Shown here piece by piece: positions 1 to 64,000 of a stretch of DNA of 64,000 bases. How positions within the stretch are numbered: position 1 is the stretch's first letter; every line of letters starts with the position of its first letter. The translations under genes were made by a program, and so were the position numbers. The notes below the pieces were generated by a model, which worked only from the letters and a program-made list of their open reading frames with translations, did not search any database and had not been told where the DNA came from. This DNA comes from Candidatus Acidiferrales bacterium (GTDB lineage Bacteria; Pseudomonadota; Gammaproteobacteria; UBA5335), in assembly GCA_035573755.1 (NCBI GenBank), contig DATLZY010000005.1, positions 33,190-97,189 on the forward strand, read 5' to 3'.

Positions 1-875
1 GCGTCACCGCCAAGGACATCGTGCTCGCCATCATCGGCCGCATCGGCACGGCTGGCGGTACCGGCTACACCATCGAATTCGGTGGCGAGGCCATTCGGGC
101 CCTGTCGATGGAAGGGCGCATGACGGTGTGCAACATGGCCATCGAGGCGGGCGCCCGCGCCGGTCTGATCGCGGTCGATGAGAAGACCATCGCCTACGTC
201 AAGGATCGCCCGCAATCGCCCAAGGGCGCGCTCTGGGAGCAGGCGGTGGCGGCTTGGCAGGACCTGCATTCCGATGCCGATGCGGTGTTCGATACGGTCG
301 TGGAGCTGGATGCTGCTGCCATCGAGCCGCAGGTCACCTGGGGCACCTCGCCCGAGATGGTGGTACCGGTGGGTAGCACCGTGCCCGACCCTGCGCGTGA
401 GGAAAATCCGATCAAAGCCGAAGGCATGCGCCGGGCGCTGGCCTACATGGGGCTTGAGGCGGGAACGCCCATCGAGTCGATCGCGCTGGACAAGGTCTTC
501 ATCGGCTCCTGCACCAACTCGCGCATCGAGGATCTGCGCGCCGCGGCTGCGGTGGTGAAAGGGCGCAAGGTGTCCAGCCGCCTGAAGCTGGCGATGGTGG
601 TGCCCGGCTCGGGGCTGGTCAAGGCGCAGGCCGAGGCCGAAGGGCTCGACCGCATCTTCATCGAGGCAGGCTTTGAATGGCGTGAGCCGGGTTGTTCCAT
701 GTGTCTGGCGATGAACGCCGATCGGCTGGAGCCAGGTGAACGCTGTGCCTCGACCAGCAACCGCAATTTCGAGGGTCGGCAGGGGCAGGGCGGCCGTACC
801 CACCTGGTCAGCCCGGCCATGGCCGCGGCGGCCGCCATCGCCGGCCATTTCGTCGACATCCGCCGCTTCGGCTGA
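1..875 (+). CDS. leuC: 3-isopropylmalate dehydratase large subunit, C-terminal part (5' end is upstream of the window)
   Basis: Frame is open from the window edge ([22 protein letters not shown]). Aconitase-family motifs [11 protein letters not shown] and NRNFEGRQG are present. TGA at 873-875. Followed by leuD and leuB. Confidence 0.95.
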
Positions 876-886
876 GGAGTTTGATC

Positions 887-1528
887 ATGCAGGCATTCAC
901 CACACTGAACGGCTTGGTGGCCCCGCTCGACCGGGCCAACGTCGACACCGACGCGATCATTCCCAAGCAGTTTCTGAAGTCCATTCACCGCACCGGTTTC
1001 GGGCCCAATCTGTTCGACGACTGGCGCTACCTCGATGCGGGCGGGCTGGACGTCGACAACGCCACGCGTCGCGTCAACCCGGATTTCATTCTGAACCAGC
1101 CCCGCTACCAAGGCGCTGAGATCCTTCTGGCGCGCGAAAATTTCGGCTGCGGCTCCTCGCGCGAGCATGCGGTCTGGGCGCTCAGCGATGCCGGTTTCCG
1201 CGTCGTGGTGGCGCCCAGTTTTGCCGACATTTTCTTCAATAACTGCTTCAAGAACGGCGTGCTGCCGATCGTGTTGTCCGGTGCGGTCATGGATCGGCTG
1301 TTCCAGGAAGCGCAGGCCACGCCCGGTTACCGCCTGAGCGTGGATCTCGGGGCGCAGACCGTCACGACTCCGGCGGGAGAGGTGATCCCGTTCACCGTCG
1401 ATCCCTTCCGCCGTCACTGCCTGCTCAACGGTCTCGATGACATCGGCCTGACGCTGCAGCGCGCCGAGCGCATCCACGCCTATGAGGCCCGGCGCCGCGC
1501 CGAGGCACCCTGGCTCTTCGCCGACTGA
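887..1528 (+). CDS. leuD: 3-isopropylmalate dehydratase small subunit
   Basis: [31 protein letters not shown] is a typical LeuD N-terminus. GAGGAG RBS lies 6 nt upstream of the ATG at 887. Confidence 0.95.
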
Positions 1529-1546
1529 TACAAGGATTCGTGATTC

Positions 1547-2620
1547 ATGAGCAAGCACATACTGGTGTTGCCGGGCGACGGCATCGGTCCGGAGATCGTC
1601 GCCGAGGCGCTGAAGGTCTTGGACGCACTGCGGCGTGACCACGGGCTGGCCGTGACGTGGGAAGAAGGACTTTTGGGTGGATGCGCGGTGGACGCGACCG
1701 GCGAGCCCTATCCCGCCGCCACGCAGGAGCAGGCCCGTGCCGCCGATGCCGTGCTGCTGGGCGCAGTGGGCGGCCCGCGTTACGATACTTTACCGCGCCA
1801 TCAACGGCCCGAGCGTGGGCTGCTGGCCATTCGCAAGGACCTGAATCTGTTCGCGAATCTGCGTCCCGCGGTGGTGTTTCCCCAGCTCGCCGGTGCCTCC
1901 AGCCTCAAGCCGGAGATCGTCGCTGGGCTGGATATCCTCATCGTGCGCGAACTCACCGGGGATGTGTACTTCGGTGAGCCGCGCGGGATCGAGACCCGGA
2001 ATGGCGAGCGCGTCGGCATCAACACCATGATCTACAGCGAAGCGGAGATTCGCCGCATCGCGCACGTGGCCTTCAAGGCCGCACAGCGCCGCAGCGGGCG
2101 ACTGTGTTCGGTCGACAAGATGAACGTGCTCGAGAGCACCCAGCTGTGGCGCGACGTCGTCTGCGAGGTGGCGACCGAGTACCCGGATGTGACCCTGAGC
2201 CATATGCTGGTGGACAATGCGGCCATGCAACTGGTGCGCAATCCCAAGCAGTTCGACGTCATGGTGACCGGCAATCTGTTCGGCGACATCCTGTCCGATG
2301 AGGCATCCATGCTCACCGGCTCCATCGGCATGCTGCCTTCGGCGTCTCTGGATGCCGATGGCAAGGGGCTGTACGAGCCGATCCATGGGTCGGCGCCCGA
2401 CATCGCCGGCCGCGGCGTGGCCAATCCCTTGGCGACGATACTGTCCGTCGCCATGATGCTGCGCTACAGCCTGGGTGCGCCCGCGTTGGCCGATCGGGTC
2501 GAACGTGCCGTGGCGCGCGTGCTGGATCAAGGTCTGCGCACCGCGGACATCGCCTTGGCAGGCGAGGCCACGGTCGGCACGGTCGCCATGGGCGATGCCG
2601 TGGTCGCGGCGCTGGGCTGA
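1547..2620 (+). CDS. leuB: 3-isopropylmalate dehydrogenase
   Basis: 357 aa with [10 protein letters not shown] and [26 protein letters not shown] motifs. Sits in leuCDB context. Confidence 0.95.
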
Positions 2621-2677
2621 AGCCGGTGATTGCGTGGCGGGTATTGGGGCAAAACGGATCAAGGGGAGCGGTGAGTG

Positions 2678-3796
2678 ATGCGCGTGGGTTTCGTCGGCTG
2701 GCGGGGCATGGTGGGTTCGGTGCTCATGGAGCGCATGCGCGCCGAAGGCGATTTCGAGCGGATCGCCGCGCCGGTGTTCTTCTCGACCTCGCAGGCGGGC
2801 GGGGCGGCGCCCGACATCGGCCGGCCGCTGCCGCCCCTGCGCGATGCCCATGATCTCGGCGCCTTGGGCGAGATGGACGTCATCGTCAGTTGCCAGGGCG
2901 GCGACTACACCAAGGCCGTGCACGGCGATCTGCGTGCCGCAGGCTGGGGCGGCTACTGGATTGATGCGGCATCGGCACTGCGCATGGATGCGGGAGCGGT
3001 CATCGTGCTTGATCCGGTCAATCGCCCGGTGATTGACGCGGCACTGGCCAGCGGCGTGAAGGACTATATCGGCGGCAACTGCACGGTCAGTCTGATGCTG
3101 ATGGCCTTGGGCGGGCTGTTTGCGGCCGATGCAGTGGAGTGGGTCAGCTCCATGACCTATCAGGCCGCCTCGGGCGCGGGCGCGCAGCACATGCGTGAGC
3201 TTTTGGCTCAGATGGGCGCGTTGCACGATGCGGTTGCCCCCGACTTGGCCGATCCGGCCTCTGGCATCCTCGGGATCGACCGGCGCGTCAGCGAGGTGCT
3301 GCATGCGGCGGATTTTCCGACCCGCCAGTTCGGTGTGCCGCTGGCGGGCAGCCTCATTCCCTGGATCGATGTCGCCTTGGAAAACGGCCAGAGCCGTGAG
3401 GAATGGAAAGGCCAGGCCGAGACCAACAAGATCCTCGGCCGGACGGACCGGCCAGTGCCGATCGACGGGCTGTGCGTACGCATCGGCGCCATGCGCTGCC
3501 ACAGCCAGGCACTGACCATCAAGCTGCGCCATGACTTGCCGCTGGCCGAAGTCCACGAGATCATCGCCGGCGCCAACGATTGGGTGCGCCTGATCCCCAA
3601 CGAGCGTGAGCGCAGCGTGCGTGAGCTGACGCCGGCAGCGGTCACCGGCCGGCTCGAGATTCCGGTCGGGCGGTTGCGCAAGCTCAACCTGGGGCCCGAA
3701 TACCTCAGCGCCTTCACGGTCGGGGATCAGCTGCTCTGGGGCGCGGCTGAACCCCTGCGGCGCATGCTCGGCATTTTGATCGATCATCGCGGATGA
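2678..3796 (+). CDS. asd: aspartate-semialdehyde dehydrogenase
   Basis: [21 protein letters not shown]-terminus and the active-site region [13 protein letters not shown]. asd-fimV-truA synteny. Confidence 0.93.
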
Positions 3797-3961
3797 CCGT
3801 CGGAACCTGAGCGCTTTTCTTCATGTTTGAGCCCCGGTGCCGATATGCCGAGTCGGGAGGGCTGCTGGACGAGCCGATCGTTTTCCGCTGCGGCGCGGTA
3901 TAGTTGATCGCCGTCGCCAGCCAGTCGGGCGAGGCCATGGACGGTCCCGGTTTCAAACCGC

Positions 3962-6526
3962 ATGAAGGGGAAGATTCGCGTGCAGATCAAAAAGACGACA
4001 CGGGCCGTATCGGCGGCCTTGATTCTCTTGGCGCCGACCCTGGCCCATGCGCTGAGTACCGGCGCCATCGAAGGTCGCTCCTATCTCAATCAACCGCTCG
4101 AGGCGCGGATTCCGCTGACCTCCGCTACCGCGGATGAGCTGCGGTCGCTGCGGGTGAATCTCGCCCCCAGCGAGGTCTATCAACGGGCGGGGATCGATCT
4201 GGGATCGGAACTGGCTGGCCTGCAATTCCGCATCGTCACCGACGCGGCCCGACCCTACATTCTCGTTACCAGCCGGGACAGCATACGCGATCCCTTCCTG
4301 ACTTTTCTGGTGGAACTCAGTTGGGGGGGAGGGCGGCTGATTCGTGAATTCACCCTCCTGCTTGATCCGCCCGCGCTGATGGCACCGGCAGCTCCGCCTG
4401 AAACCCGTCAGGCGGTGATCGACCCTGCCTCCTCGTCATCGGATCTCGAGCGTGTGGAACGGCCGACACCTTCCGCCATCCAGTCAACGCCGGCAACGAG
4501 CGCGCGGAGGAGCCCAGCGCCGGATGCTGAAGGCAAATCTGCTGCCAGTGGGGAGCGGCGCGTGCGACGGGGCGATACGCTCTGGGCTATTGCCGGCGAG
4601 CAAAGCCACTTCGAAGCGGTCACCAGGAATCAGATGATGCTGGCTATCTACCGGCGCAATCCGGGGGCATTCGACGGCAACATCAACCAGTTGAAGGCCG
4701 GCGCGATCCTGCGGATGCCGAGCGTTGAGGAAATGCGTGCGATCTCGCGCGCTGCCGCACTGGCAGAAGTGCGCCGGCAGAACGAGGAGTGGCGCGTGGG
4801 ACGGCGAACGGCCGTGGCCAGTGCCCCGGCCGCGCCCGTTCCCGCCTCGGGCCCGTCGACCTCATCCACCACGCAGGTTCAGGACGTGCCGAAGACCGCG
4901 GCAGCGCCTTCGCGTCCACGCCTCGAGTTGGTCGCGCCGGACGAGGCGACACTTGCGGCTGCGCCCTCCTCACAAAGCCATTCCGCTGCCGGCGCAGGTG
5001 CGGAATCAGCGCCCGGCGTGAGCACGCCGCTCGGGACGTCCGGCCCGGAGGCGTCCAGCGCCGCTGCCGCGCCCGGGTCCACGACCGGCCTCGGCGGGGC
5101 GGAGTCGGGCGGCGAAGTCACCGAAACGCCAGGTCTGGTGCAGATGGACAGCACGACGGCGCTCGCGTTGCAGAATACCCCCGAGGGTGCGCCTGAAATG
5201 CCTCCGGCGGATCCAGCAGAGGCCGGCGCCGATGGGGTAGCGGCGCTGCAACCACTGCCGGCTGCGCCGGAGGCCGCAGCACCTATGGCCGCCCAAGTCC
5301 CGGAAGATGCCGGTACGGGCGGAAGGTGGTGGGGTGTTCTGGCTGGCCTGGTCGTGGCCGGCGCCGCGGCGCTCGGCTGGCTGTTCTACCGTCGCCGCAA
5401 GGCGGAGGAAACTGCAAACGAGGAAACCATCGACTTTGTGCTCGACGATGGTCCCAAGAACAACCCCGCTACGCAGGAAGGTGTTCATCCCCGATCTGCT
5501 CGTCAGGAACCCGTGATCGGGTCCGGAGTGACGGGTGTGATGTCCGATCCGGATGTCGATCCGACCACCGATACCGATACACAGCCCGGGCTATCGCCGT
5601 TCGAGAAGGAGACTGCTCTCGGCGTCGATCAGGAAGACCCCTTGGCCGAGGCGGATTTCAACCTCACCTATGGCCTTTATGAGGAGGCGCTCGCCGTTGT
5701 CGAGCAGGCTTTGTCACGTCAGCCCGATCGCCGCGATCTCAAGCTCAAGCGGCTCGAGGTGTTCTTTGCGATGTCCGATCGGGAATCGTTCCTCAAGTAT
5801 GCGCGGCTGCTCGCGGCCGAACCGCAGGGTCAGGCCGATTCGGCTTGGGAACGCTGTATGGTGATGGGGCAACAGATGTTCCCCGACGAGCCGTTGTTTC
5901 AGAACCTGCCGTCAGGTGCTGCCGGCGACGATTTCCTTGATTTCAATCTCGACACTTCGTTTGATGAGGGTCCGGGCAGAGTGGATGCCGCGCCCGCTGG
6001 CGATGAACGTACGACGGTACTGAATCATGGGGCGGATGCCGCGCCTGCACCCGGTGACGACGGTGATTTGCAGTTCGAATCATCCGAAACCGATCTGGAT
6101 TTGGGTACCGGGACGCAGTCGGAGGACACGGTCGAAAAGCATCTCGACATGGCGCGTGTTTATCTCGGCATGGAAGAGTTCGCCGCAGCCCAACGCGAAC
6201 TCGACCAAGCGTTGCTGGAGGGCTCGAGCGAGCAGCAGGCCGAGGCCCGGGAACTCATGGAGCAGGTCAGTCAGCGTGCCGGCATGACACGTGATGCGAC
6301 CGGTCAGGGCTACCTGGTAGACGTGCCGGGTACGGGGACGCTCGATATCGAAGACTTCGGCACGCGCGACGATTTCGGTACTCGTCTCGATCTCGCGCGT
6401 CAGTATATGGAACTCGACGATGTGGAAGGGGCACGTGCGCTGATTGATGAAGTGATCAAGGACGGCACCCCGGAGCAGCGGCGCGAAGCGGAGAGCTTGA
6501 TGGCTCAGCTGCCGGCCCGATTCTAG
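3962..6526 (+). CDS. fimV: FimV-like peptidoglycan-binding protein (LysM, low-complexity linker, TM, TPR-like C-terminus)
   Basis: Has a signal-like N-terminus and a LysM-like segment (RRVRRGDTLWAIAGE). A long Pro/Ala/Ser/acidic tract and one TM (WWGVLAGLVVAGAAALGWLFY) follow. The C-terminal motif LDLARQYMELDDVEGARALIDEVI is FimV-like. Lies between asd and truA. Confidence 0.8.
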   Translation: MKGKIRVQIKKTTRAVSAALILLAPTLAHALSTGAIEGRSYLNQPLEARIPLTSATADELRSLRVNLAPSEVYQRAGIDLGSELAGLQFRIVTDAARPYILVTSRDSIRDPFLTFLVELSWGGGRLIREFTLLLDPPALMAPAAPPETRQAVIDPASSSSDLERVERPTPSAIQSTPATSARRSPAPDAEGKSAASGERRVRRGDTLWAIAGEQSHFEAVTRNQMMLAIYRRNPGAFDGNINQLKAGAILRMPSVEEMRAISRAAALAEVRRQNEEWRVGRRTAVASAPAAPVPASGPSTSSTTQVQDVPKTAAAPSRPRLELVAPDEATLAAAPSSQSHSAAGAGAESAPGVSTPLGTSGPEASSAAAAPGSTTGLGGAESGGEVTETPGLVQMDSTTALALQNTPEGAPEMPPADPAEAGADGVAALQPLPAAPEAAAPMAAQVPEDAGTGGRWWGVLAGLVVAGAAALGWLFYRRRKAEETANEETIDFVLDDGPKNNPATQEGVHPRSARQEPVIGSGVTGVMSDPDVDPTTDTDTQPGLSPFEKETALGVDQEDPLAEADFNLTYGLYEEALAVVEQALSRQPDRRDLKLKRLEVFFAMSDRESFLKYARLLAAEPQGQADSAWERCMVMGQQMFPDEPLFQNLPSGAAGDDFLDFNLDTSFDEGPGRVDAAPAGDERTTVLNHGADAAPAPGDDGDLQFESSETDLDLGTGTQSEDTVEKHLDMARVYLGMEEFAAAQRELDQALLEGSSEQQAEARELMEQVSQRAGMTRDATGQGYLVDVPGTGTLDIEDFGTRDDFGTRLDLARQYMELDDVEGARALIDEVIKDGTPEQRREAESLMAQLPARF

Positions 6527-6548
6527 TCTGCGTCACGACCGGTACCCC

Positions 6549-6578
6549 GAGGGGCGATATCGCCCCTCTCTTTTTTTC
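6549..6578 (+). terminator. intrinsic terminator after fimV
   Basis: 8-bp GC-rich stem gaggggcg/cgcccctc with loop atat, followed by a run of 7 T. Confidence 0.8.
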
Positions 6579-6629
6579 GGGCCTTGTGCAGGTCAGGGAA
6601 TGCGCTTGCGGCGGGGGATGATGAACAAG

Positions 6630-7418
6630 ATGAGGATCGCTCTGGGGATCGAATACGTCGGAAGTTCTTTTCAGGGCTGGCAGAACCAACGACACACTGC
6701 CGCCACTGTCCAGGGTTGTCTTGAAGAGGCATTGAGTCGCGTCGCGGCAGCGCCCACGGCCGTCGTTGCCGCCGGGCGGACCGATGCCGGCGTCCACGCC
6801 CATGGGCAGGTCGTCCATTTCGATACCGATGCGCTTCGGGACGAGACGGCGTGGGTCCTGGGCGTCAATCGCTACCTTCCCCCCACGGTCTCCGTGCAGT
6901 GGGCACGCACCGTTCCCGATGCCTTCCACGCACGATTCAGTGCACAGTGGCGGCGATACTGCTATGTGATCCATGATGCGCGTGCGCGCAGCGCCCTTCT
7001 GGCGGGACGGGTCACTTGGTGCCACCATTTCCTTGATACAGACCGTATGGCGCAGGCCGCGCAAGCGCTGATCGGGGAACATGACTTTTCGTCTTTCCGC
7101 GGGCGGGAGTGTCAGGCCAAATCCCCTGTTCGGACCGTGCAGGCTTTGACTGTCGTCCGGCGAGGCCCTTTGGTGGTGCTGGAGATTCAGGCGAACGCCT
7201 TTTTGCATCACATGGTGCGGAACATTGCCGGTGTGCTGATGAGTATCGGCAGAGGCGAACGGTCTGTTGCTTGGGTCCGTGAGGTGCTGGCGCAGCGTGA
7301 CCGCAGTCGCGGAGGGGTGACCGCACCCCCTGACGGGCTCTATCTCGCCGCAGTTGGCTATGCCGCATCGTTCGGCCTGCCTGACCCTGCACCGCTCATG
7401 ATTCCGGCCCTTGCGTGA
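6630..7418 (+). CDS. truA: tRNA pseudouridine(38-40) synthase
   Basis: MRIALGIEYVGSSFQGWQ and the catalytic GRTDAGVHA motif. The start is chosen among several in-frame ATGs (6600, 6618, 6621, 6630). Confidence 0.9.
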   Translation: MRIALGIEYVGSSFQGWQNQRHTAATVQGCLEEALSRVAAAPTAVVAAGRTDAGVHAHGQVVHFDTDALRDETAWVLGVNRYLPPTVSVQWARTVPDAFHARFSAQWRRYCYVIHDARARSALLAGRVTWCHHFLDTDRMAQAAQALIGEHDFSSFRGRECQAKSPVRTVQALTVVRRGPLVVLEIQANAFLHHMVRNIAGVLMSIGRGERSVAWVREVLAQRDRSRGGVTAPPDGLYLAAVGYAASFGLPDPAPLMIPALA

Positions 7419-7478
7419 GCGCCTTTCGCTCGACTCGAGTTTACAGAAGTGCCCCAAAATCGCTATGATCGCGCGCTT

Positions 7479-7970
7479 ATGTCCGAGCCCTTGCCTGATT
7501 TGGTCGATGTTGACCGGCTCGCCCGGCGCGGCGCGCGGCTGGAGGGGCGGTTCGCGATTGTGCAGTTCGACCGGCTCCGCGACATGGTCGCCGAACCGGA
7601 CGGCGAGCTTTCTTTCGTGTTGCGGTTTTACCGGGACGGTGAAGGTCGCTCGCGCATTTCCGGCACGATTGAGGCGAGCGTGGTGCTGGTCTGTCAGCGT
7701 TGCCTGCAACCGATGGAGCAGGGCTTGGCTGCCGAGGTGGCGTTGGTGGCATTGGCCGAAGAACGGGACCTGTCGCAGGTGCCTGCGGAAGCCGAACCGC
7801 TGTTGACTGGGGGAGAACCGGTCCGATTGATCGATTTGATCGAAGACGAGGCCATTCTCGCGCTACCAATTGTCGCGCTCCACAATCACTGCACGGCGCC
7901 GGATCGGCCTGTTCCTGTTTCTTTTGGCGGCGAGGTCAGCCCTTTCGCGGTGCTGAAACGGGACAGATGA
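7479..7970 (+). CDS. yceD: YceD/DUF177 family 23S rRNA accumulation protein
   Basis: Cys pairs (VLVCQRCLQPM and HNHC), an acidic protein located directly upstream of rpmF. An alternative GTG start exists at 7449. Confidence 0.8.
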   Translation: MSEPLPDLVDVDRLARRGARLEGRFAIVQFDRLRDMVAEPDGELSFVLRFYRDGEGRSRISGTIEASVVLVCQRCLQPMEQGLAAEVALVALAEERDLSQVPAEAEPLLTGGEPVRLIDLIEDEAILALPIVALHNHCTAPDRPVPVSFGGEVSPFAVLKRDR

Positions 7971-8035
7971 AGTTAAACGGTGTGGGCCGCGTGGGTTCAC
8001 CGAATATCTAGAACATCCACAGGAGTTTTCAGATC

Positions 8036-8218
8036 ATGGCTGTGCAGCAAAACCGCAAAACCCGTTCCAAGCGCGGCATGCGCCGATCCCATGACGCGCT
8101 GACCAGCCCGTTCCTGTCGGCAGATCCCGTGACGGGGGAGACGCATCGTCGCCACCATCTGACGCCGACAGGGCACTACCGCGGTCGCAAGGTGCTGAGC
8201 GGTCCCGCCGAGGAATGA
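8036..8218 (+). CDS. rpmF: 50S ribosomal protein L32
   Basis: [22 protein letters not shown], 60 aa. AGGAG RBS upstream. Confidence 0.95.
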
Positions 8219-8334
8219 TCCGGTCGCCGCGCGCCGCCCTGTCGGTGCCACGACACTCAAACAGCGCAAGCCTGACATGACCCGCCCTGCGGTGAGTCTT
8301 GCAATGCGTCCATGGTCGGGTTGGCGGAGCCAGG

Positions 8335-9375
8335 ATGACTAACACGGTATACATGGCGCTGGACGCCATGGGCGGCGATCACGGCCCCCGGGTCACGGTC
8401 CCGGCCGCCCTGTCGGCCTTGTCGGAATACGAAGACCTCCATCTGACGCTGGTGGGGCAGCCGGCAGCCCTGGAAGCGGAGTTGTCACGGCGGCGGGCCG
8501 GCTCGCCGCGCCGCCTCTCGATCCATCCCGCAATGCAGGTGGTGGAGATGAACGAAGCGCCGTCCAAGGCGCTGCGCAACAAGAAAGACTCCTCCATGCG
8601 GGTCGCCCTCGACCTGCTCAAGGCGGGGCATTGCTCGGTCATGGTCAGCGCGGGCAACACCGGCGCGCTCATGGCGACGGCCCGCTTCGTCCTGAAGACC
8701 CTGCCGGGGGTCGATCGCCCGGCCATCATCTCCGCGCTGCCGACCGTCCGTGGACACACCTATGTGCTCGATCTGGGCGCGAATGCCGACTGCACGGCGG
8801 AACAGCTCCACCAGTTCGCCGTCATGGGGTCGGTCATGGTGCAGGCGGTCGATCATGTCGACCGTCCCAAAGTCGGCCTGCTGAACATCGGCGTGGAGGA
8901 GATCAAGGGTGTGGAATCCGTCAAGCAGGCCGCACGCCTGCTGCAGGCGGATCCATCGATCAACTACTGCGGCTTCGTCGAAGGGAATGACATCTACGGG
9001 GGGAAGGTCGATGTCGTGGTCTGTGACGGCTTCGTGGGCAATGTCGCGCTCAAGACCAGCGAAGGGCTGGCGCACATGTTGAGCGAATATATCCGGCAGG
9101 AGTACGGCCGCAATCTGCTCACCAAACTGGCGGGTCTGATCTCGCTGCCGGTCCTCAAGGCCATCAAGGGTCGCATGGATCCACGCCTCTACAACGGCGC
9201 CAGCCTGCTCGGTTTGCAGGGCGTCGTCATCAAGAGCCATGGCGGCGCCGACGAATTGGCTTTTGCCAACGCGATCCGGCTGGGCATGAATGCGGCGCGC
9301 ATGTCGGTTCCCGACCGCATCGCCCATCTGGTCGGGTCGGCGCTGCAAGGACGCGTGCATGGGGAAGAACCGTGA
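8335..9375 (+). CDS. plsX: phosphate acyltransferase PlsX
   Basis: [11 protein letters not shown] motif in rpmF-plsX-fabH context. The ORF track begins at 8299. The ATG at 8335 gives the usual N-terminus. Confidence 0.9.
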
Positions 9376-10340
9376 AGCCCGTTTATTCGCGCATCATTGC
9401 TACGGGCAGTTACCTGCCGCGCCAGGTCGTTACCAATGCCGACTTGGAAGCCCGGCTGGACACCAGCGATGCCTGGATCCGCGAACGGACTGGTATATCG
9501 GAGCGCCACATCAGTGCCGCCGACGAAACGGTCAGCATGATGGCCGAGCAGGCGGCCCGGCGGGCGCTCGCTGCGGGTGGGCTTGCGCCCGAGGATCTCG
9601 ATCTCATCATCGTGGGCACGACGACACCGGATCAGATCTTCCCCAACTGCGCCACCATGCTGCAGGAGCGGCTCGGTATCGCCGGAATCGGCGCCTTCAG
9701 TCTCGAAGCCGCCTGCAGCGGTTTCATCTACGCCCTGAGCGTGGCCGACAAGTTCGTTCGTACTGGAGACGCCCGCCGGGTGCTGGTGGTGGGCGCAGAA
9801 ATGATGTCCCGTCTGGTGGACTGGAATGACCGAACCACCTGTGTGCTGTTCGGTGACGGCGCCGGTGCGGTGATTCTCGAGGCGACGAGCGAACCGGGTA
9901 TCATTGGGACCTTGCTTCATGCCGATGGTCGTTATCGTGAATTGCTGGAGTTTCCGGGTGGCGTGGGCCGGGATTTCCGCAATCTCGAGAACGTCCATCT
10001 CCAGATGCGCGGCAGTGAAGTGTTCAAGGTGGCGGTCGCGACGCTCGGACAGAGTGTCGAGGAATGCCTGAGCCGCTTCGGTCACGACAAGTCCGAGGTG
10101 GACTGGCTGATTCCACACCAGGCCAATGTCCGCATCATTCAGGCCACGGCCCGCCGGCTCGGCCTGTCGATGAATCAGGTCGTCGTGACCGTCGATCGTC
10201 ACGGCAATACATCCACGGCTTCCATTCCGCTGGCACTGGACGCGGCCGTACGCGACGGTCGCATCCAGCGGGGGCAGTTACTGTTGCTTGAGGCCTTTGG
10301 CGGCGGCTTCACCTGGGGTTCGGCGCTGATCCGCTTCTGA
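9372..10340 (+). CDS. fabH: 3-oxoacyl-ACP synthase III
   Basis: Active-site region [14 protein letters not shown], plus HQANVRI and [12 protein letters not shown]. The GTG start overlaps the plsX stop (GTGA). Confidence 0.93.
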
Positions 10341-10404
10341 CGGCGGAGCCGCAGGGGACGGCCCGTTGATCCATGTCATGGCGTAACTCCGGTCTGGTAG
10401 GGAT

Positions 10405-10430
10405 GATGATCACAGACCATCGTGATCATC
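10405..10430 (+). promoter_or_regulatory. perfect 9-bp inverted repeat (gatgatcac-N8-gtgatcatc) 24 nt upstream of the orphan pmoC start
   Basis: Read directly from the sequence. Lies between the fabH stop and the AGGAG RBS of the orphan pmoC. Candidate operator or 5'-UTR hairpin. Confidence 0.35.
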
Positions 10431-10453
10431 CGTCCACTCACAGGAGCCGCGCC

Positions 10454-11272
10454 ATGAACGCCGTGACCAAACCCCAGACACTACCCGTCGCGCCGCAGAC
10501 GCTCGTGCAGCGCCTGCTCGGCGCGCTGGGCCTGCTGCAGGACGAGTCCCGTCCGCCGCGCATGCCTTGGACGGCCGCGGTGGTGGGCGTTGCGGCAGCG
10601 GCCTTGGTCTTCGGCCTCTACCGCTGGTACCAGCAGGTCTTTTCCTTTTCCGTCGGGCTCGATTACTTCGAGCAGGATTTCCAGACCTATTGGATGAACC
10701 TGCTGTATGCCCAAGGCATCCTCATCACCTTGATTGGTCTGGTGGGCGTGCCTTTGCTGTGGTTCACGCGGCCCGCGCAGATCGTGATGTCGCCCCAGCG
10801 CGAGTTGTCGATCTATTACGCCATCCTCGCCTTCATGGCCGTGGGGAGCGTGATCCTCGTGGCGATTCTCGGCGTCTATGTGGAGGCCGATGCGGCCTGG
10901 CATCAAGTGACCATCCGCGACACCGACTTCACGCCAACCCACATCGGGCTGTTCTATTTCGCCATTCCCTTGGGGGCGGTCGGGGCCATCCTGGGCTTCA
11001 TCCTGATCCATACCCGCATGCCCTATTTCAGCAACCGGGTGTCGATTCCCCTGGCGCTGGTGGTCTGTGCGCCGGTCCTGATCATGCCCAATCTGGGGCT
11101 GAACGAGTGGGGCCATACTTTCTTTTACGCCGAGGAACTGTTTGCTGCGCCGATCCACTGGGGCTTCGTGGTGCTGGGCTGGGGGCTGTTCGGCATCGGC
11201 GGCTTCATGGTGCAGATCCTGCAGCGCATCCGCGAGTTGACGACGCTGGAACCGAAGCCGATCGAAGGCTGA
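10454..11272 (+). CDS. pmoC: orphan copper membrane monooxygenase subunit C paralogue (PmoC/AmoC family)
   Basis: Multi-TM protein carrying EADAAWHQVTIRDTDFTPTH and NEWGHTFFYAEELFAAPIH. These hold the D-x3-H...H and N-x3-H-x13-H ligand patterns of PmoC. AGGAG RBS before the ATG at 10454. No pmoA or pmoB is adjacent. Confidence 0.9.
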   Translation: MNAVTKPQTLPVAPQTLVQRLLGALGLLQDESRPPRMPWTAAVVGVAAAALVFGLYRWYQQVFSFSVGLDYFEQDFQTYWMNLLYAQGILITLIGLVGVPLLWFTRPAQIVMSPQRELSIYYAILAFMAVGSVILVAILGVYVEADAAWHQVTIRDTDFTPTHIGLFYFAIPLGAVGAILGFILIHTRMPYFSNRVSIPLALVVCAPVLIMPNLGLNEWGHTFFYAEELFAAPIHWGFVVLGWGLFGIGGFMVQILQRIRELTTLEPKPIEG

Positions 11273-11299
11273 CTTGGTCCGCGCGGAATTGACGCAAAG

Positions 11300-11328
11300 G
11301 GCGCCGCAGATTGCGGCGCCTTTTTTTG
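11300..11328 (+). terminator. intrinsic terminator after the orphan pmoC
   Basis: 9-bp stem ggcgccgca/tgcggcgcc with a 3-nt loop, followed by TTTTTTT. Confidence 0.85.
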
Positions 11329-11445
11329 TGCTCAAGCTCACCAGGAGCCGGCCGATACCCTGCATGAAGTCCTGCATCCGGTTGGGCTTCCGCCGCGCCC
11401 GAGCAAGACGAGCCGACGTGTCGAAACAAACAACAGGAAACCATC

Positions 11446-11772
11446 ATGAACAAGAATATGAAAATCGGTGCTTTTTCGATCCTCTTCGGTGTGTTGCCGC
11501 TGGCCGCCCAGGCGGACATGACCGCCATTTCCTACAGCGAGCTGGCGGGGATCAGCGGCCAGGCCCTGACGCTCGATATCGGCAAGACCAAGGACAAGGG
11601 CTTGTCCCTGTCCATGGATGCCACCGGCGGCACGTTCTCGGTCGGCCCGTCCAAGAGCAAGTTCAGAACGCTGGGCTATTCCAATCCCGACACGGGCGCT
11701 GCGTTCAACTTCGATGGCGGCCGGGACAAGTCCAAGGGGTTTAGCTTTAGTTGGACGATGCCGACGCCCTGA
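11446..11772 (+). CDS. small secreted protein of unknown function (108 aa)
   Basis: Signal peptide MNKNMKIGAFSILFGVLPLAAQA followed by a Gly/Ser/Lys-rich mature part with no Cys or His. Bracketed by two terminators. Confidence 0.6.
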   Translation: MNKNMKIGAFSILFGVLPLAAQADMTAISYSELAGISGQALTLDIGKTKDKGLSLSMDATGGTFSVGPSKSKFRTLGYSNPDTGAAFNFDGGRDKSKGFSFSWTMPTP

Positions 11773-11796
11773 TTCCGCTGCAAGGTCTCATACCGC

Positions 11797-11828
11797 GACA
11801 GGGGCCGAGAGGCCCCTGTCCTGTTTTC
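11797..11828 (+). terminator. intrinsic terminator after the small secreted protein gene
   Basis: 10-bp stem gacaggggcc/ggcccctgtc with loop gaga, then ctgttttc. Confidence 0.8.
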
Positions 11829-11930
11829 ATCGGCGTGCAGTTTGCATTGCGCCGTCCGTGTTCTTATAACGATCGGACCACCCTACTCCGAGGCGTCCCC
11901 TTGCCACAGCAATCATTCGGTTACCTGGCC

Positions 11931-13159
11931 ATGGCATTGGCCGTGGGCTTGCTGATCGGTCTGGAGCGAGGCTGGCAGACACGCGCGCTCCCGGAAGGCG
12001 AGCGCATCGCAGGGCTGCGTACTTTCGGCCTACTGGGACTTCTCGGCGGCGTTGCCAGCTTGCTGGGCCGTCCATTGGGCAGCAGTGTCGCGGCGGCGAT
12101 CTTCCTGTCCGTCGCCCTAATCATGGCGGGCGGCTACCTGCTGCGGTTTCGCGCCGATGGCACCGCGAGCGCCACCACCACGGTGGCGGCACTGGTGACT
12201 GTGGGGCTGGGCGCACTGGCTGGGCTGGGCGAGTTGGCCCTGGCCGCTGCCGGAGCGGTCGTCACGACGATGCTGCTCAACCTCAAACCGATCTTGCACA
12301 CCGGAGTGGCACGGCTCCAGGCGAGCGAACTGCGTGCTACGCTGAACTTGCTGTTGATTTCGGTGGTCTTGCTGCCGGTCCTGCCCAATGCGGGTTACGG
12401 TCCCGCCGGCATCTTCAATCCGCATCGGATCTGGATGATGGTGGTGCTGATCGCCAGCATCTCGTTTGCCGGTTACTTTGCCGTCAAGCTGCTCGGAGCC
12501 GACCGCGGCATCCTGCTGACTGGCTTGTTCGGGGGCTTGAGTTCGTCCACGGCGGTGACCTGGAGCCTCGCCCGGATCGCGCGCAGCGAGCCGGACTGGA
12601 GCCCGACACTTGCAGCCGGCATCCTGGTGGCTTGCGGCACCATGTTCCCGCGCATCCTGCTGGTCGCCGGTGTCGTGCACCCGCCTCTCGTTCGGGCGCT
12701 GGCACTGCCGCTGGGCGTGATGGCAGGGATGAGCTATACAGGGGCGATGTGGATCTGGTGGAGGCAGCACCAGCGCATCGACAATCCGCCCCTGACGCTG
12801 AGCAATCCTTTCCAGCTGCGCATGGCCATCCGGTTTGCCGCCCTGCTGCTCGGTGTCTTGTTGGTCGCCGAATGGATCAGGACCCGATGGGGCGATCCGG
12901 GTCTGTACGGGCTCGCGGTGCTGTCCGGTCTTTCGGATGTCGATGCCATTACGCTGTCGCTTGCGCGCATGGGGCAGGAGGGGCTTGCCATCCCGACGGT
13001 CCTGCTGGGGATCCTGTTGGCTGCAACATCCAACACCATGGTCAAGATGGGGTTTGCGCTTGTCTTGGGCGGTCGAGCCGTGGGCATGCGGGTCGCGGGC
13101 GTCCTCGCAGCGGCCATGCTCTCGGGGTTGCTGATCGGTCTTGGGCTGAACGTGGCGCG

Positions 13160-13163
<4 letters not shown>
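11931..13163 (+). CDS. MgtC/SapB-family plus DUF4010-type integral membrane protein
   Basis: N-terminal LAVGLLIGLERGWQ motif typical of MgtC/SapB, then about 10 further hydrophobic helices. The start is uncertain (ATG 11931 or TTG 11901). The ORF track extension to 11751 overlaps the upstream gene and terminator. Confidence 0.75.
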
Positions 13164-15432
<2,269 letters not shown>

Positions 15433-15444
15433 CTAACCCATGGT

Positions 15445-16050
15445 TTACCGAGAAATCTCGCCGGGCGCCGCCGACGTTGCGTCGGGCGCCTCGGTCGTTT
15501 GCAGCAACCTGTAGTGGAGTTCTCCCGCTCGCCCTTCCCGCCAGACCGACCATCCGGCCGGCAGGATCGGATCCCGGCCGCGCGGCATCTCCACATACAC
15601 CTTGCCGCCGGGGCGGACGGCGCCGGTCCGGTCCAGCGCAGCGAGTACCGTTTCCCAGAGCGCGTCCGCGAATGGGGGATCGACGAAGACGATATCGAAC
15701 GGACGCTCGTTGCCGGCGAGCCAGTTCAGTGCCGCGGCACGCTGGCAGGACACGCCGTCCATGCCGATCCGCGTGAGTTCGCCACGCAGATGATCGATGA
15801 CGTGCGGGTTGCGATCCACCAGCATCACCTCCCGGGCCCCGCGCGAGCGCGCTTCCAGTCCCAGCGCGCCGCTGCCGGCAAAGAGATCGAGGCAGCGTGC
15901 CCCAGGCAGGTCGGGCGCCAGCCAGTTGAATAGTGTTTCGCGCACACGGTCCGGCGTGGGCCGCAGGCCCGGTGCTGGTGGAAAAGCCAGCCGGCGGCCG
16001 CGCCACTGGCCCGCGATGAGGCGGATCTGGTTGCGCTTCGCGGGGGCCAT
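15445..16050 (-). CDS. rsmD: 16S rRNA (guanine966-N2)-methyltransferase
   Basis: DLFAGSGALGLEA SAM motif and the DPPF motif. Start taken at MAPAKRNQIRLIAGQWRG. The ORF-track extension to 16443 runs through the SMR gene region. Confidence 0.88.
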   Translation of the reverse strand: MAPAKRNQIRLIAGQWRGRRLAFPPAPGLRPTPDRVRETLFNWLAPDLPGARCLDLFAGSGALGLEARSRGAREVMLVDRNPHVIDHLRGELTRIGMDGVSCQRAAALNWLAGNERPFDIVFVDPPFADALWETVLAALDRTGAVRPGGKVYVEMPRGRDPILPAGWSVWREGRAGELHYRLLQTTEAPDATSAAPGEISR

Positions 16051-16052
16051 GC

Positions 16053-16382
16053 TCAGGTGCTGCCGGCCAGATGCAGTCCGACCACGCCCGCGACGATGAG
16101 GCCGAGACTCAATCCCTTGAGTGCGTTCCACGATTCCCCGAACCAGACGACACCGATGCCCGCAATGACAGCCGTTCCCACGGCGGACCAGATCGCGTAG
16201 GCCATGCCCACCTCCAGCGTGCGCAAGGCGCGGGCCAGCGCCGTGAAGGCCAGCAGGTAACAGACGAACATCGTCAGGGTGGGGCCCAGTCGGCTCAGCC
16301 CCTCCGAGAGCTTCATCGCCGTGGTGCCGGCGATTTCGAAGCCGATGGCGAGCATCAGCGCGAGCCAGCCCTGCAGGATCAT
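16053..16382 (-). CDS. SMR-family small multidrug efflux protein (EmrE/SugE-like)
   Basis: 109 aa with 4 TM and a conserved membrane-embedded Glu in FEIAGTTAMK. Confidence 0.85.
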   Translation of the reverse strand: MILQGWLALMLAIGFEIAGTTAMKLSEGLSRLGPTLTMFVCYLLAFTALARALRTLEVGMAYAIWSAVGTAVIAGIGVVWFGESWNALKGLSLGLIVAGVVGLHLAGST

Positions 16383-17659
16383 GACTCGGCGGCCTTGGCC
16401 AAGGCTTGCGTGATGTCGGCGAGGATGTCGTCGATGTGCTCAAGGCCGACCGATAGCCGCACCATGTCGGCGGTGACGCCGGCCGCCTCGAGTTCGCCGG
16501 GGCCGAGCTGGCGATGGGTCGTGGTGGCCGGATGGCAGGCCAGGGACTTGGCGTCGCCGATGTTGACCAGCCGCACGACGAGCTGCAGGGCGTCGATGAA
16601 GCGGGCGCCGGCTGCCGCCCCGCCGCGGATACCGAAGCTCAGGATACCGGAGGCCTGACCGCCCAGATAATGCCTGGCGCGGGCATGCTGGGGGCTGTCG
16701 GGAAGGCCGGCGTACTTGACCCAGCTCACTTGGGGATGCCGATGCAGGAACTGGGCGACGGCGAGCGCGTTGGCGCAATGCCGCTCCATGCGCAGCGGCA
16801 GGGTCTCGATGCCCTGGAGCAGCAGGAAGGCGTTGAAGGGCGATAGGGCGGCGCCCATGTTGCGCAGGGGCACGACGCGGCAGCGGCTGATGTAGGCGGC
16901 CGGTCCGAAGGCGTCGGTGTAGACCACGCCGTGATAGGATGGATCGGGCCGCACCATCATGGGAAAGCGTTCGGCGTGCTCGGCCCACGGGAAACGCCCC
17001 GAATCCACCACCAGGCCGCCCATGGTGGTGCCGTGCCCCCCCATGTACTTGGTGAGCGAATGCACCACGATGTCCGCGCCATGATCGAAGGGACGCAGCA
17101 GGCAGGGCGTGGCGACTGTGTTGTCGACGATGAGCGGGATGCCGTGGGCGTGGGCGATCGCGGCCAGGCGGGCGATGTCGGCGATTTCCCCCGAGGGATT
17201 GCCGATCGACTCGCAGAACAGCGCGCGCGTGCGCTCGTCGATGGCCGCTGCGATGCCGTCGAAATCCTCGTTGCCGAGCAGGCGCACCGCGATGCCGAGC
17301 TGCGGCAGGGTATGGGCAAACAGATTGTAAGTCCCGCCGTAGAGCTTGGCGGTGCTGACGATGTTGTCCCCGGCCGTCGCCAAGGTCTGGATGGCGTAGG
17401 TGATGGCCGCCATGCCTGAGGCGACGGCGAGCGCGCCGACGCCGCCTTCCAGCGCCGCGACACGTGCTTCCAGTACGGCCGTCGTGGGATTCATGATGCG
17501 CGTGTAGATGTTGCCCGGCACCTTGAGATCGAACAGATCCGCGCCATGCTGGGTGTCGTCGAAGGCATAGGACGTCGTCTGGTATACCGGCACCGCGACG
17601 GCGTGCGTGGTGGGTTCGGGCGTATAGCCAGCATGGATCGCCAAGGTTTCGGGCTTCAT
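16379..17659 (-). CDS. metY: O-acetylhomoserine aminocarboxypropyltransferase (sulfhydrylase)
   Basis: 426 aa. N-terminus LAIHAGYTPEPTTHAVAVPVYQTTSYAF and PLP-lysine region HSLTKYMGGHG. Confidence 0.9.
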   Translation of the reverse strand: MKPETLAIHAGYTPEPTTHAVAVPVYQTTSYAFDDTQHGADLFDLKVPGNIYTRIMNPTTAVLEARVAALEGGVGALAVASGMAAITYAIQTLATAGDNIVSTAKLYGGTYNLFAHTLPQLGIAVRLLGNEDFDGIAAAIDERTRALFCESIGNPSGEIADIARLAAIAHAHGIPLIVDNTVATPCLLRPFDHGADIVVHSLTKYMGGHGTTMGGLVVDSGRFPWAEHAERFPMMVRPDPSYHGVVYTDAFGPAAYISRCRVVPLRNMGAALSPFNAFLLLQGIETLPLRMERHCANALAVAQFLHRHPQVSWVKYAGLPDSPQHARARHYLGGQASGILSFGIRGGAAAGARFIDALQLVVRLVNIGDAKSLACHPATTTHRQLGPGELEAAGVTADMVRLSVGLEHIDDILADITQALAKAAES

Positions 17660-17840
17660 GGGTACGATGTCTCCGTGTTCTTATGAATCGAGGTGGCGTC
17701 ACATCCGGTGGGCTGAGGCGGACCTGCGTCAGTCTACCCAAGCGAGGTGCGCGTTCCTACCGGGCTATCGGGGCGGGTGGTAGCATAGCCGGCCGAAGCG
17801 GGCGTTCCGATGGGCGCCGATCGATCAGCGGGAGGCAGGC

Positions 17841-19286
17841 GTGGAGCAGGTGATGGTGCAGTTGCAGGCGTGGCTGGCCCAGTTGGTCGTGTGGATGCCT
17901 TGGCTGGGCGACGAGCAGGGCGCCCTGCTGGCCGTTGCGCTCCTCGTTGCAGTGACGGTCGCCGTGGTGGCCGTGGCGCTCGTCGCGCGGCGCCGGCGTT
18001 CGCGCCGCATCGTTCCCGCAGCGCCCGATACCACGGCCCTGCCGGAAATCCGGCAGCCGACCACGCCGCTCCCTTCCCGTCCCGCTGAAGCGCCGCTGCC
18101 GGCGCCCGCACGGGAGGAGGCGCAGCCCGAGGCTGCAGCGGCTCCTCCGGCTGCGCCGGTCGAGCCAAGGCCAGTACCCGAACCTGTGGCGCCGCCAGCC
18201 GGGCTTGCCCCGGCGCCCGTCGAACGGCCATCAGAAGCGCCAGCCCCGGCTTTGCAACCGTTGCCGCCCGAGGCCATCCCGGCTGCAAAAGAACGCTTGG
18301 AGACGCCCGAGGCGCCGGAACCGACTGCTGAGGCAGTCGTGCCTCGGATCGGGTGGCTGGGCCGGATCCGGGCCGGCTTGAGCAAGACCCGCGCTGGACT
18401 GGTCGATGGTCTGGGCAGCCTGTTTCTGGGCGGTAAGCGTCTCGACGATGACTTGCTGGAGGATCTGGAAACGCGGCTGCTCATGGCCGACGTCGGGCTT
18501 GATGCTACGCGCCGTATTCTGGATGGACTGACCAAGCGGCTGGGACGCAAGGATCTGGTGACACCCGAGCTGGTGCGCACCGCGCTGGCCGAGGATATGA
18601 CGGCGCTGCTCGCACCGTGCGAGCAGCCTTTGCAGATCGCGGCGGACGCCAAACCCTTCGTCATTCTGGTGGTGGGCATCAACGGCGCCGGCAAGACCAC
18701 GACCATCGGCAAGCTGGCGAAGCGGCTCAAGGCCGAGGGGCGCAAAGTGATGCTGGCGGCGGGCGACACCTTCCGTGCGGCAGCGGTCGAGCAACTTCAG
18801 ACCTGGGGGGCGCGCAACGATGTGCCGGTGGTGGCGCAGCACACCGGCGCGGACAGCGCCTCGGTGATCTACGACGCGGTGGCTGCCGGTCAGGCGCGCG
18901 GGGCGGATGTGGTCATCGCCGACACCGCAGGTCGCTTGCATACGCAGTCCAATCTCATGCAGGAGCTGGCCAAGATCAAACGCGTGCTGGCCAAGCTCGA
19001 CCCCCATGCACCTCACGAGGTGCTATTGGTTGTCGATGGTGGGACCGGACAGAATGCACTCAATCAAGCCCAGCAATTCCATCAGGCGATCGGTCTGACC
19101 GGGGTTGCGATCACCAAGCTGGACGGCACCGCCAAGGGCGGCATGCTGTTTGCTATCGCCCAGAAGCTGGGGGTGCCGATCCGTTTCATCGGGGTTGGCG
19201 AGGGCATCGAAGATCTACAGCCCTTCGTGGCGCGGGATTTTGTTGGCGCGCTGCTGGGACTCGAGCAAACAGGCGGGTCGGATTGA
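17841..19286 (+). CDS. ftsY: signal recognition particle receptor FtsY
   Basis: NG domain with GINGAGKTTTIGKLA, DTAGRL and TKLDGTAKGG. The N-terminus has a hydrophobic helix and a Pro/Ala/Glu-rich tract. GTG start preceded by GGGAGG. Confidence 0.93.
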   Translation: MEQVMVQLQAWLAQLVVWMPWLGDEQGALLAVALLVAVTVAVVAVALVARRRRSRRIVPAAPDTTALPEIRQPTTPLPSRPAEAPLPAPAREEAQPEAAAAPPAAPVEPRPVPEPVAPPAGLAPAPVERPSEAPAPALQPLPPEAIPAAKERLETPEAPEPTAEAVVPRIGWLGRIRAGLSKTRAGLVDGLGSLFLGGKRLDDDLLEDLETRLLMADVGLDATRRILDGLTKRLGRKDLVTPELVRTALAEDMTALLAPCEQPLQIAADAKPFVILVVGINGAGKTTTIGKLAKRLKAEGRKVMLAAGDTFRAAAVEQLQTWGARNDVPVVAQHTGADSASVIYDAVAAGQARGADVVIADTAGRLHTQSNLMQELAKIKRVLAKLDPHAPHEVLLVVDGGTGQNALNQAQQFHQAIGLTGVAITKLDGTAKGGMLFAIAQKLGVPIRFIGVGEGIEDLQPFVARDFVGALLGLEQTGGSD

Positions 19287-20012
19287 ATGCCGGCGCAGCT
19301 TGATCTTCAGCCGGTCTCGAATTCGCCGATCGTCCGGTTTGCCTCGGTCAGCAAGCGCTATGCACACGGCGGCGACGCATTGAAAGACGTGAGCTTCGCT
19401 CTGCCGCGCGGACAAATGGCCTTTCTCACCGGGCGTTCGGGCGCCGGAAAGAGCACGCTGCTGCGGCTGATCGCTTTGCTCGAGCGGCCCAGCCGCGGAC
19501 AGGTTCAGGTCTGCGGCGACCAACTGGCGCATCTGTCGCGCCGCCAGATTCCACGGCATCGGCGGCGTGTGGGACTGATCTTTCAGGACCATCGATTGCT
19601 AGCGGACCGAACCGTCTTCGACAACGTGGCGTTGCCGCTCGTGGTCGCGGGCTGGACGCCCGGGGAGGAACTGGCGCGACGCGTGCGCGCAGCGCTGGAC
19701 CAGGTCAGCCTGTTGCATCGGGAACAGGCTTTCCCGCCCACTCTCTCGGGTGGCGAGCAGCAGCGGGTAGGTATCGCCCGCGCGATCGTGGCCAAGCCGG
19801 AACTGCTGCTCGCGGACGAGCCGACAGGCAACCTTGACCCTGCCTTGTCGCGCGACATCATGGACTTGTTTCGACGGCTCAACGCCGCTGGGACGACGGT
19901 ACTGGTGGCATCGCATGACCTGGCGCTGATCCGCAGCCTGAACAAGCCCATGCTGGTTCTCGAAGACGGTGAACTGAGTCATGCCGATGAAGCACTCCAG
20001 AACGCCGGCTAA
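19287..20012 (+). CDS. ftsE: cell division ATP-binding protein FtsE
   Basis: Walker A GRSGAGKSTLL, signature LSGGEQQRV, Walker B LLLADEPT. ftsYEX order. Confidence 0.93.
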   Translation: MPAQLDLQPVSNSPIVRFASVSKRYAHGGDALKDVSFALPRGQMAFLTGRSGAGKSTLLRLIALLERPSRGQVQVCGDQLAHLSRRQIPRHRRRVGLIFQDHRLLADRTVFDNVALPLVVAGWTPGEELARRVRAALDQVSLLHREQAFPPTLSGGEQQRVGIARAIVAKPELLLADEPTGNLDPALSRDIMDLFRRLNAAGTTVLVASHDLALIRSLNKPMLVLEDGELSHADEALQNAG

Positions 20013-20994
20013 CAGGCGGTTGCGGGGCACGAGGCCGACAACGCTAGCCGTGACGGCGCGGCGGCGGGTCTCTGCCCGCGCTCGGATACGCGCCTATGTG
20101 CAGACGCATCTCTGGTCGGCCTCTGCAGTCGGGATTCGTCTGCTTCGAATGCGTCAGATCAGCCTGTTGACGACGCTGGTCATTGGGTTGACGATGTCGT
20201 TGCCGACCGTCCTGTACGTTCTTTCCAGCAATGTCCAACGCCTGTTGCCGGACTGGCGCGCCGATACCCAGGTATCTATTTTTTTTCGAATGGATACCCC
20301 GTTGGAGGGCGCCCGCGCACAGATCGATGCGTGGGTGCAGCTCCCGGGCGTCGCTCGGGCCGACCTGATTCTGCCCGAGGTGGCATTGGCCGAGCTCAGG
20401 TCAATGCCCGGATTCGACGCGGTGATCGGCGCGCTGGACACTAATCCCTTGCCCATCGTTGCGGTGTTGCGGCCGCGTTCGGCGCGCGATGCGGATCTCA
20501 ATGCCCTGATCGGCGAACTCCAGCAGAGCCCCATCGTGGAGCGGGTGCAACTCGATCGTGAGTGGCTGGAGCGGCTTCAAGCCATCGCCGCGCTGGTCAG
20601 ACGGCTTGCACGCCTCATGGGCCTGCTTTTCGCGCTGGCGGTGATGATGGTGATCGGTCACGCCATCCGCATGGAAGTTTACAGCCGGCGCAGCGAGATC
20701 GAGATCACCAAGTTGGTCGGCGGAACCGATGCCTTCATCCAGCGCCCTTTCCTCTACACCGGCTTGGCCTACGGGCTGTTTGGCGCCTTGATGGCGTGGG
20801 TCGTGGTTCAGGTGGCCGTATGGATCATGAGCGGGCCCGTCGCCCGTCTTGCCGCGCTTTACCAGACCGAAGCCCGGCTGCACGGGCTCGGATTTGCCGA
20901 CACGGCGTTACTGATCCTGATTGGGATGGGCTTGGGCGGTATCGGCGCCTTCGGGGCCGTGCGGCGCCAAATCAGGCATATCGAGCCGACGTGA
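19981..20994 (+). CDS. ftsX: cell division permease-like protein FtsX
   Basis: 4-TM FtsX architecture directly after ftsE. The start is uncertain (19981 or 19987). Confidence 0.85.
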   Translation: MPMKHSRTPANRRLRGTRPTTLAVTARRRVSARARIRAYVQTHLWSASAVGIRLLRMRQISLLTTLVIGLTMSLPTVLYVLSSNVQRLLPDWRADTQVSIFFRMDTPLEGARAQIDAWVQLPGVARADLILPEVALAELRSMPGFDAVIGALDTNPLPIVAVLRPRSARDADLNALIGELQQSPIVERVQLDREWLERLQAIAALVRRLARLMGLLFALAVMMVIGHAIRMEVYSRRSEIEITKLVGGTDAFIQRPFLYTGLAYGLFGALMAWVVVQVAVWIMSGPVARLAALYQTEARLHGLGFADTALLILIGMGLGGIGAFGAVRRQIRHIEPT

Positions 20995-21007
20995 CGCCGT
21001 TCGCCAC

Positions 21008-21661
21008 CTACAGCGTGCGCAATCCCTGAGGCCCGGAAAGGAGCACTTCGTCGGCCGGACGCATGGCAAACAGCCCGACCGTGACGATACCGGGGATGTC
21101 GTTGAGATCCCTCTCCCAGGCGACGGGATCATCGATGAGCAGGCCGCTCACATCTAGAATCAGGTTGCCGTTGTCAGTTACCACACCTTCCCGCCACTTG
21201 GGACGCCCTCCGCGTTTGACCAGTTGGCGTGCCACGAAGCTGCGCGCCATGGGAATGACTTCCACGGGCAAAGGGAAACGACCGAGGCGATCGACAAGTT
21301 TGCGGTCATCGGCGATGCACAAGAAGTGGCGGCTGGCCGCGGCGATGATCTTTTCCCGCGTCAGCGCCGCACCGCCACCTTTGGTGAGATGGCGCTTGGC
21401 GTCGATCTCGTCGGCGCCATCCACATAGAGCGGGATCTCGTCGGCCTGATTGAGGTCGATGACCTCGAAACCGCGCGCGCGTAGCCGCGCCGCGCTGGCA
21501 TCTGACGCGGCGACGGTGGCCGTGAGTCTGATGCGTCGCTCGGCCAGGGCATCGATAAAGGCATCGACGGTGCTGCCGCTGCCTACGCCCAGCGTGATTC
21601 TTTCGGGAACGCGCGCCGCTGCGGCGACGGCAACGGCACGCTTGAGGGAGTCGGTGTCCAT
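21008..21661 (-). CDS. rpiA: ribose-5-phosphate isomerase A
   Basis: 217 aa with [18 protein letters not shown] and the DGADE motif region. Confidence 0.92.
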
Positions 21662-21730
21662 GCTAGACCTCGGGCGGCCGGGAAGGGCAGCGCCATACTA
21701 GCGCGTCAGCGGTGCGGTGACCACTGTCGT

Positions 21731-22363
21731 TCAAAGCAGAAACAATGCCATCAGGCTCAGCACGAAGCCGAGCCCACCCAGCCCAATTCCCCAGAGCAGT
21801 CCTCGCCGGCGATGTTGTGCGCGGTTACGGAGGAACTCGAGCAGCGCCTGGAAGCGGACATCGATGACGGCGTAACCGCCGATCTGGCCTTGTGCCGTGA
21901 ACCAGGGACGCGCGGCTGAAATGCAGTAATCACAGGTGGCCATGGAAATATAGGGCTCGGTGATCACGAGGTTGGAGCGGGATTTGGCCTGCTGGTAGTA
22001 GGGGCGGGTGCTGCGGTCCTTGCCGCGCTGATTGGAACCTTTCTGGACGCTCAGGTTGCGGTCGACCGAAATGTTTTCGCTGCGTTGGATGCCGTTCTCG
22101 TCGAGGCTGTAGAGCAGTTCGATGAAGGGGTAGCGGGTGACGAGGTCGCGCATCACCTGGATCAGGATTTCGTCATCGTCCTGCAGGGTTCCGCCCAGGC
22201 GGTGCAATGGCTGGGTGATCTCGGACATCAGGGCGCCAATGGCTTCCCGGTGTTCTTCGAACAGTCGCGCGGTTTCCCGTTTTTCGCCGACATGCACTGG
22301 CAATTCTCCGCTGAGCTTCAACAGAAAATGATTCAGACTCGCCGATTGCAGGCGGATGATCAT
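21731..22363 (-). CDS. stand-alone Cache/PDC-like sensor domain protein with a C-terminal TM anchor
   Basis: RPYYQQAKSRSNLVITEPYISMATCDYCISAARP resembles the Cache-domain core. The only hydrophobic helix is at the extreme C-terminus (LLWGIGLGGLGFVLSLMALFLL). GGGAGGAA RBS. Confidence 0.6.
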   Translation of the reverse strand: MIIRLQSASLNHFLLKLSGELPVHVGEKRETARLFEEHREAIGALMSEITQPLHRLGGTLQDDDEILIQVMRDLVTRYPFIELLYSLDENGIQRSENISVDRNLSVQKGSNQRGKDRSTRPYYQQAKSRSNLVITEPYISMATCDYCISAARPWFTAQGQIGGYAVIDVRFQALLEFLRNRAQHRRRGLLWGIGLGGLGFVLSLMALFLL

Positions 22364-22529
22364 GGATTCCTCCCAAGACCTCGAGCAAGCCGCAAAGCGG
22401 CAATGATGGGGAAAGCAACGATCGCGCCGGAAAGAGGGTCTTTATTTTTCAATGCGCTGAGCTGGTGGCGGGGCAAGGTCTGCCCCTCAGTGGCGCACAT
22501 TCTACGCCGCACTGTTCGTTGTGGCACCA

Positions 22530-23000
22530 TCAGACGACGGGGTATCCGGCCAGTTCGAGCAATGTCGCCCAATGCGTGGCGCTCACCGGCATGACGGACA
22601 ATCGGGTGCCGCGCTTGAGCAGGATCAGCCCGTCGAGTTCGGGGCGGCCGCGCAATTCCGCGAGCGCAAGCGGTCGCGGCAGATGGCTTTCGTAGGCGAC
22701 GTCCACCAGATACCAGCGTGGCCTGTCGGGGGCGCTTGCCGGGTCGAAGTAGCGCGATCCCGGATCGAGCGCGCTGGGGTCTGGATAGGGGTCGCTGGCC
22801 ACGCGGGCGACTCCCACGATGGCCGGGACGTCGCAATTGGAGTGATAGATGAGAACGCCGTCACCGACGCGCATCTGGTCACGCATCATGTTGCGTGCCT
22901 GGTAGTTGCGTACACCATCCCAGGGTTCGCGGCCACGGCGGCGCAGGTCGTCGATGGAGAACGTGCTGGGTTCGGTTTTCATGAGCCAGTGACCGGTCAT
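22530..23000 (-). CDS. EVE (PUA-like) domain protein
   Basis: MTGHWLMKTEPSTFSIDDL...WDGVRNYQARNMMRD...GDGVLIYHS is a typical EVE domain. Its ATG overlaps the 5-FCL stop (ATGA). Confidence 0.85.
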   Translation of the reverse strand: MTGHWLMKTEPSTFSIDDLRRRGREPWDGVRNYQARNMMRDQMRVGDGVLIYHSNCDVPAIVGVARVASDPYPDPSALDPGSRYFDPASAPDRPRWYLVDVAYESHLPRPLALAELRGRPELDGLILLKRGTRLSVMPVSATHWATLLELAGYPVV

Positions 23001-23581
23001 GGAGAGTCCTCAACGCAAGGTCGCGCGCGCCGCCAGCCGCGCTCGGTGACCACACCATGGAGCGGAACGTCCCACGGCTGGGCATCCAGAGCCGGAACGC
23101 GCTGAAAGCCATAGGCGAGACCGATCAGTTTGGGTCGCAGCCCCGCCCGGCGGCGGGTGAAGGCAAAGCGGCGATCGTAGTAGCCGCTGCCCATGCCGAG
23201 GCGATTGCCGTGTGGATCGAATCCCACCAGCGGCAGGATGACGAGATCGATGCCGATCGGGGCGCGTACCACAGGGCCGCAGGGCTCTGGAATACCGAAG
23301 CGATTGCGCTGCAGGGCCAGGCCGGGCCGGTAGACCACGAAGTCCATGTGGAACGGCTTTTGCCGATGGAGTCGTGGCAGCACGATCGTTTTGCCCAGCC
23401 GATCGGCCAGCATGATCAAAGCACGGGGATCGACTTCGCCGTCTGTGGGGAGGTAAAGGGCAAGGGTGCGCGCTGCGCGCCAGGCCGGCAGGCGGACGAG
23501 GCGAGCGAGGATGCGCCGGTCCCATTGCCGGTGCAGCGCCACCGACAAGTCGCGCCGCTGTTTGCGCAAGCTGGCTCGCAT
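22997..23581 (-). CDS. ygfA: 5-formyltetrahydrofolate cyclo-ligase
   Basis: LRKQRRDL...ALYLPTDGEVD...GFDPHGNRLGMGSGYYDR motifs. Start taken at MRASLRKQRR. The ORF-track extension to 23806 runs through the 6S RNA gene. Confidence 0.85.
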   Translation of the reverse strand: MRASLRKQRRDLSVALHRQWDRRILARLVRLPAWRAARTLALYLPTDGEVDPRALIMLADRLGKTIVLPRLHRQKPFHMDFVVYRPGLALQRNRFGIPEPCGPVVRAPIGIDLVILPLVGFDPHGNRLGMGSGYYDRRFAFTRRRAGLRPKLIGLAYGFQRVPALDAQPWDVPLHGVVTERGWRRARPCVEDSP

Positions 23582-23651
23582 TTCGCGCCTTGGATCCTGG
23601 TGGCTAGCGCTGTTCAAGGTGCTTGGTGCGCGGGTGGAGAAGCTGGGCAGG

Positions 23652-23850
23652 AACGAGGACGCCTCCCGCCTGTGCCGTGGCAGCCCGTGACCTTGAACCA
23701 TAAGGTTCAAGTGGGCGGAACGATGAGGCCTGAAGGCTTTCCGCCGTGAAGCGGACCTGCACAAGGGCATCAAGGCGTTCGGCCCTGGGTTTGCGTTTAG
23801 GCTCAAGGGTACCCTGGGTAGCCCTCGAACACCGCAGGAGACGTCGCGGC
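23652..23850 (-). ncRNA. ssrS: 6S RNA
   Basis: The minus-strand transcript carries several blocks recalled from E. coli 6S RNA. These are GUUCG, CCCUUGAGCC, GAAAGCCUU, and the CACUUGAACCUUAUGGUUCAAGGUCAC hairpin (E. coli ACCUUGAACCAAGGGUUCAAGGGUUAC). The 5' GACGUCUCC pairs with the 3' GGAGGCGUC as a closing stem. Sits between zapA and the 5-FCL gene as in E. coli. Ends are approximate. Confidence 0.85.
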
Positions 23851-23886
23851 ACTAGTTTGGATGCGATCTTCTGCAGATGCAAGACA

Positions 23887-24198
23887 TCAGCAATCCGGGT
23901 CGTTCAGTACAAGCCGAATCTTTTCGCTCAGATCATTCAGGCATCGTTCGAGATCGGCTGATGCGGCTTCGGCTTGCTGACGCTGCAGGAGCTCCTGCGC
24001 AAGGTTGAGCGCTGTCATGACCAGCATGCGTTCCAGGCCCATGACTTTTCCGTTGGCGCGGATTTGTTGCATTTTCAGCTCGACCAGTTCCGCCGAGGCG
24101 AGCAGTAGCGGCCGCTCGGCAGCTGAACAGGAGACCTGATAGCTGCGGTCGAGTAGCTGGATGGTGACCGTGGTGCGCTCGATGGCCGGATCGCTCAT
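23887..24198 (-). CDS. zapA: cell division protein ZapA
   Basis: 103 aa, VTIQLLDRSYQVSCSAAERPLLLASAELVE...LVMTALNLAQEL. The ORF-track extension to 24642 is not supported. Confidence 0.88.
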   Translation of the reverse strand: MSDPAIERTTVTIQLLDRSYQVSCSAAERPLLLASAELVELKMQQIRANGKVMGLERMLVMTALNLAQELLQRQQAEAASADLERCLNDLSEKIRLVLNDPDC

Positions 24199-24407
24199 TC
24201 GGTGTCCCCTTCCATGGCTTTCAGGCGATTTACGATACCCTCCAGGCGACTGCAGGCCAGTTCGTTCTTTTGCAGCAACTGAGCGCGCTCGTTCATGAGC
24301 TGATCGAGACGGGCCCGGAGAGCAGCCCGTTCCCTGCGCAGGGTCTCGACTTGCTGGATCAGATCCAGCACCTCGGCGTGCAGACGATCGAAAGCTGCTT
24401 GGCTCAT
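24195..24407 (-). CDS. small coiled-coil protein (ZapB-like, of the type found upstream of zapA)
   Basis: 70-aa heptad-rich sequence. Its stop overlaps the zapA start by 4 nt. Confidence 0.65.
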   Translation of the reverse strand: MSQAAFDRLHAEVLDLIQQVETLRRERAALRARLDQLMNERAQLLQKNELACSRLEGIVNRLKAMEGDTE

Positions 24408-24506
24408 CTGGTGTCCCGAAGAAGAGCAATACCGGCCGAACGGTTAGACTATAGAGCGCTCCCGATGAGGGGGCAAACGGCCGGGCACGGTAGAGGAAGG
24501 CGCGAG

Positions 24507-25058
24507 ATGGGAAAGGCCTTGGATTACGCATCGTTGGCGGTTGCGCAGTCGTCATGCTCCGGGCTGTCGTCTCCGGCCGAGTGGCATGGTCAGATCTGTG
24601 GGCTGCTGTGCGCTCATAGATCGGTCGAGCCGCTCGACGCATACCTTCGTGCTTGGGCCCGCGACGCGGACGATAGGCTGGATGCGAGCCTCATGGCCAT
24701 GGTGCAGGCGATCGCGGAGCGTAGCCATGCAGCACTGAGTGGTATGGAATTCGATTTCGAACTGCTGCTGCCGGACGATTCAGTCGCACTGGATACGCGG
24801 GTCACGGCACTGGCCGAGTGGACGCAGGGATTTTTGGTCGGTGTCGTCGAGGCAGGAGCTACTTGGTCAACCGCCCCAGCGGTCGTGCGGGAGGTGATCG
24901 CGGATTTCGCCGAGATCGCGCGCCTGCGGGGCGGTGGGCTGGAAGATGAGGATGATGAGGGGGCGTATGCGGAGCTTGTCGAATACGTGCGCATGGGCGT
25001 GGTGCTGATCTATGGCGAAGCCCCGTTGCATGGCGATGCGGGAGGTCGCCGCCAATGA
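24507..25058 (+). CDS. ygfB: UPF0149 family protein YgfB
   Basis: AEWHGQICGLLC...ALAEWTQGFLVG...acidic C-terminus. Divergent from zapA and upstream of pepP as in E. coli. GAGGAAGG RBS. Confidence 0.8.
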   Translation: MGKALDYASLAVAQSSCSGLSSPAEWHGQICGLLCAHRSVEPLDAYLRAWARDADDRLDASLMAMVQAIAERSHAALSGMEFDFELLLPDDSVALDTRVTALAEWTQGFLVGVVEAGATWSTAPAVVREVIADFAEIARLRGGGLEDEDDEGAYAELVEYVRMGVVLIYGEAPLHGDAGGRRQ

Positions 25059-26353
25059 CGAAAGAAACGGCACGGCGTCGGCGGCGACTGATGCAGATCA
25101 TCGGTGAGCACGGCATCGCCATCTTGCCCGCGGCGGTGGAGCGGACGCGCAATCGCGATACCCACTATCCCTTTCGCCAAGATAGCGACTTTCTCTATCT
25201 GACGGCGTTCCCAGAGCCAGAAGCCGTGGCGGTGCTGATACCGGGCCGCCCGCAAGGCGAATACCTACTGTTCTGCCGTGAGCGCAACCCCGAGCGGGAG
25301 CAGTGGGACGGGCTGCGTGCGGGGCCGGAAGGCGCTGTCGAGCAATACGGTGCTGACGATGCCTTTCCGATCGATGACATCGATGACATCTTGCCTGGCC
25401 TCATGGAGGGACGCTCGCGCATCCACTACACGTTGGGACGGAATGCGGCATTTGATGAGCGAGTCATAGGTTGGGTGCAGCGCCTGCGGGAACAGTCCCG
25501 TTCCGGTGTCCGGGCGCCTTGGGAAATCGTTTCGCTGGAACACCATCTCCACGAGATGCGGCTGTTCAAGGGGCGCGCCGAGCTCGCCGTCATGCGTCAG
25601 GCCGCAGCGATCACCAGCGCTGCGCATCAGCGCGGCATGGCCCGCTGTCGGCCCGGCTGGCGCGAATACGCACTGGCGGCCGAATACAGCCATGAATTCA
25701 TGCGTCATGGCGCCGTGCATGCTTATCCACCCATCGTCGGCGGCGGCGGCAATGCCTGCATCCTCCACTATGTGGAAAACGCCGCGGTGCTCAAAAAGGG
25801 CGATCTGGTGCTGGTCGATGCCGGTGCCGAGCTCAACGGTTATGCCGCGGACGTCACGCGCACTTTTCCGGTCGATGGCCGGTTTAGCGGGCCGCAGCGC
25901 GAGATCTATGAAATGGTGCTGGCCGCTCAGGCCGCGGCCATCGCCACGGTTCGCCCCGGCGCCGACTGGAACGCCCCGCACGAGGCGGCGGTGCGCGTGC
26001 TCAGCGAGGGATTGCTCGATCTGGGCATTTTGCAGGGCACACTCGAGGACGTGCTGGTCGCGCAGAGCTACCGTCGCTATTACATGCATCGCACGGGTCA
26101 TTGGCTAGGACTGGATGTGCATGATGTCGGTGACTACAAGATCGACGGGCAGTGGCGCGTGCTGGAGCCGGGCATGGTGCTCACCGTCGAGCCCGGTCTT
26201 TACCTGCGCGCGGCCGAGGATCTCGATGAGCGCTTCTGGAACATCGGTGTGCGCATCGAGGATGACGTGGTCGTCACGCGCACGGGTTGCGAGGTGCTCA
26301 CCGACGGCGCTGCCAAGACGGTGGCCGATGTCGAGGCGGTGATGCGCTCATGA
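25055..26353 (+). CDS. pepP: Xaa-Pro aminopeptidase
   Basis: 432 aa with DSDFLYLTAF, HRTGHWLGLDVHD and the EPG...IRIEDD metal-ligand blocks. Confidence 0.92.
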   Translation: MTKETARRRRRLMQIIGEHGIAILPAAVERTRNRDTHYPFRQDSDFLYLTAFPEPEAVAVLIPGRPQGEYLLFCRERNPEREQWDGLRAGPEGAVEQYGADDAFPIDDIDDILPGLMEGRSRIHYTLGRNAAFDERVIGWVQRLREQSRSGVRAPWEIVSLEHHLHEMRLFKGRAELAVMRQAAAITSAAHQRGMARCRPGWREYALAAEYSHEFMRHGAVHAYPPIVGGGGNACILHYVENAAVLKKGDLVLVDAGAELNGYAADVTRTFPVDGRFSGPQREIYEMVLAAQAAAIATVRPGADWNAPHEAAVRVLSEGLLDLGILQGTLEDVLVAQSYRRYYMHRTGHWLGLDVHDVGDYKIDGQWRVLEPGMVLTVEPGLYLRAAEDLDERFWNIGVRIEDDVVVTRTGCEVLTDGAAKTVADVEAVMRS

Positions 26354-27603
26354 GCGTCCATGCGCTGCGCAGCGGTGGGCGCGCTGACCACGATGTGGTT
26401 CTGGTCGGAGCAGGCCTCGTCGGTGCCGCGCTGGCACTGGCGCTGGCGCCTCAGGGGTTGCGCATCGCATTGATCGAAGCCCAGCCACTGGGCCAGATGG
26501 AGCAGCCCGGCTACGATGAGCGCAGCACCGCGCTGTCCTTCGCCTCCGTGCAGATCCTGCGCTCCTTGGGGCTCTGGCCCGATTTGGCGCCATATGCCAG
26601 TCCCATCCGGCACATTCACGTGTCCCAGCAGGGCGGCTTTGGGGTCAGCCGTTTCGATGCGCGCGAGGTCGGTGTGGACGCGCTGGGGCAGGTGATCCCG
26701 AATCATCGCCTGATTGCCGCGCTGCTCGAGCGATTGCAGCGGCAGGATGGCCTGACCCTCCACGCGCCGACGCGGCTGGTGGCGGCGCATCAGGACGCCG
26801 AACGCATGCGGGTGCGCCTGGAGGGCCCGGACGGTCCATTCGAGCTCAGCAGCCGCCTGCTGGTCGCGGCAGATGGGGCCGAATCGCCGGTCCGCAACCT
26901 GCTCGGCATCGGCGTCACGCGCCGCGATTACGGCCAGAGCGCCATCATCGCGAACGTCACGCCGGCGATTGCGCCGGACGGTCGGGCGTTCGAGCGGTTT
27001 ACGCCTGAGGGGCCGATCGCCTTGCTGCCCTTGACCGATGCGCGCTGCGCTCTGGTGTGGACAGTCCCGGCCTTGGCGCAGCAATGGGCGCTGGAGCTGT
27101 CCGATAAGGTATTTCTGGGCGAGTTGGCGTCGCGTTTCGGACGCCGCCTGGGGCGCTTCGAACGGGTGGGGCGGCGTCAGGCCTATCCGCTGGCGCTGGT
27201 GCGGGCGCGCCGCATGGTGGAAGGCCGCACGGTGCTGCTCGGCAACGCGGCCCATGCCATCCATCCGGTGGCCGGACTGGGCTTCAACCTCGCCCTGCGG
27301 GAGGCAGCCGTGCTGGCCGAGCTGCTCGCGGCGGCTGAGGATCCGGGAGACCGTGACGTACTGGAAACCTTCGAACAACGCATCGAACGCTACCAGAATC
27401 AGATCATCGGTCTTTCCGACGCCTTGCCGCGGCTGTTTGGAGGTCGTTTTCCCGGCCTGAGCCATGCCCGCAGTCTGGGTCTCCTCGGACTGGATCTCGT
27501 GCCCGGCCTCAAGACGGGCTTCGTCCTACACACCATGGGGCTGGATCGCGACATGCCGGCACTGGCGCGGATGAGCAGCCTGGTCAGTGGAGGACGCCCA
27601 TGA
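26350..27603 (+). CDS. ubiH: 2-octaprenyl-6-methoxyphenol hydroxylase (FAD-dependent)
   Basis: DVVLVGAGLVGAALALAL dinucleotide fold, ADGAESPVR, GNAAHAIHPVAGLGFNL. ATGA overlap with pepP. pepP-ubiH-ubiI order. Confidence 0.85.
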   Translation: MSVHALRSGGRADHDVVLVGAGLVGAALALALAPQGLRIALIEAQPLGQMEQPGYDERSTALSFASVQILRSLGLWPDLAPYASPIRHIHVSQQGGFGVSRFDAREVGVDALGQVIPNHRLIAALLERLQRQDGLTLHAPTRLVAAHQDAERMRVRLEGPDGPFELSSRLLVAADGAESPVRNLLGIGVTRRDYGQSAIIANVTPAIAPDGRAFERFTPEGPIALLPLTDARCALVWTVPALAQQWALELSDKVFLGELASRFGRRLGRFERVGRRQAYPLALVRARRMVEGRTVLLGNAAHAIHPVAGLGFNLALREAAVLAELLAAAEDPGDRDVLETFEQRIERYQNQIIGLSDALPRLFGGRFPGLSHARSLGLLGLDLVPGLKTGFVLHTMGLDRDMPALARMSSLVSGGRP

Positions 27604-28802
27604 GCTCTGCGATCGAATGTTTCGATATCGTCATCGTGGGCGGTGGATTGGTGGGGACCCCGCTCGCCTGTGCGCTCGGTGAACTGGGGCTTGCGGTGGC
27701 GCTGGTCGAGGCGGCGGTACCGCCACCGCTGGCCACCGATGCACCGATGGACACTCGAGTCTCGGCTATTGCGCCGGGCAGCGAACACTGGCTGCGCATG
27801 CTCGGTATCTGGCAACGACTGGCGCCGCAGCGTCTGGGCGCCTATCGGCACATGCACGTCTGGGACCAAGGCGGCGTAATCGATTTCGATGCCGCGGCGG
27901 TGCCCGTCGATCACCTCGGGACCATCGTCGAGAATCGGCTGATCCAACAGGAGGCGTTGGCAACGCTAAAGGACCATCCAGGTGTTCGCCTGTTCGCACC
28001 GCAGCGTGCAGTGCGCATGGCTTGGGTGCGGGATGGTGTGCGGCTGACGCTGGCGGATGGGAGGATCCTCGAGGCGTCACTGGTGGTGGGCGCCGACGGC
28101 GCCGATTCGGCGATTCGCGCCATGGCCAGCATTCCGACTTTTGGCCATGACTACGATCAACTGGCGATCATGACGCTCATCGAAACCGAGCGGCCGCACC
28201 AGCACACCGCCTGGCAACGTTTCCTGCCGGACGGCCCTTTGGCCTTCCTGCCGCTTGCCGACGGACGCTGCGCCGTCGTCTGGTCGTGCACCACGGCCGT
28301 GGCGCGCAACTACCTCGAGGTGCCCGATGCCGTGTTTCTGCAGGCCCTCACGGACGGCAGTGAGCGTTGCCTGGGCGCGGCACTCGCCTGTGGTCCACGG
28401 GTGAGCTTCCCGCTCCGCTGGATGCACGCAGCGCGCTATACGGCGGAACGGGTCGCGCTGGTCGGTGATGCGGCCCACCTGATTCATCCGCTGGCCGGGC
28501 AGGGGGTGAACCTCGGCTATCGGGACGCCATCGCCTTGGTCGAGGCGATTCGCCTCGGGCGCGCACGGGGACGCGATGCAGGCGAGTCCTGGGTGCTGGC
28601 ACGTTACCAGCGGTTACGCCGCGCCGACAATTTGCTCACGGCCGCTGCCATGGATGGGTTCAAGGTTCTGTTCGGCAACGTCAATCCGGTTCTCTCCGGA
28701 CTGCGCAACGCAGGACTACTCGGCGTCGATCGACTGGGGTGGGCCAAGCGCGCGATCATGCGGCAGGCCATGGGTCTGGCATCTTTGCCTCCGCCAGCCT
28801 GA
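27600..28802 (+). CDS. ubiI: UbiH/UbiF/VisC(UbiI)-family FAD-dependent ubiquinone hydroxylase
   Basis: DIVIVGGGLVGTPLA, GADGADSAIR, GDAAHLIHPLAGQGVNLG. Its position after ubiH suggests ubiI (visC). Confidence 0.75.
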   Translation: MSSAIECFDIVIVGGGLVGTPLACALGELGLAVALVEAAVPPPLATDAPMDTRVSAIAPGSEHWLRMLGIWQRLAPQRLGAYRHMHVWDQGGVIDFDAAAVPVDHLGTIVENRLIQQEALATLKDHPGVRLFAPQRAVRMAWVRDGVRLTLADGRILEASLVVGADGADSAIRAMASIPTFGHDYDQLAIMTLIETERPHQHTAWQRFLPDGPLAFLPLADGRCAVVWSCTTAVARNYLEVPDAVFLQALTDGSERCLGAALACGPRVSFPLRWMHAARYTAERVALVGDAAHLIHPLAGQGVNLGYRDAIALVEAIRLGRARGRDAGESWVLARYQRLRRADNLLTAAAMDGFKVLFGNVNPVLSGLRNAGLLGVDRLGWAKRAIMRQAMGLASLPPPA

Positions 28803-28887
28803 AGACGTCCGCGGGAGAGCTCGTTGCAGTACCATTAGAGGGCTTTCCTCATGGCCGACGCCATTTCCCCAGTCTCAGGAGCCTTTG

Positions 28888-29991
28888 GTGAATCTGCGCA
28901 CTGCACTTTATGACTGCCATGTGGACGCGGGCGCGCGCATAGTGCCCTTTAGCGGCTGGGACATGCCGCTGCATTACGGCTCGCAGTTGCAGGAACATCA
29001 TCGGGTGCGCGCCGAGGCGGGGGTGTTCGACGTTTCGCACATGACCATCGTCGACCTTGAGGGGCCCGGCACGCAAGCCTTCCTCCGTCGCCTGCTGGCC
29101 AACGACGTGGCGCGGCTGAGTGCTCCCGGCGGCGCGCTGTACAGCTGCATGCTGAACGAGGCGGGCGGCATCCTGGACGATCTGATCGTCTATTTCCGCG
29201 GCGAGGCGCGTTATCGGCTGGTGGTCAATGCCGCGACCCGCGCCAGCGATCTCGCCTGGATCGAGACGCAACGGGATGCGCGTGCACCGGAGGTCGCGCT
29301 GACGCATCGGGTGGATCTGGCCATGCTGGCGCTGCAGGGACCCATGGCCGAGCGTGTGCTGGCGCAGGTGTACCCGGCGGCAACGCTGTCGGCCGTGCGC
29401 ACGCTGAAGGCGTTCCAGTTTGTGGAACGGCCGGAGGGCTTCATCGCCCGCACCGGCTACACCGGCGAGGATGGCTTCGAGATCATGCTGCCGGCGGCGT
29501 CGGCCCCCGCGCTTTGGCGCGCCCTCGTGGCGGCGGGCGCTGCGCCCTGCGGCTTGGGCGCGCGCGATACCTTGCGCCTCGAGGCCGGGCTGGCGCTCTA
29601 TGGAACCGATCTGGATGACGCGCACACGCCGGCCGAATGTGGACTTGGCTGGACTGTGGCGACGAGCCCCCGGGACCGGGACTTCATCGGCCGCGCGGCG
29701 CTCGCAGCCCGCACGCCTCGCTTCCGGCAGGTGGGTTTGGTGCTGCAGGGGCGCGGCGTGTTGCGCAATGGTCTTACCGTCCGTTTTGCCGACGGCGCCG
29801 AGGGCGCGATCACCAGCGGCGGCTTTTCGCCCACCCTGCAACGGGCCATTGCGCTCGCGCGCGTGCCACCCGCCGCAGCCGCACATCGCCAGTGCGAGGT
29901 GTTGCTGCGGGGTCAGCCGGTATCGGCGGCCGTGGTCAAGCCGCCTTTCGTGCGTCATGGTCAGTCCTGCGTCGCACTCGCTGCGCCATGA
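28888..29991 (+). CDS. gcvT: glycine cleavage system aminomethyltransferase T
   Basis: VNLRTALYDCHVDAGARIVPFSGWDMPLHYGSQLQEHHRVR. GTG start with AGGAG RBS. The ORF-track N-terminal extension overlaps ubiI. Confidence 0.92.
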   Translation: MNLRTALYDCHVDAGARIVPFSGWDMPLHYGSQLQEHHRVRAEAGVFDVSHMTIVDLEGPGTQAFLRRLLANDVARLSAPGGALYSCMLNEAGGILDDLIVYFRGEARYRLVVNAATRASDLAWIETQRDARAPEVALTHRVDLAMLALQGPMAERVLAQVYPAATLSAVRTLKAFQFVERPEGFIARTGYTGEDGFEIMLPAASAPALWRALVAAGAAPCGLGARDTLRLEAGLALYGTDLDDAHTPAECGLGWTVATSPRDRDFIGRAALAARTPRFRQVGLVLQGRGVLRNGLTVRFADGAEGAITSGGFSPTLQRAIALARVPPAAAAHRQCEVLLRGQPVSAAVVKPPFVRHGQSCVALAAP

Positions 29992-30024
29992 AGTTTTCGA
30001 TTCTTCCGAAGGAGTTTCCTTAAG

Positions 30025-30417
30025 ATGAGCCAGATTCCGGTCGATCTGAAATATGTGTCCACTCATGAATGGCTGCGCGCCGAACCGGACGGCTCCTTCA
30101 CGATCGGGATCACCGACCATGCGCAGGACGCGCTTGGCGATCTGGTGTTCGTCGAGCTGCCAGAGGTGGGACGGGATGTCGCCGCCGGCGAGGCGTGCGC
30201 CGTCGTGGAATCGGTCAAGGCCGCCTCCGATATCTATGCGCCGATCGCGGGTCGGATCAGCACCGTCAATACCACGCTCATCGATGCTCCCGAACAGGTG
30301 AACACAGACTGCTACGGAGCGGGCTGGCTGTTCCGTCTGACACCCGCAGGCGCTGCGGATACCGGCGAACTGCTCGATGCCGAGGCGTATCGCGCCCTGC
30401 TCGATCAGGGCGGCTGA
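30025..30417 (+). CDS. gcvH: glycine cleavage system H protein
   Basis: 130 aa with the lipoyl-lysine motif [13 protein letters not shown]. Confidence 0.95.
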
Positions 30418-30432
30418 GGAGAGCGCGCCAAC

Positions 30433-31794
30433 ATGCCCTTCATTCCGCACACGCCTGAGGATGTGCAGGCCATGCTGGACGCCATCGGCGTCACGGACGT
30501 GACCGAGCTGTTCGACGAGATTCCACCGGCCCTGCGCTGGAGCCGCGTGGAAGGGGTGCCCCCCGGCGCCTCGGAAATGGCCATCGGCCGGCTCATGCGC
30601 GAGCGGGCGGCCAAGGACGGGAACGATCTGTGCTTTCTGGGTGCGGGCGCCTATGAGCATCATATTCCCGCGGCGGTGTGGGAGATCACCACCCGCGGAG
30701 AGTTTTACAGCGCCTACACACCCTATCAGGCCGAAGCCAGTCAGGGCACGCTGCAACTGATCTACGAATACCAGTCCATGATGACCGCGCTGATGGACAT
30801 GGACGTGTCCAACGCGTCGCTCTACGACGGTGCCTCGGCGCTGGCCGAAGCGGCGCTCATGGCGCTGCGCTTGCATCGGGGCGATGTGCGGCGCATCTGG
30901 ATGCCGGCGGCGGTTCATCCGCATTACCGCGAGACGGTGCGCACCATCGTCGAGGGGCAGGGGATCGCGCTGATCGAGGTGCCCTACGACCCGGTCACGG
31001 GGCAGACACAGGCCATGGCCCTGGATGACCTGCCGGATGCAGCGGCGCTGGTCATCCCGCAGCCCAATTTCTTCGGGCGGCTGGAGGAAGTCGATGCGCT
31101 GACCGATGCCGCCCGAGCGCGTGGGGCGCTGGTCATTGCCGTGGTCAACCCGCTGGCCATGGCGGTGCTCAAGCCGCCGGGTGCGTGGGGCGCGGCGGGC
31201 GGGGCCGACATCGCCTGCGGCGACGGCCAGCCATTGGGCATTCCGCTCGCGGGCGGTGGTCCTTACTACGGGTTTCTGTGTTGCCGCAGCGAGCATGTGC
31301 GCCAGATGCCCGGGCGCATCGTGGGGCGCACGGTCGATCGCGACGGTAAGACCGGCTACACCCTGACGCTACAGCCGCGCGAGCAGCACATCCGCCGCGC
31401 CAAGGCGACGTCCAACATCTGCACCAACCAGGGCTTGATGGTCACGGCCTCGACCATCCACATGGCCCTGCTCGGCGCCGAGGGGCTGGCACGGGCGGCG
31501 CTGTCCAGTCATGCGCGGGCCACTGCGCTGGCCGGTCAGCTGGCGGCCCTGCCCGGTGTTTCGCTGCGCTTTGCCGGTCCGTTTTTCCACGAGTTCGTGC
31601 TCACCCTACCGCGCCCCGTTGCTCCTGTGCTGGCGTCCCTGGCCGACGTCGGCATCCTGGGTGGCTACGATCTGTCCGCGGCTTACCCGGAGCTTGGCCA
31701 CGCCTTGCTGGTGTGTGCCACCGAAACCCGCACCGCAGCCGATCTGGCCCGTTATACCGCGACCCTGTCCTCGATCCTGGGAGATGACGCCTGA
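30433..31794 (+). CDS. gcvPA: glycine dehydrogenase (decarboxylating) subunit 1
   Basis: 453 aa, [14 protein letters not shown] motif. Split P-protein arrangement. Confidence 0.92.
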
Positions 31795-33299
31795 TGGAGA
31801 AAACCGAGGCGACATTGCGGGCGAGCGTGAGCCCGCCGCTGATCTTCGAGCAGAGCATGCCGGGCCGCCGGGCGTTGGCGCAGGCGCCGTCCGTGGCTGA
31901 ACCGTGGGAAGACCTGCCGGCGCATCTGCGTCGCGATGCGCCACCGGCGCTGCCCGAGGTTTCCGAGATGCAGGTGGTGCGGCACTACACGCGCCTGTCG
32001 CAGCGCAATTTTTCCATCGACACCCAGTTCTATCCGCTGGGTTCCTGCACCATGAAATACAATCCGCGGGCGTGTAACACGCTCGCCATGCTGCCCGGCT
32101 TCCTGAACCGCCATCCCTTGGCGCCGGCGGCGCGCAGCCAGGGCTTTCTGGCCTGCCTGCATGAGCTGCAGGAGATCCTGCAGGCGGTGACTGGCATGCA
32201 AGCGGTGTCGTTGACCCCCATGGCCGGCGCCCAGGGCGAGCTTGCCGGTATGGCCATGATCCGCGCCTATCATCGCGCCCGCGGCGATCTGGCGCGCACC
32301 GAGGTGCTGGTGCCCAACGCCGCCCACGGGACCAATCCCGCCACCGCCGTCATGTGCGGCTTTCAGGTGCGCGAAATTCCCACGGACGCCTCGGGTGACG
32401 TCGATTTCGCCGCGCTCGAGGCGGCGCTGGGGCCGCGCACGGCCGCCATCATGCTCACCAATCCCTCGACGCTCGGCGTTTTCGAGCGGCGCATCGGCGA
32501 GATCGCCGAATGCGTGCATGCCGCCGGCGGCCTGCTCTATTACGACGGCGCCAATCTGAACGCCATTCTGGGGCAGGTGCGGCCCGGCGACATGGGTTTC
32601 GACGTGGTCCATGTGAATCTGCACAAGACCTTCGCTACGCCCCACGGCGGCGGCGGACCAGGCGCCGGAGCGGTGGGCGTGGGCGAGCGGCTGCGGCCCT
32701 TCCTGCCCATCCCCTACGTGCTCAAAGAGGGCGAGCGCTACCGCTGGGCCGAGCGCGCCGATTGCCCGCAGAGCATCGGACGGCTGTCGGCTTTCATGGG
32801 CAATGCAGGGGTGCTGCTGCGCGCCTATGTCTATGCGCGGCTCTTGGGCGCCGAGGGCATGGCACGGGTAGGGGTCTACGCGACCTTGAGCGCCAACTAC
32901 CTGCTTGCCCGGCTGCGCGAGGTGGGCTTTGAACCCGCCTATCCCGAGCGTCGCGCCAGCCATGAGTTCACCCTCACGCTCAAGGGACTGACCGCCCGTA
33001 CCGGCGTCACAGCCCTGGATGTGGCCAAGCGTCTGCTCGATTACGACTTTCATGCGCCGACGGTCTATTTCCCGCAGCTGGTGCCCGAATGTCTGCTGAT
33101 CGAGCCCACGGAAACCGAGAGCAAGCAGGATCTGGATCGCTTCGTCGCTGCCATGGCCGCGATCCTGGCCGAGGCGCAGGAGGCGCCCGAGCGGTTGCGC
33201 GAAGCGCCGCATCACCTGCCGGTGCGGCGGCTCGATGAGGTGCGCGCGGCGCGCGAACCCGATTTGCGCTGGCAGGCACCTGCCGTTTCCCAGCCTTGA
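31794..33299 (+). CDS. gcvPB: glycine dehydrogenase (decarboxylating) subunit 2
   Basis: 501 aa, PLP-lysine region NLHKTFATPHGGGGPG. The start overlaps the gcvPA stop. Confidence 0.92.
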   Translation: MEKTEATLRASVSPPLIFEQSMPGRRALAQAPSVAEPWEDLPAHLRRDAPPALPEVSEMQVVRHYTRLSQRNFSIDTQFYPLGSCTMKYNPRACNTLAMLPGFLNRHPLAPAARSQGFLACLHELQEILQAVTGMQAVSLTPMAGAQGELAGMAMIRAYHRARGDLARTEVLVPNAAHGTNPATAVMCGFQVREIPTDASGDVDFAALEAALGPRTAAIMLTNPSTLGVFERRIGEIAECVHAAGGLLYYDGANLNAILGQVRPGDMGFDVVHVNLHKTFATPHGGGGPGAGAVGVGERLRPFLPIPYVLKEGERYRWAERADCPQSIGRLSAFMGNAGVLLRAYVYARLLGAEGMARVGVYATLSANYLLARLREVGFEPAYPERRASHEFTLTLKGLTARTGVTALDVAKRLLDYDFHAPTVYFPQLVPECLLIEPTETESKQDLDRFVAAMAAILAEAQEAPERLREAPHHLPVRRLDEVRAAREPDLRWQAPAVSQP

Positions 33300-33321
33300 A
33301 ACCGATTCATCAGGACTTTCC

Positions 33322-34257
33322 ATGAACGCATTGATCAGCGGCTCCCTCGCCTTCGACACCATCATGGTGTTCCCGGAACGCTTCCGGGACCACATCCTGC
33401 CCGAGAAAGTGCACATGCTGAACGTGTCCTTCCTGGTGCCGGAACTGCGCCGGGAGTTCGGCGGCTGCGCCGGCAACATCGCCTACAACCTGCGTTTGCT
33501 GGGTGGGCAGGGCCGGCCCCTGGGCACGGTGGGCGAGGATTTCGGGCCTTATCGCGACTGGCTGGCGCGCTGCGGCATCGACCAGCGAGACATCCTGGAG
33601 ATTGCGGGCAGCTATACCGCGCAGGCCTACATCACCACGGATCTCGACGACAACCAGATCACAGCCTTCCATCCCGGCGCCATGAATCACGCGCATGAAA
33701 ATCCGGTACGCCCGGCGAGCGACATCGGCATGGGCGTGGTGGCGCCGAACGGCCGCGAGGGCATGCTGTCCCATGCACGGCAGTTCATGGAGGCTGGCAT
33801 TCCCTTCCTCTTCGATCCCGGCCAGGGGCTGCCGATGTTCAACGGTGGCGATCTGATGGCCTTCATCGATCAGGCGACCTGGGTCGCGGTCAATGAGTAC
33901 GAGGCGGCGCTGCTCGAGGAGCGCACCGGGCACACGCTCGAGCGGCTTGCCGGGCGGGTGGAGGCGCTGATCGTCACCCGCGGCGCGCAAGGCTCATCGA
34001 TTTACACGCGTGGCCAGGAGATCGTCATTCCGGCTGCCAAACCCGAGGCCGTGCGTGACCCGACGGGCTGCGGCGATGCCTATCGTGCCGGCCTCATCTT
34101 CGGCCTGCAGCGGGGGCTGGACTGGGCGCTTACGGGCCGGGTGGCTTCATTGATGGGCGCGATCAAGGTCGCCCATCCGGGCACGCAGAATCATCGCTTT
34201 GATTGGGCCGAATTCGAGACGCGTTTCCGTGATGCGTTCGGCATCACGCTCGCCTGA
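33322..34257 (+). CDS. PfkB-family carbohydrate/nucleoside kinase
   Basis: GGCAGNIAYNL and the C-terminal DPTGCGDAYRAG motif of the ribokinase/PfkB family. Confidence 0.8.
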   Translation: MNALISGSLAFDTIMVFPERFRDHILPEKVHMLNVSFLVPELRREFGGCAGNIAYNLRLLGGQGRPLGTVGEDFGPYRDWLARCGIDQRDILEIAGSYTAQAYITTDLDDNQITAFHPGAMNHAHENPVRPASDIGMGVVAPNGREGMLSHARQFMEAGIPFLFDPGQGLPMFNGGDLMAFIDQATWVAVNEYEAALLEERTGHTLERLAGRVEALIVTRGAQGSSIYTRGQEIVIPAAKPEAVRDPTGCGDAYRAGLIFGLQRGLDWALTGRVASLMGAIKVAHPGTQNHRFDWAEFETRFRDAFGITLA

Positions 34258-34285
34258 TGTGTCGGCAAGGAGAGGCATATTCCCT

Positions 34286-35221
34286 ATGCTGGGGTGGCTC
34301 GCGCTGTTTGCGGCCGGCTATGGCCTCGTTTACCTGCTGTCCACTGAATATCGCCCGGCGCGCTACGGCGCGCTGCTGTGCACGGATCCTGCGGCGCTGC
34401 CAGGGGGGCGCTGGAACAGCGCCTATGACGGTGTCTGGCTCGGCGCGCAGGGGTGTCTCTATGATCCGGCTCAGCATGGGCTCGACGATGTTCCGCCGGT
34501 CACGGATCCGCGCACCTACGTTCCCGGCACGCCTATCTTGATCTATGTCAACGGTGCCAATCACCGCGTGGACTGGACTTTGCCCGAGTTGCACCTGTTG
34601 GCGCAGCAGACCGGTGGTCCGGTAGTGGCCGTTTACAATGCAACCGAAGGTGGCCGGGTGTTCGATGCCCTCCACGATGCCCGTCAAGGCGCGGCGAGTC
34701 CACCCGTCAAGACGCTGGCGGACGCCATCACGGCGCGCGTGAGCGCCGGTCAGGAAATTCATCTCAAGGCCAACAGCCAGGGCGCCATCCATCTGAGCCA
34801 TGCGCTGACCGAAGTTCGTGAGCGGTTGGCGCGCCAGATGGCGGGGAATGAACTGGCCCGGGCGCTGTATCGCATCCGCGTGGAGACGGCCGGCGGCGCG
34901 GCCAGCCGCTGGATCGATGGACCGCGCTACGTGCATTACGTAAACCGGCGCGACCCTGTACCCACTCGCGCCGGCGTCTTGTCCAAGGATGCCCGACCCG
35001 GGAAGGGCGCCGTACTCGCAGCATTCAGCGATTACGATGCGGATCCGCTGGAGCCGAAATACCGCTTCGTCGGACCCTTGTCGCGCCGTTTCATCGCTGT
35101 GCACGGTTTTGGCGTCTATCATCGGCATCGTCAGCCCTTCGATGCGCTGTATGCGCACAGCCGGAGCGGGGGAATTCATACGGTCTCGCTCGATGGATGG
35201 CCAGCCGCTTCCGGGATCTGA
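34286..35221 (+). CDS. membrane-anchored hypothetical protein, possible serine hydrolase
   Basis: N-terminal TM (MLGWLALFAAGYGLVYLL). Has an AxSxG-type nucleophile-elbow-like motif (HLKANSQGAIH) after a beta-strand-like ILIYVNGANH. AAGGAGAGG RBS. No family is recognised with confidence. Confidence 0.5.
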   Translation: MLGWLALFAAGYGLVYLLSTEYRPARYGALLCTDPAALPGGRWNSAYDGVWLGAQGCLYDPAQHGLDDVPPVTDPRTYVPGTPILIYVNGANHRVDWTLPELHLLAQQTGGPVVAVYNATEGGRVFDALHDARQGAASPPVKTLADAITARVSAGQEIHLKANSQGAIHLSHALTEVRERLARQMAGNELARALYRIRVETAGGAASRWIDGPRYVHYVNRRDPVPTRAGVLSKDARPGKGAVLAAFSDYDADPLEPKYRFVGPLSRRFIAVHGFGVYHRHRQPFDALYAHSRSGGIHTVSLDGWPAASGI

Positions 35222-35233
35222 GACGCCTCGGGG

Positions 35234-37318
35234 TTATCGTGTCTTGCCATCCGGTGAGGACTTGGGCGCGTCCAGACGCATCAGGAGCGGCTCGAGCTCG
35301 AGATACGGTGCTTCGCAGTGCGTACCGATACACAGATAAGCACAGATCTGTCCAAGTGCAGGCTTGCTTGCCAGTGCGTCGGGCCAGCCTTGGCCGTCGG
35401 ATATCGGAAAAATCATCACCTCTGGCGAACAGGCCGCGTGAAGCTGGCGATGCCAGTCCGAAATTGCTTCGGGTGCTCCACGCAGCACAACTAGCGCCGG
35501 CGGGTGTAAAAACTCCTGCAGGGCCAGCGCCAAGCTGGCATGCGCCTGCGGCATCCGGCGCAGGCCTTCGGCACCTGCGCGCAGCGTCGCTTCGGCCGCA
35601 GCGAGATAGCGGGGCTCACCAAGCACCCAGCCCAAGCGGTTGAGCATACGCGCGGCCACGGCGTTACCGGCCGGCGTCGCTTCATCGGCGAAGAGTTTGA
35701 GGCGGTGCATGAGCGGCTCGTGGTCGTGAGCGGTGAAGAAAAACCCGCCGTCGGCGCCGTCCGCGAAATGCTCAAGCAAACCCTGCGCCAGCTCGATTGC
35801 CCAATGCAGGGCCGCCGGTTGGGCGCAGGTTTCGCTCACTATGAGCGCCGCCTCGAGGGCGAACGCATAATCATCGAGATAGGCAGGCAGATGGGCGCGT
35901 TCGCTAGTTCGCACGGCCCATAATCGCTCGTCACGCCAGGCGCCAGCGCGCAAGGCCATCAGGTTGTCGGCAGCGACTTTTCCCGTCTCAGGTTGGCACA
36001 GGCAGCGAGCGGCGCGAGCCAGCCCCGTGATCATGAGGGCATTCCAGGCGGTGAGGATCTTCTGATCGCGAGATACCGGCGGTCGTCCGCGGCGCAGGGC
36101 CAACAGGCGCTGGCGGGCTGCCTCCAGCCGAGCCTCGAGTATCGGCTGCGGCACGCCCAGCTCGCGCGCCAGCTCCGCCAGCGGCTTGGATCGTTGCAGA
36201 TGCCACGCTTTGTCCTCGAAATTGGGCGCATCCATGAGACCCCAGGCTTTCGCGCACCAGGCCCACCAGTCTGCCGGCAAGGCCGCTTGCACTTCCTCGC
36301 GGTTCCAGAGGTAATGGGCGCCTTCCTCGCCAGCACTGTCGGCATCCAGGCTGGTATAAAAGCCGCCGCTCGCGTCCCGCATCTCGTTCAAGGCCCAGCG
36401 CGCTGCACCGAGCGCCCGCTCGCGATAGAGGCCGTCGCCGAAGACGGCCGCGGCATCACTGTAAAGCGCCAGCAACTGAGCGTTGTCGTAGAGCATCTTC
36501 TCGAAATGGGGGATCCGCCAAGCCGGGTCGATCGTGTAGCGGAAAAAGCCCTCGCCGATGTGATCCCATAATCCGCGCAGTGCCATGGCATCGAGGCTTT
36601 TGCGCAGGAAGGCGTAGGGGGCATTCGTGGCTGCAGGGTCGGTCTGAGCCGGCAGGCGGCGCAACATCAAAGTCAACGCCGGGACATGCGGAAACTTGGC
36701 CCCGTGGCCGAAACCGCCGTTTTCGGTATCCTGCCACGCAGTCATGGCCGTGTCCCATGTCGTCAGCAAGTCTTCATTCAGCGTCGTCGCGGCAGGGGAC
36801 GGATTCATTGAGTCGAGAATGGCCTTCAATTCCAGGTTTTGCGCCCGGATGTCCGCGCGTCGCTCGTGATAGAAGCGCGACAGGAGCGACAGCAATTCGC
36901 GGAAGGCCGGCAGGCCGTGCCGCGGTTCGGGTGGGAAGTAGGTCCCCGCGAAAAACGGTGCGTGATCGTCGGGGGTGAGAAATACCGTCAGCGGCCAGCC
37001 GCCGCCACGCTGCGTCAGGATCTGATGGGACAGTTGATAGAGCCGGTCGAGATCGGGGCGTTCCTCCCGGTCCACCTTGATGTTAATGAATAAGTCATTC
37101 ATCAATGAGGCTGTTTCCAAGTCCTCGAAGGACTCACGCTCCATCACATGACACCAGTGGCAGGCCGAGTAGCCGATGGAGAGCAGGATGGGACGATCTT
37201 CGCGGGCTGCGCGTTCAAGCGCCTCTGGCCCCCACGGATACCAGTCGACGGGATTGTGCGCGTGCTGTCGCAGATAAGGGCTGCTTTCGTGAATTAGGCG
37301 GTTGGCATGGGAGATCAT
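35234..37318 (-). CDS. thioredoxin-domain (DUF255) protein, YyaL family, with an alpha/alpha-toroid C-terminal domain
   Basis: N-terminal [15 protein letters not shown]...[18 protein letters not shown] is diagnostic of DUF255/YyaL. 694 aa. Confidence 0.85.
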
Positions 37319-37368
37319 GGCCTCGCGTCCATATGGCTAAAGAGCCAGCGTCCCGCGAAGGGTTCGGG

Positions 37369-38076
37369 TCAAGCCGCTGCGCGCCGCTGGATCAACACCG
37401 TGAGCAGGGTCAGACCTGAGCCGAGGATCAAAGGGCCCCAGACCTCCGGTGCACGCCATGAGACTGGCATGTGTCCGCTCAGCATGTCGACTGCCGCCAC
37501 ACCGATCCAAGCCCACATTAGCACATGCGGAATCGCGCCGATGAAGGTTCCGACCAAATAGTCGCGTAGCCGGATGTTCATGACGGCCAGTGCCCAGTTG
37601 GTGGGGGGCAGGGCGAAGAAAGTGAGTCTTGCGAGGGCGACGGTGCGCAATCCCCGCTGCTGGAAATGCCGCTCCAAGATGGGCAGGAATCGCTTCAGAT
37701 GGGGTTCGACCAGGGAGCGCCCCAGGCTTCGACTCAAGGCATAGATAATGACCGAAGCGCTCAACAGGCACGCCATACCCATCAGAGCTGCCCCCAGTCG
37801 ACCATACAGCAAGGCGGCGCAGGCAATGACGACGATGGTGGGAATGTTGGCGACGATGACAGCTGTGCCCGCCACGTAGAACACCAGGGGGCCGAATGGC
37901 GCGACCGCGGCGTGATAAGTGCGAATCGACGTCAAGGTGGCCTGAACATCGCCGGCTTTGAAGCTGGGGCTGAATTGCGCAGCGAAACCGATTACACCGG
38001 CGGCGCAGGCGAGAAGCAGGACACGTCGCCATCGGCGACGGCGTTCGGAGCTGTTTTTCCCATCCGAATCTGCCAT
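37369..38076 (-). CDS. TVP38/TMEM64 (DedA-related) family membrane protein
   Basis: 235 aa, multi-TM, with PFGPLVFYVAGTAVIV...LLYG...ARLTFFALPPTNWALAVMNI typical of the family. Starts 9 nt after the sulfotransferase stop. Confidence 0.75.
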   Translation of the reverse strand: MADSDGKNSSERRRRWRRVLLLACAAGVIGFAAQFSPSFKAGDVQATLTSIRTYHAAVAPFGPLVFYVAGTAVIVANIPTIVVIACAALLYGRLGAALMGMACLLSASVIIYALSRSLGRSLVEPHLKRFLPILERHFQQRGLRTVALARLTFFALPPTNWALAVMNIRLRDYLVGTFIGAIPHVLMWAWIGVAAVDMLSGHMPVSWRAPEVWGPLILGSGLTLLTVLIQRRAAA

Positions 38077-38085
38077 TGTCGATTG

Positions 38086-39108
38086 CTAAGGCCGCGGCTG
38101 ACGGGACAGCTGAGGAATCCGGCGCTTGAGTCGCTTCATGAAGCGAGGCTCATAGTCCTGCAAGGGGCTCTTCAAGTGGCCCTTGCGCGGCTGGGGTTTG
38201 ACGGTGTCCGGATCGCTCACAAAAGGCAGATCCAGAAAAGCAGCCAGTTCACGCAGATGCGTTGCGGGGCGCTCGTTGAAGGACTGGTAATCCAGCGCAT
38301 AGACGCTCTGGGGCGGAAGTTCTTCCAGGTCGCGGTAGTAAGCTGCCAGTTGGTGTTCGACCGCCATGGCCGCGAATGGCCGGATGACGGCCTCGAAGGG
38401 TCGGTTGCCCATCACGATCTTGATGCCGCGCAGGAGTTTCCAGCCGGCATAGACGGCGCTCAGGCTGCGCTTGCCGAATAGGGTCTTGAAGTTGTCGATC
38501 AGAAGCGTCTGGAAGGGCTGGCTGCCGGAAAGCAGCGAAACCACGGCGTTGATTTGGCTGTTGAGGATGTAGAGCGGATCACGTGTGATGTAGATGAATC
38601 GCGCGTTCGGGAACCATTTGAGGATGTTGCGGGCGTTACCGGTATCCCAGGGATTTTTCAACAGCACGGCTTGTGCCCCGGGGGTAACGACCTGCAGTTT
38701 TCGGCACACCTCATGCAAAAACGCCTGGTTGTGTGAGGTGACTTTCATGCTGAAGCTGTGGTTGCGCAACATCCAACCATATTCCTCGACCATGCGATCG
38801 TCCACATACACGGCATCGAGCTTACGATCCGTAATGCCGAGGCGACGGAAAAGCATATTTAGTCGCTGCCGATCACGACTCTCACCGCCTTGTACATGGT
38901 TCTTGAGCAGCCGGTCATAATAGAAAAGGTGGTACAGACTGAGGTTGGCCAAGGGAAAGCAGCGCGCCAACGAGTCGTAGAGAAAAGTCGTTCCGGAGCG
39001 GTGCAGGCCCATGATGAAGACTGGCCTGGCAACGGTTTTCTCGATCAAGGGAAGAAATGGGACGTCTTCTCCGGACAGGGGGAACCCCGGATCGATCGGC
39101 AACTTCAT
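38086..39108 (-). CDS. sulfotransferase-family protein
   Basis: PAPS 5'-phosphosulfate-binding loop GLHRSGTTFLYDSL near the N-terminus and a later RDP motif (ITRDPLYILNS). 340 aa, no TM. Confidence 0.8.
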   Translation of the reverse strand: MKLPIDPGFPLSGEDVPFLPLIEKTVARPVFIMGLHRSGTTFLYDSLARCFPLANLSLYHLFYYDRLLKNHVQGGESRDRQRLNMLFRRLGITDRKLDAVYVDDRMVEEYGWMLRNHSFSMKVTSHNQAFLHEVCRKLQVVTPGAQAVLLKNPWDTGNARNILKWFPNARFIYITRDPLYILNSQINAVVSLLSGSQPFQTLLIDNFKTLFGKRSLSAVYAGWKLLRGIKIVMGNRPFEAVIRPFAAMAVEHQLAAYYRDLEELPPQSVYALDYQSFNERPATHLRELAAFLDLPFVSDPDTVKPQPRKGHLKSPLQDYEPRFMKRLKRRIPQLSRQPRP

Positions 39109-39207
39109 GGAAGTCTCGCGTGGTAAATTTTTTATTATTCTAAGTCCAATTGCGATCGAGCGGTATCGCGGCGGGACGGAGACCGTCCCGCCAGTGATTC
39201 GCGCGCC

Positions 39208-40476
39208 TCAGGCGGCGAGTACCCGCTGATCCGTTTGCGCCGACCCGCGGAGATGGTTCAAGATCAGTTGCGCCGCACGCTGATGACCGCCTGCCCGCAC
39301 CGACTCACCCACAAGCGCAGCCTGGCGCCGATACGAGGGTTCTTCCAGAATGTGTTCGCTCAGATTCCGCAGGCGCATCGGTGTGACTCGCCCAGGCCTC
39401 AAGCACCGTCCGGCCCCGAGTTGCTGGATCCGGCGCGCGTTGTAGGCCTGCTCGATTTGTTGCGGGACCATGAGCAGTGGTACGTCGAAATACAGACTTT
39501 CATTGATGCTGTTCATGCCGCCATGGCTAATGAACAGACTCGCATGCTGCAGTACCTTTAGTTGCGGCACCCAGGGGAATACCCGGATATTGGTGGGGAT
39601 GATGCCAAGATCAGCTAGGGCCGTCTGCTTGCCCACGGATATGACGACTTCATAGGGTGAGTCAGCGAATGCCGCGATGCATTGCCGGTAAAAGTCCAGC
39701 TTCTGATTGTGCACGCTACCCAGGGAAATGTAGATCAGAGGCCGCGAGGCTTCTGACGCGCGTTGAAAGACTTGGTCATCTCGGTATTCAGGGACCGATG
39801 CGCCGACAAAGTACACATGCTCTCCCATGGTGTCGGCATAGGGCTGGTAGCGCGCTGAGGTGACGCAGATGGTCATTTCCCCGGGGCGACGAAAAATGCG
39901 CAGCATGTCCTTGAGCAAGCTCTGGCGGGGGAGGCCGAGACTGTCCAGCATATCGCGGAAACGACGTCGGGCACTGATAGCGAGCTTGGCGCCGCGGATG
40001 CGGCTGTCGAGGCGGTAGTTGCGGGGGATCATGGACAACATGTCGACATTCATCCAATGGCGCGCATCCAGACTCATACGCGTCGTCCAAAGCACGTGTG
40101 TGACGACCTTGACCGATGGAATGCCCAGCCGGTCGGCCAAGAGGGGACCCCATGGAGCACAGCTATCGTAAATAATATAGTCCGGTCGATCCTCTTGTAG
40201 TTCCCGCAGTAATCCAAGCAGGCACTGTTCGGTCATTTCAAAGAGCTCAATGCCGACGGACACGAGGTCCGCTGCAATATCTGGCTGATGATCATAGGCT
40301 GACCACTTTCGGTAGTCTCGGGCTTCTGCGCCGAGCGCGTTGAATTTCGGGGCAACCTCAGGGTCTGCATAAAAAACGACCTGCTCGCCGTGGCGAATGA
40401 GCTCCGACACGATGCCGAATGCCGGGTTGATGTGGCCCGTGGCTCCAGGCAGATTGAAAAAAACGCCTTTTCCCAT
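39208..40476 (-). CDS. GT1-family glycosyltransferase (MGT / UDP-glycosyltransferase type)
   Basis: N-terminal NLPGATGHINPAFGI and C-terminal HGGMNSINESLYFDVPLLMVPQQIEQAYNA, a UDP-sugar binding signature of MGT/UGT enzymes. Confidence 0.85.
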   Translation of the reverse strand: MGKGVFFNLPGATGHINPAFGIVSELIRHGEQVVFYADPEVAPKFNALGAEARDYRKWSAYDHQPDIAADLVSVGIELFEMTEQCLLGLLRELQEDRPDYIIYDSCAPWGPLLADRLGIPSVKVVTHVLWTTRMSLDARHWMNVDMLSMIPRNYRLDSRIRGAKLAISARRRFRDMLDSLGLPRQSLLKDMLRIFRRPGEMTICVTSARYQPYADTMGEHVYFVGASVPEYRDDQVFQRASEASRPLIYISLGSVHNQKLDFYRQCIAAFADSPYEVVISVGKQTALADLGIIPTNIRVFPWVPQLKVLQHASLFISHGGMNSINESLYFDVPLLMVPQQIEQAYNARRIQQLGAGRCLRPGRVTPMRLRNLSEHILEEPSYRRQAALVGESVRAGGHQRAAQLILNHLRGSAQTDQRVLAA

Positions 40477-40988
40477 CCGCGTTTGCTCCTATGTCAGTAG
40501 CGATGGCCGAACACTTCTTGCTCCGGGCTATCTAGCAAATTAAATGCCTTTTTCTGAGCCTCGTTCCGGCTTCCAGATTTGCAGTGACTCGAGAAGCAGC
40601 TTAATCACATTGAAAAAAGACATGAGCGACTCATGGATCAGGCGCAACCCTTGTATGCCGTGCCGCTTGTCCCGTAACAAATTCAGTGCAGCTGAACTTG
40701 GCTATGATCTAGGAATAATCTCAACTACTTATCCTGATGAACTGATATTTCATGCGTGTGAAGATCAGCGATCTTTTTCGCCGTCATGCATCGGGTCACA
40801 TTGGCGAGGCGGCACCACGTCGCCGGTCAGGTGTCGAAACGCAGTAAAATGCGTCCCGGCAGAGAAGAAGATGACCTATCTGGGCATGCTGCTGTTGACA
40901 GCCCTGCCAGGGTTCCCGTGACGGCCGTCGCCGTCAGGCTGCGAAGTTCGCCACGAGGCGACGGCTTGCGCCTTGTTCGCGCTGAAAT

Positions 40989-41951
40989 CTAGCGTGTCAA
41001 GCCTTCCCAGCGATCTCGTTGTGGCGAATGGTGTTCCTCCAGCAATGCGTGCAGCACGAATAGTTCCGAGACTACTTCTGGGGGGAACCCCTGGCGTCCG
41101 CCACGGGTATCCACGAGCAGGGAATCGATGTACTTCGCGCAATCGGCCCGCGGCCAGCTCTCCACAATCTTGTCTGCAATGCGTTGAAACTTACGTTCCA
41201 GTGCGCAGCGAGGATCTTCGTTGGGCGGCGGCAGGGGTGTCACGGGAACTGGTTGCGAGCCGGTGCGACCCAGTGACGGCTTTGGCGGCAGGGTCATTTC
41301 GCTCGGAGGTTCGGGCTGTATCGCTCGTGGAGGATTCAGTGTTCCTGGAGGTATTGCCAGCGAATGGGTGAGGGTCAGGCCGCTTACGACCTTGGGGGTG
41401 AGGCGGGCGCGCAGTTTTAGTAATTCCTCGGCTTCGTTCAGTGTAAAAGCCGGGCGCCCCGGGCGCGCACTGTCCAGCGCCAGTGTGGCCAGAAATTTTC
41501 GTTGCTGGTCCCGGTCACCCATTCCGTTGAGGAGTTCGAGCAGCTTCGGATGGCGGCGGTTGAGTCCGGATCCGTCGGGATACAGCTGTTTCCACTCATT
41601 GAACGTGGGAGCCGCGTTGCCGGAAGCAGCTGCGTAGCGCTGCGCGATGGCGTCGAATCGGTCGCGATTGCCGCTTGCATGGTGGATATCGAGCAACATG
41701 ATCCAGTCGTCGGTATGGTAGGGTTTCGGCGTCTCAAGGTGGTGCTCAAGGATAAAAGCGGCACGTTCACGGTTCCCATTTGCCAGGGCATAGAATGCCA
41801 GCCATCTTGCCTGCCCGTCCTCCGCTCGCGCCAGAAGTGGTTTGCGCTGACCTGAAGCAGGATTGATCCGCGCACGGGATGCCAGCAGCCAGCCCAGTAG
41901 TAAACCGGTCGCTAACGCCCCCAGGGGGATCAACCACGCGAAAAGTGTCAT
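40989..41951 (-). CDS. hypothetical membrane-anchored protein (TM, helical region, Pro-rich linker, small conserved-looking C-terminal domain)
   Basis: N-terminal TM MTLFAWLIPLGALATGLLLGWLLA and a Pro-rich tract (PPGTLNPPRAIQPEPPSEMTLPPKP...VTPLPPPNEDP). C-terminal block ERKFQRIADKIVESWPRADCAKYIDSLLVDTRGGRQGFPPEVVSELFVLHALLEEH. No family assigned. Confidence 0.55.
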   Translation of the reverse strand: MTLFAWLIPLGALATGLLLGWLLASRARINPASGQRKPLLARAEDGQARWLAFYALANGNRERAAFILEHHLETPKPYHTDDWIMLLDIHHASGNRDRFDAIAQRYAAASGNAAPTFNEWKQLYPDGSGLNRRHPKLLELLNGMGDRDQQRKFLATLALDSARPGRPAFTLNEAEELLKLRARLTPKVVSGLTLTHSLAIPPGTLNPPRAIQPEPPSEMTLPPKPSLGRTGSQPVPVTPLPPPNEDPRCALERKFQRIADKIVESWPRADCAKYIDSLLVDTRGGRQGFPPEVVSELFVLHALLEEHHSPQRDRWEGLTR

Positions 41952-42034
41952 GTCGGTGCCCTGTGATGCCGAAGGTCTCTTGCGTTCAGAGACTCTACCG
42001 GTCTTATCGGCGCTTGCCTGTCAAAGGTTGAATG

Positions 42035-42901
42035 TCATATAGCTGCGCCACTCAGCCCCAAGCGACTGCAAATCGTCAAGCTGGGTTCGGCCTGATTGAG
42101 TGTGTAGAAGTGGAGGCCCGGTATCGGCCGTGCCAGCAATTGTCGGCACAGGGTGCTGACGACCTCATCGCCGAAGGCGCGCAGGGCACGCTCATTGTTT
42201 TCCAGCGATTCCAAACGCCGCCGAATCCAGCGGGGCACTTCTGCACCGCAGGCGTTAGAGAAGCGTGTCAGTTGCGTATAGTTGGTGATGGGCATGATGC
42301 CAGGCGTGACGGGTATGTCGACACCCATAGCCCTGATTTCCGTGATGAACTGGTGGTAGGCATCGGAAGCATAAAAATATTGGGTGATTGCCCCATCGGC
42401 GCCGGCTGTGACCTTTTCCCGAAAATGGACCAGGTCGTCCTGAGCATGACGTGCCTGTGGGTGGATCTCTGGGTAGGCAGCCACTTCGATGTGGAAGTGA
42501 TTGCCGGTTTCGCTGCGGATGAAGTGCACCAGATCCCGCGCATAGCGAAATGGGCCGGAATCGCCCATGCCCGACGGTAGATCGCCCCGCAGGGCCACCA
42601 GGCGCCGGATCCCGGCGTCCTGATAGCGGCGCAGGATATCGCGGAGTGTGTCTTCCGTGGCACCGATGCAGGACAGGTGGGGCGCGACGTCCACGCCTGT
42701 TTCCCGCATCAGTGCCAGCACCGTCTCCAAGGTGCGTTCCCGCGTCGACCCGCCGGCGCCGAAGGTGACCGAAAAGTACACCGGTTCGAGTTCGGCGAGA
42801 CGGGTTGCGGTTTCCATGAGCTTGCTCATCCCGGCCGGCGTCTTGGGCGGGAAAAACTCGAAGCTCAGCGCAGGAGCCGGTTCTGTCGTATGCCCACCCA
42901 T
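42035..42901 (-). CDS. metF: methylenetetrahydrofolate reductase
   Basis: 288 aa, SFEFFPPKT...FSVTFGAGGSTRERT...HFYTLN motifs. Confidence 0.92.
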   Translation of the reverse strand: MGGHTTEPAPALSFEFFPPKTPAGMSKLMETATRLAELEPVYFSVTFGAGGSTRERTLETVLALMRETGVDVAPHLSCIGATEDTLRDILRRYQDAGIRRLVALRGDLPSGMGDSGPFRYARDLVHFIRSETGNHFHIEVAAYPEIHPQARHAQDDLVHFREKVTAGADGAITQYFYASDAYHQFITEIRAMGVDIPVTPGIMPITNYTQLTRFSNACGAEVPRWIRRRLESLENNERALRAFGDEVVSTLCRQLLARPIPGLHFYTLNQAEPSLTICSRLGLSGAAI

Positions 42902-42912
42902 CGCTTGGCCTC

Positions 42913-44328
42913 TCAGTAGCGGTAGTGATCGGGCTTGTAGGGGCCGTCCTTCGGAACGCCGATATAGGCGGCCTGCTGATCGGTAAGTTCAGTGAGCTTG
43001 GCGCCCAGTTTCTTGAGCTGCAGGCGGGCAACCTTTTCATCCAGGTGCTTGGGCAGCGTATGCACGCCGATGGGATAGTGGTGGGCGCGGGTGAACAGTT
43101 CGATCTGGGCGATGGTCTGGTTGGCAAATGACGAGGACATCACATAGGAAGGGTGTCCTGTTCCGCAGCCCAGGTTTACCAAGCGACCTCGGGCGAGCAG
43201 GATGATGCGCTTGCCATCGGGGAAGATCACATGATCGACCTGCGGCTTGATCTCTTCCCACTGGTATTTTTCCAGGCTCGCCACGTCGATTTCGTTGTCG
43301 AAATGACCGATGTTGCAGACGATGGCGTTGTTCTTCATCCGCGCCATGTGTGCGTGGGTGATGACGTGGTAGTTGCCGGTGGCGGTGACGAAGATGTCGG
43401 CCTTGTCGGCGGCATCGTCCATGGTCACGACCCGATAGCCTTCCATCGCCGCCTGCAGCGCGCAGATGGGGTCGATCTCGGTGACCCACACCTGTGCCGA
43501 CAACGCGCGCAGGGCCTGAGCACTGCCCTTGCCGACGTCGCCGTAGCCGCAGACCACGGCGATCTTGCCCGCGATCATCACGTCGGTGGCACGCTTGATA
43601 CCGTCGACCAAGGATTCGCGGCAGCCGTACAGGTTGTCGAACTTGGACTTGGTGACCGAGTCGTTGACGTTGATGGCTGGGAACTTGAGTTCGCCACGCT
43701 CGTGCATCTGGTAGAGGCGGTGCACGCCGGTCGTGGTCTCTTCGGTCACGCCCTTGATGTGAGCCAGACGCGTGGAATACCACTTCGGATCGACCGCCAG
43801 GTGTGCACGGATGGCGGCAAAGAGCACACGCTCCTCTTCGCTGGTGGGATGATTCAGTACCGCCAGATCGTTCTCGGCGCGGCTGCCCAGATGCAGCAAC
43901 AGGGTGGCGTCCCCGCCGTCGTCCAGGATCATGTTGGAATGGCCGCCATCGGGCCATTCGAAGATGCGGTGGGTATAGGCCCAATATTCTTCGAGGCTTT
44001 CGCCCTTGTAGGCAAATACCGGCGTGCCGCTGGCCGCGATGGCCGCGGCCGCATGGTCCTGGGTGGAGAAAATGTTGCAAGAGGCCCAACGCACTTCCGC
44101 GCCCAAGGCCTGCAGCGTTTCGATCAGCACCGCCGTCTGGATGGTCATGTGCAAGCTGCCGGAAATGCGTGCGCCGCGCAGCGGCTGGCTTGCGGCATAT
44201 TCTTCACGGATCGCCATCAGACCGGGCATTTCGGTTTCGGCGATGAGGATCTCTTTACGGCCCCAGTCTGCAAGACCGAGATCGGCGACGACATAATCGG
44301 ATTGGGAGGCTTCAGCCAAATGATTCAT
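42913..44328 (-). CDS. ahcY: S-adenosyl-L-homocysteine hydrolase
   Basis: [34 protein letters not shown] and the NAD site [15 protein letters not shown]. Start at MNHLAE with a GGAG RBS. The ORF-track extension to 44733 is not supported. Confidence 0.93.
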
Positions 44329-44404
44329 GGGGAGCTCCATGCATAGGCTGGCGCGCGGGGAGGGCGATGTGCTCGCCGTCATCCTCGATCCCGCCAGCGG
44401 GGTT

Positions 44405-44490
44405 GGATGTCGGAGAGCGCCGTTGAATCGCTTCCGAGCCTGGGATCGGACCTGCGGGCCGATCTTGCAGCGCTCCTCGGAATGCCCGGC
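44405..44490 (-). promoter_or_regulatory. SAH riboswitch in the ahcY-metF leader
   Basis: Minus strand reads UUCCGAGGAGCGCUGCAAGAUCGGCCCGCAGGUCCGAUCCCAGGCUCGGAAGCGAUUCAACGGCGCUCUCCG. It contains the conserved CGAGGAGCGCUGC...CAGGCUCGG...AACGGCGCUC blocks. P1 is CCGAG/CUCGG, P2 is the GAUCGG/CCGAUC hairpin, and AGCGC/GCGCU forms the pseudoknot. Lies about 80 nt upstream of the ahcY ATG. Confidence 0.85.
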
Positions 44491-44519
44491 AGTATAGCTC
44501 AGCGATGGCGGGCTGCGAA
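44491..44519 (-). promoter_or_regulatory. candidate sigma70 promoter for the riboswitch-ahcY-metF transcript
   Basis: Minus strand TTCGCA-N17-TATACT. The -10 lies just upstream of the riboswitch 5' end and the -35 lies inside the 3' end of the antiporter gene. Confidence 0.35.
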
Positions 44520-45563
44520 GCTGACCAATAGGGTGACGATGGTCAAGGGCACGACAAAGCTCAACATGATGTTGCTGTAGGCCGTCAAGGCATCGTGCTG
44601 CTGTGCCATCAGCAGAAGATAGATGGTGTACGCGGCATAGTAGGCCAGAAAGAGAATACCTTCCCAGCGGGCGATCTGCCGGCCAGTAAGGAGAATGGGA
44701 AGGCAGGCAAAGGCGACCGCCAGCATCACCCACAGATCGAAAGCGCGGGCTGCTTCGGGCACCGTCAAGCCGCCCGGTGCGGCCACGCCAGCTGCGCCGA
44801 GCACGGCCAGAAGGTTGAAAATATTGCTTCCAATCACATTGCCCACGGCAATGTCGCGCTGACCACGCAGGGCGGCGATGAGCGAAGTGGCAATTTCCGG
44901 CATGGAGGTGCCGATCGCCACGAGGGTGAGGCCAATGACGAGATCGCTCACACCGATCAACTTGGCGAATTCAACCGAAGCGCCTACCAGCCAGTCGGCA
45001 CCCAGCACCAATAGACCAAGACCGCCGAAGATCAGAAGCGTCTGGATGCTCCAGTGGCGATCCCACGTGCTGCTGGGGATTTCGACAATGAAATCCGATG
45101 CAGCGTCCTTGGAAGCCCGGCGCGCTTGCGTGACCAGGAAGGCCGTATAAGTGAGGGCCCCGGTAAACAGCAACGCCGATTCGATTCGTCCGACATATCC
45201 ATCGAGCGCCATTGCCACCACGATCAGCGATGCGCCGATCAGGATGGGAATTTCCTGTTGGATGATCTGCTCATGCACCAAGAGCGGGGCGATTACCGCT
45301 GATAACCCCAGGATCAAGAGCACATTGGCAATGTTGCTTCCGACCACGTTGCCGATGGCGAGGTTCGCCGAACCGGAGACCGCGGCGCCGATCGAGACTG
45401 CCATTTCGGGTGCGCTGGTGCCGAATGCGACGACGGTAAGACCGACGACCAGTGGCGTAATTCCCCATGACACGGCGAGGCGCGCGGCGCCACGCACCAA
45501 CATCTCGGCGCCAGCGACCAAGGTCGCCAGGCCGAGCACGAAGAATAAAGCCTGGGTCAGCAT
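44499..45563 (-). CDS. Ca2+/Na+ antiporter (CaCA family, YrbG-like)
   Basis: Two alpha-repeats, [10 protein letters not shown] and [10 protein letters not shown]. About 10 TM, 354 aa. Confidence 0.85.
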
Positions 45564-45566
45564 GGT

Positions 45567-46730
45567 TCAGGCAGTCCAGGCGTTCCGCAGGACCTCCGCT
45601 TTGTCGGTTCGCTCCCAGGTGAAGTCCGGCTCTTCGCGGCCAAAATGGCCGTAGGATGCGGTGCGCTGGAAAATCGGTCGGCGCAGATTGAGCATCTGGA
45701 TCAGTCCACGCGGGCGCAAATCGAAGTGCTCGCGCACCAGCGCGACCAGCCGATCTTCAGGGAGCGTGCCCGTGCCGAAGGTTTCGATGCTGATGGAGGT
45801 GGGTTCTGCAACGCCGATGGCATAGGACACCTGAACTTCGCAGCGACGCGCAAGGCCTGCGGCCACGATGTTCTTCGCCACATAGCGCGCGGCATAAGCA
45901 GCAGAGCGGTCGACTTTTGTGGGGTCTTTGCCGGAGAAGGCGCCACCGCCGTGGCGCGCCATGCCGCCGTAGGTGTCGACGATGATCTTGCGGCCGGTGA
46001 GGCCGCAGTCGCCGACTGGCCCCCCGATCTCAAAGGCCCCGGTGGGGTTGATGAAATACTTGATGTTGCCGTCCTGCCAATGCGCGGGCAGAACGGGCTT
46101 GATGATCTCTTCCATCACAGCTTCGACGAGCATGCCGTGCTCAATGCCGGGCGCGTGTTGGGTCGAGAGCACTACGGCGTCGATGCCCACGGGCCGGCCG
46201 GCGTCGTAGCGTACCGTGACCTGAGATTTGGCGTCGGGGCGCAGCCAGGGCAAGGTGCCGTTCTTGCGCACCTCGGCCTGACGTTGCACCAGCCGGTGGG
46301 AGAGGGTGATCGGCAGCGGCATCAGGACGTCCGTTTCGTCGGTGGCAAAACCGAACATCAGCCCTTGGTCGCCGGCACCTTGATCGAGATCCAGGCCCCG
46401 ACCTTCATCCACGCCTTGGGCAATGTCGGGGGATTGACGTCCGATTTCGGTCAACACTGCGCAAGTGTCGGGGCTGAAACCCATGGCATCGGTATAGCCG
46501 ATTTCGCGGATGACCTCACGCGCGACGCGGTCGAACTCCACTTGGGCGTTGGTCGTGATTTCACCTGCCAGCATGACCAGGTTGTTCTTGACCAGCGTCT
46601 CGCAGGCGACGCGGGCCGTGGGGTCCTGGGCCAGGATGGCGTCGAGAATGGCATCGGAGATCTGGTCGCAGACCTTGTCCGGGTGCCCTTCGGAAACCGA
46701 TTCGGAGGTGAACAAACGGGTTTGAGCCAT
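45567..46730 (-). CDS. metK: S-adenosylmethionine synthase
   Basis: [36 protein letters not shown] and [16 protein letters not shown] motifs. Confidence 0.95.
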
Positions 46731-47011
46731 GGCGAGAGCCCCTTGATGGAGAGGTTGAAGGCGAGTGGTCAGATCAGCGTGGGCGCAAGCCTATCCGATG
46801 GCCGGCACGGTGCCAAGGTTGACACAACACTTGTCATGTAGGGGCGGCAATGCGCGCCGGGAAAGCCGCGACCTTCACGCCGTTGCTGGGGGCAGGCGGA
46901 GCAAATCGGTTGCTGCGCTGGGCACTGGCGGGATTCGCGGTTGTGCCCCGTGCTCCATGGTGACGACAAGTGTCGCTCCGGTCGATGGCACGCCCTTGAC
47001 GCAAATCAATT

Positions 47012-47030
47012 GCAAGAGATTCTCATTTGT
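47012..47030. promoter_or_regulatory. Fur-box-like 19-mer upstream of the OMP/FMN-bind/ApbE module
   Basis: The reverse complement acaAATGAGAATCtcttgc matches about 12 of 19 positions of GATAATGATAATCATTATC by hand alignment, 9/10 in the core AATGA(T/g)AATC. Overlaps a possible TTGCAA-N17-AACAAT promoter. Confidence 0.3.
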
Positions 47031-47066
47031 ATAACAATTAGCAAAAATTGGGGTAGGAAGGTCAAG

Positions 47067-47978
47067 ATGAAATCAGGCAAAAAGATTCGGACCAGGATGC
47101 GCCGCGCAGCCGGCGGGATGTTGAACACAGTGATCGTCTTGGCGGGCTACGCCTTACCCGCAGGCGCTGATGAAAACCTTTTTGGCTATGTGACGGGCGT
47201 CGATACCCTGCCCAAAGGGGCGAGCGAGGTCTATCTGTGGGCGACCGACCGCCGCGACAAGGGCCAAGGCCATTACGCCGCTCAGGATTACCGGATCGAG
47301 TTCGAACGCGGGCTGACTGACCGGCTCACCGGCTCGCTGTACCTCAACTGGCGTCATCACGACATCAAGGGAGCAGCGGATGTCGACGAGAGCGGGAAAC
47401 CGGAATATCCCGATGTCGATCGGTTCGGCTTCCAGGGCGCGCAGGCGTCGATCAAATACAACTTGCTGGACGTCTACACCAATCCCGTCGGTGTGGCGCT
47501 CTATTTCGAGCCGGGCTATTCCGAAATCTTCAAGATCACAGGCCAGGAGCAACAGGAATTGTCCTTGGAGACCAAGCTGATCGTCCAGAAGAATTTCCTT
47601 GAGGATCAGCTGGTTTGGGCGACCAACCTGACACCGGAGTTTGAGGTGCGCAAGTTTGACGGCGAGGAGACCTGGGAAACCGAGCTGGCGCTTGAACTCA
47701 CGTCTGCCGTGTCCTACCGAATCGCAGCCAACTGGTTCGGTGGACTCGAGACACGCTATCACTCCGAATACCCGGACTGGCCGGACAGCGATTTGCGTGA
47801 ACACTATGCGATTTTCGCTGGCCCCACCGTCCACTATGGCGCCCAGCGCTGGTGGTGGACCCTGACCTATCTGCCGCAGCTCACGGGGCGACCCGTGGAT
47901 GAAGCCCGTGACGAAGATCTGCATTTGCATGAACATGAGAAGCGCGAAGTCCGCATGAAACTTGGCTACAACTTCTGA
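47067..47978 (+). CDS. putative outer-membrane beta-barrel protein
   Basis: Signal-like N-terminus, alternating amphipathic strands, Tyr/Trp girdles, and a C-terminal KLGYNF ending in Phe. GGTAGGAAGG RBS. Confidence 0.65.
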   Translation: MKSGKKIRTRMRRAAGGMLNTVIVLAGYALPAGADENLFGYVTGVDTLPKGASEVYLWATDRRDKGQGHYAAQDYRIEFERGLTDRLTGSLYLNWRHHDIKGAADVDESGKPEYPDVDRFGFQGAQASIKYNLLDVYTNPVGVALYFEPGYSEIFKITGQEQQELSLETKLIVQKNFLEDQLVWATNLTPEFEVRKFDGEETWETELALELTSAVSYRIAANWFGGLETRYHSEYPDWPDSDLREHYAIFAGPTVHYGAQRWWWTLTYLPQLTGRPVDEARDEDLHLHEHEKREVRMKLGYNF

Positions 47979-47996
47979 GTACGGGGCGATTCGGCG

Positions 47997-48524
47997 ATGA
48001 ACGAGCGTTCTGCTTTCCTGCTGTCCCTCACGGCGCTGGCTGTGTCGCCGGCCTGCTATGCGGTGCAATACCTTTCGGTGGAACAGGCGCAGGCACTGAT
48101 GTTTCCGAACGCCGTGCTGACCCCCTTGCCCATGACCCTTACGGCCGAGCAGAAGAAGACCATCGAAGCGCGCACCGGGACCATGGTTCGCCAGAGCGAA
48201 CTCAAGCTCTGGCGGGCGGCTACCGGTGGTTATTTCCTGGTCGATCAGGTGCTCGGCAAGCATGAGTTCATCACCTATGCCGTGGCGTTGGACGACAGTG
48301 GAGCCGTGCGGCAGATTGAGATCCTGGATTACCGTGAAACACACGGCGACGAGGTCCGTCGCCCAGGCTGGCGCAGCCAGTTTGCCGGCAAGACCAGCGC
48401 CGATACGCTCCGGGTCAACAAGGATATCCAGAACATCTCGGGCGCCACTTTGTCCTGCGTCCACATCACCGACGGCGTCCGTCGTCTGCTGGCCACCTAT
48501 GATGTCGCTATCCGTCCGCGCTGA
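47997..48524 (+). CDS. secreted FMN-binding domain protein (ApbE substrate-type)
   Basis: Signal peptide (LLSLTALAVSPACYA). Near the C-terminus, DIQNISGATLS matches the flavinylation motif D-x-x-(S/T)-G-A-(S/T). Confidence 0.8.
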   Translation: MNERSAFLLSLTALAVSPACYAVQYLSVEQAQALMFPNAVLTPLPMTLTAEQKKTIEARTGTMVRQSELKLWRAATGGYFLVDQVLGKHEFITYAVALDDSGAVRQIEILDYRETHGDEVRRPGWRSQFAGKTSADTLRVNKDIQNISGATLSCVHITDGVRRLLATYDVAIRPR

Positions 48525-49410
48525 GGCAGGACCCTGGCGGCGTGCTCGGCCGTTGCTCGGAACCTTGGTCGAGATCACCGTGAGCGGGCCGCAACCGGCG
48601 TATCCCGCGGCTGCTTTTGAAGCTGCTTTCGCGGCCATTGCCCGCGTTCACGACCTGATGAGCTGGCATGACGCCGGCAGCGATGTCGGGCGCATCAATC
48701 GCGCCGCCAGCGGTCACTGGTTGCCGATCGATGCGTGGACTGGTGAGGTGTTGCGTGCGGCGCAGATGCTGTTCGCGCGCAGCGGCGGCCTGTTCGATGT
48801 GACCTGCGAGCGCCATCTGCGCCGTGCCGGCATCTTGCCCGATGCGTTGCACCCCGACCCCGAGCGCGGCGGCGGGATGGCCGACCTCATCCTGGACGAA
48901 GGTGACTGCAGTGTGCGCCTCGACCGGCCGCTGAGCATCAACCTCGACGGCATTGCCAAAGGCTACGCGGTGGATCGGGCGGTTGCGGTTCTGCAGGATC
49001 ATGGGGTCGCGGGCGGGTGCGTCAACGCCGGTGGCGACTTGAGGCTGTTCGGATCCAGTGAGCAGGAGGTCGGCCTGCGCAATCCACGCCGGCCGGCCGA
49101 GATCATTCATCTGGGGCGCTACTGCGACCGTGCGGTGGCCACGACCGGGGGATACTTTCTCGATTCGGGGCTGGACGTCGCCAGCGCGGTGATCGATCCT
49201 GCCAGCGGATTGGCGGTGACCTTGCCGGGCAGTATCACCGTCACAGCGCCGTGCTGCATGCACGCCGATGCCCTGACCAAGATCGCCGCCTTGCGGCGTC
49301 CCGATGATGACCTCGTGGATTCCTTGTTCCAGGAGTTGCAGGCCACTGTTCACACGTTTTCGATCGCAGGCGCGGAGGCTGTCCAGGATGACGGTGAACC
49401 GCGTCAATAG
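48499..49410 (+). CDS. apbE: FAD:protein FMN transferase
   Basis: LMGT-like LLGTLVEITV, DVGRIN, GGLFDVT, LDGIAKGYAVD, VNAGGDLR blocks typical of ApbE. The start is uncertain (ATG 48499/48502 overlaps the upstream gene). No clear signal peptide from that start. Confidence 0.85.
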   Translation: MMSLSVRAEAGPWRRARPLLGTLVEITVSGPQPAYPAAAFEAAFAAIARVHDLMSWHDAGSDVGRINRAASGHWLPIDAWTGEVLRAAQMLFARSGGLFDVTCERHLRRAGILPDALHPDPERGGGMADLILDEGDCSVRLDRPLSINLDGIAKGYAVDRAVAVLQDHGVAGGCVNAGGDLRLFGSSEQEVGLRNPRRPAEIIHLGRYCDRAVATTGGYFLDSGLDVASAVIDPASGLAVTLPGSITVTAPCCMHADALTKIAALRRPDDDLVDSLFQELQATVHTFSIAGAEAVQDDGEPRQ

Positions 49411-49885
49411 CGTGCCGCGCTGGCAGCGCTCGTTGCTCTATTCCGCGTTGTCGGGGCTCGCCCTCACAGGTCTTGCCTGGATGATCCTGCATTACGCGAG
49501 CGGGGGATTCGCCGGCGATGACCGGCCTTATGCACTGCTGCACCAGTTCATGGTGTTGCATGGGGTTCTGGGGTATGTGGCCGCCGTTGCCGTGGGCGTA
49601 TTCCTTGGCCAGCATGTGCCTGCCGGTTGGCGTGCGGGTCGCAATCTGGCCACCGGCCTCAGCGTGGCCGCGCTGTTCGCTGTCTTGATGAGTACGGCCC
49701 TGGTGCTCTATTACAGCGGCGAGGAGTCCTTACGCGCATTCGCCAGCCTGGCCCATCAGATGCTCGGTTTGGGCCTGATTCTGGCCGTTCCCCTTCATGT
49801 CGCCCGGCGCCGCGCACGCCGCGCGCTGACGAGGACTGCCGGTGCGAAGCCTGACCGGACTGATGCGGACACTGCAAATATCTGA
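49388..49885 (+). CDS. 4-TM histidine-rich membrane protein (cytochrome b / DUF4405-like)
   Basis: Four hydrophobic helices each carrying His (ILHYA, LLHQFMVLHG, GQHV, LAHQM, PLHV). The start overlaps the apbE 3' end. Confidence 0.6.
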   Translation: MTVNRVNSVPRWQRSLLYSALSGLALTGLAWMILHYASGGFAGDDRPYALLHQFMVLHGVLGYVAAVAVGVFLGQHVPAGWRAGRNLATGLSVAALFAVLMSTALVLYYSGEESLRAFASLAHQMLGLGLILAVPLHVARRRARRALTRTAGAKPDRTDADTANI

Positions 49886-49999
49886 CAACGCTCGAGCTTG
49901 AACGAGGCGGGTCGGCCGTTTTCAGGATATGGTCAGCTTGCCGGTAAGCGGTTCGGTGTCCCGCCGCGTCGAGGCTGATTCTGCTGCGCTCCCAATCGC

Positions 50000-51214
50000 T
50001 CAACCGTGTCCGGTCAGTTGTCCGAAGAGACGAAAACCGCCGACATAGGTGCCCATCGAGGCGCCCAGATTGACCAGCATAAACACCAGAAAGGTGTGCG
50101 CCACCCGGTTGCGCCACCAGCCCGAGATATGGGCGACGTCCTCACGCAAGGTTGCGAAGTCAGCCACACGCGGCTTGCGCAACCACAGTTCCAGTGCCAC
50201 CGCCACCATGCCGGCTCCGATCAAGGGATGCAGGGTCGTGATCGGCGCCGCGAGGAAGGAGCCTATCAGCGTCACAGGATGCGCCAGGGCGATCAGCGCG
50301 CCGACAGCTGCCAGACCGCCCGTCGTCAAGGTCCAGTCGAGCACCAGTTGCCAGCCGAGTTCGGGGCCCCGCACGAAGCCGACCACGAATCCGCCGAGGA
50401 TCAGGATCATGATCATCCACGGCAACAACTGCCCCAGACGGCTGCGGGGTGGCGTGGCGACCAAGCTGACCAGAGCAGTGTCCGGCGGCACCGATGGCGG
50501 CATTTCGAGGTGTCGGACGATCCCATCGAGATGGCCCGCGCCGACGACGGCAAGGATGTGCTGGCCGGGATGCGCTTGGGCGTACTCGCGAAGCTTGAGC
50601 GCCATATATTCGTCCCGTTCACCGATCAGTGCCCGGTAGAGCGGTTCGGCCTGATCGGCAAAGTCGGCAAACGTGTTGTGCAGAATATCGCCCATCTTGA
50701 GTCGCTCGATGTCTTCTTCCGCGATTTCTTCCCGGGTCAGCAGGCTCGCCATCAGGCCGGCGATGAGCCCGGGTCGCTGCCACCAGCGCACGGCAGCGGT
50801 CAATCGCCGCAGCGTAATGCCTACCTCGCGATCGATGAGGACCACGGGCAGACCGGCGCCATCGGCGGCTTCCAGAGCTGCCCGCAATTCCGCGCCAGGC
50901 TCGACGCCGAGCTGATCGGCCAACCGCTGCTGATAGGCGGTCAGCGCGAGATTGGCGGCGACCAGGCCCATCTTGCCTTCGCGCACGACCTGCAGCAGAT
51001 CCATGCGGGCCAGTGCATCGGGATCCTTGAGTGCGGCATGGCGGCTGGGGCACAACTCGACGGCCACGGCATCGAACTGCCCGCTGGGGATGAGTCTGCG
51101 AACGGCTTCCTCGCTGGCTCGCGAGACATGCGCGGTGCCGAGCAGGGTGATGTGGCAGGAGCCCAGGGTGATTTCCCGCAGCGGCTCATCCATAGCGGTG
51201 ACAGGCCGGTTCAC
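50000..51214 (-). CDS. TraB/GumN family protein with a C-terminal membrane domain
   Basis: ITLLGTAHVSRASEEAV, VAVELC and GAGHLDG motifs of the TraB family, followed by about 4 TM. Start options are GTG 51214 (AAGGAA RBS), ATG 51193 and ATG 51307. Confidence 0.75.
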   Translation of the reverse strand: MNRPVTAMDEPLREITLGSCHITLLGTAHVSRASEEAVRRLIPSGQFDAVAVELCPSRHAALKDPDALARMDLLQVVREGKMGLVAANLALTAYQQRLADQLGVEPGAELRAALEAADGAGLPVVLIDREVGITLRRLTAAVRWWQRPGLIAGLMASLLTREEIAEEDIERLKMGDILHNTFADFADQAEPLYRALIGERDEYMALKLREYAQAHPGQHILAVVGAGHLDGIVRHLEMPPSVPPDTALVSLVATPPRSRLGQLLPWMIMILILGGFVVGFVRGPELGWQLVLDWTLTTGGLAAVGALIALAHPVTLIGSFLAAPITTLHPLIGAGMVAVALELWLRKPRVADFATLREDVAHISGWWRNRVAHTFLVFMLVNLGASMGTYVGGFRLFGQLTGHG

Positions 51215-51305
51215 GTAGTGTTCCTTGACTGGACGAGGCGGCAGGTGCGGGGCAAGATCCGGCAAAGCATGCCGCGCGGGTGGCGGGGAATCAAGCGGAG
51301 GCGCC

Positions 51306-52046
51306 ATGGATTGGCGATCACAGTGGGGCTTGGCGCGTTCCGTTCTGCATTACCGGTTGCGGCCAGGGCGGCACAGGCGATTGAGCGATTTTTACCGGCC
51401 CTGGATCGGCGCGGACAGTCTCTGTTTCGACATCGGTGCGCACTTGGGCGATCGCGTGGACGCATGGCGTCGGCTGGGCGCGCGGGTGGTGGCGGTCGAG
51501 CCGCAGCCGCTGTTCCGAGACATCCTGATGCGGCGTTACCGGCATGATCCGCGCGTTTGCATCGAGCCGGTGGCACTGGCCGAGCAGCCGGGCCGGCAAA
51601 CGCTCTGGATCAGTCGGCGCACGCCCACGGTCAGCACGATCAATCCCATCTGGCGCGAGGCGATGGCAGCTTCGCCCCGCTTTCGCGGCGTGACATGGGA
51701 CACGCGCTGCGAGGTCGAGGTGATGACGCTGGACGGATTGATCGCGCGCCACGGCGTCCCGGCCTTCTGCAAGCTCGATGTCGAGGGCGCCGAAGCGCAG
51801 GTGCTGGCTGGGCTGTCATGCCCGTTGCCGGCACTGTCGTTCGAGTATTCGCCGGCTGCCCTCACGGGTGCGATCGCCTGCATCGAACGCTTGAATGCGC
51901 TCGGTGCGTATCGTTTCCGCCGCTCGGTGGGGGAAAGCCTGCGCTGGAGCGGCGGATGGATGACGGCGGGGCAGGCATGCGCCGATCTGGACGCACTCTC
52001 GTCCGATGCGTCGGCCGGGGATCTCTATGCCGAACGGATCGCCTGA
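51306..52046 (+). CDS. FkbM-family methyltransferase
   Basis: CFDIGAHLGD SAM-binding motif and KLDVEGAEAQVL typical of the FkbM family. Confidence 0.8.
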   Translation: MDWRSQWGLARSVLHYRLRPGRHRRLSDFYRPWIGADSLCFDIGAHLGDRVDAWRRLGARVVAVEPQPLFRDILMRRYRHDPRVCIEPVALAEQPGRQTLWISRRTPTVSTINPIWREAMAASPRFRGVTWDTRCEVEVMTLDGLIARHGVPAFCKLDVEGAEAQVLAGLSCPLPALSFEYSPAALTGAIACIERLNALGAYRFRRSVGESLRWSGGWMTAGQACADLDALSSDASAGDLYAERIA

Positions 52047-52119
52047 AGCGCGCCAACGATTGGTACAATCCGGCCCGAATCGGGGTGGCGTGGCGCATCC
52101 ATGAACGAAGGGGAAGCGG

Positions 52120-53472
52120 ATGAAGATCACCGTATTCGGCAGCGGCTATGTGGGGCTGGTCACGGCGGCCTGTTTCGCCCGCATGGGCAACAAGGTCTTG
52201 TGCGTCGACATCGATGCGGCCAAGGTCGCGGCCTTGCAGGCTGGGCGGGTGCCGATCCGGGAGCAGGGCCTCGATGATCTGGTGGCGGAGACGATTGCCT
52301 CGGGTCACCTGTCGTTCACCACCGATGCAGCTCGAGGCGTGGCGCATGGCCTGTACCAGTTCATCGCCGTGGGCACGCCGGCGGACGAGGACGGTTCGGC
52401 GGACCTCAGTCATGTGCTGGCTGTCGCTGCCACGATCGCGAGCCACATGACGGACTATCGCATCATCGTCGACAAATCGACCGTGCCCGTCGGGACAGCG
52501 CAGCGGGTGAGCGCCGTGATCCGTGACGGACTGGCGCAGCGCGGGGTCAGCGTGCCGTTTGCCGTGGTGTCCAATCCGGAATTCCTGAAGGAGGGCAATG
52601 CGGTCGAGGACTTCATGAAACCCGACCGCATCATCGTGGGCGCCGAGGACGAGCGCGCCATTCGCGAGATGCAGCGCCTCTATGCCCCGTTCAACCGCAA
52701 GAGCGACCGTCTGCTGGTGATGGACCCGCTGTCGGCCGAGCTGACCAAGTATGCGGCCAATGCCATGCTGGCCACCAAGATCAGCTTGATGAACGAGTTC
52801 GCCAATATCGCCGAGCGCGTCGGTGCCGACATCGAGCAGGTGCGCTTAGGGCTCGGTTCGGACCCGCGCATCGGGTTTCATTTCATCTATCCGGGTGCGG
52901 GCTACGGGGGCTCCTGCTTTCCCAAGGACGTCAGCGCGCTGATTCACACGGCGCGGGAGGTGGGTCATCCGGCACGCATCCTCGATGCGGTACAGGCCGT
53001 CAACGAGCGCCAGAAAAGCCGCCTGTTCGAGCGCATCCAGCAGCATTTCGGTCACGACTTGTCCGGTTTGACCTTCGCTCTTTGGGGGCTGGCGTTCAAG
53101 CCCGGCACCGACGACATGCGTGAGGCGCCCAGCCGGGTGCTGATGGAAGCGCTCTGGCGGGCTGGCGCGCGGGTACGGGCCCACGATCCGGCGGCCATGG
53201 CCGAAGCGCGCCGCCTGTACCCGGACACCGAAGCGCTGACGCTGTGTGATGACCCGCTCAGCTGCCTCGACGGCGCCGAGGGCCTCGTGGTCATGACCGA
53301 ATGGAACGTCTATCGCAGCCCGGATTTCGACGAACTGAAGCAGCGTCTGCGCCGCCCGGTCATTTTCGATGGCCGCAACCTGTATGACCCTCGCATGCTG
53401 GCAGAGCAGGGTTTCGGTTATTACGCCATCGGTCGCCCGGTGATCGAGCCGGCGCCGTCTGCGAGCAGCTGA
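52120..53472 (+). CDS. ugd: UDP-glucose 6-dehydrogenase
   Basis: [14 protein letters not shown] and the catalytic region [12 protein letters not shown]. 450 aa. Confidence 0.92.
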
Positions 53473-53475
53473 GTC

Positions 53476-54432
53476 ATGACGGTGACGGGATCGCGTGCCG
53501 ATCCGCAAGCCCCACGGGTGCTGGTCGTCGGCGCTGGCGCGGTCGGCGGATTCTACGGCAGCCTGCTGGCGCGCCAAGGCTGGACCGTGGACGTGGTCTG
53601 TCGCAGCGAGGCCGACCTCGTGGCGCGGCAGGGATTCGCTATTCGCAGCGATCCGATGGGGGAGTGGACCTTTCGGCCACGGGCCGTGTTTGCCGCGGTC
53701 GAGCCTCCGGACGAGCCGCCCGACTATCTGCTGCTGACGACCAAGGTGATCGCCGGCGAGGACCGCGCCGCACTGATCCGCCCGGCCGTCGGTCCGCGTA
53801 CCGTGATCGTCGTGCTGGAAAACGGCATCGGCATCGAGGCGCCCTTGGCGGCAGCCTTCCCGGACCATGAACTCATCAGCGCGCTGGCCTTCGTCTGTGT
53901 TTCGCGTAGCGCACCCGGCCACATCCATCATCAGGCCTATGGTGCGCTCACTTTGGGTCGTTATCCGCTGGGCACATCAGCGGCGGCGGAGCAGCTGGCC
54001 GCTGCGTTCCGTCAGGCGGCAATCGCCGTCGAGGTCAGCGACGATATCGTGACCGCTCGCTGGCGCAAGGCGGTATGGAACGCCGCCTTCAATCCGGCGT
54101 CGGTTCTCGCCGGCTGTGTCGACACCGGTCGACTGATGGCCGATGAACACGCCGTGCGCATGATCGCGCGCGCCATGGACGAGGTGTGCCAGATCGCCGC
54201 TGCTGCGGGTCACCCTTTGCCCGAGCGGACCGCCGCGGCGATGATCGAAAACACGCGCCACATGCCGCCCTATCTCACCAGCATGACGCTTGATGCGATC
54301 CAGGGCCGGCCGCTGGAGCGCGAGGCCATTTTGGGTGCCATTCTCGATGCGGCAAGGACACACGCCGTTGCCGCGCCCACCCTCGAAACCTTCGACGTGC
54401 TGCTGCGCCTGCGTGAAACAGCGGCTCGTTGA
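53476..54432 (+). CDS. 2-dehydropantoate 2-reductase (PanE/ApbA) family oxidoreductase
   Basis: VLVVGAGAVGGFYG Rossmann motif, a VLENGIG block, and a C-terminal KPR domain with SMTLDAIQGRPLE. Confidence 0.8.
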   Translation: MTVTGSRADPQAPRVLVVGAGAVGGFYGSLLARQGWTVDVVCRSEADLVARQGFAIRSDPMGEWTFRPRAVFAAVEPPDEPPDYLLLTTKVIAGEDRAALIRPAVGPRTVIVVLENGIGIEAPLAAAFPDHELISALAFVCVSRSAPGHIHHQAYGALTLGRYPLGTSAAAEQLAAAFRQAAIAVEVSDDIVTARWRKAVWNAAFNPASVLAGCVDTGRLMADEHAVRMIARAMDEVCQIAAAAGHPLPERTAAAMIENTRHMPPYLTSMTLDAIQGRPLEREAILGAILDAARTHAVAAPTLETFDVLLRLRETAAR

Positions 54433-54657
54433 TCTCACCGGCTGGAAGTTGAGCGGGCTTCGTTGTACCGTTAGCGCTCTCCGGCTGCCGCAGGGTCGTG
54501 GCAGCCTGCTCGATGCCCCAAGGAAGGCGGCGCATGCAGCGCCGCAATCCAGTGCGAGGGAAGTCGATGGGGCGTGGTGACGATGTCGCCGGCCGCCGTG
54601 CAGACGCAGGCATGGAGCACATGGAGTCGGCAGGATCGTCCGCACAGGAGTATACAA

Positions 54658-55839
54658 ATGGCTGATGCAGTTATCGTTTCTACTGCCCGCACCGGGATCG
54701 GCAAGGCATTTAAGGGTTCCTTGAACCTGACCCATGGCGCCGAAATGGGCGGCCATGTCATCAAGCATGCCGTCGAGCGCGCCGGCATCGATCCGGCCGA
54801 AGTCGAAGAAATCATCATGGGCTGCGGTCTGCCTGAAGGCGCGACCGGCAACAACATCGCCCGTCTTGCCGGCATCCGCGGCGGCATCCCGATCACCTCG
54901 ACCGGCGCCACCATTGCCCGGTTCTGTGGCTCCGGCCTCTCTGCCGTGGCTCACGCGGCGCAGCGCTGCATCGTCGACAAGGTACCGGTCGCCGTCGGCG
55001 GCGGGCTGGAGTCGATCAGCCTGGTGCAGAACAACATGAACATGAAGCATGCGATGGACAAGGGGCTGCTCAAGATGAAGCCCACCATCATGATGCCCAT
55101 GATTCCTACCGCCGAGAACATTGCCAAACGCTTCAACGTCACCCGCGAGGAAGCCGACCAGCTCGCCCTGCTGAGCCAGCAGCGCACCGCCGAAGCCCAG
55201 CGCAGTGGCAAGCTAGCCGAGGAAATCGTGCCGATCACGGTGACCATGGAAGTCACTGACAAGGAAACCGGTAAGACCGATAAGGTCGAGGTGACCCTGA
55301 GTCAGGACGAAGGCAACCGCCCGGACACCACGCTCGAAAAACTCGCCTCGCTGAAACCGGTCTCCGGCCCCACTGGCACGGTCACGGCCGGCAACGCCAG
55401 TCAGCTCTCCGACGGCGCTGCCGCAGTCGTCATCATGAACAGCGAATACGCCGAGAAAAAGGGCGTCAAGCCGCTGGGCATCTTCCGCGGTTTTGCCACC
55501 GCCGGCTGCGAACCCGACATCATGGGCATCGGCCCGGTCTTCGCCATCCCACGCCTGCTTGAGCGCCATGGCCTCAAGATGGACGACATCGGCCTGTGGG
55601 AACTCAACGAAGCCTTCGGCGTGCAGGCCATGTACTGCATCAAGGAACTGGGCATCCCCATGGAACTGTGCAACGTCAACGGCGGGGCCATCGCCATCGG
55701 CCACCCCTACGGCATGTCCGGCGCCCGCATGGTCGGCGCGGCTCTGCTCGAGGGCAAGCGCCGCGGCGTGAAGTACGTCGTGGTGTCGATGTGCATCGCC
55801 CAAGGTATGGGCGCTGCCGGCCTGTTCGAAGTGGTGTGA
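54658..55839 (+). CDS. acetyl-CoA C-acyltransferase (thiolase)
   Basis: [21 protein letters not shown], active-site Cys in [10 protein letters not shown], and C-terminal [28 protein letters not shown]. Confidence 0.92.
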
Positions 55840-55862
55840 GGCTGACCGCGAGCAGTCTGTCC

Positions 55863-55895
55863 GGCCCGGAGCCTCGTCGCTCCGGGCCTTTTTTG
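55863..55895 (+). terminator. intrinsic terminator after the thiolase gene
   Basis: 10-bp stem ggcccggagc/gctccgggcc with a 6-nt loop, followed by TTTTTT. Confidence 0.85.
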
Positions 55896-55909
55896 CGTGA
55901 TCCGGTTAT

Positions 55910-55938
55910 TTGGGATCAAGGCGGCCGCGTGTTATTAT
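55910..55938 (+). promoter_or_regulatory. candidate sigma70 promoter for etfBA
   Basis: TTGGGA-N17-TATTAT, about 100 nt upstream of the etfB ATG. Confidence 0.4.
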
Positions 55939-56036
55939 CGTCCGCTTTGATTGGGTCCTGTATGCTGGGCCGGTGAGCGGTATCTACGGTGCCGGCGCCG
56001 TTAATTCCTAATGGATGACTTGGAGCGATTACGGTC

Positions 56037-56783
56037 ATGAAGATTCTGGTGGGTGTCAAGCGGGTCGTTGACTACAACGTCCGCGTTCAGGTCAAGCCGG
56101 ACGGGTCCGGCGTGGCCCTCGACGGCGTCAAGATGAGCGTCAACCCTTTCGACGAAATCGCCGTTGAAGAAGCGTTGCGGCTCAAGGAAGCGGGTAAGGC
56201 CACGGAAGTTGTCGTCGTATCCATCGGCACCTCTGCCGCTCAGGAGCAGTTGCGCACGGCGCTTGCGATGGGCGCCGATCGCGCCATTCTGGTGGAAGCT
56301 GCGGAAGCCCCCCAACCCCTGACCGTGGCCCGCATCTTTGCCAAGCTGGTGGAGAAGGAAGGCGCAGGACTGGTGATGCTCGGCAAGCAGGCCATCGACG
56401 ATGACGCCGGCCAGACGCCCCAGATGCTGGCAGCGCTGCTGGGTTGTGCACAGGCATCTTATGCTTCCAAGATCGAGATCAATGGCAACAGCGCCAAGGT
56501 GACCCAGGAAGTCGATGCCGGTCTGCAGACCATCGAGGTAGACCTGCCTGCCGTAATCAGCGCCGACCTGCGCTTGAACGAGCCGCGCTACGTCAAGTTG
56601 CCCGACATCATGAAGGCCAAGAAAAAACCTCTCGACACCGTTGCTCTCGCTGATTTGGGCGTCGAGCCCGCTCCGGCGCTCAAGATCGTCAAGACCGAGG
56701 CCCCTGCGGCGCGTAGCGGTGGCCGCAAGGTCGGCAGCGCCGAGGAACTGGTCAAGGAACTGAAGAACAAGGGGCTGCTGTAA
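56037..56783 (+). CDS. etfB: electron transfer flavoprotein beta subunit
   Basis: [26 protein letters not shown]...[16 protein letters not shown]. Confidence 0.95.
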
Positions 56784-57730
56784 TGAGCAAGGTATTGATT
56801 ATTGGCGAACAGACCGGTGGCATCCTAGGGCAGGCCGTGGGCCGCGCCGTGGCTTGTGCCAAGGAATTGAATCCGACTGAGGTGACGGTGGCACTGTTCG
56901 GTGCCGGTGATCTTGGCGGCGCAGCTCAGGCTGCGGCGGCGCTGGACGGCGTGACCCGCGTGGTCACCGTCGACAACCCAGCCAATGCCCATCCACTGGC
57001 CGCTCTGGTTGCACCGCAGGTGGTGGCCCTGGCCCAGCAGGGTGGCTATAGTCACATCCTGGCCGGCAACACCAGCCTGGGCAAGGACACGTTGCCGCGC
57101 GTCGCCGCGTTGCTCGGTGTACCGCAGGTCACCGATATCATGCAGGCGCTGGGTGCGCGCAGCTTCAAGCGGCCGACCTATGCCGGCAACGCCATCGTGA
57201 CCGTCGAGGTGGAGGGCGATGGTGTGATTTGCGGGACGGTACGCGGTGCATCTTACCCGTCTGTCGGCACGGGTGGCTCGGCGGCTATCGAAGCGGTGAG
57301 CCTGGATGTGGCGCTGCCTAGCCACACCCGTTTCGTGTCGCAGGAAACCAGCAAGAGCGATCGCCCCGATCTGCAGAGCGCGCCCAAGGTTGTCTCGGGC
57401 GGTCGTGGCGTCGGCAGCGCGGAGAATTTCAAGCTGATCTTCAGCTTAGCCGACAAAATCGGCGCTGGCGTCGGTGCATCGCGCGCCGCGGTGGATGCCG
57501 GTTTCGTGCCCAACGAGATGCAGGTCGGCCAGACCGGCAAGATCATCGCGCCCGAGCTTTATATCGCCGTCGGGATCTCCGGTGCCATTCAGCATCTGGC
57601 GGGCATCAAGGACGCCGGCACCATCGTCGCCATCAACAAGGACGAAGAGGCGCCTATCTTCGAGGTAGCCGATCTGGGTCTGGTGGGTGATCTGTTCCAG
57701 GTTCTGCCGGAATTGGAAAAGCTGATCTGA
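56783..57730 (+). CDS. etfA: electron transfer flavoprotein alpha subunit
   Basis: C-terminal FAD block PELYIAVGISGAIQHLAGIKDAGTIVAINKDEEAPIF. TAATG overlap with etfB. Confidence 0.95.
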   Translation: MSKVLIIGEQTGGILGQAVGRAVACAKELNPTEVTVALFGAGDLGGAAQAAAALDGVTRVVTVDNPANAHPLAALVAPQVVALAQQGGYSHILAGNTSLGKDTLPRVAALLGVPQVTDIMQALGARSFKRPTYAGNAIVTVEVEGDGVICGTVRGASYPSVGTGGSAAIEAVSLDVALPSHTRFVSQETSKSDRPDLQSAPKVVSGGRGVGSAENFKLIFSLADKIGAGVGASRAAVDAGFVPNEMQVGQTGKIIAPELYIAVGISGAIQHLAGIKDAGTIVAINKDEEAPIFEVADLGLVGDLFQVLPELEKLI

Positions 57731-57770
57731 ACCGACCGTATCGGGCGATTCCGGCGCGGTTTGACTATAA

Positions 57771-57799
57771 AAGAGGGGGCCCATGCCCCCTCTTTTTTG
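57771..57799 (+). terminator. intrinsic terminator after etfA
   Basis: 10-bp stem aagagggggc/gccccctctt with loop ccat, running into a T tract. Confidence 0.85.
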
Positions 57800-57937
57800 G
57801 GGCAAGCGTACGGCGCGTTGGCTTTGGATTGGTCGATCCGGCTGAATCATGCTTGCGGCTCGCCCTGCGCGCGGTTTATGGTCATCGCCCGAGCACCGGC
57901 GCTCGGCCGTTTTCCCCTATCACAAGGAGTGCGTTTC

Positions 57938-58336
57938 ATGTCAGCGGAACTGTTTTGGCTCACCTGGACCGTAATCCTGACCGCCTTTTTATTCCTGCCT
58001 TACGTCCTGAACCGGATTGGGATCCGCGGCCTGTTCGGTGCCATGGGCAATCCCCGCCCCGATGATCTGCCTGAGTCGGATTGGGCCCAGCGGGCGATGC
58101 GCGCCCATGCCAATGCGGTGGAAAACCTTGTCGTCTTTGCCCCGCTGGTGCTCATGGTGGAACTCGTCGGTGCCAATTCGGGATTGACGGCATTTGGTGC
58201 GGCCCTCTATTTCTGGGCCAGGCTGGTGCACTACGTGGTCTATACCTTGGGCATCCCGATTGTGCGGACCTTGAGTTTCTTCACGGGGCTGGCTGGAGAA
58301 GTGCTGCTCATGATCGCTCTCATCGGGGCGATGTGA
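57938..58336 (+). CDS. MAPEG-family membrane protein
   Basis: 132 aa, 4 TM, with RAHANAVENLVVFAPLVL typical of MAPEG. AAGGAG RBS. Confidence 0.8.
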   Translation: MSAELFWLTWTVILTAFLFLPYVLNRIGIRGLFGAMGNPRPDDLPESDWAQRAMRAHANAVENLVVFAPLVLMVELVGANSGLTAFGAALYFWARLVHYVVYTLGIPIVRTLSFFTGLAGEVLLMIALIGAM

Positions 58337-58343
58337 CGTCGGC

Positions 58344-59342
58344 ATGATGCGCATGCGCGCCTTGATCGCCAGCCGTCCGGGCGGCCCGGAGGTGCTGGAG
58401 TGGGTCGAAGTCGATCTACCAGAAGTGGGCAGCGAAGAGGTCAGGGTTCGCGTGCGTGCGGCGGGCGTGAATCGCGCCGATCTGCTGCAGCGCAGCGGAC
58501 TCTATCCGCCGCCGCTCGGTTGGGATCCACGCCGGATTGGTCTGGAATATGCTGGCGTGGTCGAGCAGGTTGGCGAGCGCTGCGTTCTACGCCGTCCGGG
58601 CGATCGGGTGATGGGCATTGTGGCAGCCGGTGCCTGCGCCGAATTCGTAACTGTTCCCGAACGCGAAACCCTTCTGATTCCCAACGCGCTGACCGACACT
58701 GAAGCGGCCGCGATTCCCGAGGCCTTCCTGACGGCTTTCCGTGCCTTGTGGGACGAAGGCGCGCTGGCGCTCGGGCAGGCGGTGCTGATCCGGATTGCGA
58801 CCTCGACGGTGGGCATGGCGGCGATCCAACTGGCCCATGTGGCTGGCCATCCGCTCGCCGGAACCGGGCGCGATTCATCGCGACTGGCAGTGCTGCGGGA
58901 TCTGGGGCTGAAACATGTTCTGATCGAAGGGCCAGACATGGTGCGCCGCGCTCACGCCGTCTTGAATGGCCCGGTCCAGGTCGTGCTCGATCTGTGGGGT
59001 GGCGGTCGACTGGCAGAAAATCTGGCGCTGCTCGCCGACGAAGGCCGTCTAGTCGTGGTCGGTCTGCTGGGCGGCACCCGCGACACGCTCGATTTGGGTA
59101 CGCTGCTGATGCGGCGGCAGAGCATCCGCACGCTGACCATGCGCAGCCAGCCCATCGAGCGGCGCATTGCCCTGGTGCGCCGATTCGAGCGTGAGGTGTT
59201 GCCGCTATTGGCCACCGGGCGCCTGCGCATGCCGATCGCGCAGATCTATCCCATGGCCGATGCGGCTCAGGCACATCGCGATATGGTAACCGGTCATCGT
59301 CCGGGCAAGCTTGTCCTGTCACTGTCCTGCGGCGCAAGCTGA
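58344..59342 (+). CDS. NAD(P)H:quinone oxidoreductase (zinc-independent MDR, PIG3/Qor type)
   Basis: GGPEVLEWVEVDLPEVGSEEVRVRVRAAGVNRADLLQRSGLYPPP. 332 aa. Confidence 0.85.
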   Translation: MMRMRALIASRPGGPEVLEWVEVDLPEVGSEEVRVRVRAAGVNRADLLQRSGLYPPPLGWDPRRIGLEYAGVVEQVGERCVLRRPGDRVMGIVAAGACAEFVTVPERETLLIPNALTDTEAAAIPEAFLTAFRALWDEGALALGQAVLIRIATSTVGMAAIQLAHVAGHPLAGTGRDSSRLAVLRDLGLKHVLIEGPDMVRRAHAVLNGPVQVVLDLWGGGRLAENLALLADEGRLVVVGLLGGTRDTLDLGTLLMRRQSIRTLTMRSQPIERRIALVRRFEREVLPLLATGRLRMPIAQIYPMADAAQAHRDMVTGHRPGKLVLSLSCGAS

Positions 59343-59620
59343 CCGCTCAATACCACCTCCGAACGCGGGCTTGGTCTTACATCCATGATCAGCGGGCCGG
59401 CAATGGTGGGGTGCCCGGTTCCATCGATCGTAAATACCCCCAGCCGCACGCACCCGCTTCACGCGTTGCATTACACGCCCCTTCGATCATCCATTTCACG
59501 TCATTTCACGCGCTCGCATCGGGCGCTCCTGCGCTGACATGCCCGCACGATCCAATCTGGCGACCTCGCAAGAGGGGAACTATGTTAGAAGACGGATATC
59601 GGCCAATTGAAGGAGCATTC

Positions 59621-59874
59621 ATGTCAGGGAAGACCGGATTCTGGGCCATCGCCCAGCGCGAGCCTCAAAAGACCGCTGCCGGTCGGGCGATATGTTTTCA
59701 GGAACTGGACGGGCGGGTAAATCGCCTCTCCAACGGCTTGCGTTCACTCGAGCTTCAGTATTGCGATGGCATTGCCATGCTGATGCACAACGATCCAAGC
59801 TGAATCGAGGCGTTTGGCTGCGCATCAAATCGGCCTCTATCTGACGCTCATCAACTACCATCTGACCAGTCCCG
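59621..59874 (+). pseudogene. remnant of an acyl-CoA synthetase (AMP-dependent ligase) gene: in-frame stop, frameshift, then cut by an IS end
   Basis: GAAGGAG RBS and ATG at 59621 give ...ELDGRVNRLSNGLRSLELQYCDGIAMLMHNDPS then TGA. IEAF continues in frame. AAHQIGLYLTLINYHLTSP, a typical ligase N-terminal region, continues in another frame. It stops exactly where TGACCTGCCCCC begins at 59875. Confidence 0.75.
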
Positions 59875-60680
59875 TGACCTGCCCCCTTCAGCCGTACCAG
59901 TGATTCGGTTGGGGGGCTGGGGTTGAAGGTTAATGGAATTGGCTGGGTACGGTGTGACGAGCGGCATCGCCGTTGTGTCGGCGTAGCTGCTCTGCGTATT
60001 GGGCCGGCGGTATCCGGCCTATGCTGCTGTGGGGCCGGACCTCGTTGTAGTCGCTGCGCCAGGCGGCGATCTCTGTCCGGGCCTGTCTGAGGTTCTGGAA
60101 CCAGTGCTCATTGCGGCACTCGTCGCGGAACTTGCCGTTGAAGCTCTCGATGTAGCCGTTCTGCATGGGCCGGCCTGGCTCGATGAGGATGTGGCGGATG
60201 TGGTGCTCCTGCGTCCAGGCGATGAAAGCACGGCCGGTGAACTCCGGGCCGTTGTCGGTTCTGACAGCGGCCGGGTAGTCCCTGAATCGCGCTGCCTGGT
60301 CCAGCAGCCGGGTCACGTACAGGCCGCTGATGCCGCAGTCCACAGCAATGTCCACGCACTCATGGCTGAGGTCATCGGCCACGGTCGGGCACTTGATGCG
60401 CCGTCCGTTGGCCAGGCTGTCGCTGACGAAGTCCATGCTCCACACCTCGTTGATGCGTTGGGCGATGTTCAAGGGCGTGCGCTCCATCACCGGGCGCTTG
60501 GCCTGCTTGCGCTTGCGCACCGCCAGATGGGCCGCGCTGTAGAGCCGGTACACCCGCTTGTGATTGACACCGGGAAAGTCGTTGCGCAGCAGGTCGTGCA
60601 CGCGCCGGTAGCCGAAGCGCCAGCGCACATGGGCGATCCCTCCTGGGAGGAGCGTGAGCGAAAGATCTGATGATCCATGC
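59875..60680 (-). mobile_element. 5'-truncated IS3-family insertion sequence (right end plus most of orfB; orfA and left end missing)
   Basis: The plus-strand end TGACCTGCCCCC at 59875 corresponds to ...GGGGGCAGGTCA on the IS strand, the TG...CA termini typical of IS3-family IRs. It lies 55 nt beyond the orfB stop. The inner boundary is approximate. Confidence 0.8.
59930..60628 (-). pseudogene. IS3-family transposase OrfB (integrase core), N-terminally truncated
   Basis: RFGYRRVHDLLR...VNHKRVYRLY...WSMDFVSD...TDNGPEFTGRAF...SFNGKFRDECRNEHWF...RPHSSIG carries the DDE/rve-domain blocks. The frame hits a TAG about 15 codons upstream of the GTG, and no orfA is present. Confidence 0.85.
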
Positions 60681-60708
60681 GGCTCCTAAAGAAAACGCGG
60701 CGGCCCTC

Positions 60709-60737
60709 TTGAACGGTCGTTCAACTGGGAGTATAAG
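60709..60737 (+). promoter_or_regulatory. candidate sigma70 promoter for the pmoCAB-like operon
   Basis: TTGAAC-N17-TATAAG, about 150 nt upstream of the pmoC ATG and just inside the IS-remnant boundary region. Confidence 0.4.
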
Positions 60738-60888
60738 TTGATCCAGGGTCGAGTCGCTATGCCGGATCGGCTCGGAAAAGTCAAGCCGCTGCGGACAAGT
60801 TTTTGCTCCGTAGGGTGGACGGTTCTTCATCCAACGAGATACCCCCTTCTTTGAGAAAGGGGGATCTGCAACAAGAGGAGACACAGTC

Positions 60889-61686
60889 ATGAGTACCGTA
60901 ATGGATCGCAATATCGCGGGCGAGCCCGCAACAGGGACGGAGGCGCCGCGCCCGCCATGGGGCTTAGCGGTTACCGTGACGGCGATCGCGATCGCATTCG
61001 TCGCCCTCGTGAAATGGTATCAACACAGTTTTTCCTGGTCAGTGGGGCTCGATTCATTTTCCGAGGAGTTTCAGATCTACTGGATGCGGATCTTCTATGC
61101 CCAGATCATTCTTCTGCCGGTCCTGGGTTGCATAGGGGCCGTCTGGCTCTGGCTGACTCGCGATCGAGACATCATGAACCTGCCGGCCCGGGATGAACTG
61201 GGGCGGTTTTATGCCATGTTCAGCATTCTCGTCGTAGCGGCGATCGCTCTGATTGCAGCCCTGGGACTGTTGACGGAAGCCGATGCGGCCTGGCATCAAG
61301 TGGTGATTCGGGACACCGACTTCACCCCAACCCACATTTTCCTATTCTATCTGGGGGTGCCTGCCGGTCTCGGCGGCTTGGCGATGGCTTGGATCTGGGT
61401 GCACACGCGACTGCCTTATTTTGCCAATCGTGTGTCCATGCCGCTGTCGCTGGCCATCATCGGCTTCATGTGCGCGGGTCCGGTGGTTGCCTTCAACGAA
61501 TGGGCACATACCTTCTTCTACGCCGAGGAACTGTTCGGTGCGCCGGTGCATTGGTTCTTCGTGCTCGCAGGATTTTTCCTCGTCTTTCTGATCGGTTTCG
61601 TGATTCAGTGCTTGCAACGCATGCATGAACTGAGCCGGGTATACAGCCTGGAGGAGGTGGAGAAGGAGATGGGTTTGGGCCGCTGA
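60889..61686 (+). CDS. pmoC: copper membrane monooxygenase subunit C (PmoC/AmoC family), operonic copy
   Basis: 265 aa, 6 TM. EADAAWHQVVIRDTDFTPTH and NEWAHTFFYAEELFGAPVH ligand blocks. AAGAGGAG RBS. Confidence 0.92.
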   Translation: MSTVMDRNIAGEPATGTEAPRPPWGLAVTVTAIAIAFVALVKWYQHSFSWSVGLDSFSEEFQIYWMRIFYAQIILLPVLGCIGAVWLWLTRDRDIMNLPARDELGRFYAMFSILVVAAIALIAALGLLTEADAAWHQVVIRDTDFTPTHIFLFYLGVPAGLGGLAMAWIWVHTRLPYFANRVSMPLSLAIIGFMCAGPVVAFNEWAHTFFYAEELFGAPVHWFFVLAGFFLVFLIGFVIQCLQRMHELSRVYSLEEVEKEMGLGR

Positions 61687-61695
61687 CGGACAACA

Positions 61696-61733
61696 CCGGA
61701 GCGAATGGTCGAGGGAGCGCCCATTCGCTCCGG
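61696..61733 (+). promoter_or_regulatory. perfect 13-bp intercistronic hairpin between pmoC and pmoA
   Basis: ccggagcgaatgg-N12-ccattcgctccgg with no following T tract. Starts 10 nt after the pmoC stop. Confidence 0.5.
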
Positions 61734-61831
61734 ATCGTCACGATATCGCATCTCCTATTGCGAGGTAGGCTGCTTTTGTCAGCACCAGCCCAAGCTCAAA
61801 CCGAAACCAATGGAAGGATGGAAGGGTTTTC

Positions 61832-62620
61832 ATGGCTATTCAAATCGACACCAGCAATCGTACCGACGCCGATCGAGCGCCGCGGGGAAAAGCGGTCATC
61901 AGCGTCAAGGATCAGATGCAGGCGTGGCGTAACGCCGATCTGTTTTTCTTTCCGCTTATCTCCATCTTGATCGGAGGCGCTGCAGTCTTTCTGTGCGCGC
62001 TGACCGTCGGGGATTGGAGTTACTGGATGGATTGGCGGGATCGGCGCTGGTGGCCTCTGTTGACGCCTCTGCTGTTGCTCGCCTTACCTGCCGTAGCCAC
62101 CTATGCGTTCTGGAAGTATTTCAAGTTGCCGGTTGCGGCAACAGGCTTGGCATTGGGATTCTGGCTTTCCCAGATCGTCAGCCGATATGTGAATTTTCAT
62201 GTATTCGCGGCATTTCCGATGAATTGGGTCATGCCGGAAGTCTGGATCGGTGCGGCCGTCGTTCTGGATGCCGTGCTGCTGATCACCCGCAGCTTCGCCC
62301 TGACCGGATTGGTTGGCGGCATGCTGTGGGGTCTTTTATTTTCGGCCATGAACTGGCCCGTGGTAGCACCCATGCACATGGCGGTTCAATTGGGTGACAA
62401 CGTGATGACTCTGGCCGACTACATGGGCTTCCAGTACATCCGCACGGCCATGCCCGAATATGTGCGCATCATCGAAGCGGGCACATTGCGTACGTTCGGG
62501 ACTCATGTCGCTCCGGTCAGTGCCTTCGTTTCGGGATTCTTTGCCATCTTGGTCTACTACGTCTTCGTATGGATCGGCTCCAAGGGTTCCCGGCCGTCCT
62601 GGCTGGTGAAGCTGGTATGA
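61832..62620 (+). CDS. pmoA: copper membrane monooxygenase subunit A (PmoA/AmoA family), divergent
   Basis: 262 aa. GDWSYWMDWRDRRWWPLLTP, NWPVVAPMHM, YIRTAMPEYVRIIEAGTLRTFG and VAPVSAF blocks parallel canonical PmoA/AmoA. The remainder is divergent. Confidence 0.9.
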   Translation: MAIQIDTSNRTDADRAPRGKAVISVKDQMQAWRNADLFFFPLISILIGGAAVFLCALTVGDWSYWMDWRDRRWWPLLTPLLLLALPAVATYAFWKYFKLPVAATGLALGFWLSQIVSRYVNFHVFAAFPMNWVMPEVWIGAAVVLDAVLLITRSFALTGLVGGMLWGLLFSAMNWPVVAPMHMAVQLGDNVMTLADYMGFQYIRTAMPEYVRIIEAGTLRTFGTHVAPVSAFVSGFFAILVYYVFVWIGSKGSRPSWLVKLV

Positions 62621-62640
62621 GAAAGACAGGAGTGACCGCG

Positions 62641-63957
62641 ATGGAAAGGCTGGATCGACGCGGATTGCGTAACGCTCTTCTCATGGTCCTGATGTGGGCT
62701 CTGTTGGTGCCGGTGACCTATGGGCATGGCGAAATTGCCCAGATGGCGGGCATTCGCATGCGAACCATTCACTGGTTCGATACCGAGATACAACCGACTC
62801 AGGTCAAGGTCAACGATATCGTCACGGTACGGGGCAAATTCATGGTTTCCGGACATTGGCCAGATTACGTGGCGAAGCCGGAGGAGTGGGTTTTTCTGAA
62901 CATCGGTGTTCCGGGACCCGTCTTCGTCCGCTTGGACACCACCATAAACGGCATGCCGCAGTATCAATCAACTGCGTTCAAACGGGGTGAATTCTACGAG
63001 TACGAAATCAAGCTCAAGGCTCGGGTGCCCGGTGAATGGCATGTGCACCCGCTGATCAACGTTTGGGAGGCGGGCCCTATTGCAGGGCCAGCGCGCTTTG
63101 TCCAGATCAGCGGAGACAAGGCAGATTTCGTTAATACGGTCACACTGATGGATGGCGAATTGGTGGACGTGGAGAACTATGGCCTGTCGTCCATGTGGTC
63201 GATCCACTTGCTGTGGGTGCTCGTAGGCCTGCTCTGGATCGGTTATTGGTTCCGGCGACTGCCGGTCATGATGTACCGCTATGTGATGGTCAAGGAACAT
63301 GGAGAACTCGAGGCTGAACGGCGACTCATCAGCATCCAGGACATTGCCGTCAGCGTAACTTTTGTAGTAGCGATTATCGGTGTGACCTTGGGGTTGATGG
63401 TGTGGTCCTTCGATCGCTGGTCGATCACAATCCCCTTACAAACCGGAAAAGTCGAAGCGCCGGTGATCCCGTTGCCTGAATCCCAACAACAGGTGGATGT
63501 CAAGGTCAACAGGGCCCAATTCGATCTGCCGTCGCGACGCCTGGACATGGCGCTCGAGGTGACCAACCGGTCGACCGAGCCGGTTCGCGTCGGAAAGTTC
63601 GTCACTGGTTATGCCCGTTTCATCAATCCGGCGGTACTGGAGGATATGAAGCATGACCGTTACGATCCAGTGGCTCCGACAGGGTTGAGCAGCGACGTCG
63701 AGTGGATCGAGGCGGGCCAGAGCCGCTTGATCAATGTGACATTGGCTGACGCTCTATGGGGCGAACAGCGGCTGACCGACATCGTAGCAGAGCCTGATCT
63801 GCGTTTCGCCGGATTGATGTTCTTCTACTCAGCCGATGGGCAACGTCATGTTCGTGAGATTGGCGCTCGTATGACACCCAATTTTTTGCCGGGTTATGTT
63901 CCGGTCAACCGGCACGGCGGGCATGTGACATTGGAAAATCGTGGGTCAATGGGCTGA
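62641..63957 (+). CDS. pmoB: copper membrane monooxygenase subunit B (PmoB/AmoB family)
   Basis: Signal peptide ends ...VPVTYG, followed by HGE, the N-terminal His of the CuB site. MRTIHWFD and the GEWHVHPLINV HxH motif are present. Two C-terminal-half TM helices. AGGAG RBS for the ATG at 62641. An alternative ATG at 62617 overlaps the pmoA stop. Confidence 0.9.
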   Translation: MERLDRRGLRNALLMVLMWALLVPVTYGHGEIAQMAGIRMRTIHWFDTEIQPTQVKVNDIVTVRGKFMVSGHWPDYVAKPEEWVFLNIGVPGPVFVRLDTTINGMPQYQSTAFKRGEFYEYEIKLKARVPGEWHVHPLINVWEAGPIAGPARFVQISGDKADFVNTVTLMDGELVDVENYGLSSMWSIHLLWVLVGLLWIGYWFRRLPVMMYRYVMVKEHGELEAERRLISIQDIAVSVTFVVAIIGVTLGLMVWSFDRWSITIPLQTGKVEAPVIPLPESQQQVDVKVNRAQFDLPSRRLDMALEVTNRSTEPVRVGKFVTGYARFINPAVLEDMKHDRYDPVAPTGLSSDVEWIEAGQSRLINVTLADALWGEQRLTDIVAEPDLRFAGLMFFYSADGQRHVREIGARMTPNFLPGYVPVNRHGGHVTLENRGSMG

Positions 63958-63970
63958 GTGCGCCGCTCTC

Positions 63971-64000
63971 GGGATCAGGCCGAGTCTTTGGCCTGATCCC
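63971..64000 (+). terminator. 11-bp hairpin after pmoB (possible terminator; tail is cut by the window end)
   Basis: gggatcaggcc-N8-ggcctgatccc begins 14 nt after the pmoB stop. A downstream T tract cannot be assessed. Confidence 0.45.

Follow-up and report, generated by a model that had tools for sequence, protein, structure and literature searches.

The active site of the copper membrane monooxygenases (CuMMO), which oxidise methane, ammonia or hydrocarbons, is probably located in the C subunit, at the copper sites CuC and CuD (PMC13058606). As this subunit is presumed to be the catalytic one, the retention of extra C genes by bacteria poses a real and already recognised question. Singleton xmoC genes have long been known, for instance in Methylococcus capsulatus (its third pmoC) and in Methylacidiphilum (an orphan pmoC) (PMC6215863), and phages carry pmoC alone, presumably as a supplement to the host complex (PMC7674155). 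In Nitrosomonas europaea, amoC3 is an isolated and divergent C gene, present beside the CAB operon(s) and 67.5% identical to the operonic copies, which retains the ligands and presumably joins the same complex; it is separately transcribed and regulated, and is induced on starvation recovery, heat shock and oxidative damage (Berube and Stahl 2012, cited in PMC13058606). For Macondimonas/UBA5335, another report describes a phmCAB operon with extra phmC copies, for which a broader substrate range was suggested (10.1101/2023.07.16.546273). Stand-alone C copies are, then, already known, and published for the lineage to which our locus appears to belong (PMC6215863; 10.1101/2023.07.16.546273).

The window analysed here is a 64-kb stretch of DNA whose host would be a Macondimonas-like (UBA5335) gammaproteobacterium. 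It holds an intact, selected, singleton CuMMO C (gamma) subunit gene, hereafter the orphan, and a pmoCAB-type operon 50.4 kb downstream of it (Table 1). This is the arrangement described for Ca. Macondimonas phmC in that report, whose main text mentions the extra copies but gives no genomic contexts, counts, selection or fabH-linked copy. We hypothesize, with a probability of about 0.55, that the orphan encodes a separately regulated alternative or replacement gamma subunit assembling with the resident PmoA and PmoB. It is a member of a family of singletons, and its position after fabH is incidental.

Table 1. Features of the 64-kb window that are discussed in the text, with the basis of each assignment.
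Feature	Position	Strand	Basis
yceD	7449-7970	+	Pfam match (YceD)
rpmF (L32)	8036-8218	+	Pfam match
plsX	8299-9375	+	Pfam match (PlsX)
fabH	9372-10340	+	Pfam match (FabH)
yceD-rpmF-plsX-fabH block, ending at fabH	7449-10340	+	PF02620, PF01783, PF02504, PF08545/PF08541
Conserved leader, predicted to be structured, fabH to orphan C	10341-10453	+	RNA fold, orthologue alignment; 113 nt
Ribosome-binding site AGGAG	10442-10446	+	7 nt before ATG, read from sequence
Orphan C gene (CuMMO gamma subunit), 272 aa	10454-11272	+	PF04896, fold, ligands, dN/dS
Intrinsic terminator 3' of orphan C	11296-11330	+	13-bp stem (11296-11324) with 8 G-C pairs, then T-run
Small secreted protein, 108 aa	11446-11772	+	Sec-type signal ending AQA
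Truncated transposase of the IS3 family, immediately 5' of the CAB operon	59930-60628	-	NF033516, profile positions 149-368 of 369
pmoCAB-type CuMMO operon	60889-63957	+	NCBIfam AmoC/AmoA/AmoB matches
pmoC (operonic)	60889-61686	+	NCBIfam; under equivalog cut-off
pmoA	61832-62620	+	NCBIfam; under equivalog cut-off
pmoB	about 62641-63957	+	NCBIfam match

The orphan protein matches the Pfam AmoC family (PF04896) with 210.6 bits (cut-off 26.7; E 3e-62; positions 19-243 of the 245 in the profile) and the solved PmoC chains in a phmmer search (E 6e-51, 3rfr_C). Its AlphaFold2 model (mean pLDDT 79.3) contains six long helices, and the top 20 Foldseek matches in the PDB are all PmoC/AmoC chains, with probability 1.00 and TM-scores of 0.67-0.79 when normalised by target length. 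The predicted structure is thus the all-helical, multi-pass membrane fold of PmoC/AmoC. The first-pass annotation had noticed that both copper-ligand blocks are kept, and this is indeed the case. CuC ligands D146, H150 and H163 (numbering of the 272-aa protein) align with EQDGAWH...TPSH of solved PmoC, and CuD ligands N217, H221 and H235 lie within NEWGHTFFYAEELFAAPIHW. None of the six varies among 40 clade members. The CuC/CuD region is nearly identical across all paralogues and the operonic copy (HTFFYAEELFAAPIH vs HTFFYAEELFGAPVH), the ligand blocks and the inter-His loop being close to invariant among C paralogues.

The longest ORF at the locus spans 10373-11272 and would encode 299 aa. 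We place the start at 10454 instead of 10373 because all homologues are about 272 aa long and begin with MN(A/T/S)(V/I)T. All orthologues have an uninterrupted reading frame, and dN/dS against them is 0.04-0.10 at dS values of 0.4-1.1, compared with 0.04 for neighbouring fabH. These dN/dS values reject a pseudogene. L017 contains a 51-aa C remnant and L034 a split copy (L numbers designate the loci compared), which could suggest that the orphan is likewise a decaying duplicate. An IS3 fragment in the window could suggest that it is recent mobile or phage cargo, in either case without a role, yet this fragment lies beside the operon and away from the orphan. Intact frames and purifying selection argue against decay. 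Besides, the orphan has native composition (GC3 0.85, as in neighbouring native genes), mobile-element genes are not found nearby, and only two viral contigs contain relatives, at 47-50% identity. We thus reject a phage or mobile origin, and a gene without a role seems to us wholly implausible. As in phages, C is encoded alone, but the orphan, unlike phage pmoC, lies in a native housekeeping region and has native composition.

PmoA and PmoB are encoded in the window only at 61832-63954, according to tblastn, and pmoA/pmoB are absent within 10 kb of the orphan in the window, L013, L014 and L172. With no xmoA or xmoB adjacent to it and a complete xmoCAB elsewhere in the window, the orphan is a singleton xmoC, of the same family and architecture as the methanotroph singleton pmoC/xmoC genes (PMC6215863). 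BLASTP aligns it with the operonic C at 118/233 identical residues (51%, E 3e-77), in accord with the two blocks aligned by hand in the first reading (27/49 and 40/61 identical). The overall identity of 47-51% bears out the view expressed there that the orphan is an old paralogue and no recent duplicate. The orphan scores below the NCBIfam equivalog cut-offs NF041641 (223 vs 319 bits) and TIGR03078 (205 vs 281 bits). Because both C copies and PmoA are under such cut-offs, the enzyme is consistent with a hydrocarbon-type CuMMO rather than a methane or ammonia monooxygenase proper, and differs in this from that of amoC3.

The operonic C is 43-48% identical to each of the singleton paralogues and forms its own clade, outside theirs. 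The operon is conserved in L187-L189, where C is 88% identical and PmoB has 438 aa. Its GC content is 0.56-0.58 and its GC3 0.67-0.71, while the GC of the window is 0.64 and the GC3 of the other measured genes ranges from 0.68 to 0.85, so the pmoCAB operon looks more foreign than the orphan. The window adds a clean case to those already described, namely an intact, strongly selected and compositionally native singleton facing a compositionally foreign operon. The IS3 fragment upstream of the operon is missing from the orthologous operon in L187-L189; in these 88% relatives pmoCAB directly follows metK and an acyl-CoA synthetase gene, without IS.

The proteins closest to the orphan come from Macondimonas-like (UBA5335) assemblies, namely Gammapro13 (97% identity), AMX-MBFR-76 (96%), Macondimonas sp. 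AMR_MDS_0048 (95%) and Ca. M. diazotrophica (two copies, 78% and 65%). The closest named relatives are Macondimonas assemblies, at 77-95% identity. In a neighbour-joining tree of 104 C genes from 91 loci (265 columns, no bootstrap), the orphan falls in a Macondimonas clade made almost wholly of singletons. In its sister group, one C gene precedes pmoA/pmoB in L004 but is a singleton in L001-L003, which indicates how singletons can arise. They would probably originate either by duplication of a C gene or by loss of pmoA and pmoB from an operon. In L004 (1739-5063) C precedes pmoA/pmoB and a multicopper oxidase gene, with PmoB called as two ORFs; in L001 (6095-6913) this Macondimonas gene is found singly, next to an acyl-CoA synthetase gene; and L017 contains, at 8775-8927, the remnant of a neighbouring C gene. 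Read from their gene order, these three loci are presumably snapshots of operon decay and C-gene turnover. In L034 (10001-15393), the order is C, frameshifted C, and then A and B.

Stand-alone C genes are the majority class in this hydrocarbon-degrading lineage. In 28 related gammaproteobacterial assemblies, Macondimonas-like and other marine hydrocarbon degraders, we counted at least 57 stand-alone and at least 18 operon-linked C genes, a ratio of about 3:1, plus at least 11 at contig edges; these are lower bounds from the 80 of 207 matches that were retained, a sample weighted in favour of relatives of the orphan. At least five singletons each are present in AMX-MBFR-76 and AMR_MDS_0048, and C genes of all kinds number at least nine in NORP74 and at least eight in UBA5859. 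The orphan is one of such a family of dispersed singleton C genes, which within a genome are 48-77% identical to one another. Methanotrophs have few singleton pmoC/xmoC genes per genome, usually near the operonic copy. The singletons described here differ from these in being the majority class, in their deep divergence and in forming tandem arrays in some relatives. N. europaea has one singleton, against at least five in the lineage of the orphan (PMC13058606).

This abundance raises the question of whether C could work without PmoA and PmoB, either as a self-sufficient copper enzyme or as a membrane factor for copper binding, sensing or assembly. The excess of singletons over operon-linked genes would fit this idea, and so would the tandem triplets of C genes without pmoA/pmoB nearby in L038 (10001-12907) and L043 (7357-10789), the small secreted protein that accompanies this C clade in a lineage-specific manner, the location of both proposed catalytic copper sites wholly inside C (PMC13058606) and the phages that encode C alone (PMC7674155). 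The tandem loci belong to related Pseudomonadales and Thiotrichaceae assemblies. However, C appears in solved structures only within the alpha-beta-gamma trimer, and a CAB operon does exist in the window and in its 88-89% relatives. We consider activity of C on its own improbable, and we know of no C subunit that is active without A and B.

As both copper sites are kept under purifying selection, exchange into the CuMMO complex is the most reasonable function for the orphan, and from this ligand conservation and selection we infer its assembly with PmoA/PmoB. The protein would insert into the membrane and fill the gamma position of an (alpha-beta-gamma)3 complex with PmoA and PmoB of the operon at 60.9 kb, where it would provide the CuC/CuD site, the presumed place of catalysis. 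There are real doubts about such an assembly, given the low identity to the operonic C (47-51%, compared with 67.5% for amoC3) and the fact that the PmoA of the nearest operon-linked relative (L004) is 39% identical to that of the window, for which reason the fit of the orphan to the interface of the resident A and B is not guaranteed. In favour of these partners, A/B genes were seen nowhere in the window and its 88-89% relatives but in the divergent CAB operon, and AMX-MBFR-76 and AMR_MDS_0048 showed no CAB operon whose C exceeds 52% identity. The genome may contain a further CAB operon beyond the 64-kb window.

A nearly identical metal-site region fits an exchangeable part better than a variant of altered substrate range. 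The proposal of a broader range in the phmC report (10.1101/2023.07.16.546273) finds no obvious support here, as the active-site residues of the paralogues are near-identical. A substrate range set by active-site differences was thus discarded, the ligand blocks and the inter-His loop being nearly invariant. It could be speculated, although we regard it as doubtful, that the singletons constitute a pool of interchangeable catalytic subunits on one PmoA/PmoB scaffold, giving combinatorial CuMMO isoenzymes each under its own control, with the fabH-linked copy gated at translation by its leader and provided with a secreted partner. If this were true, the singletons found here, at least five per genome, and the tandem C-C-C arrays of related Pseudomonadales would be an isoenzyme set. 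As singletons outnumber operon-linked C genes by about 3:1, these organisms are well suited to tests of subunit exchange.

Returning to a separately regulated replacement subunit, the orphan has its own expression signals. The first-pass annotation described a monocistronic gene with its own ribosome-binding site and a strong intrinsic terminator. Both signals are present as described (Table 1): the ribosome-binding site is invariant in orthologues, and the terminator is maintained in L012 and L010 despite altered stem sequences. The term monocistronic holds at the 3' end, where the terminator lies, but not at the 5' end. Promoter and terminator scans found neither a sigma-70-like promoter nor a terminator in the interval between fabH and the orphan, so read-through transcription from fabH is possible. 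Regulation separate from that of the operon is suggested by the leader and the terminator, which would allow expression under conditions unlike those of the operon and make the orphan a condition-specific or replacement isoform. For amoC3, separate transcription is documented (PMC13058606); for the orphan, separate expression is deduced from these signals.

The leader contains a perfect 9-bp inverted repeat, GATGATCAC-N8-GTGATCATC, at 10405-10430. Its predicted fold has an energy of -56.4 kcal/mol (z = -3.44), and 0 of 200 shuffles were equally stable. In an outer stem of this fold, the region of the Shine-Dalgarno sequence and start codon is base-paired to a conserved TCATGGCG block. The Shine-Dalgarno sequence and AUG are also paired in the consensus fold of seven orthologues, with weak covariation. 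A comparison with Rfam, at the gathering cut-offs and at E<=1, gave no match for the leader. The inverted repeat is present a single time in the window and is absent upstream of other C genes, which rules out a regulator site common to all singleton C genes. We think that the leader, with its inverted repeat, might act as an operator or as a switch of translation.

These features bear on a subunit of the AmoC3 type, made after starvation, heat or oxidative damage, which would replace damaged C and restart the enzyme without creating a new isoenzyme. The induction pattern of the isolated amoC3 gene, for which stress induction was shown (PMC13058606), is the precedent for such a role. An active-site region nearly the same as in the operonic copy would suit a spare part, and a stable leader fold can mask the Shine-Dalgarno sequence and AUG in the manner of RNA thermosensors. 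Nevertheless, by-eye inspection of the intergenic alignment of orthologues revealed no conserved sigma-E-like motif, the covariation in the leader is weak, and the leader is not common to the other singletons. Moreover, at least five distinct singletons per genome, 48-77% identical to each other, are a diversity beyond the need for a spare part. A stress or repair role is therefore a tentative possibility for the orphan.

The location of the orphan had attracted attention in the first reading, where it was proposed to replace fabD-fabG-acpP-fabF in a lipid-synthesis neighbourhood considered unusual. A Pfam scan confirms the order yceD-rpmF-plsX-fabH with an AmoC/PmoC-family gene directly after fabH. 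Among the ORFs scanned across the window, further fatty-acid-synthesis families had no match, fabD, fabG, acpP and fabF being absent from it, and no acpP homologue was found within the 64 kb with E. coli AcpP as query. Among 44 unrelated fabH loci with enough sequence, acpP lies within 5 kb downstream in 33 and is absent in 11. The idea of a replacement does not stand, as relatives carry clpS-clpA after fabH. The genes after plsX-fabH are clpS-clpA-infA-aat both in Ca. Macondimonas diazotrophica, whose FabH is 89% identical, and in the more distant relative GCA_034189865 (71% for FabH), with neither fabD nor amoC there. Therefore, the fab cluster ended at fabH before the C block came, and nothing was replaced. 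The upstream leuD-leuB-asd-fimV-truA-yceD-rpmF block is common to the window and M. diazotrophica. Loci L182-L185 are the fabH loci of Ca. M. diazotrophica and GCA_034189865, and the fab cluster is split throughout the lineage.

The fabH-amoC order is limited to orthologues with 95% identity or more (L008, L012-L014, L092, L172-L179; in L177-L179 the contigs break off within the gene that follows fabH). In the 89% orthologue (L010/L011), the block of C, small ORF and mgtC is retained but preceded by moeA, and the 73-78% relatives of the orphan occupy other gene contexts. Other singletons of the species group are found beside purT/rluB and a transglutaminase gene, beside a reductase/DUF4442 pair and a PAS-GGDEF-EAL protein gene, beside acyl-CoA dehydrogenase genes and uvrD, and beside rlmI and lnt. 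A rearrangement in one species-level lineage would have put the C, small-protein and mgtC block beside a fab cluster already terminated at fabH. The earlier concern that fabH-pmoC adjacency might be universal in a clade free of CuMMO operons does not apply either, since the window and its 88-89% relatives carry the CAB operon.

One could still imagine that the orphan is co-transcribed with plsX-fabH and acts on membrane or fatty-acid metabolism: the gap after fabH is short (113 nt), on the same strand and devoid of terminator or predicted promoter, and the arrangement is maintained in all orthologues at least 95% identical. The moeA context of the 89% orthologue, the different contexts of the 73-78% relatives, the clpS-clpA genes after plsX-fabH in relatives and the unrelated genes adjoining singletons of the same genome contradict such a tie, which for lack of conservation is largely refuted and, in our estimation, very unlikely. 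We accordingly reject a functional link to fatty-acid synthesis, the adjacency being confined to orthologues of at least 95% identity. In these comparisons, the link to fabH is shallow and recent, and the position of the orphan is neither functionally meaningful nor, for this lineage, unusual.

The small secreted protein encoded downstream of the orphan has its gene next to C in L010, L011 and L013-L018, the 78% paralogue clade among them, with 49-84% identity, and evolves under purifying selection (dN/dS 0.10-0.25). It belongs to no Pfam or NCBIfam family, and only four homologues were found among 1.84 billion representative proteins. A PmoD/AmoD-like partner was considered and rejected, as neither database gives a match and the mature part, inspected by eye, contains no Cys or His. 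It may act together with these C subunits as a lineage-specific partner. A terminator-like site follows its gene at 11797-11820.

Some minor observations concern the rest of the window. Before the CuD site, the operonic C has GPVVAFNEWAH, while the consensus is MPNLGLNEWGH in singleton C genes and in solved pMMO/AMO subunits; by this motif, the operonic C is the atypical copy. The other genes of the window are ordinary housekeeping ones: leuCD, leuB, asd, fimV, truA, ggt, coaD, rsmD, ftsYEX, rpiA, pepP, ubiH-like genes, gcvP, metF, ahcY, metK, a thiolase gene and etfBA. Two structured RNAs are found in their usual contexts, a 6S RNA (87 bits, 23659-23843, minus strand) adjoining ygfA-like and zapA genes, and an SAH riboswitch (64 bits, 44408-44484, minus strand) upstream of ahcY.

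Follow-up and report, generated by a model that had tools for sequence, protein, structure and literature searches.

Introduction

Redox systems that combine ApbE, an FMN_bind protein and a small membrane cytochrome have already been described as a class (PMC8238504, PMC11334425). In the flavinylation-associated cytochrome systems (MsrQ-like, PepSY-like and DUF4405; Meheust et al., eLife 2021, PMC8238504; Huang et al., mSystems 2024, PMC11334425), apbE lies in a cluster with genes for an exported substrate of flavinylation and for a small haem-b membrane protein rich in His. Outward electron transport was proposed for these systems, often for iron reduction, and the cytochromes were proposed to act as assimilatory iron reductases (PMC8238504). 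The published surveys define ten systems and a later DUF4405 class by their Pfam families (PMC8238504, PMC11334425). The Caulobacter crescentus genes CC3059-CC3063 (DUF4198, DUF2271, ApbE and a PepSY-type reductase) form another ApbE-containing envelope operon, which is directly repressed by Fur and strongly induced by iron limitation (PMC3751524).

We analyzed a four-gene cassette (g1 to g4) located in a 64-kb window, the term used here for the whole stretch of DNA under analysis. An earlier note on this DNA had placed the cassette in a class of ApbE-linked membrane electron carriers, and that class is indeed found in the literature cited above. The cassette is a new variant among the known flavinylation-associated cytochrome systems. 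It shares with them the clustering of apbE with an exported substrate and a small His-rich membrane protein, but it has a dedicated outer-membrane (OM) channel, its ApbE has neither a signal peptide nor His257, and its substrate motif lacks the Asp at position −6. The Caulobacter operon differs in its DUF2271 substrate and in its other membrane and accessory proteins, and it lacks DUF6662, FMN_bind and a four-helix (4-TM) cytochrome.

Results

The four genes form a conserved unit

All four ORFs are present on the plus strand at window positions 47067-49885, in the order g1 (DUF6662), g2 (FMN_bind), g3 (ApbE) and g4 (4-TM protein), as tightly packed as the earlier note had described them and with both of the overlapping junctions that it had reported. 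The g2/g3 overlap is 26 nt. The g3/g4 overlap is 23 nt if g4 starts at ATG 49388, which has a GGAGG 9 nt upstream; the ORF-maximal start used previously, ATG 49304, gives a 107 nt overlap with g3.

Among the 65 DUF6662 loci with enough flanking sequence, 59 carry the FMN_bind and cytochrome genes in identical order, and 54 of these 59 also have ApbE; the other five lack ApbE alone. When the FMN_bind gene is taken as the starting point, 55 of 78 loci have the full cassette and another 14 have FMN_bind-ApbE-cytochrome without DUF6662, about 10 of them with an upstream ORF that has an OMP-type C-terminus. Porin_O_P was found at the OMP position in four of the five upstream ORFs scanned and also at locus L008, and at about 10 loci a Porin_O_P-like porin stands in place of DUF6662. 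The OMP position is kept even when another porin family fills it, which supports the dedicated OM component that had been suggested earlier. The cassette is present in hundreds of species, with carriers in Pseudomonadota, Verrucomicrobiota, Acidobacteriota and Bdellovibrionota, in unrelated chromosomal contexts. The scan for related loci was based on a 13-sequence g4 alignment, and the FMN_bind scan reached at least 581 species genomes; carriers include the cultivable Variovorax paradoxus, Ralstonia syzygii, Nitrospirillum, Sulfuriferula and sphingomonads.

All-against-all clustering of 1882 flanking ORFs revealed no recurrent fifth gene, only lineage-restricted synteny. A fifth gene acting as an iron transporter, reductase or regulator was rejected because the synteny representatives were housekeeping or unannotated genes, and no iron transporter (Feo, VIT1 or TonB receptor) was linked to the cassette in the flanking ORFs.

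The gene arrangement, with the same order at 59 of 65 loci, is far beyond chance. Mere adjacency on a shared strand, with no functional unit, finds no supporting point save that a simple promoter and terminator scan of 46700-50100 gave nothing exceeding shuffle expectation and so no clear element delimiting the unit. Against it stand the order kept across phyla among different neighbours from both the DUF6662 and the FMN_bind side, the overlapping coding regions, and a related genome in which the whole cassette is inverted as a unit. The earlier note had made its proposal depend on co-conservation of the four genes in other genomes, and they are co-conserved in several phyla. These data already refute chance adjacency, to which we assign next to no probability.

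g1 is a predicted 12-strand outer-membrane channel

g1 (47067..47978, plus strand) matched the Pfam family DUF6662 (PF20367) with 169.7 bits against a cut-off of 27 (1.4e-49). Its AF2 model (pLDDT 91) has 12 β-strands, and Foldseek matched this model to the 12-strand channels FapF (2.6e-8), COG4313 (4rl8) and NanC, and also to CymA. A signal peptide covers approximately residues 1-34, and the protein ends in GYNF; the family match and the 12-strand model agree with the earlier description of an OM barrel-like protein with this C-terminus. We found 141 g1 homologues, with PF20367 in 120 of 120 among the matches listed; one DUF6662 homologue also matches PF13557. In a 32-sequence alignment, DUF6662 shows a conserved N-terminal DENLFGY segment, a conserved His/Glu-rich loop (LHLHEHEK) and conserved charged residues of its own.

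The 12-strand OM channels COG4313 (Pput2725, PDB 4rl8), FapF and NanC resemble the prediction for g1 in barrel size and fold (TM-scores of ~0.5-0.6), whereas sequence identity is only ~11-13%. Unlike these channels, DUF6662 carries its own charged residues and His/Glu-rich loop, and its genetic link is to a redox cassette, not to amyloid secretion or the uptake of sugar acids. A literature search for DUF6662 returned no paper naming the family, and NCBIfam has no model for g1 and none for g4.

g2 is a predicted exported flavoprotein related to RnfG

g2 (47997..48524, plus strand) matched Pfam FMN_bind (PF04205) with 39.4 bits against a cut-off of 22 (9.7e-10). It begins with a signal peptide (47997-48062) ending in CYA, followed by VQ, which together with the Pfam match agrees with the secreted FMN-binding protein noticed earlier; a hydrophobic signal core is found in 120 of 126 g2 relatives. 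The match of the g2 profile to RnfG is full-length (9eri_G, 3e-8), and RnfG and NqrC, of the Rnf and Na+-NQR complexes, are its best sequence relatives. However, g2 has a cleavable-looking signal peptide where RnfG and NqrC have a membrane anchor, and its scores against the corresponding NCBIfam models are far below the cut-offs (TIGR01947, 22.9 versus 102; nqrC, 17.2 versus 144). No rnf or nqr partner genes were found in the cassette flanks. Thr151 of g2 aligns with the Thr of the RnfG G-S-T motif, which we take to be the RnfG flavinylation site.

The reported flavinylation motif is D-x-x-[S/T]-G-A-[S/T] (PMC12052999). g2 contains S148-G-A-T151, and the codon of the predicted flavinylated Thr151 is at 48447-48449. 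I-x-N-I-S-G-A-T-L-S-x-x-H is conserved among 125 g2 relatives, with S-G-A-T in all 125; position −6 is Q in g2 and K, R or Q in the family, and an Asp is found at −8 in 106 of the 125. DIQNISGATLS, which the earlier note had matched to the ApbE motif, has the S-G-A-T core, but its Asp is out of register with that of the reported motif. In the one system where it was tried, replacing the motif Asp with Ala had no more than minor effects (PMC12052999). Export of g2 by Tat, folded and already flavinylated, was considered and rejected, since RR is present in just 10 of 126 signal peptides.

g3 is an ApbE-family protein without a signal peptide

g3 (48499..49410, plus strand) is a divergent ApbE-family protein and a putative FAD:protein FMN transferase. 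The family identity given in the earlier note is borne out by Pfam ApbE (PF02424; 145.6 bits against a cut-off of 25.6, 2.7e-42) and by matches to solved ApbE structures, for example 1vrm at 1.3e-17; the NCBIfam equivalog PRK10461 is not reached (22.4 versus 498).

The missing signal peptide, previously remarked on as an oddity, is a conserved property of every relative examined: no hydrophobic N-terminus or signal peptide was found in the cassette ApbE at ~60 loci examined in detail. A check of alternative starts, which had also been recommended, showed that this is not a start-codon problem. The sole sensible start is ATG 48499; the frame is open upstream to GTG 48226, but this start was rejected because the extra stretch falls within g2 and lacks hydrophobic character. 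At many of the ~60 loci the ORF opens a few codons before the conserved RRxRPLLGT, in which the RR leads into the first strand of the ApbE fold and not into a hydrophobic region, and in many relatives the frame opens just 1-6 codons 5' of the start. A g2-g3 frameshift fusion that would export ApbE was also rejected, because at L027, L035, L045 and L046 the ApbE frame opens after the end of the FMN_bind coding region, which leaves no overlap for a frameshift. A signal-less ApbE falls outside the signal-peptide filter of the eLife survey (PMC8238504).

The catalytic centre of ApbE comprises Ser241, His257 and Asp285 in the V. cholerae numbering (PMC12052999), and g3 does not retain it in full. 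The Ser241 equivalent is Thr in g3 (S in 108 and T in 12 of 120 relatives), the Asp285 equivalent is kept (118 of 120 relatives), and the His257 equivalent is Ala (P in 60, A in 26 and H in 15 of 120). The Mg-ligand Thr of ADALT is kept. As cited in PMC12052999, the cytoplasmic ApbE of Klebsiella pneumoniae (Bertsova et al. 2014) is likewise without a signal peptide; its substrate, however, is a cytoplasmic, soluble fumarate reductase, whereas the adjoining, coupled substrate of g3 has a Sec-type signal.

These observations bear on whether g3 is the enzyme that flavinylates g2. Alternatively, a separate periplasmic ApbE would do so, or the FMN of g2 would be non-covalent, and the cytoplasmic g3 would do something else: it might bind or hydrolyse FAD, for example, or pass flavin on at the side of g4 that faces the cytoplasm. 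This would fit the missing signal peptide, the absence of the His257 equivalent in most of the 120 relatives, and the cassettes of Methylophilaceae, which are without ApbE yet keep N-I-S-G-A-T-L-S in the FMN_bind protein. It would also fit the report in PMC4767422 that certain homologues of ApbE (T. pallidum Ftp) act as FAD pyrophosphatases, and the statement, cited in PMC12052999, that localisation controls ApbE specificity in K. pneumoniae. However, 54 of 59 cassettes keep g3, in translational coupling with g2, and the protein still has the Mg-ligand Thr and the Ser241 (as Thr) and Asp285 equivalents; no ApbE is known to have a redox role. Divergence of the substrate motif is moreover matched by divergence of the enzyme, which suggests a co-evolved pair. 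We regard the alternative as unlikely and keep to flavinylation of g2 by g3 as the preferred reading.

g4 is a putative di-haem cytochrome b

g4 (49388..49885, plus strand) encodes a 165-residue protein whose AF2 model (pLDDT 90) consists of four long helices; the topology read from the sequence by the positive-inside pattern is N-in/C-in. Alignments of 18 and 38 sequences show four invariant His residues, H58 and H76 on TM2 and H123 and H137 on TM4. H58 and H123 are near the periplasmic face, and H76 and H137 are near the cytoplasmic face. Most relatives, though not all, also conserve H35 on TM1, and TM3 has no His, contrary to the earlier statement that every helix contains one. The g4 family comprises 1873 representatives at 50% identity.

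The Pfam assignment called for by the earlier note, which gave DUF6662, FMN_bind and ApbE for the other three genes, remained sub-threshold for g4: Ni_hydr_CYTB (PF01292) scored 16.1-16.6 bits against a cut-off of 30.1 (E 0.0069-0.0099), and DUF4405 (PF14358) scored 15.5 bits against 26.7 (E 0.026). Weak matches to Ni_hydr_CYTB were seen in 13 of 38 g4 relatives and to DUF4405 in four of 38. The MsrQ-like PF01794 and the PepSY-like PF03929/PF16357 gave no match to g4 at E <= 1 and none at E <= 0.01 in the 38 relatives. Unlike the described flavinylation-associated cytochromes, g4 is thus below the thresholds of PF01794, PF03929/PF16357 and PF14358, and it matches none of the Pfam families that define the published systems (PMC8238504, PMC11334425). 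It has four TM helices, compared with six reported for DUF4405 and MsrQ-like proteins; the DUF4405 structure has six TM helices with four central His residues (PMC11334425). The top Foldseek match of g4 was the E. coli hydrogenase-1 cytochrome b HyaC (probability 0.97, TM 0.51), at a weak E of 0.34, and the g4 profile found no significant sequence match among all PDB chains. Four-helix bundles are generic.

Judging from its sequence, g4 is a putative remote relative of cytochrome b families. The proposal of a cytochrome-b- or DUF4405-like protein in the earlier note holds for the four His residues and for a likeness at the superfamily level; it does not hold at the Pfam threshold or in the number of helices, four and not six. 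The Ni_hydr_CYTB family (E. coli HyaC and FdnI-type di-haem cytochromes b) has, like g4, four TM helices and four conserved His residues, although the match is below the Pfam threshold, with ~14% identity. Those systems have a hydrogenase or formate dehydrogenase partner that the cassette is without, and the presumed direction of electron flow is opposite.

Proteins of the Ni_hydr_CYTB/HyaC type take electrons from periplasmic enzymes, and the best likeness of g4, in both fold and Pfam score, is to them. This would suit an inward flow in which a periplasmic donor enters via g1 and is oxidised by g2, and the quinone pool receives the electrons by way of g4, as with HyaC and FdnI. However, the cassette encodes no dehydrogenase, an isolated FMN domain would be a poor oxidant for likely periplasmic donors, and the Fur-type repression suggested below suits acquisition rather than respiration. 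The described flavinylation-associated cytochromes have, furthermore, all been proposed as outward systems (PMC8238504, PMC11334425). We consider inward flow very improbable and prefer the outward direction.

The cassette promoters contain Fur-box-like sites

A Fur-box-like operator (47012..47030, no strand assigned) with the sequence GCAAGAGATTCTCATTTGT (complement ACAAATGAGAATCTCTTGC) overlaps a −35-like TTGCAA and is located 37-55 nt 5' of the g1 ATG. Five related promoters share its core, GATTCTCATT, without change. When a PWM was built from the cassette promoters of other taxa, leaving out the Macondimonas clade, its best site in the entire 64-kb window was this operator. Compared with the E. 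coli Fur consensus it scores 11/19, which is unremarkable alone and essentially a half-site, so the evidence for Fur in the window is suggestive and short of proof; the signal comes from the cross-taxon analysis alone and not from the E. coli consensus applied to the window promoter. Across taxa, sites of at least 14/19 are found in 17 of 70 cassette promoters versus 0.4 expected from shuffles, an enrichment of ~40-fold that includes alpha-, beta- and gammaproteobacterial carriers, and examples reach 17/19. Approximately one third of the promoters are without a recognisable Fur-like site. The sphingomonad sites contain AATGCGAAT, the core of the Fur-box-like sequence listed 5' of SLG_04380 in Sphingobium SYK-6, where Fur1 binds the SLG_04380 promoter region in EMSA. 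Rfam gave no riboswitch in the metK/g1 intergenic region, and a literature search combining Fur regulon, ApbE and FMN-binding returned no paper.

The cassette is apparently switched on by iron starvation, and the iron substrate guessed at in the earlier note gains independent support from the Fur-box-like operators that precede the cassette in many taxa. The same architecture might instead serve a non-iron acceptor, such as a quinone or humic shuttle, Cu(II), an oxidised periplasmic protein or metabolite (MsrPQ-like repair) or oxygen. Neither an iron transporter nor any other iron gene is linked to the cassette, COG4313, NanC and FapF move hydrophobic or acidic organics or polypeptides and not metals, and the weak window site and the third of promoters that have none are also in keeping with such an acceptor. 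On the other hand, the Fur-box enrichment among the three proteobacterial classes argues for iron, and the cassette has no gene for a catalytic partner (MsrP or a reductase, for example), which means that g2 must act as terminal reductase itself. We think a non-iron acceptor rather unlikely.

Discussion

The cassette is most likely an iron-starvation-induced extracytoplasmic reductase that probably reduces iron outside the cytoplasm. With moderate confidence we propose that the four genes form one operon for a self-contained electron-transfer chain across the cell envelope, induced by iron starvation. g4 would be a four-helix inner-membrane cytochrome b with two haems held by the His pairs on TM2 and TM4, and we infer that it would move electrons from the cytoplasmic side (from quinol or a cytoplasmic reductase) to the periplasmic face, where it would reduce the covalent FMN of g2. 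Electron transfer from ubiquinol to FMN is thermodynamically uphill without a membrane potential or a cytoplasmic donor. g2 would be exported and RnfG-like, and would receive its flavin on Thr151 from the cassette ApbE, g3; this implies that a signal-less ApbE serves a Sec-exported protein. Reduced g2 would then reduce a small oxidant, most likely chelated Fe(III), and Fe(III) would reach the periplasm, or the Fe(II) product would move, through the 12-strand OM channel g1.

Several observations were counted against this main reading. ApbE is without a signal peptide and without the general-base His257, whereas its presumed substrate has a Sec-type signal. The Fur site in the window is weak, g4 is sub-threshold, and no iron transporter is linked.

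A bolder reading, which we hold to be doubtful, is that the cassette represents a new maturation route for extracytoplasmic flavoproteins, whose product would be the active component of a hitherto undescribed, Fur-controlled trans-envelope ferric reductase with its own OM channel in hundreds of species. The signal-less ApbE without His257, coupled in translation to its substrate, would attach FMN to the g2 pre-protein before it folds, in the cytoplasm, which has FAD. The base that is missing might be supplied by the invariant His at +5 of the substrate motif, and the FMN-threonyl protein would then pass through Sec. If true, this route would bypass the unsolved need for periplasmic FAD.

ApbE-flavinylated proteins with small membrane cytochromes constitute a recently recognised and largely uncharacterised redox class, to which the cassette adds a widespread member. 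A concrete role, tied to iron starvation, is proposed for two families, DUF6662 and the 4-TM His protein, and the cultivable carriers make the cassette experimentally tractable. The conservation of a cytoplasmic flavin transferase beside a Sec-exported substrate is a topological puzzle, the solution of which would show how flavin reaches the periplasm.

The flavin cassette and its gene products

The four plus-strand ORFs that the earlier note had described at window positions 47067-49885 are present there as claimed, and we refer to them as g1 to g4. The first, g1 (47067-47978), matches the Pfam family DUF6662 (1.4e-49), of which we found no mention in the searchable literature. A good Shine-Dalgarno sequence, AGGAAGG, precedes it, and its N-terminus is basic and then hydrophobic. 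Its AlphaFold2 model, computed with 32 homologues as input (pLDDT 91), has twelve β-strands, and in structure it comes closest to 12-strand channels of the outer membrane, namely FapF, COG4313 (4rl8) and NanC. The exported protein g2 (47997-48524) matches FMN_bind in Pfam, and its profile gave a full-length alignment with RnfG (9eri_G; 3e-8), in which Thr151, the predicted flavinylated residue of g2, is aligned with the Thr of the RnfG G-S-T motif, taken here to be the RnfG flavinylation site. The third gene, g3, matches ApbE in Pfam (2.7e-42) and overlaps g2 by 26 nt and g4 by 23 nt. The start codon of g4, which encodes a protein of 165 residues, is most likely the ATG at 49388, with GGAGG 9 nt 5' of it.

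In g1, at residues about 276-296 (47892-47954), a His/Glu-rich loop, LHLHEHEK, precedes the last barrel strand; its E294 is invariant, and H290 and E291 are nearly so. Residues 154-156 of g2 (48456-48464) form a [C/S]-x-H triplet 3-5 residues past the predicted flavinylated Thr, with the His present in 119 and the Cys in 73 of 125 FMN_bind relatives. Both elements look like metal-ligand sites and might bind a metal substrate.

The AlphaFold2 model of g4 consists of four long helices (pLDDT 90), and, judged by which loops carry Arg and Lys, both termini are predicted to be cytoplasmic; the predicted folds and the topology are established in the present analysis. Only 18 close relatives are found in a 90% clustered database, and the family as collected by profile search comprises 1873 representatives at 50% identity. 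H58, H76, H123 and H137 are among the residues that stay invariant when the alignment is extended to about 30% identity; two are on TM2 and two on TM4, with one pair near each membrane face. This is how His residues are classically placed to ligate two bis-His haems b. TM3 contains no His, so the earlier description of a His in every helix was wrong. In the Pfam scan g4 reached no family at threshold, and among 38 relatives there were weak matches to Ni_hydr_CYTB (13) and DUF4405 (4). The top Foldseek match was the E. coli hydrogenase-1 cytochrome b (probability 0.97, TM 0.51, with a weak E of 0.34). Because these matches are weak and a profile search against all PDB sequences returned nothing significant, we regard g4 as unclassified and probably a distant relative of the di-haem cytochrome b families. 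It had been suggested to be cytochrome-b- or DUF4405-like; membership of DUF4405 was dropped, as g4 misses the Pfam threshold and has four helices, whereas DUF4405 is a six-TM protein (Huang et al., PMC11334425).

Conservation of the cassette

Candidatus Macondimonas and related gammaproteobacterial MAGs carry the four genes in identical order in seven genomes, in one of which the whole block is inverted relative to TraB. A DUF6662-seeded scan, with one genome per species and a minimum of 2.7 kb of sequence 3' of the seed, gave 65 distinct loci. In 54 of these, DUF6662 is followed in order by FMN_bind, ApbE and the cytochrome; another 5, of which four are from Methylophilaceae and one is from a gammaproteobacterial MAG, lack ApbE alone; and in 6 DUF6662 has no cassette partner. 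The FMN_bind-seeded scan reached at least 581 species; among the matches listed, 78 loci were compared, and the cassette was complete in 55 and lacked DUF6662 alone in 14. In about 10 loci without DUF6662, the upstream gene has an OMP-type C-terminus, and it is Porin_O_P-like in four of the five scanned and in locus L008. Since the porin replaces DUF6662 in place, an outer-membrane channel is kept there despite the change of family. Carriers belong to the Alpha-, Beta- and Gammaproteobacteria, Verrucomicrobiota, Acidobacteriota and Bdellovibrionota, and include the cultured Variovorax paradoxus, Ralstonia syzygii, Nitrospirillum, Sulfuriferula multivorans and Fontimonas. Clustering of 1882 flanking ORFs revealed no cassette-linked extra gene beyond lineage-level synteny. 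The cassette is a self-contained module, whose conservation and linkage are established by these scans.

The first gene varies in number and sequence. A tandem pair of DUF6662 genes lies 5' of FMN_bind in ten of the related loci (L027, L066, L069, L070, L074, L078, L099, L105, L113 and L163). The DUF6662 genes of loci L001 (5721-6587) and L003 (5685-6584), from two close relatives of the window's genome, are only 43-47% identical to that of window 47067-47978; their three downstream genes are 76-93% and their flanking genes 86-97% identical to those of the window. The OMP of a third relative, locus L002, is 93.5% identical to g1. The pattern suggests that the outer-membrane gene is an allele that has been exchanged or is diversifying quickly.

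ApbE and its substrate

The absence of a signal peptide from ApbE, which had been noted as an oddity, is real and general: none was found on the cassette ApbE in the ~60 loci examined. In these loci the frame opening or the first start lies only a few residues before the conserved (R/K)R(A/C)RPLLGT, the beginning of the ApbE fold, and in several the frame opens 1-2 codons ahead of the Met. A longer, upstream-starting g3 was rejected because the frame opens close to the RPLLGT motif in relatives, and a g2-g3 frameshift fusion as an export route for ApbE was also rejected. Of 126 neighbouring FMN_bind proteins, 120 carry a hydrophobic signal core; Tat export of g2 was rejected because a twin-arginine occurs in only 10/126. 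In the Panacagrimonas-like loci L160 and L165 the FMN_bind signal is Tat-like, MNRRRFVLMGSSALASALLP..., as against Sec-type in the other cassettes, and the OMP is Porin_O_P-like.

The cassette ApbEs retain the equivalents of Ser241 and Asp285 (V. cholerae numbering) and the Mg-ligand Thr of ADALT. The equivalent of His257, the general base of ApbE (PMC12052999), is Ala in g3; among 120 relatives it is Pro in 60, Ala in 26 and His in 15. The motif of the g2 family, D-I-[KRQ]-N-I-S-G-A-T-L-S-[CS]-x-H, is non-canonical, with a nearly invariant His at +5 and a basic residue or Gln in place of the Asp that is described as 'strictly conserved' in the canonical flavinylation motif (PMC12052999). Because both the enzyme, without His257, and the substrate motif are divergent, they look like a co-evolved, divergent pair. 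As ApbE recognises its substrates by a seven-residue tag (PMC12052999), it is conceivable that g3 flavinylates the unfolded g2 pre-protein before Sec export. The other remaining option is that g3 has a different role, and is perhaps not a transferase, and that a periplasmic ApbE acting in trans flavinylates g2; to judge from the Methylophilaceae cassettes without ApbE, an FMN_bind substrate of the g2 type can be served in trans.

Promoters and iron control

The cassette promoter of the window contains an AT-rich block with a core, GATTCTCATT, that is invariant in five related genomes, and matches the E. coli Fur consensus at only 11 of 19 positions. Matches of at least 14/19 occur in 17 of 70 cassette promoters, compared with 0.4 expected from dinucleotide shuffles, and matches of at least 13/19 in 22, compared with 1.75. 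The top sites (17/19) are GATAATGATAACGATTATC in a Methylophilaceae MAG and GATAGTGATAATTATTATC in an alphaproteobacterial MAG. With the Macondimonas clade left out, the PWM refined from the cassette promoters is a Fur-box-like palindrome, GCnAATGAGAnTCATTCnC. Most loci have a site for it shortly 5' of the start codon, and its single best match in the 64-kb window, 47012-47030, is in the cassette promoter. At the level of sequence, the operator motifs are established. The sphingomonad site GCTAATGCGAATnATTCGC includes the core AATGCGAAT of the Fur-box-like AATGCGAATCATTGCATT listed 5' of SLG_04380 in Sphingobium SYK-6, a promoter region that Fur1 binds in EMSA. In Caulobacter, a different ApbE cassette is repressed by Fur (PMC3751524). 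Given the enrichment of Fur-like sites, the PWM, the SYK-6 core and the Caulobacter cassette, predicted iron control of the family is well supported. For the window's own cassette, a half-site and the cross-species context are suggestive of such control.

Other features of the window

An SAH riboswitch (Rfam RF01057, 64.3 bits) lies on the minus strand at 44408-44484, directly 5' of the S-adenosylhomocysteine hydrolase ORF, within a minus-strand methyl-cycle block of metK (45567-46730), a Na/Ca exchanger (44499-45563), ahcY and metF (42035-42901). The Rfam scan found no riboswitch 5' of metK, in the metK/cassette intergenic region. A 6S RNA (RF00013, 87.4 bits; 23659-23843, minus strand) adjoins a ZapA-domain ORF (23887-24642). 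The region 59930-63957 holds an operon for a copper membrane monooxygenase, complete and ordered C-A-B, with AmoC at 60889-61686, AMO/AmoA at 61832-62620 and Monooxygenase_B at 62569-63957. Directly before the operon, on the opposite strand, is an IS-type integrase (rve; 59930-60628), and GC falls to about 0.56-0.60 here; the region may be a mobile locus for a hydrocarbon or ammonia monooxygenase. GC is 0.57-0.58 at 38000-42000, against about 0.65 elsewhere, and the genes there encode a sulfotransferase, a UDP-glycosyltransferase and one protein with no Pfam match.

Relation to known systems and proposed mechanism

Genes for FMN_bind-type substrates and for small membrane proteins with haem b, of the MsrQ-like, PepSY-like and DUF4405 types, have been described in clusters with apbE, and roles in iron assimilation were proposed for flavinylation-associated cytochromes (PMC8238504, PMC11334425). 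The cassette probably works similarly to these Méheust/Huang systems. It differs from them by its own dedicated outer-membrane channel, g4 falls under none of their Pfam definitions, and its ApbE lies outside the signal-peptide criterion of the eLife survey (PMC8238504). On these comparisons we conclude that the cassette is not a member of the described flavinylation-associated cytochrome systems.

We infer the cofactors, the direction of electron flow, the substrate and the donor from sequence; rival readings would have a different substrate, or electrons flowing inward. In the mechanism that we consider most likely, electrons would reach g4 from the cytoplasmic side, and its two putative haems would carry them across the membrane to the FMN bound covalently to periplasmic g2. 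From there they would go on to a small oxidant, for which chelated Fe(III) is the likeliest candidate, and the oxidant or its product would be exchanged with the medium through g1.

Follow-up and report, generated by a model that had tools for sequence, protein, structure and literature searches.

The CuMMO (copper membrane monooxygenase) of Mycolicibacterium chubuense NBB4 reportedly oxidises C2-C4 alkanes, with experimental support (Coleman et al. 2011/2012, work that PMC6215863 also cites). Rhodococcus sp. ZPP is reported to oxidise propane with its pHMO (particulate hydrocarbon monooxygenase), and Ca. Macondimonas diazotrophica is said to encode a pHMO (both in PMC8941013, the latter after Karthikeyan et al. 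2019). MAGs of UBA5335/Macondimonas carry phmCAB together with extra phmC copies, and their phm clade is set apart from known short-chain-alkane degraders and lies far from methanotroph sequences; besides the glyoxylate shunt and the methylcitrate cycle they have butyryl-CoA dehydrogenase, but neither methanol dehydrogenase nor the serine or RuMP pathway (bioRxiv 10.1101/2023.07.16.546273). The operon analysed here, lying in a stretch of 64,000 nucleotides (the window), is real and uncharacterised, and it is not new, its kind having already been reported in oil-degrading Macondimonas. The sequence-only reading of this DNA had overrated its novelty, as Macondimonas pHMO operons with extra C copies were already in the literature.

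The xmoCAB operon, its metal ligands and its divergence

The operon consists of three same-strand ORFs at 60889-63957:

60889..61686, plus strand, xmoC1: 265 aa, PmoC/AmoC family (Pfam AmoC, 201 bits)
61832..62620, plus strand, xmoA1: 262 aa, PmoA/AmoA family (Pfam AMO, 241.6 bits)
62641..63957, plus strand, xmoB1: 438 aa from the probable start, with signal peptide and WHVH (Pfam Monooxygenase_B, 385.6 bits)

All three Pfam scores were far above the gathering cut-offs, and ORFs and scores agreed with the sequence-only reading of intact PmoC-, PmoA- and PmoB-family genes in C-A-B order, with a C-A spacer measured, as it had stated, at 145 nt (61687-61831). The xmoB ORF opens at 62569 (462 aa), overlapping xmoA; its start is likely to be the ATG at 62641, giving 438 aa: this codon has an AGGAG 8 nt before it, and the alignment with relatives begins at residue 1 of the shorter form, as it does for the 97% identical XmoB of the related MAG locus L002. 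Comparison with four orthologues (dS 0.2-2.1) gave dN/dS values of 0.02-0.07 for the three genes (0.04-0.06 for xmoC, 0.02-0.06 for xmoA), which indicates that xmoCAB codes for a functional enzyme under purifying selection. Within the operon, xmoB appears to be recombinant, since its dS against L002 was 0.23, against 0.74-0.98 for xmoC and xmoA.

All nine CuB, CuC and CuD ligands aligned with those of Methylococcus capsulatus pMMO. In alignments to PDB 1yew_C and 3rfr_C, XmoC D132/H136/H149 (CuC) corresponded to PmoC D156/H160/H173, and N203/H207/H221 (CuD) to N227/H231/H245, so that the motifs D-x3-H...H and N-x3-H-x13-H recognized earlier by eye are now placed on a solved structure, with no ligand misaligned or lost. 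XmoB, which aligned over its full length to PDB 3rgb_A (E = 4.9e-91), carries H53/H158/H160 (CuB; 462-aa ORF numbering) at the positions of PmoB H33/H137/H139. H53 comes right after a signal-peptide-like N-terminus (...LLVPVTYG, followed by HGE), which bears out the claim that the signal peptide ends just before HGE and that WHVH is present.

The judgement that these proteins are far from PmoCAB and AmoCAB, qualitative when made, now has figures: over a 221-column core, XmoA was 42% identical to M. capsulatus PmoA, 37-38% to AmoA (38% for that of Nitrosomonas europaea), 40% to a PxmA and 38-39% to HmoA of Actinobacteria. An 88-sequence XmoA tree, which left out B045, Solimonas, Haliea and Cycloclasticus sequences, gave 100% bootstrap to the split of a type-1 clade and its large environmental sister cluster from Pmo, Amo, Pxm and actinobacterial Hmo, and the same value to the Macondimonas core clade and to the wider type-1 clade; nesting within a Pmo or Amo clade was not observed. 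The closest CuMMOs with an experimental characterisation were only 36-42% identical. The operon is thus a divergent CuMMO outside the Pmo and Amo clades.

A second CuMMO gene in the window had been overlooked by the sequence-only reading:

10373..11272, plus strand, orphan xmoC2: ORF of 299 aa (272 aa in relatives; Pfam AmoC, 210.6 bits)

It lies directly 3' of plsX-fabH, has a host-like GC of 62% (GC3 0.83) and keeps 6/6 CuC and CuD ligands in the PDB alignment. XmoC2 shares 51% identity with XmoC1; with XmoC from a CAB operon of the sister cluster the value is 56%. One related MAG has a second, C-less xmoAB locus.

Host lineage, gene neighbourhood and candidate regulatory elements

Sequence comparison identifies the host as a Macondimonas-like member of the Gammaproteobacteria. 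The 52-64 kb part of the window is syntenic with two MAGs at 87-89% nucleotide identity, a value that marks the source genome as a distinct species-level lineage, and XmoA is 87-96% identical to that of eight Macondimonas-type MAG loci and 79% to that of a tar-biofilm MAG. Its close relatives were recovered from N-removal bioreactors or are MAGs that bear no oil-derived label.

Family searches recovered every neighbour that had been named before (thiolase, etfBA, quinone oxidoreductase, MAPEG, dead acyl-CoA ligase and IS3 fragment); the first of these, assigned by Pfam/NCBIfam, are:

54574-55839, plus strand, thiolase
56037-56783, plus strand, etfB
56783-57730, plus strand, etfA
57953-58336, plus strand, MAPEG
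58344-59342, plus strand, PIG3-type quinone oxidoreductase (Zn-ADH/quinone oxidoreductase; QOR)

This block is collinear in L001 and L002 (protein identity 83-98%), and may be functionally tied to xmoCAB. Locus comparison showed it to be missing upstream of the ligase in L005-L008, and the thiolase/ETF neighbourhood is not kept in the distant clade members L005-L008, L023 and L026-L029. The ligase-xmoCAB order recurs in seven MAG loci (L001-L003 and L005-L008), and convergent epimerase/sugar-transferase genes lie 3' of xmoB in L001, L002 and L006-L008. A scan of about 50 ORFs across the window found no methanol dehydrogenase, hao or C1-assimilation gene, in accordance with the earlier statement, and the non-methanotroph-looking context proved to be a non-methanotroph, non-nitrifier core-genome setting.

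Between this block and xmoC the following features were mapped:

59622..59874, plus strand, acyl-CoA synthetase 5' remnant, a pseudogene (by alignment to the intact L001, L002 and L003 genes)
59875..60634, minus strand, IS3-family remnant; its ORF (59930-60628) is the transposase C-terminal 232 aa only
60635-60670, acyl-CoA synthetase 3' remnant of about 36 nt, ending ...WEERERKI and a stop

The IS3 ORF scored 195.6 bits with NCBIfam transpos_IS3 (cut-off 160; profile positions 149-368 of 369) and also matched Pfam rve and rve_3. Junctions mapped against L002 placed one end of this remnant, the sole copy in the window, at ligase codon ~85, the other end being missing. In IS-free relatives the place is taken by an intact acyl-CoA synthetase gene (516 aa) right in front of xmoC; its L001 product is an AMP-binding protein resembling FadD4/PRK12406 models. 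In the window the IS took the place of about 1.25 kb of that gene, and the 5' remnant has lost 12 nt, is frameshifted by 2 nt and, at 59802, has a TGG>TGA nonsense change. From these alignments, the IS3 remnant is a secondary insertion that destroyed a conserved synthetase gene, here an old pseudogene, and not an acquisition scar, the ligase being intact in the IS-free relatives.

The operon has a GC of 56-58%, below the window mean of 63.7%, and a GC3 5-15 points below that of its neighbours. The low GC noted before therefore stood, but the comparison value of about 68% for core genes did not, the neighbouring genes having 59-67%. Several related MAG species hold the operon at the same chromosomal locus with about 58% GC, so that any horizontal acquisition would be older than the clade. 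The proposal that low GC and IS3 point to horizontal acquisition is accordingly weakened by these comparisons, the IS3 being a later insertion.

Three candidate regulatory elements accompany the operon:

60709..60737, plus strand, candidate promoter/operator: palindrome with -35-like and -10-like boxes
60842..60863, plus strand, tentative 5'-UTR hairpin: CCCCCTT...AAGGGGG, seen directly in the sequence
61696..61733, plus strand, C-A spacer hairpin: 13-bp perfect stem (61696-61708 with 61721-61733)

A perfect 16-bp palindrome, TTGAACGGTCGTTCAA (60709-60724), overlaps the -35-like TTGAAC, which is followed after a 17-nt spacer by the -10-like TATAAG (60732-60737). The palindrome occurs once in the window (0.1 matches expected by chance), and across 7 orthologous upstream regions its half-sites and the TATA show little or no variation; a strict consensus promoter scan gave no call at 60709..60737. 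This region may work as a promoter/operator. The tentative 5'-UTR hairpin lies immediately 5' of the invariant ribosome-binding region AAGAGGAGAC, and relatives have a hairpin of different sequence at the same place, with a weak consensus fold (-2.9 kcal/mol). The C-A spacer folds at -52.3 kcal/mol (z = -2.46); its hairpin has a 12-nt loop containing a conserved GGAGCG, and three stem pairs retain pairing despite two-sided changes across 8 orthologous loci. It would probably act as an element of mRNA processing or stability.

Proposed function and rival explanations

We propose, with a probability of about 0.65, that xmoCAB specifies a functional pHMO of "type 1", belonging to the Macondimonas/UBA5335 lineage of Gammaproteobacteria, whose most likely role is to oxidise small (short- or medium-chain) non-methane hydrocarbons that feed beta-oxidation. 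The complex architecture, substrate, pathway coupling and regulation that we infer would be as follows. By homology to pMMO, XmoC, XmoA and XmoB would form a membrane (CAB)3 complex, in which XmoB, exported and cut before its His, would hold the periplasmic CuB copper with that residue and the WHVH histidines. XmoC would supply the membrane-embedded CuC (Asp/His/His) and CuD (Asn/His/His), where quinol-derived electrons would activate O2 for C-H hydroxylation of a small hydrophobic substrate. Among non-methane hydrocarbons, n-alkanes of C2-C4 would be the likeliest substrate, with slightly larger or cyclic alkanes also possible, and the alcohol product would pass to acid, acyl-CoA and beta-oxidation. 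Transcription would start from the conserved promoter overlapped by the 16-bp palindromic operator.

The link to beta-oxidation is favoured by the synthetase directly upstream in relatives and by thiolase and ETF a few kb upstream in the closest ones; against such coupling, the ligase is dead here, which makes the operon independent of it, and the thiolase/ETF context is missing in more distant clade members. The gene content published for UBA5335/Macondimonas MAGs and the AMP-binding gene beside hmoCAB of NBB4 and ZPP also speak for the proposal. Against it, the conserved ligase resembles medium/long-chain FadD models and not short-chain ones. Further points against it are the distance to the closest characterised CuMMOs, the origin of the close relatives given above, and two observations: PmoA His38/His40, present in every characterised reference used (His38 being conserved across Pmo, Amo, Pxm and Hmo), are Val/Leu in the Macondimonas-type clade, with Val at His38 in XmoA1; and a Macondimonas-like organism with two pHMO genes in an N-removal setting was not labelled by an activity probe (PMC8941013).

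That the enzyme acts on something other than an n-alkane, such as a ketone, a cycloalkane or an alkene (which would yield an epoxide), is conceivable though rather unlikely; the membrane protein MAPEG (glutathione-transferase-like) and the adjacent dehydrogenase would then handle the reactive product. Such genes adjoin type-1 operons in two arrangements, MAPEG-QOR-ligase-xmoCAB in the window, L001 and L002, and xmoCAB-MAPEG-SDR in a marine 79%-identity lineage, but the MAPEG proteins of these arrangements are not orthologues (E = 1e-4, with only 42% identity over 48 residues), no MAPEG lies beside the operon in L005-L008 and L026-L029, and its surroundings showed no genes for handling epoxides (CoM pathway, epoxide hydrolase). 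Related CuMMOs have been linked in the literature to ethylene (Haliea), methylcycloalkanes (Porticoccaceae B045) and acetone (a verrucomicrobial homologue); a related MAG has, at its second CuMMO locus, neighbouring genes for a PQQ dehydrogenase, an alpha/beta hydrolase and a Baeyer-Villiger-type FMO. That the operon is a decaying or silenced relic, the IS3 event having disrupted pathway or expression, is suggested by the multiply mutated ligase pseudogene and by the IS remnant 255 bp upstream of xmoC. We consider this very unlikely: the three ORFs are intact with no non-synonymous excess, they stayed clean while the ligase remnant gained three further lesions, and the whole intergenic region, with palindrome/promoter and RBS, is retained downstream of the IS junction.

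A role as ammonia monooxygenase, or in ammonia co-oxidation, in a heterotroph of nitrogen-rich reactors is highly improbable. XmoB did exceed the NCBIfam AmoB_BACT cut-off (446.6 vs 336), but XmoA and XmoC fell below the equivalog cut-offs, Amo ones included, and Amo_BACT names do not discriminate substrate, since in RefSeq annotation the A-B-C (pxm-type) operon of Methylomagnum bears them. A near-relative MAG has an isolate name, AMX-MBFR-76, that reads like an anammox-type bioreactor, and a nitrifying enrichment contains rpoB and pHMO genes of Macondimonas-like type; however, activity-based sorting of that enrichment under ammonia-oxidising conditions left these organisms strongly depleted (PMC8941013), the clade falls outside Amo with 100% bootstrap, and the window has no hao. 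To a divergent particulate methane monooxygenase of a cryptic methanotroph we give scarcely any credence: every pMMO metal ligand is kept and the best PDB matches of the Xmo subunits are pMMO chains, but XmoA, at 42% identity to PmoA, scored 204 bits against it, versus 278 for AmoA and 302 for PxmA, all three subunits fell below the TIGR03078, TIGR03079 and TIGR03080 cut-offs, and the window lacks methanol dehydrogenase and C1 assimilation, as reported for UBA5335 MAGs (bioRxiv 10.1101/2023.07.16.546273). Tree and context thus agree with the sequence-only reading in placing the operon among poorly characterised CuMMO lineages rather than with methane or ammonia enzymes.

Comparison with known copper membrane monooxygenases

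All three Xmo subunits aligned full-length with PmoCAB of M. capsulatus Bath (PDB 1yew, 3rgb, 7s4h; E 1e-49 to 5e-91) and share its CuB, CuC and CuD ligands, whereas PmoA His38, His40, Met42, Asp49 and Glu100 are Val, Leu, Ala, Ser and Gln in XmoA, PmoB His72 is Met in XmoB, and the Xmo locus is without C1 pathway context. AmoCAB (N. europaea; PDB 9cl6) and PxmABC (Methylomagnum ishizawai plasmid) belong to the same superfamily with the same ligands; the AmoA, AmoB and AmoC matches all scored below the pMMO ones, and PxmABC has the gene order A-B-C instead of C-A-B.

Actinobacterial hydrocarbon/butane monooxygenases HmoCAB (NBB4, Rhodococcus sp. ZPP and a Mycobacterium dioxanotrophicus plasmid operon) share the C-A-B order, with 31-34% (C), 36-40% (A) and 28-30% (B) identity to Xmo. 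In NBB4 and ZPP an AMP-binding acyl-CoA synthetase gene adjoins hmoCAB, a parallel that is generic, since these ligases are ~30% identical to the Macondimonas-type one. Actinobacterial Hmo forms a separate clade (100% bootstrap) and is plasmid-borne, and HmoA keeps His38, unlike XmoA of the window.

The environmental gammaproteobacterial cluster (MAGs labelled Nevskia, Pseudomonadales, Moraxellaceae and Macondimonas) pairs with the type-1 clade against all references with 100% bootstrap, has PmoA His38 replaced as well, and is likewise uncharacterised and tied to hydrocarbon-exposed sites; its XmoA proteins are 43-57% identical to that of the window. In its loci (L014, L017) a multicopper oxidase and a small unknown protein usually follow downstream, both absent from the type-1 locus. 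From MAG names and published descriptions, it probably includes the Porticoccaceae B045 "novel clade" (bioRxiv 10.1101/2022.11.07.515388) and the Solimonas "Xmo of unknown function" (PMC6215863).

With Macondimonas/UBA5335 phmCAB the operon shares the ligase-xmoCAB order, the ~58% GC and the occurrence of extra orphan xmoC copies, the last in agreement with bioRxiv 10.1101/2023.07.16.546273. In this genome, unlike in its relatives, the upstream ligase was destroyed by IS3 insertion and deletion.

An intact xmoCAB operon and its candidate control region

The window's copper membrane monooxygenase (CuMMO) operon, xmoC1-xmoA1-xmoB1, consists of three contiguous ORFs transcribed in the same direction in C-A-B order, and every subunit passed the models of the CuMMO superfamily:

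60889-61686 (+), xmoC ORF; Pfam AmoC (PF04896), 201 bits (cut-off 26.7)
61832-62620 (+), xmoA ORF; Pfam AMO (PF02461), 241.6 bits (cut-off 27.5)
62569-63957 (+), xmoB ORF; Pfam Monooxygenase_B (PF04744), 385.6 bits (cut-off 22.7)

The three-gene CuMMO operon with a 145-nt C-A spacer (61687-61831) described by the sequence-only reading was thus recovered. The xmoB ORF opens inside the 3' end of xmoA. Since the ATG at 62641 is preceded by AGGAG 8 nt upstream, and orthologues align from the residue encoded there, the xmoB gene was taken as 62641-63957 (438 aa). Full-length alignments to chains of solved pMMO/AMO structures gave 3rfr_C as the best PDB chain for XmoC (E = 4e-49), 1yew_B for XmoA (E = 2e-59) and 3rgb_A for XmoB (E = 5e-91); at E = 1e-49 to 5e-91, such alignments already fix the predicted pMMO fold of all subunits. 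The metal ligands named in the earlier reading were also correct, all residues of CuB, CuC and CuD aligning with those of pMMO. In the alignment to PDB 1yew_C, XmoC D132/H136/H149 correspond to the CuC ligands PmoC D156/H160/H173, and XmoC N203/H207/H221 to the CuD ligands PmoC N227/H231/H245. In the alignment to PDB 3rgb_A, XmoB H53/H158/H160 (in the numbering of the 462-aa ORF, not of the 438-aa gene) correspond to the CuB ligands PmoB H33/H137/H139, H53 coming immediately after a signal-peptide-like segment (...LLVPVTYG|HGE). At the M. capsulatus-specific bis-His site, XmoB retains H48 and has Met for H72. Comparison with four orthologues gave dN/dS values of 0.02-0.07 for xmoC, xmoA and xmoB (dS 0.2-2.1), which indicates strong purifying selection on the three genes.

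Four candidate regulatory features were located in and upstream of the operon:

60709-60724, perfect palindrome TTGAACGGTCGTTCAA 5' of xmoC, overlapping a -35-like hexamer
60732-60737, TATA box, 17 nt from the palindrome
60842-60863, tentative 5'-UTR hairpin with a weak consensus fold (-2.9 kcal/mol)
61696-61733, hairpin with a 13-bp stem at the start of the C-A spacer

A scan for consensus promoters and terminators detected nothing at the operon start. By comparative alignment of orthologous regions, the palindrome and TATA box were found to be conserved across seven upstream regions, and the palindrome occurs only once in the window; from this we infer a candidate promoter/operator upstream of xmoC. 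The C-A hairpin is retained in relatives through compensatory changes, with a conserved loop. A search of Rfam gave no match to a known RNA family at the operon or close to it. The DNA beyond xmoB had been singled out as a place for pmoD/copCD-like or dehydrogenase genes, but none was found 3' of xmoB in the relatives: directly 3' of xmoB, L001 (a locus of MAG AMX-MBFR-76) and L002 (Ca. Macondimonas sp.) carry convergent epimerase and sugar transferase genes. The corresponding flank of the window operon falls past the end of the window.

The interrupted ligase gene and the host background

In seven MAG loci (L001-L003 and L005-L008), an intact gene for a 516-aa AMP-binding acyl-CoA synthetase is located directly 5' of xmoC. 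These ligases are 85-96% identical among themselves and resemble the FadD4/PRK12406 models. The window keeps this ligase-xmoCAB order with the ligase solely as a pseudogene:

59622-59874, ligase 5' remnant, 253 nt, with 12 nt deleted, a TGG codon turned into the stop codon TGA, and a 2-nt frameshift
between the two ligase pieces, 760-bp IS3-family fragment covering transposase profile positions 149-368 of 369 (195.6 bits, cut-off 160)
60635-60670, ligase 3' remnant, about 36 nt

Between the ligase pieces no complete IS3 element (a two-ORF transposase with both terminal repeats) was found but a remnant, one end of which is replaced by the ligase 3' piece. Since the ligase is interrupted and the intergenic region from its stop to xmoC is kept in full, the IS was interpreted as a secondary, fairly old insertion/deletion in a conserved neighbour. 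It was rejected as a mark of recent acquisition, since IS-free relatives hold the operon at the same locus. The window contains a natural knockout of the adjoining acyl-CoA synthetase, useful in designing expression and substrate tests. Common descent of an "hmoCAB + acyl-CoA synthetase" module shared with Actinobacteria was considered and discarded, the ligases being only 29-31% identical, a generic ANL-family similarity.

The operon genes have 56-58% GC. The background of about 68% assumed earlier was too high: the window averages 63.7%, and the genes upstream of the operon have 59-67%. GC3 lies at 0.67-0.71 for the operon genes against 0.72-0.82 for their neighbours. This offset is not solely an amino-acid effect, since xmoC2, the orphan PmoC/AmoC-family gene of the window, encodes a membrane protein of the XmoC1 type and has host-like values (62% GC, GC3 0.83). 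Orthologous operons in L001, L002, L006 and L007 all have 58% GC, with flanks of 59-69%. The case for horizontal acquisition built on the IS3 remnant and low GC was consequently weakened, the IS having interrupted a ligase and a GC of about 58% being common to the relatives; a horizontal origin of the operon, if any, would be older than the divergence of the related MAG species.

A scan for XmoA using one genome per GTDB species recovered nine loci. At eight of them XmoA identity was 87-96%, in MAGs labelled "Candidatus Macondimonas sp.", Gammaproteobacteria or Pseudomonadota; the ninth, from a tar-biofilm MAG, was 79% identical. Positions 52.2-59.3 kb of the window are collinear with L001 and L002 at 87-89% nucleotide identity and comprise ugd, a panE-like gene, a thiolase gene, etfBA, and the MAPEG and quinone oxidoreductase genes, whose proteins are 83-98% identical. 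A literature search found no paper mentioning the AMX-MBFR MAG. XmoB (62641-63957) is 97% identical to that of L002 (10810-12123), while XmoA is instead closest to L001, and dS between the window and L002 is 0.23 for xmoB, 0.98 for xmoC and 0.74 for xmoA. This suggests a mosaic operon produced by recombination among Macondimonas lineages.

The remaining window is ordinary core genome (leuCD, fimV, truA, plsX-fabH, ftsYEX, rpiA, 6S RNA, pepP, gcvP, metF, metK, and ahcY with a SAH riboswitch). Methanol dehydrogenase, hao and C1-assimilation genes were absent from the approximately 50 ORFs scanned in the 64 kb, as had been noted from the sequence. The 6S RNA (23659-23843, - strand; Rfam RF00013, 87.4 bits) adjoins a 5-formyltetrahydrofolate cyclo-ligase gene in the usual ssrS-ygfA layout. 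The SAH riboswitch (44408-44484, - strand; RF01057, 64.3 bits) lies 5' of ahcY in a metK-ahcY-metF cluster, and because of its position the true ahcY start must be downstream of the start of the 606-aa ORF (44733). Between about 37000 and 48000 GC is reduced to 54-62%; beside the methyl-cycle genes, this stretch holds genes for a DedA/VTT protein, a sulfotransferase and a GT1-type glycosyltransferase, as well as an ORF (40989-41951) without a Pfam hit; possibly it forms a small islet for surface modification.

XmoA phylogeny and additional CuMMO genes

A neighbour-joining tree of XmoA (100 bootstraps) was built from an alignment of 88 sequences, of which 221 core columns were kept: the window, the nine MAG loci, 70 database homologues and a small reference set (2 Pmo, 2 Amo, 1 Pxm, 3 Hmo). 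The references were PDB-derived PmoA and AmoA, Methylomagnum PxmA, and HmoA from plasmids of M. chubuense NBB4, M. dioxanotrophicus and Rhodococcus ZPP; sequences of Haliea, Cycloclasticus, Solimonas, Porticoccaceae B045, betaproteobacteria and Nocardioides CF8 were absent from the tree. A Macondimonas core clade, made up of the window sequence, L001-L008 and P0005 with an identity of 94% or more across the 221 core columns, and the wider type-1 clade (the Macondimonas/UBA5335 pHMO, or phmCAB, clade) each had 100/100 bootstrap support. Type-1 together with its sister cluster of environmental gammaproteobacterial CuMMOs, which includes Pseudomonadales-labelled MAGs, split from Pmo, Amo, Pxm and actinobacterial Hmo in 100/100 replicates. 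The actinobacterial Hmo formed their own clade (100/100), with window XmoA outside it and subunit identities of 28-40%. XmoA was likewise placed outside the Pmo and Amo clades, so that, for this subunit, the divergence proposed from the sequence was borne out with 100/100 support.

Bit scores gave a similar picture. XmoA scored 204 bits against PmoA and 168-173 against AmoA, compared with 278 for AmoA and 302 for PxmA against PmoA. The equivalog cut-offs of TIGR03078, TIGR03080 and TIGR03079 were missed (194.3 vs 280.6, 225.5 vs 318.15 and 340.4 vs 394.9, respectively). XmoA and XmoC fell below every NCBIfam Pmo/Amo equivalog cut-off, including AmoA_BACT (XmoA 254 vs 290) and AmoC_BACT (XmoC 219.5 vs 319). 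XmoB exceeded AmoB_BACT (446.6 vs 336), the sole Pmo/Amo equivalog it passed. This match is uninformative on substrate, since RefSeq annotation also gives Amo_BACT names to an A-B-C-ordered (pxm-type) operon of Methylomagnum.

Across the type-1 clade and the sister cluster, PmoA His38, which every Pmo, Amo, Pxm and Hmo reference in the set retains, is replaced, mostly by Val. His40 is missing from the type-1 clade and from HmoA, and is present in the references for Pmo, Amo and Pxm. In type-1 members His40 gives way to Leu or a different aliphatic residue, Met42 to Ala and Asp49 mostly to Ser; the corresponding residues of window XmoA are V52, L54, A56 and S63. In one disputed model His38 and His40 were proposed to bind copper; their loss was used solely as a clade marker.

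Further CuMMO genes were found in the window, where the sequence-only reading had overlooked one, and in related MAGs:

10373-11272 (+), orphan xmoC2, directly after plsX (8299-9375) and fabH (9372-10340)
GCA_045864775.1, contig BTVR01000003.1, 4040-18143 (L017, also L018), xmoA2B2 without xmoC, in the same MAG as L001, the closest type-1 operon
GCA_002410185.1 (Ca. Macondimonas diazotrophica; L019/L020), 1797-9554, two orphan xmoC genes in divergent orientation

XmoC2 is 51% identical to XmoC1, has all six CuC/CuD ligands and is closer to the XmoC of a sister-cluster CAB operon (56%) than to XmoC1. The XmoA of xmoA2B2 is 52% identical to window XmoA. Upstream of xmoA2B2 are genes for a PQQ dehydrogenase, an alpha/beta hydrolase and a Baeyer-Villiger-type FMO, and downstream those for a small unknown protein, a multicopper oxidase and an aldehyde dehydrogenase; this neighbourhood points to oxidation by a sub-terminal or cyclic route. 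Orphan xmoC genes also lie in housekeeping contexts in several relatives, and we infer that XmoC2 serves an A2B2 pair located elsewhere in the genome of the window organism. The M. diazotrophica pair is flanked by a gene for an AMP-binding acyl-CoA synthetase and by acyl-CoA dehydrogenase genes, another linkage of CuMMO subunits with acyl-CoA metabolism in the genus.

Substrate and comparison with known systems

The operon most likely encodes a functional particulate hydrocarbon monooxygenase, whose alcohol product would be converted to acyl-CoA and enter beta-oxidation. A non-methane hydrocarbon is given a probability of about 0.65 of being the physiological substrate; the narrower proposal of C2-C4 n-alkanes falls below this and somewhat short of even odds. 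Of the interpretation offered by the sequence-only reading, the position outside the Pmo/Amo clades was upheld, and the case for horizontal acquisition was weakened once the IS3 remnant and GC had been reinterpreted. Methane is the least probable candidate: the metal ligands are conserved, but identity, equivalog cut-offs and pathway context are all contrary. Ammonia oxidation is scarcely more credible. XmoB alone exceeds an Amo cut-off, whereas the tree places XmoA outside Amo, hao was not found in the window, and activity-labelling data from a nitrifying enrichment also speak against it. In that enrichment, the abundance of a Macondimonas-like population tracked two different pHMO genes, and alkyne activity-based sorting strongly de-enriched this population (PMC8941013), therefore its pHMOs were inactive under ammonia-oxidising conditions. 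It is also very improbable that the operon is a silenced relic, as the ligase pseudogene and IS remnant upstream might suggest, given intact ORFs and a promoter region that has been kept.

An alkene, cycloalkane or ketone substrate is rather unlikely. Type-1 operons have genes for a MAPEG protein and a dehydrogenase beside them, in two different layouts (window 57953-59342; L023/L024/L025 11162-12485), but the operon-adjacent MAPEG proteins of the two are not orthologous, and the adjacency may therefore reflect convergence or coincidence. MAPEG was rejected as an ancestral operon partner, the proteins being non-orthologous and missing from other type-1 loci. An unlikely broader proposal joins type-1 and the sister cluster in a deep lineage lacking His38/His40, with non-classical substrates and exchangeable subunits. 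Its substrates may lie outside the set of C1-C4 alkanes and ammonia (e.g. alkenes, cyclic or medium-chain hydrocarbons, ketones), and XmoC2 could join a C-less xmoA2B2 elsewhere or swap into XmoA1B1, altering substrate range. If true, it would account for persistence in oil-free nitrogen-removal reactors.

The CuMMO family controls the oxidation of methane, ammonia and short-chain alkanes, and the copper monooxygenases of Macondimonas, bacteria of a type dominant in oiled beach sands and tar and present in wastewater reactors, are among its least characterised branches. PMC8941013 cites Ca. Macondimonas diazotrophica as a carrier of a pHMO. UBA5335/Macondimonas phmCAB operons with extra phmC copies have been reported, outside known clades of short-chain-alkane degraders and far from methanotroph sequences, in MAGs that have butyryl-CoA dehydrogenase, the glyoxylate shunt and the methylcitrate cycle and are without methanol dehydrogenase or the serine or RuMP pathway (bioRxiv 10.1101/2023.07.16.546273). 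A Porticoccaceae CuMMO clade outside all proteobacterial Pmo/Amo has been linked to methylcycloalkanes (bioRxiv 10.1101/2022.11.07.515388). The clade and its likely role are thus already in the literature, and no new category is opened. What is added here are the verified ligands, the clade placement, the reinterpretation of IS and GC, the ligase linkage with its knockout, and the orphan xmoC; the window operon is a clean case, with its genes intact, start sites and ligands defined, and a candidate operator and an intercistronic hairpin. Over the core, window XmoA is 42% identical to M. capsulatus PmoA, 40% to PxmA, 38-39% to HmoA and 38% to N. europaea AmoA, and the operon is a species-level member of an already described, biochemically uncharacterised CuMMO clade.
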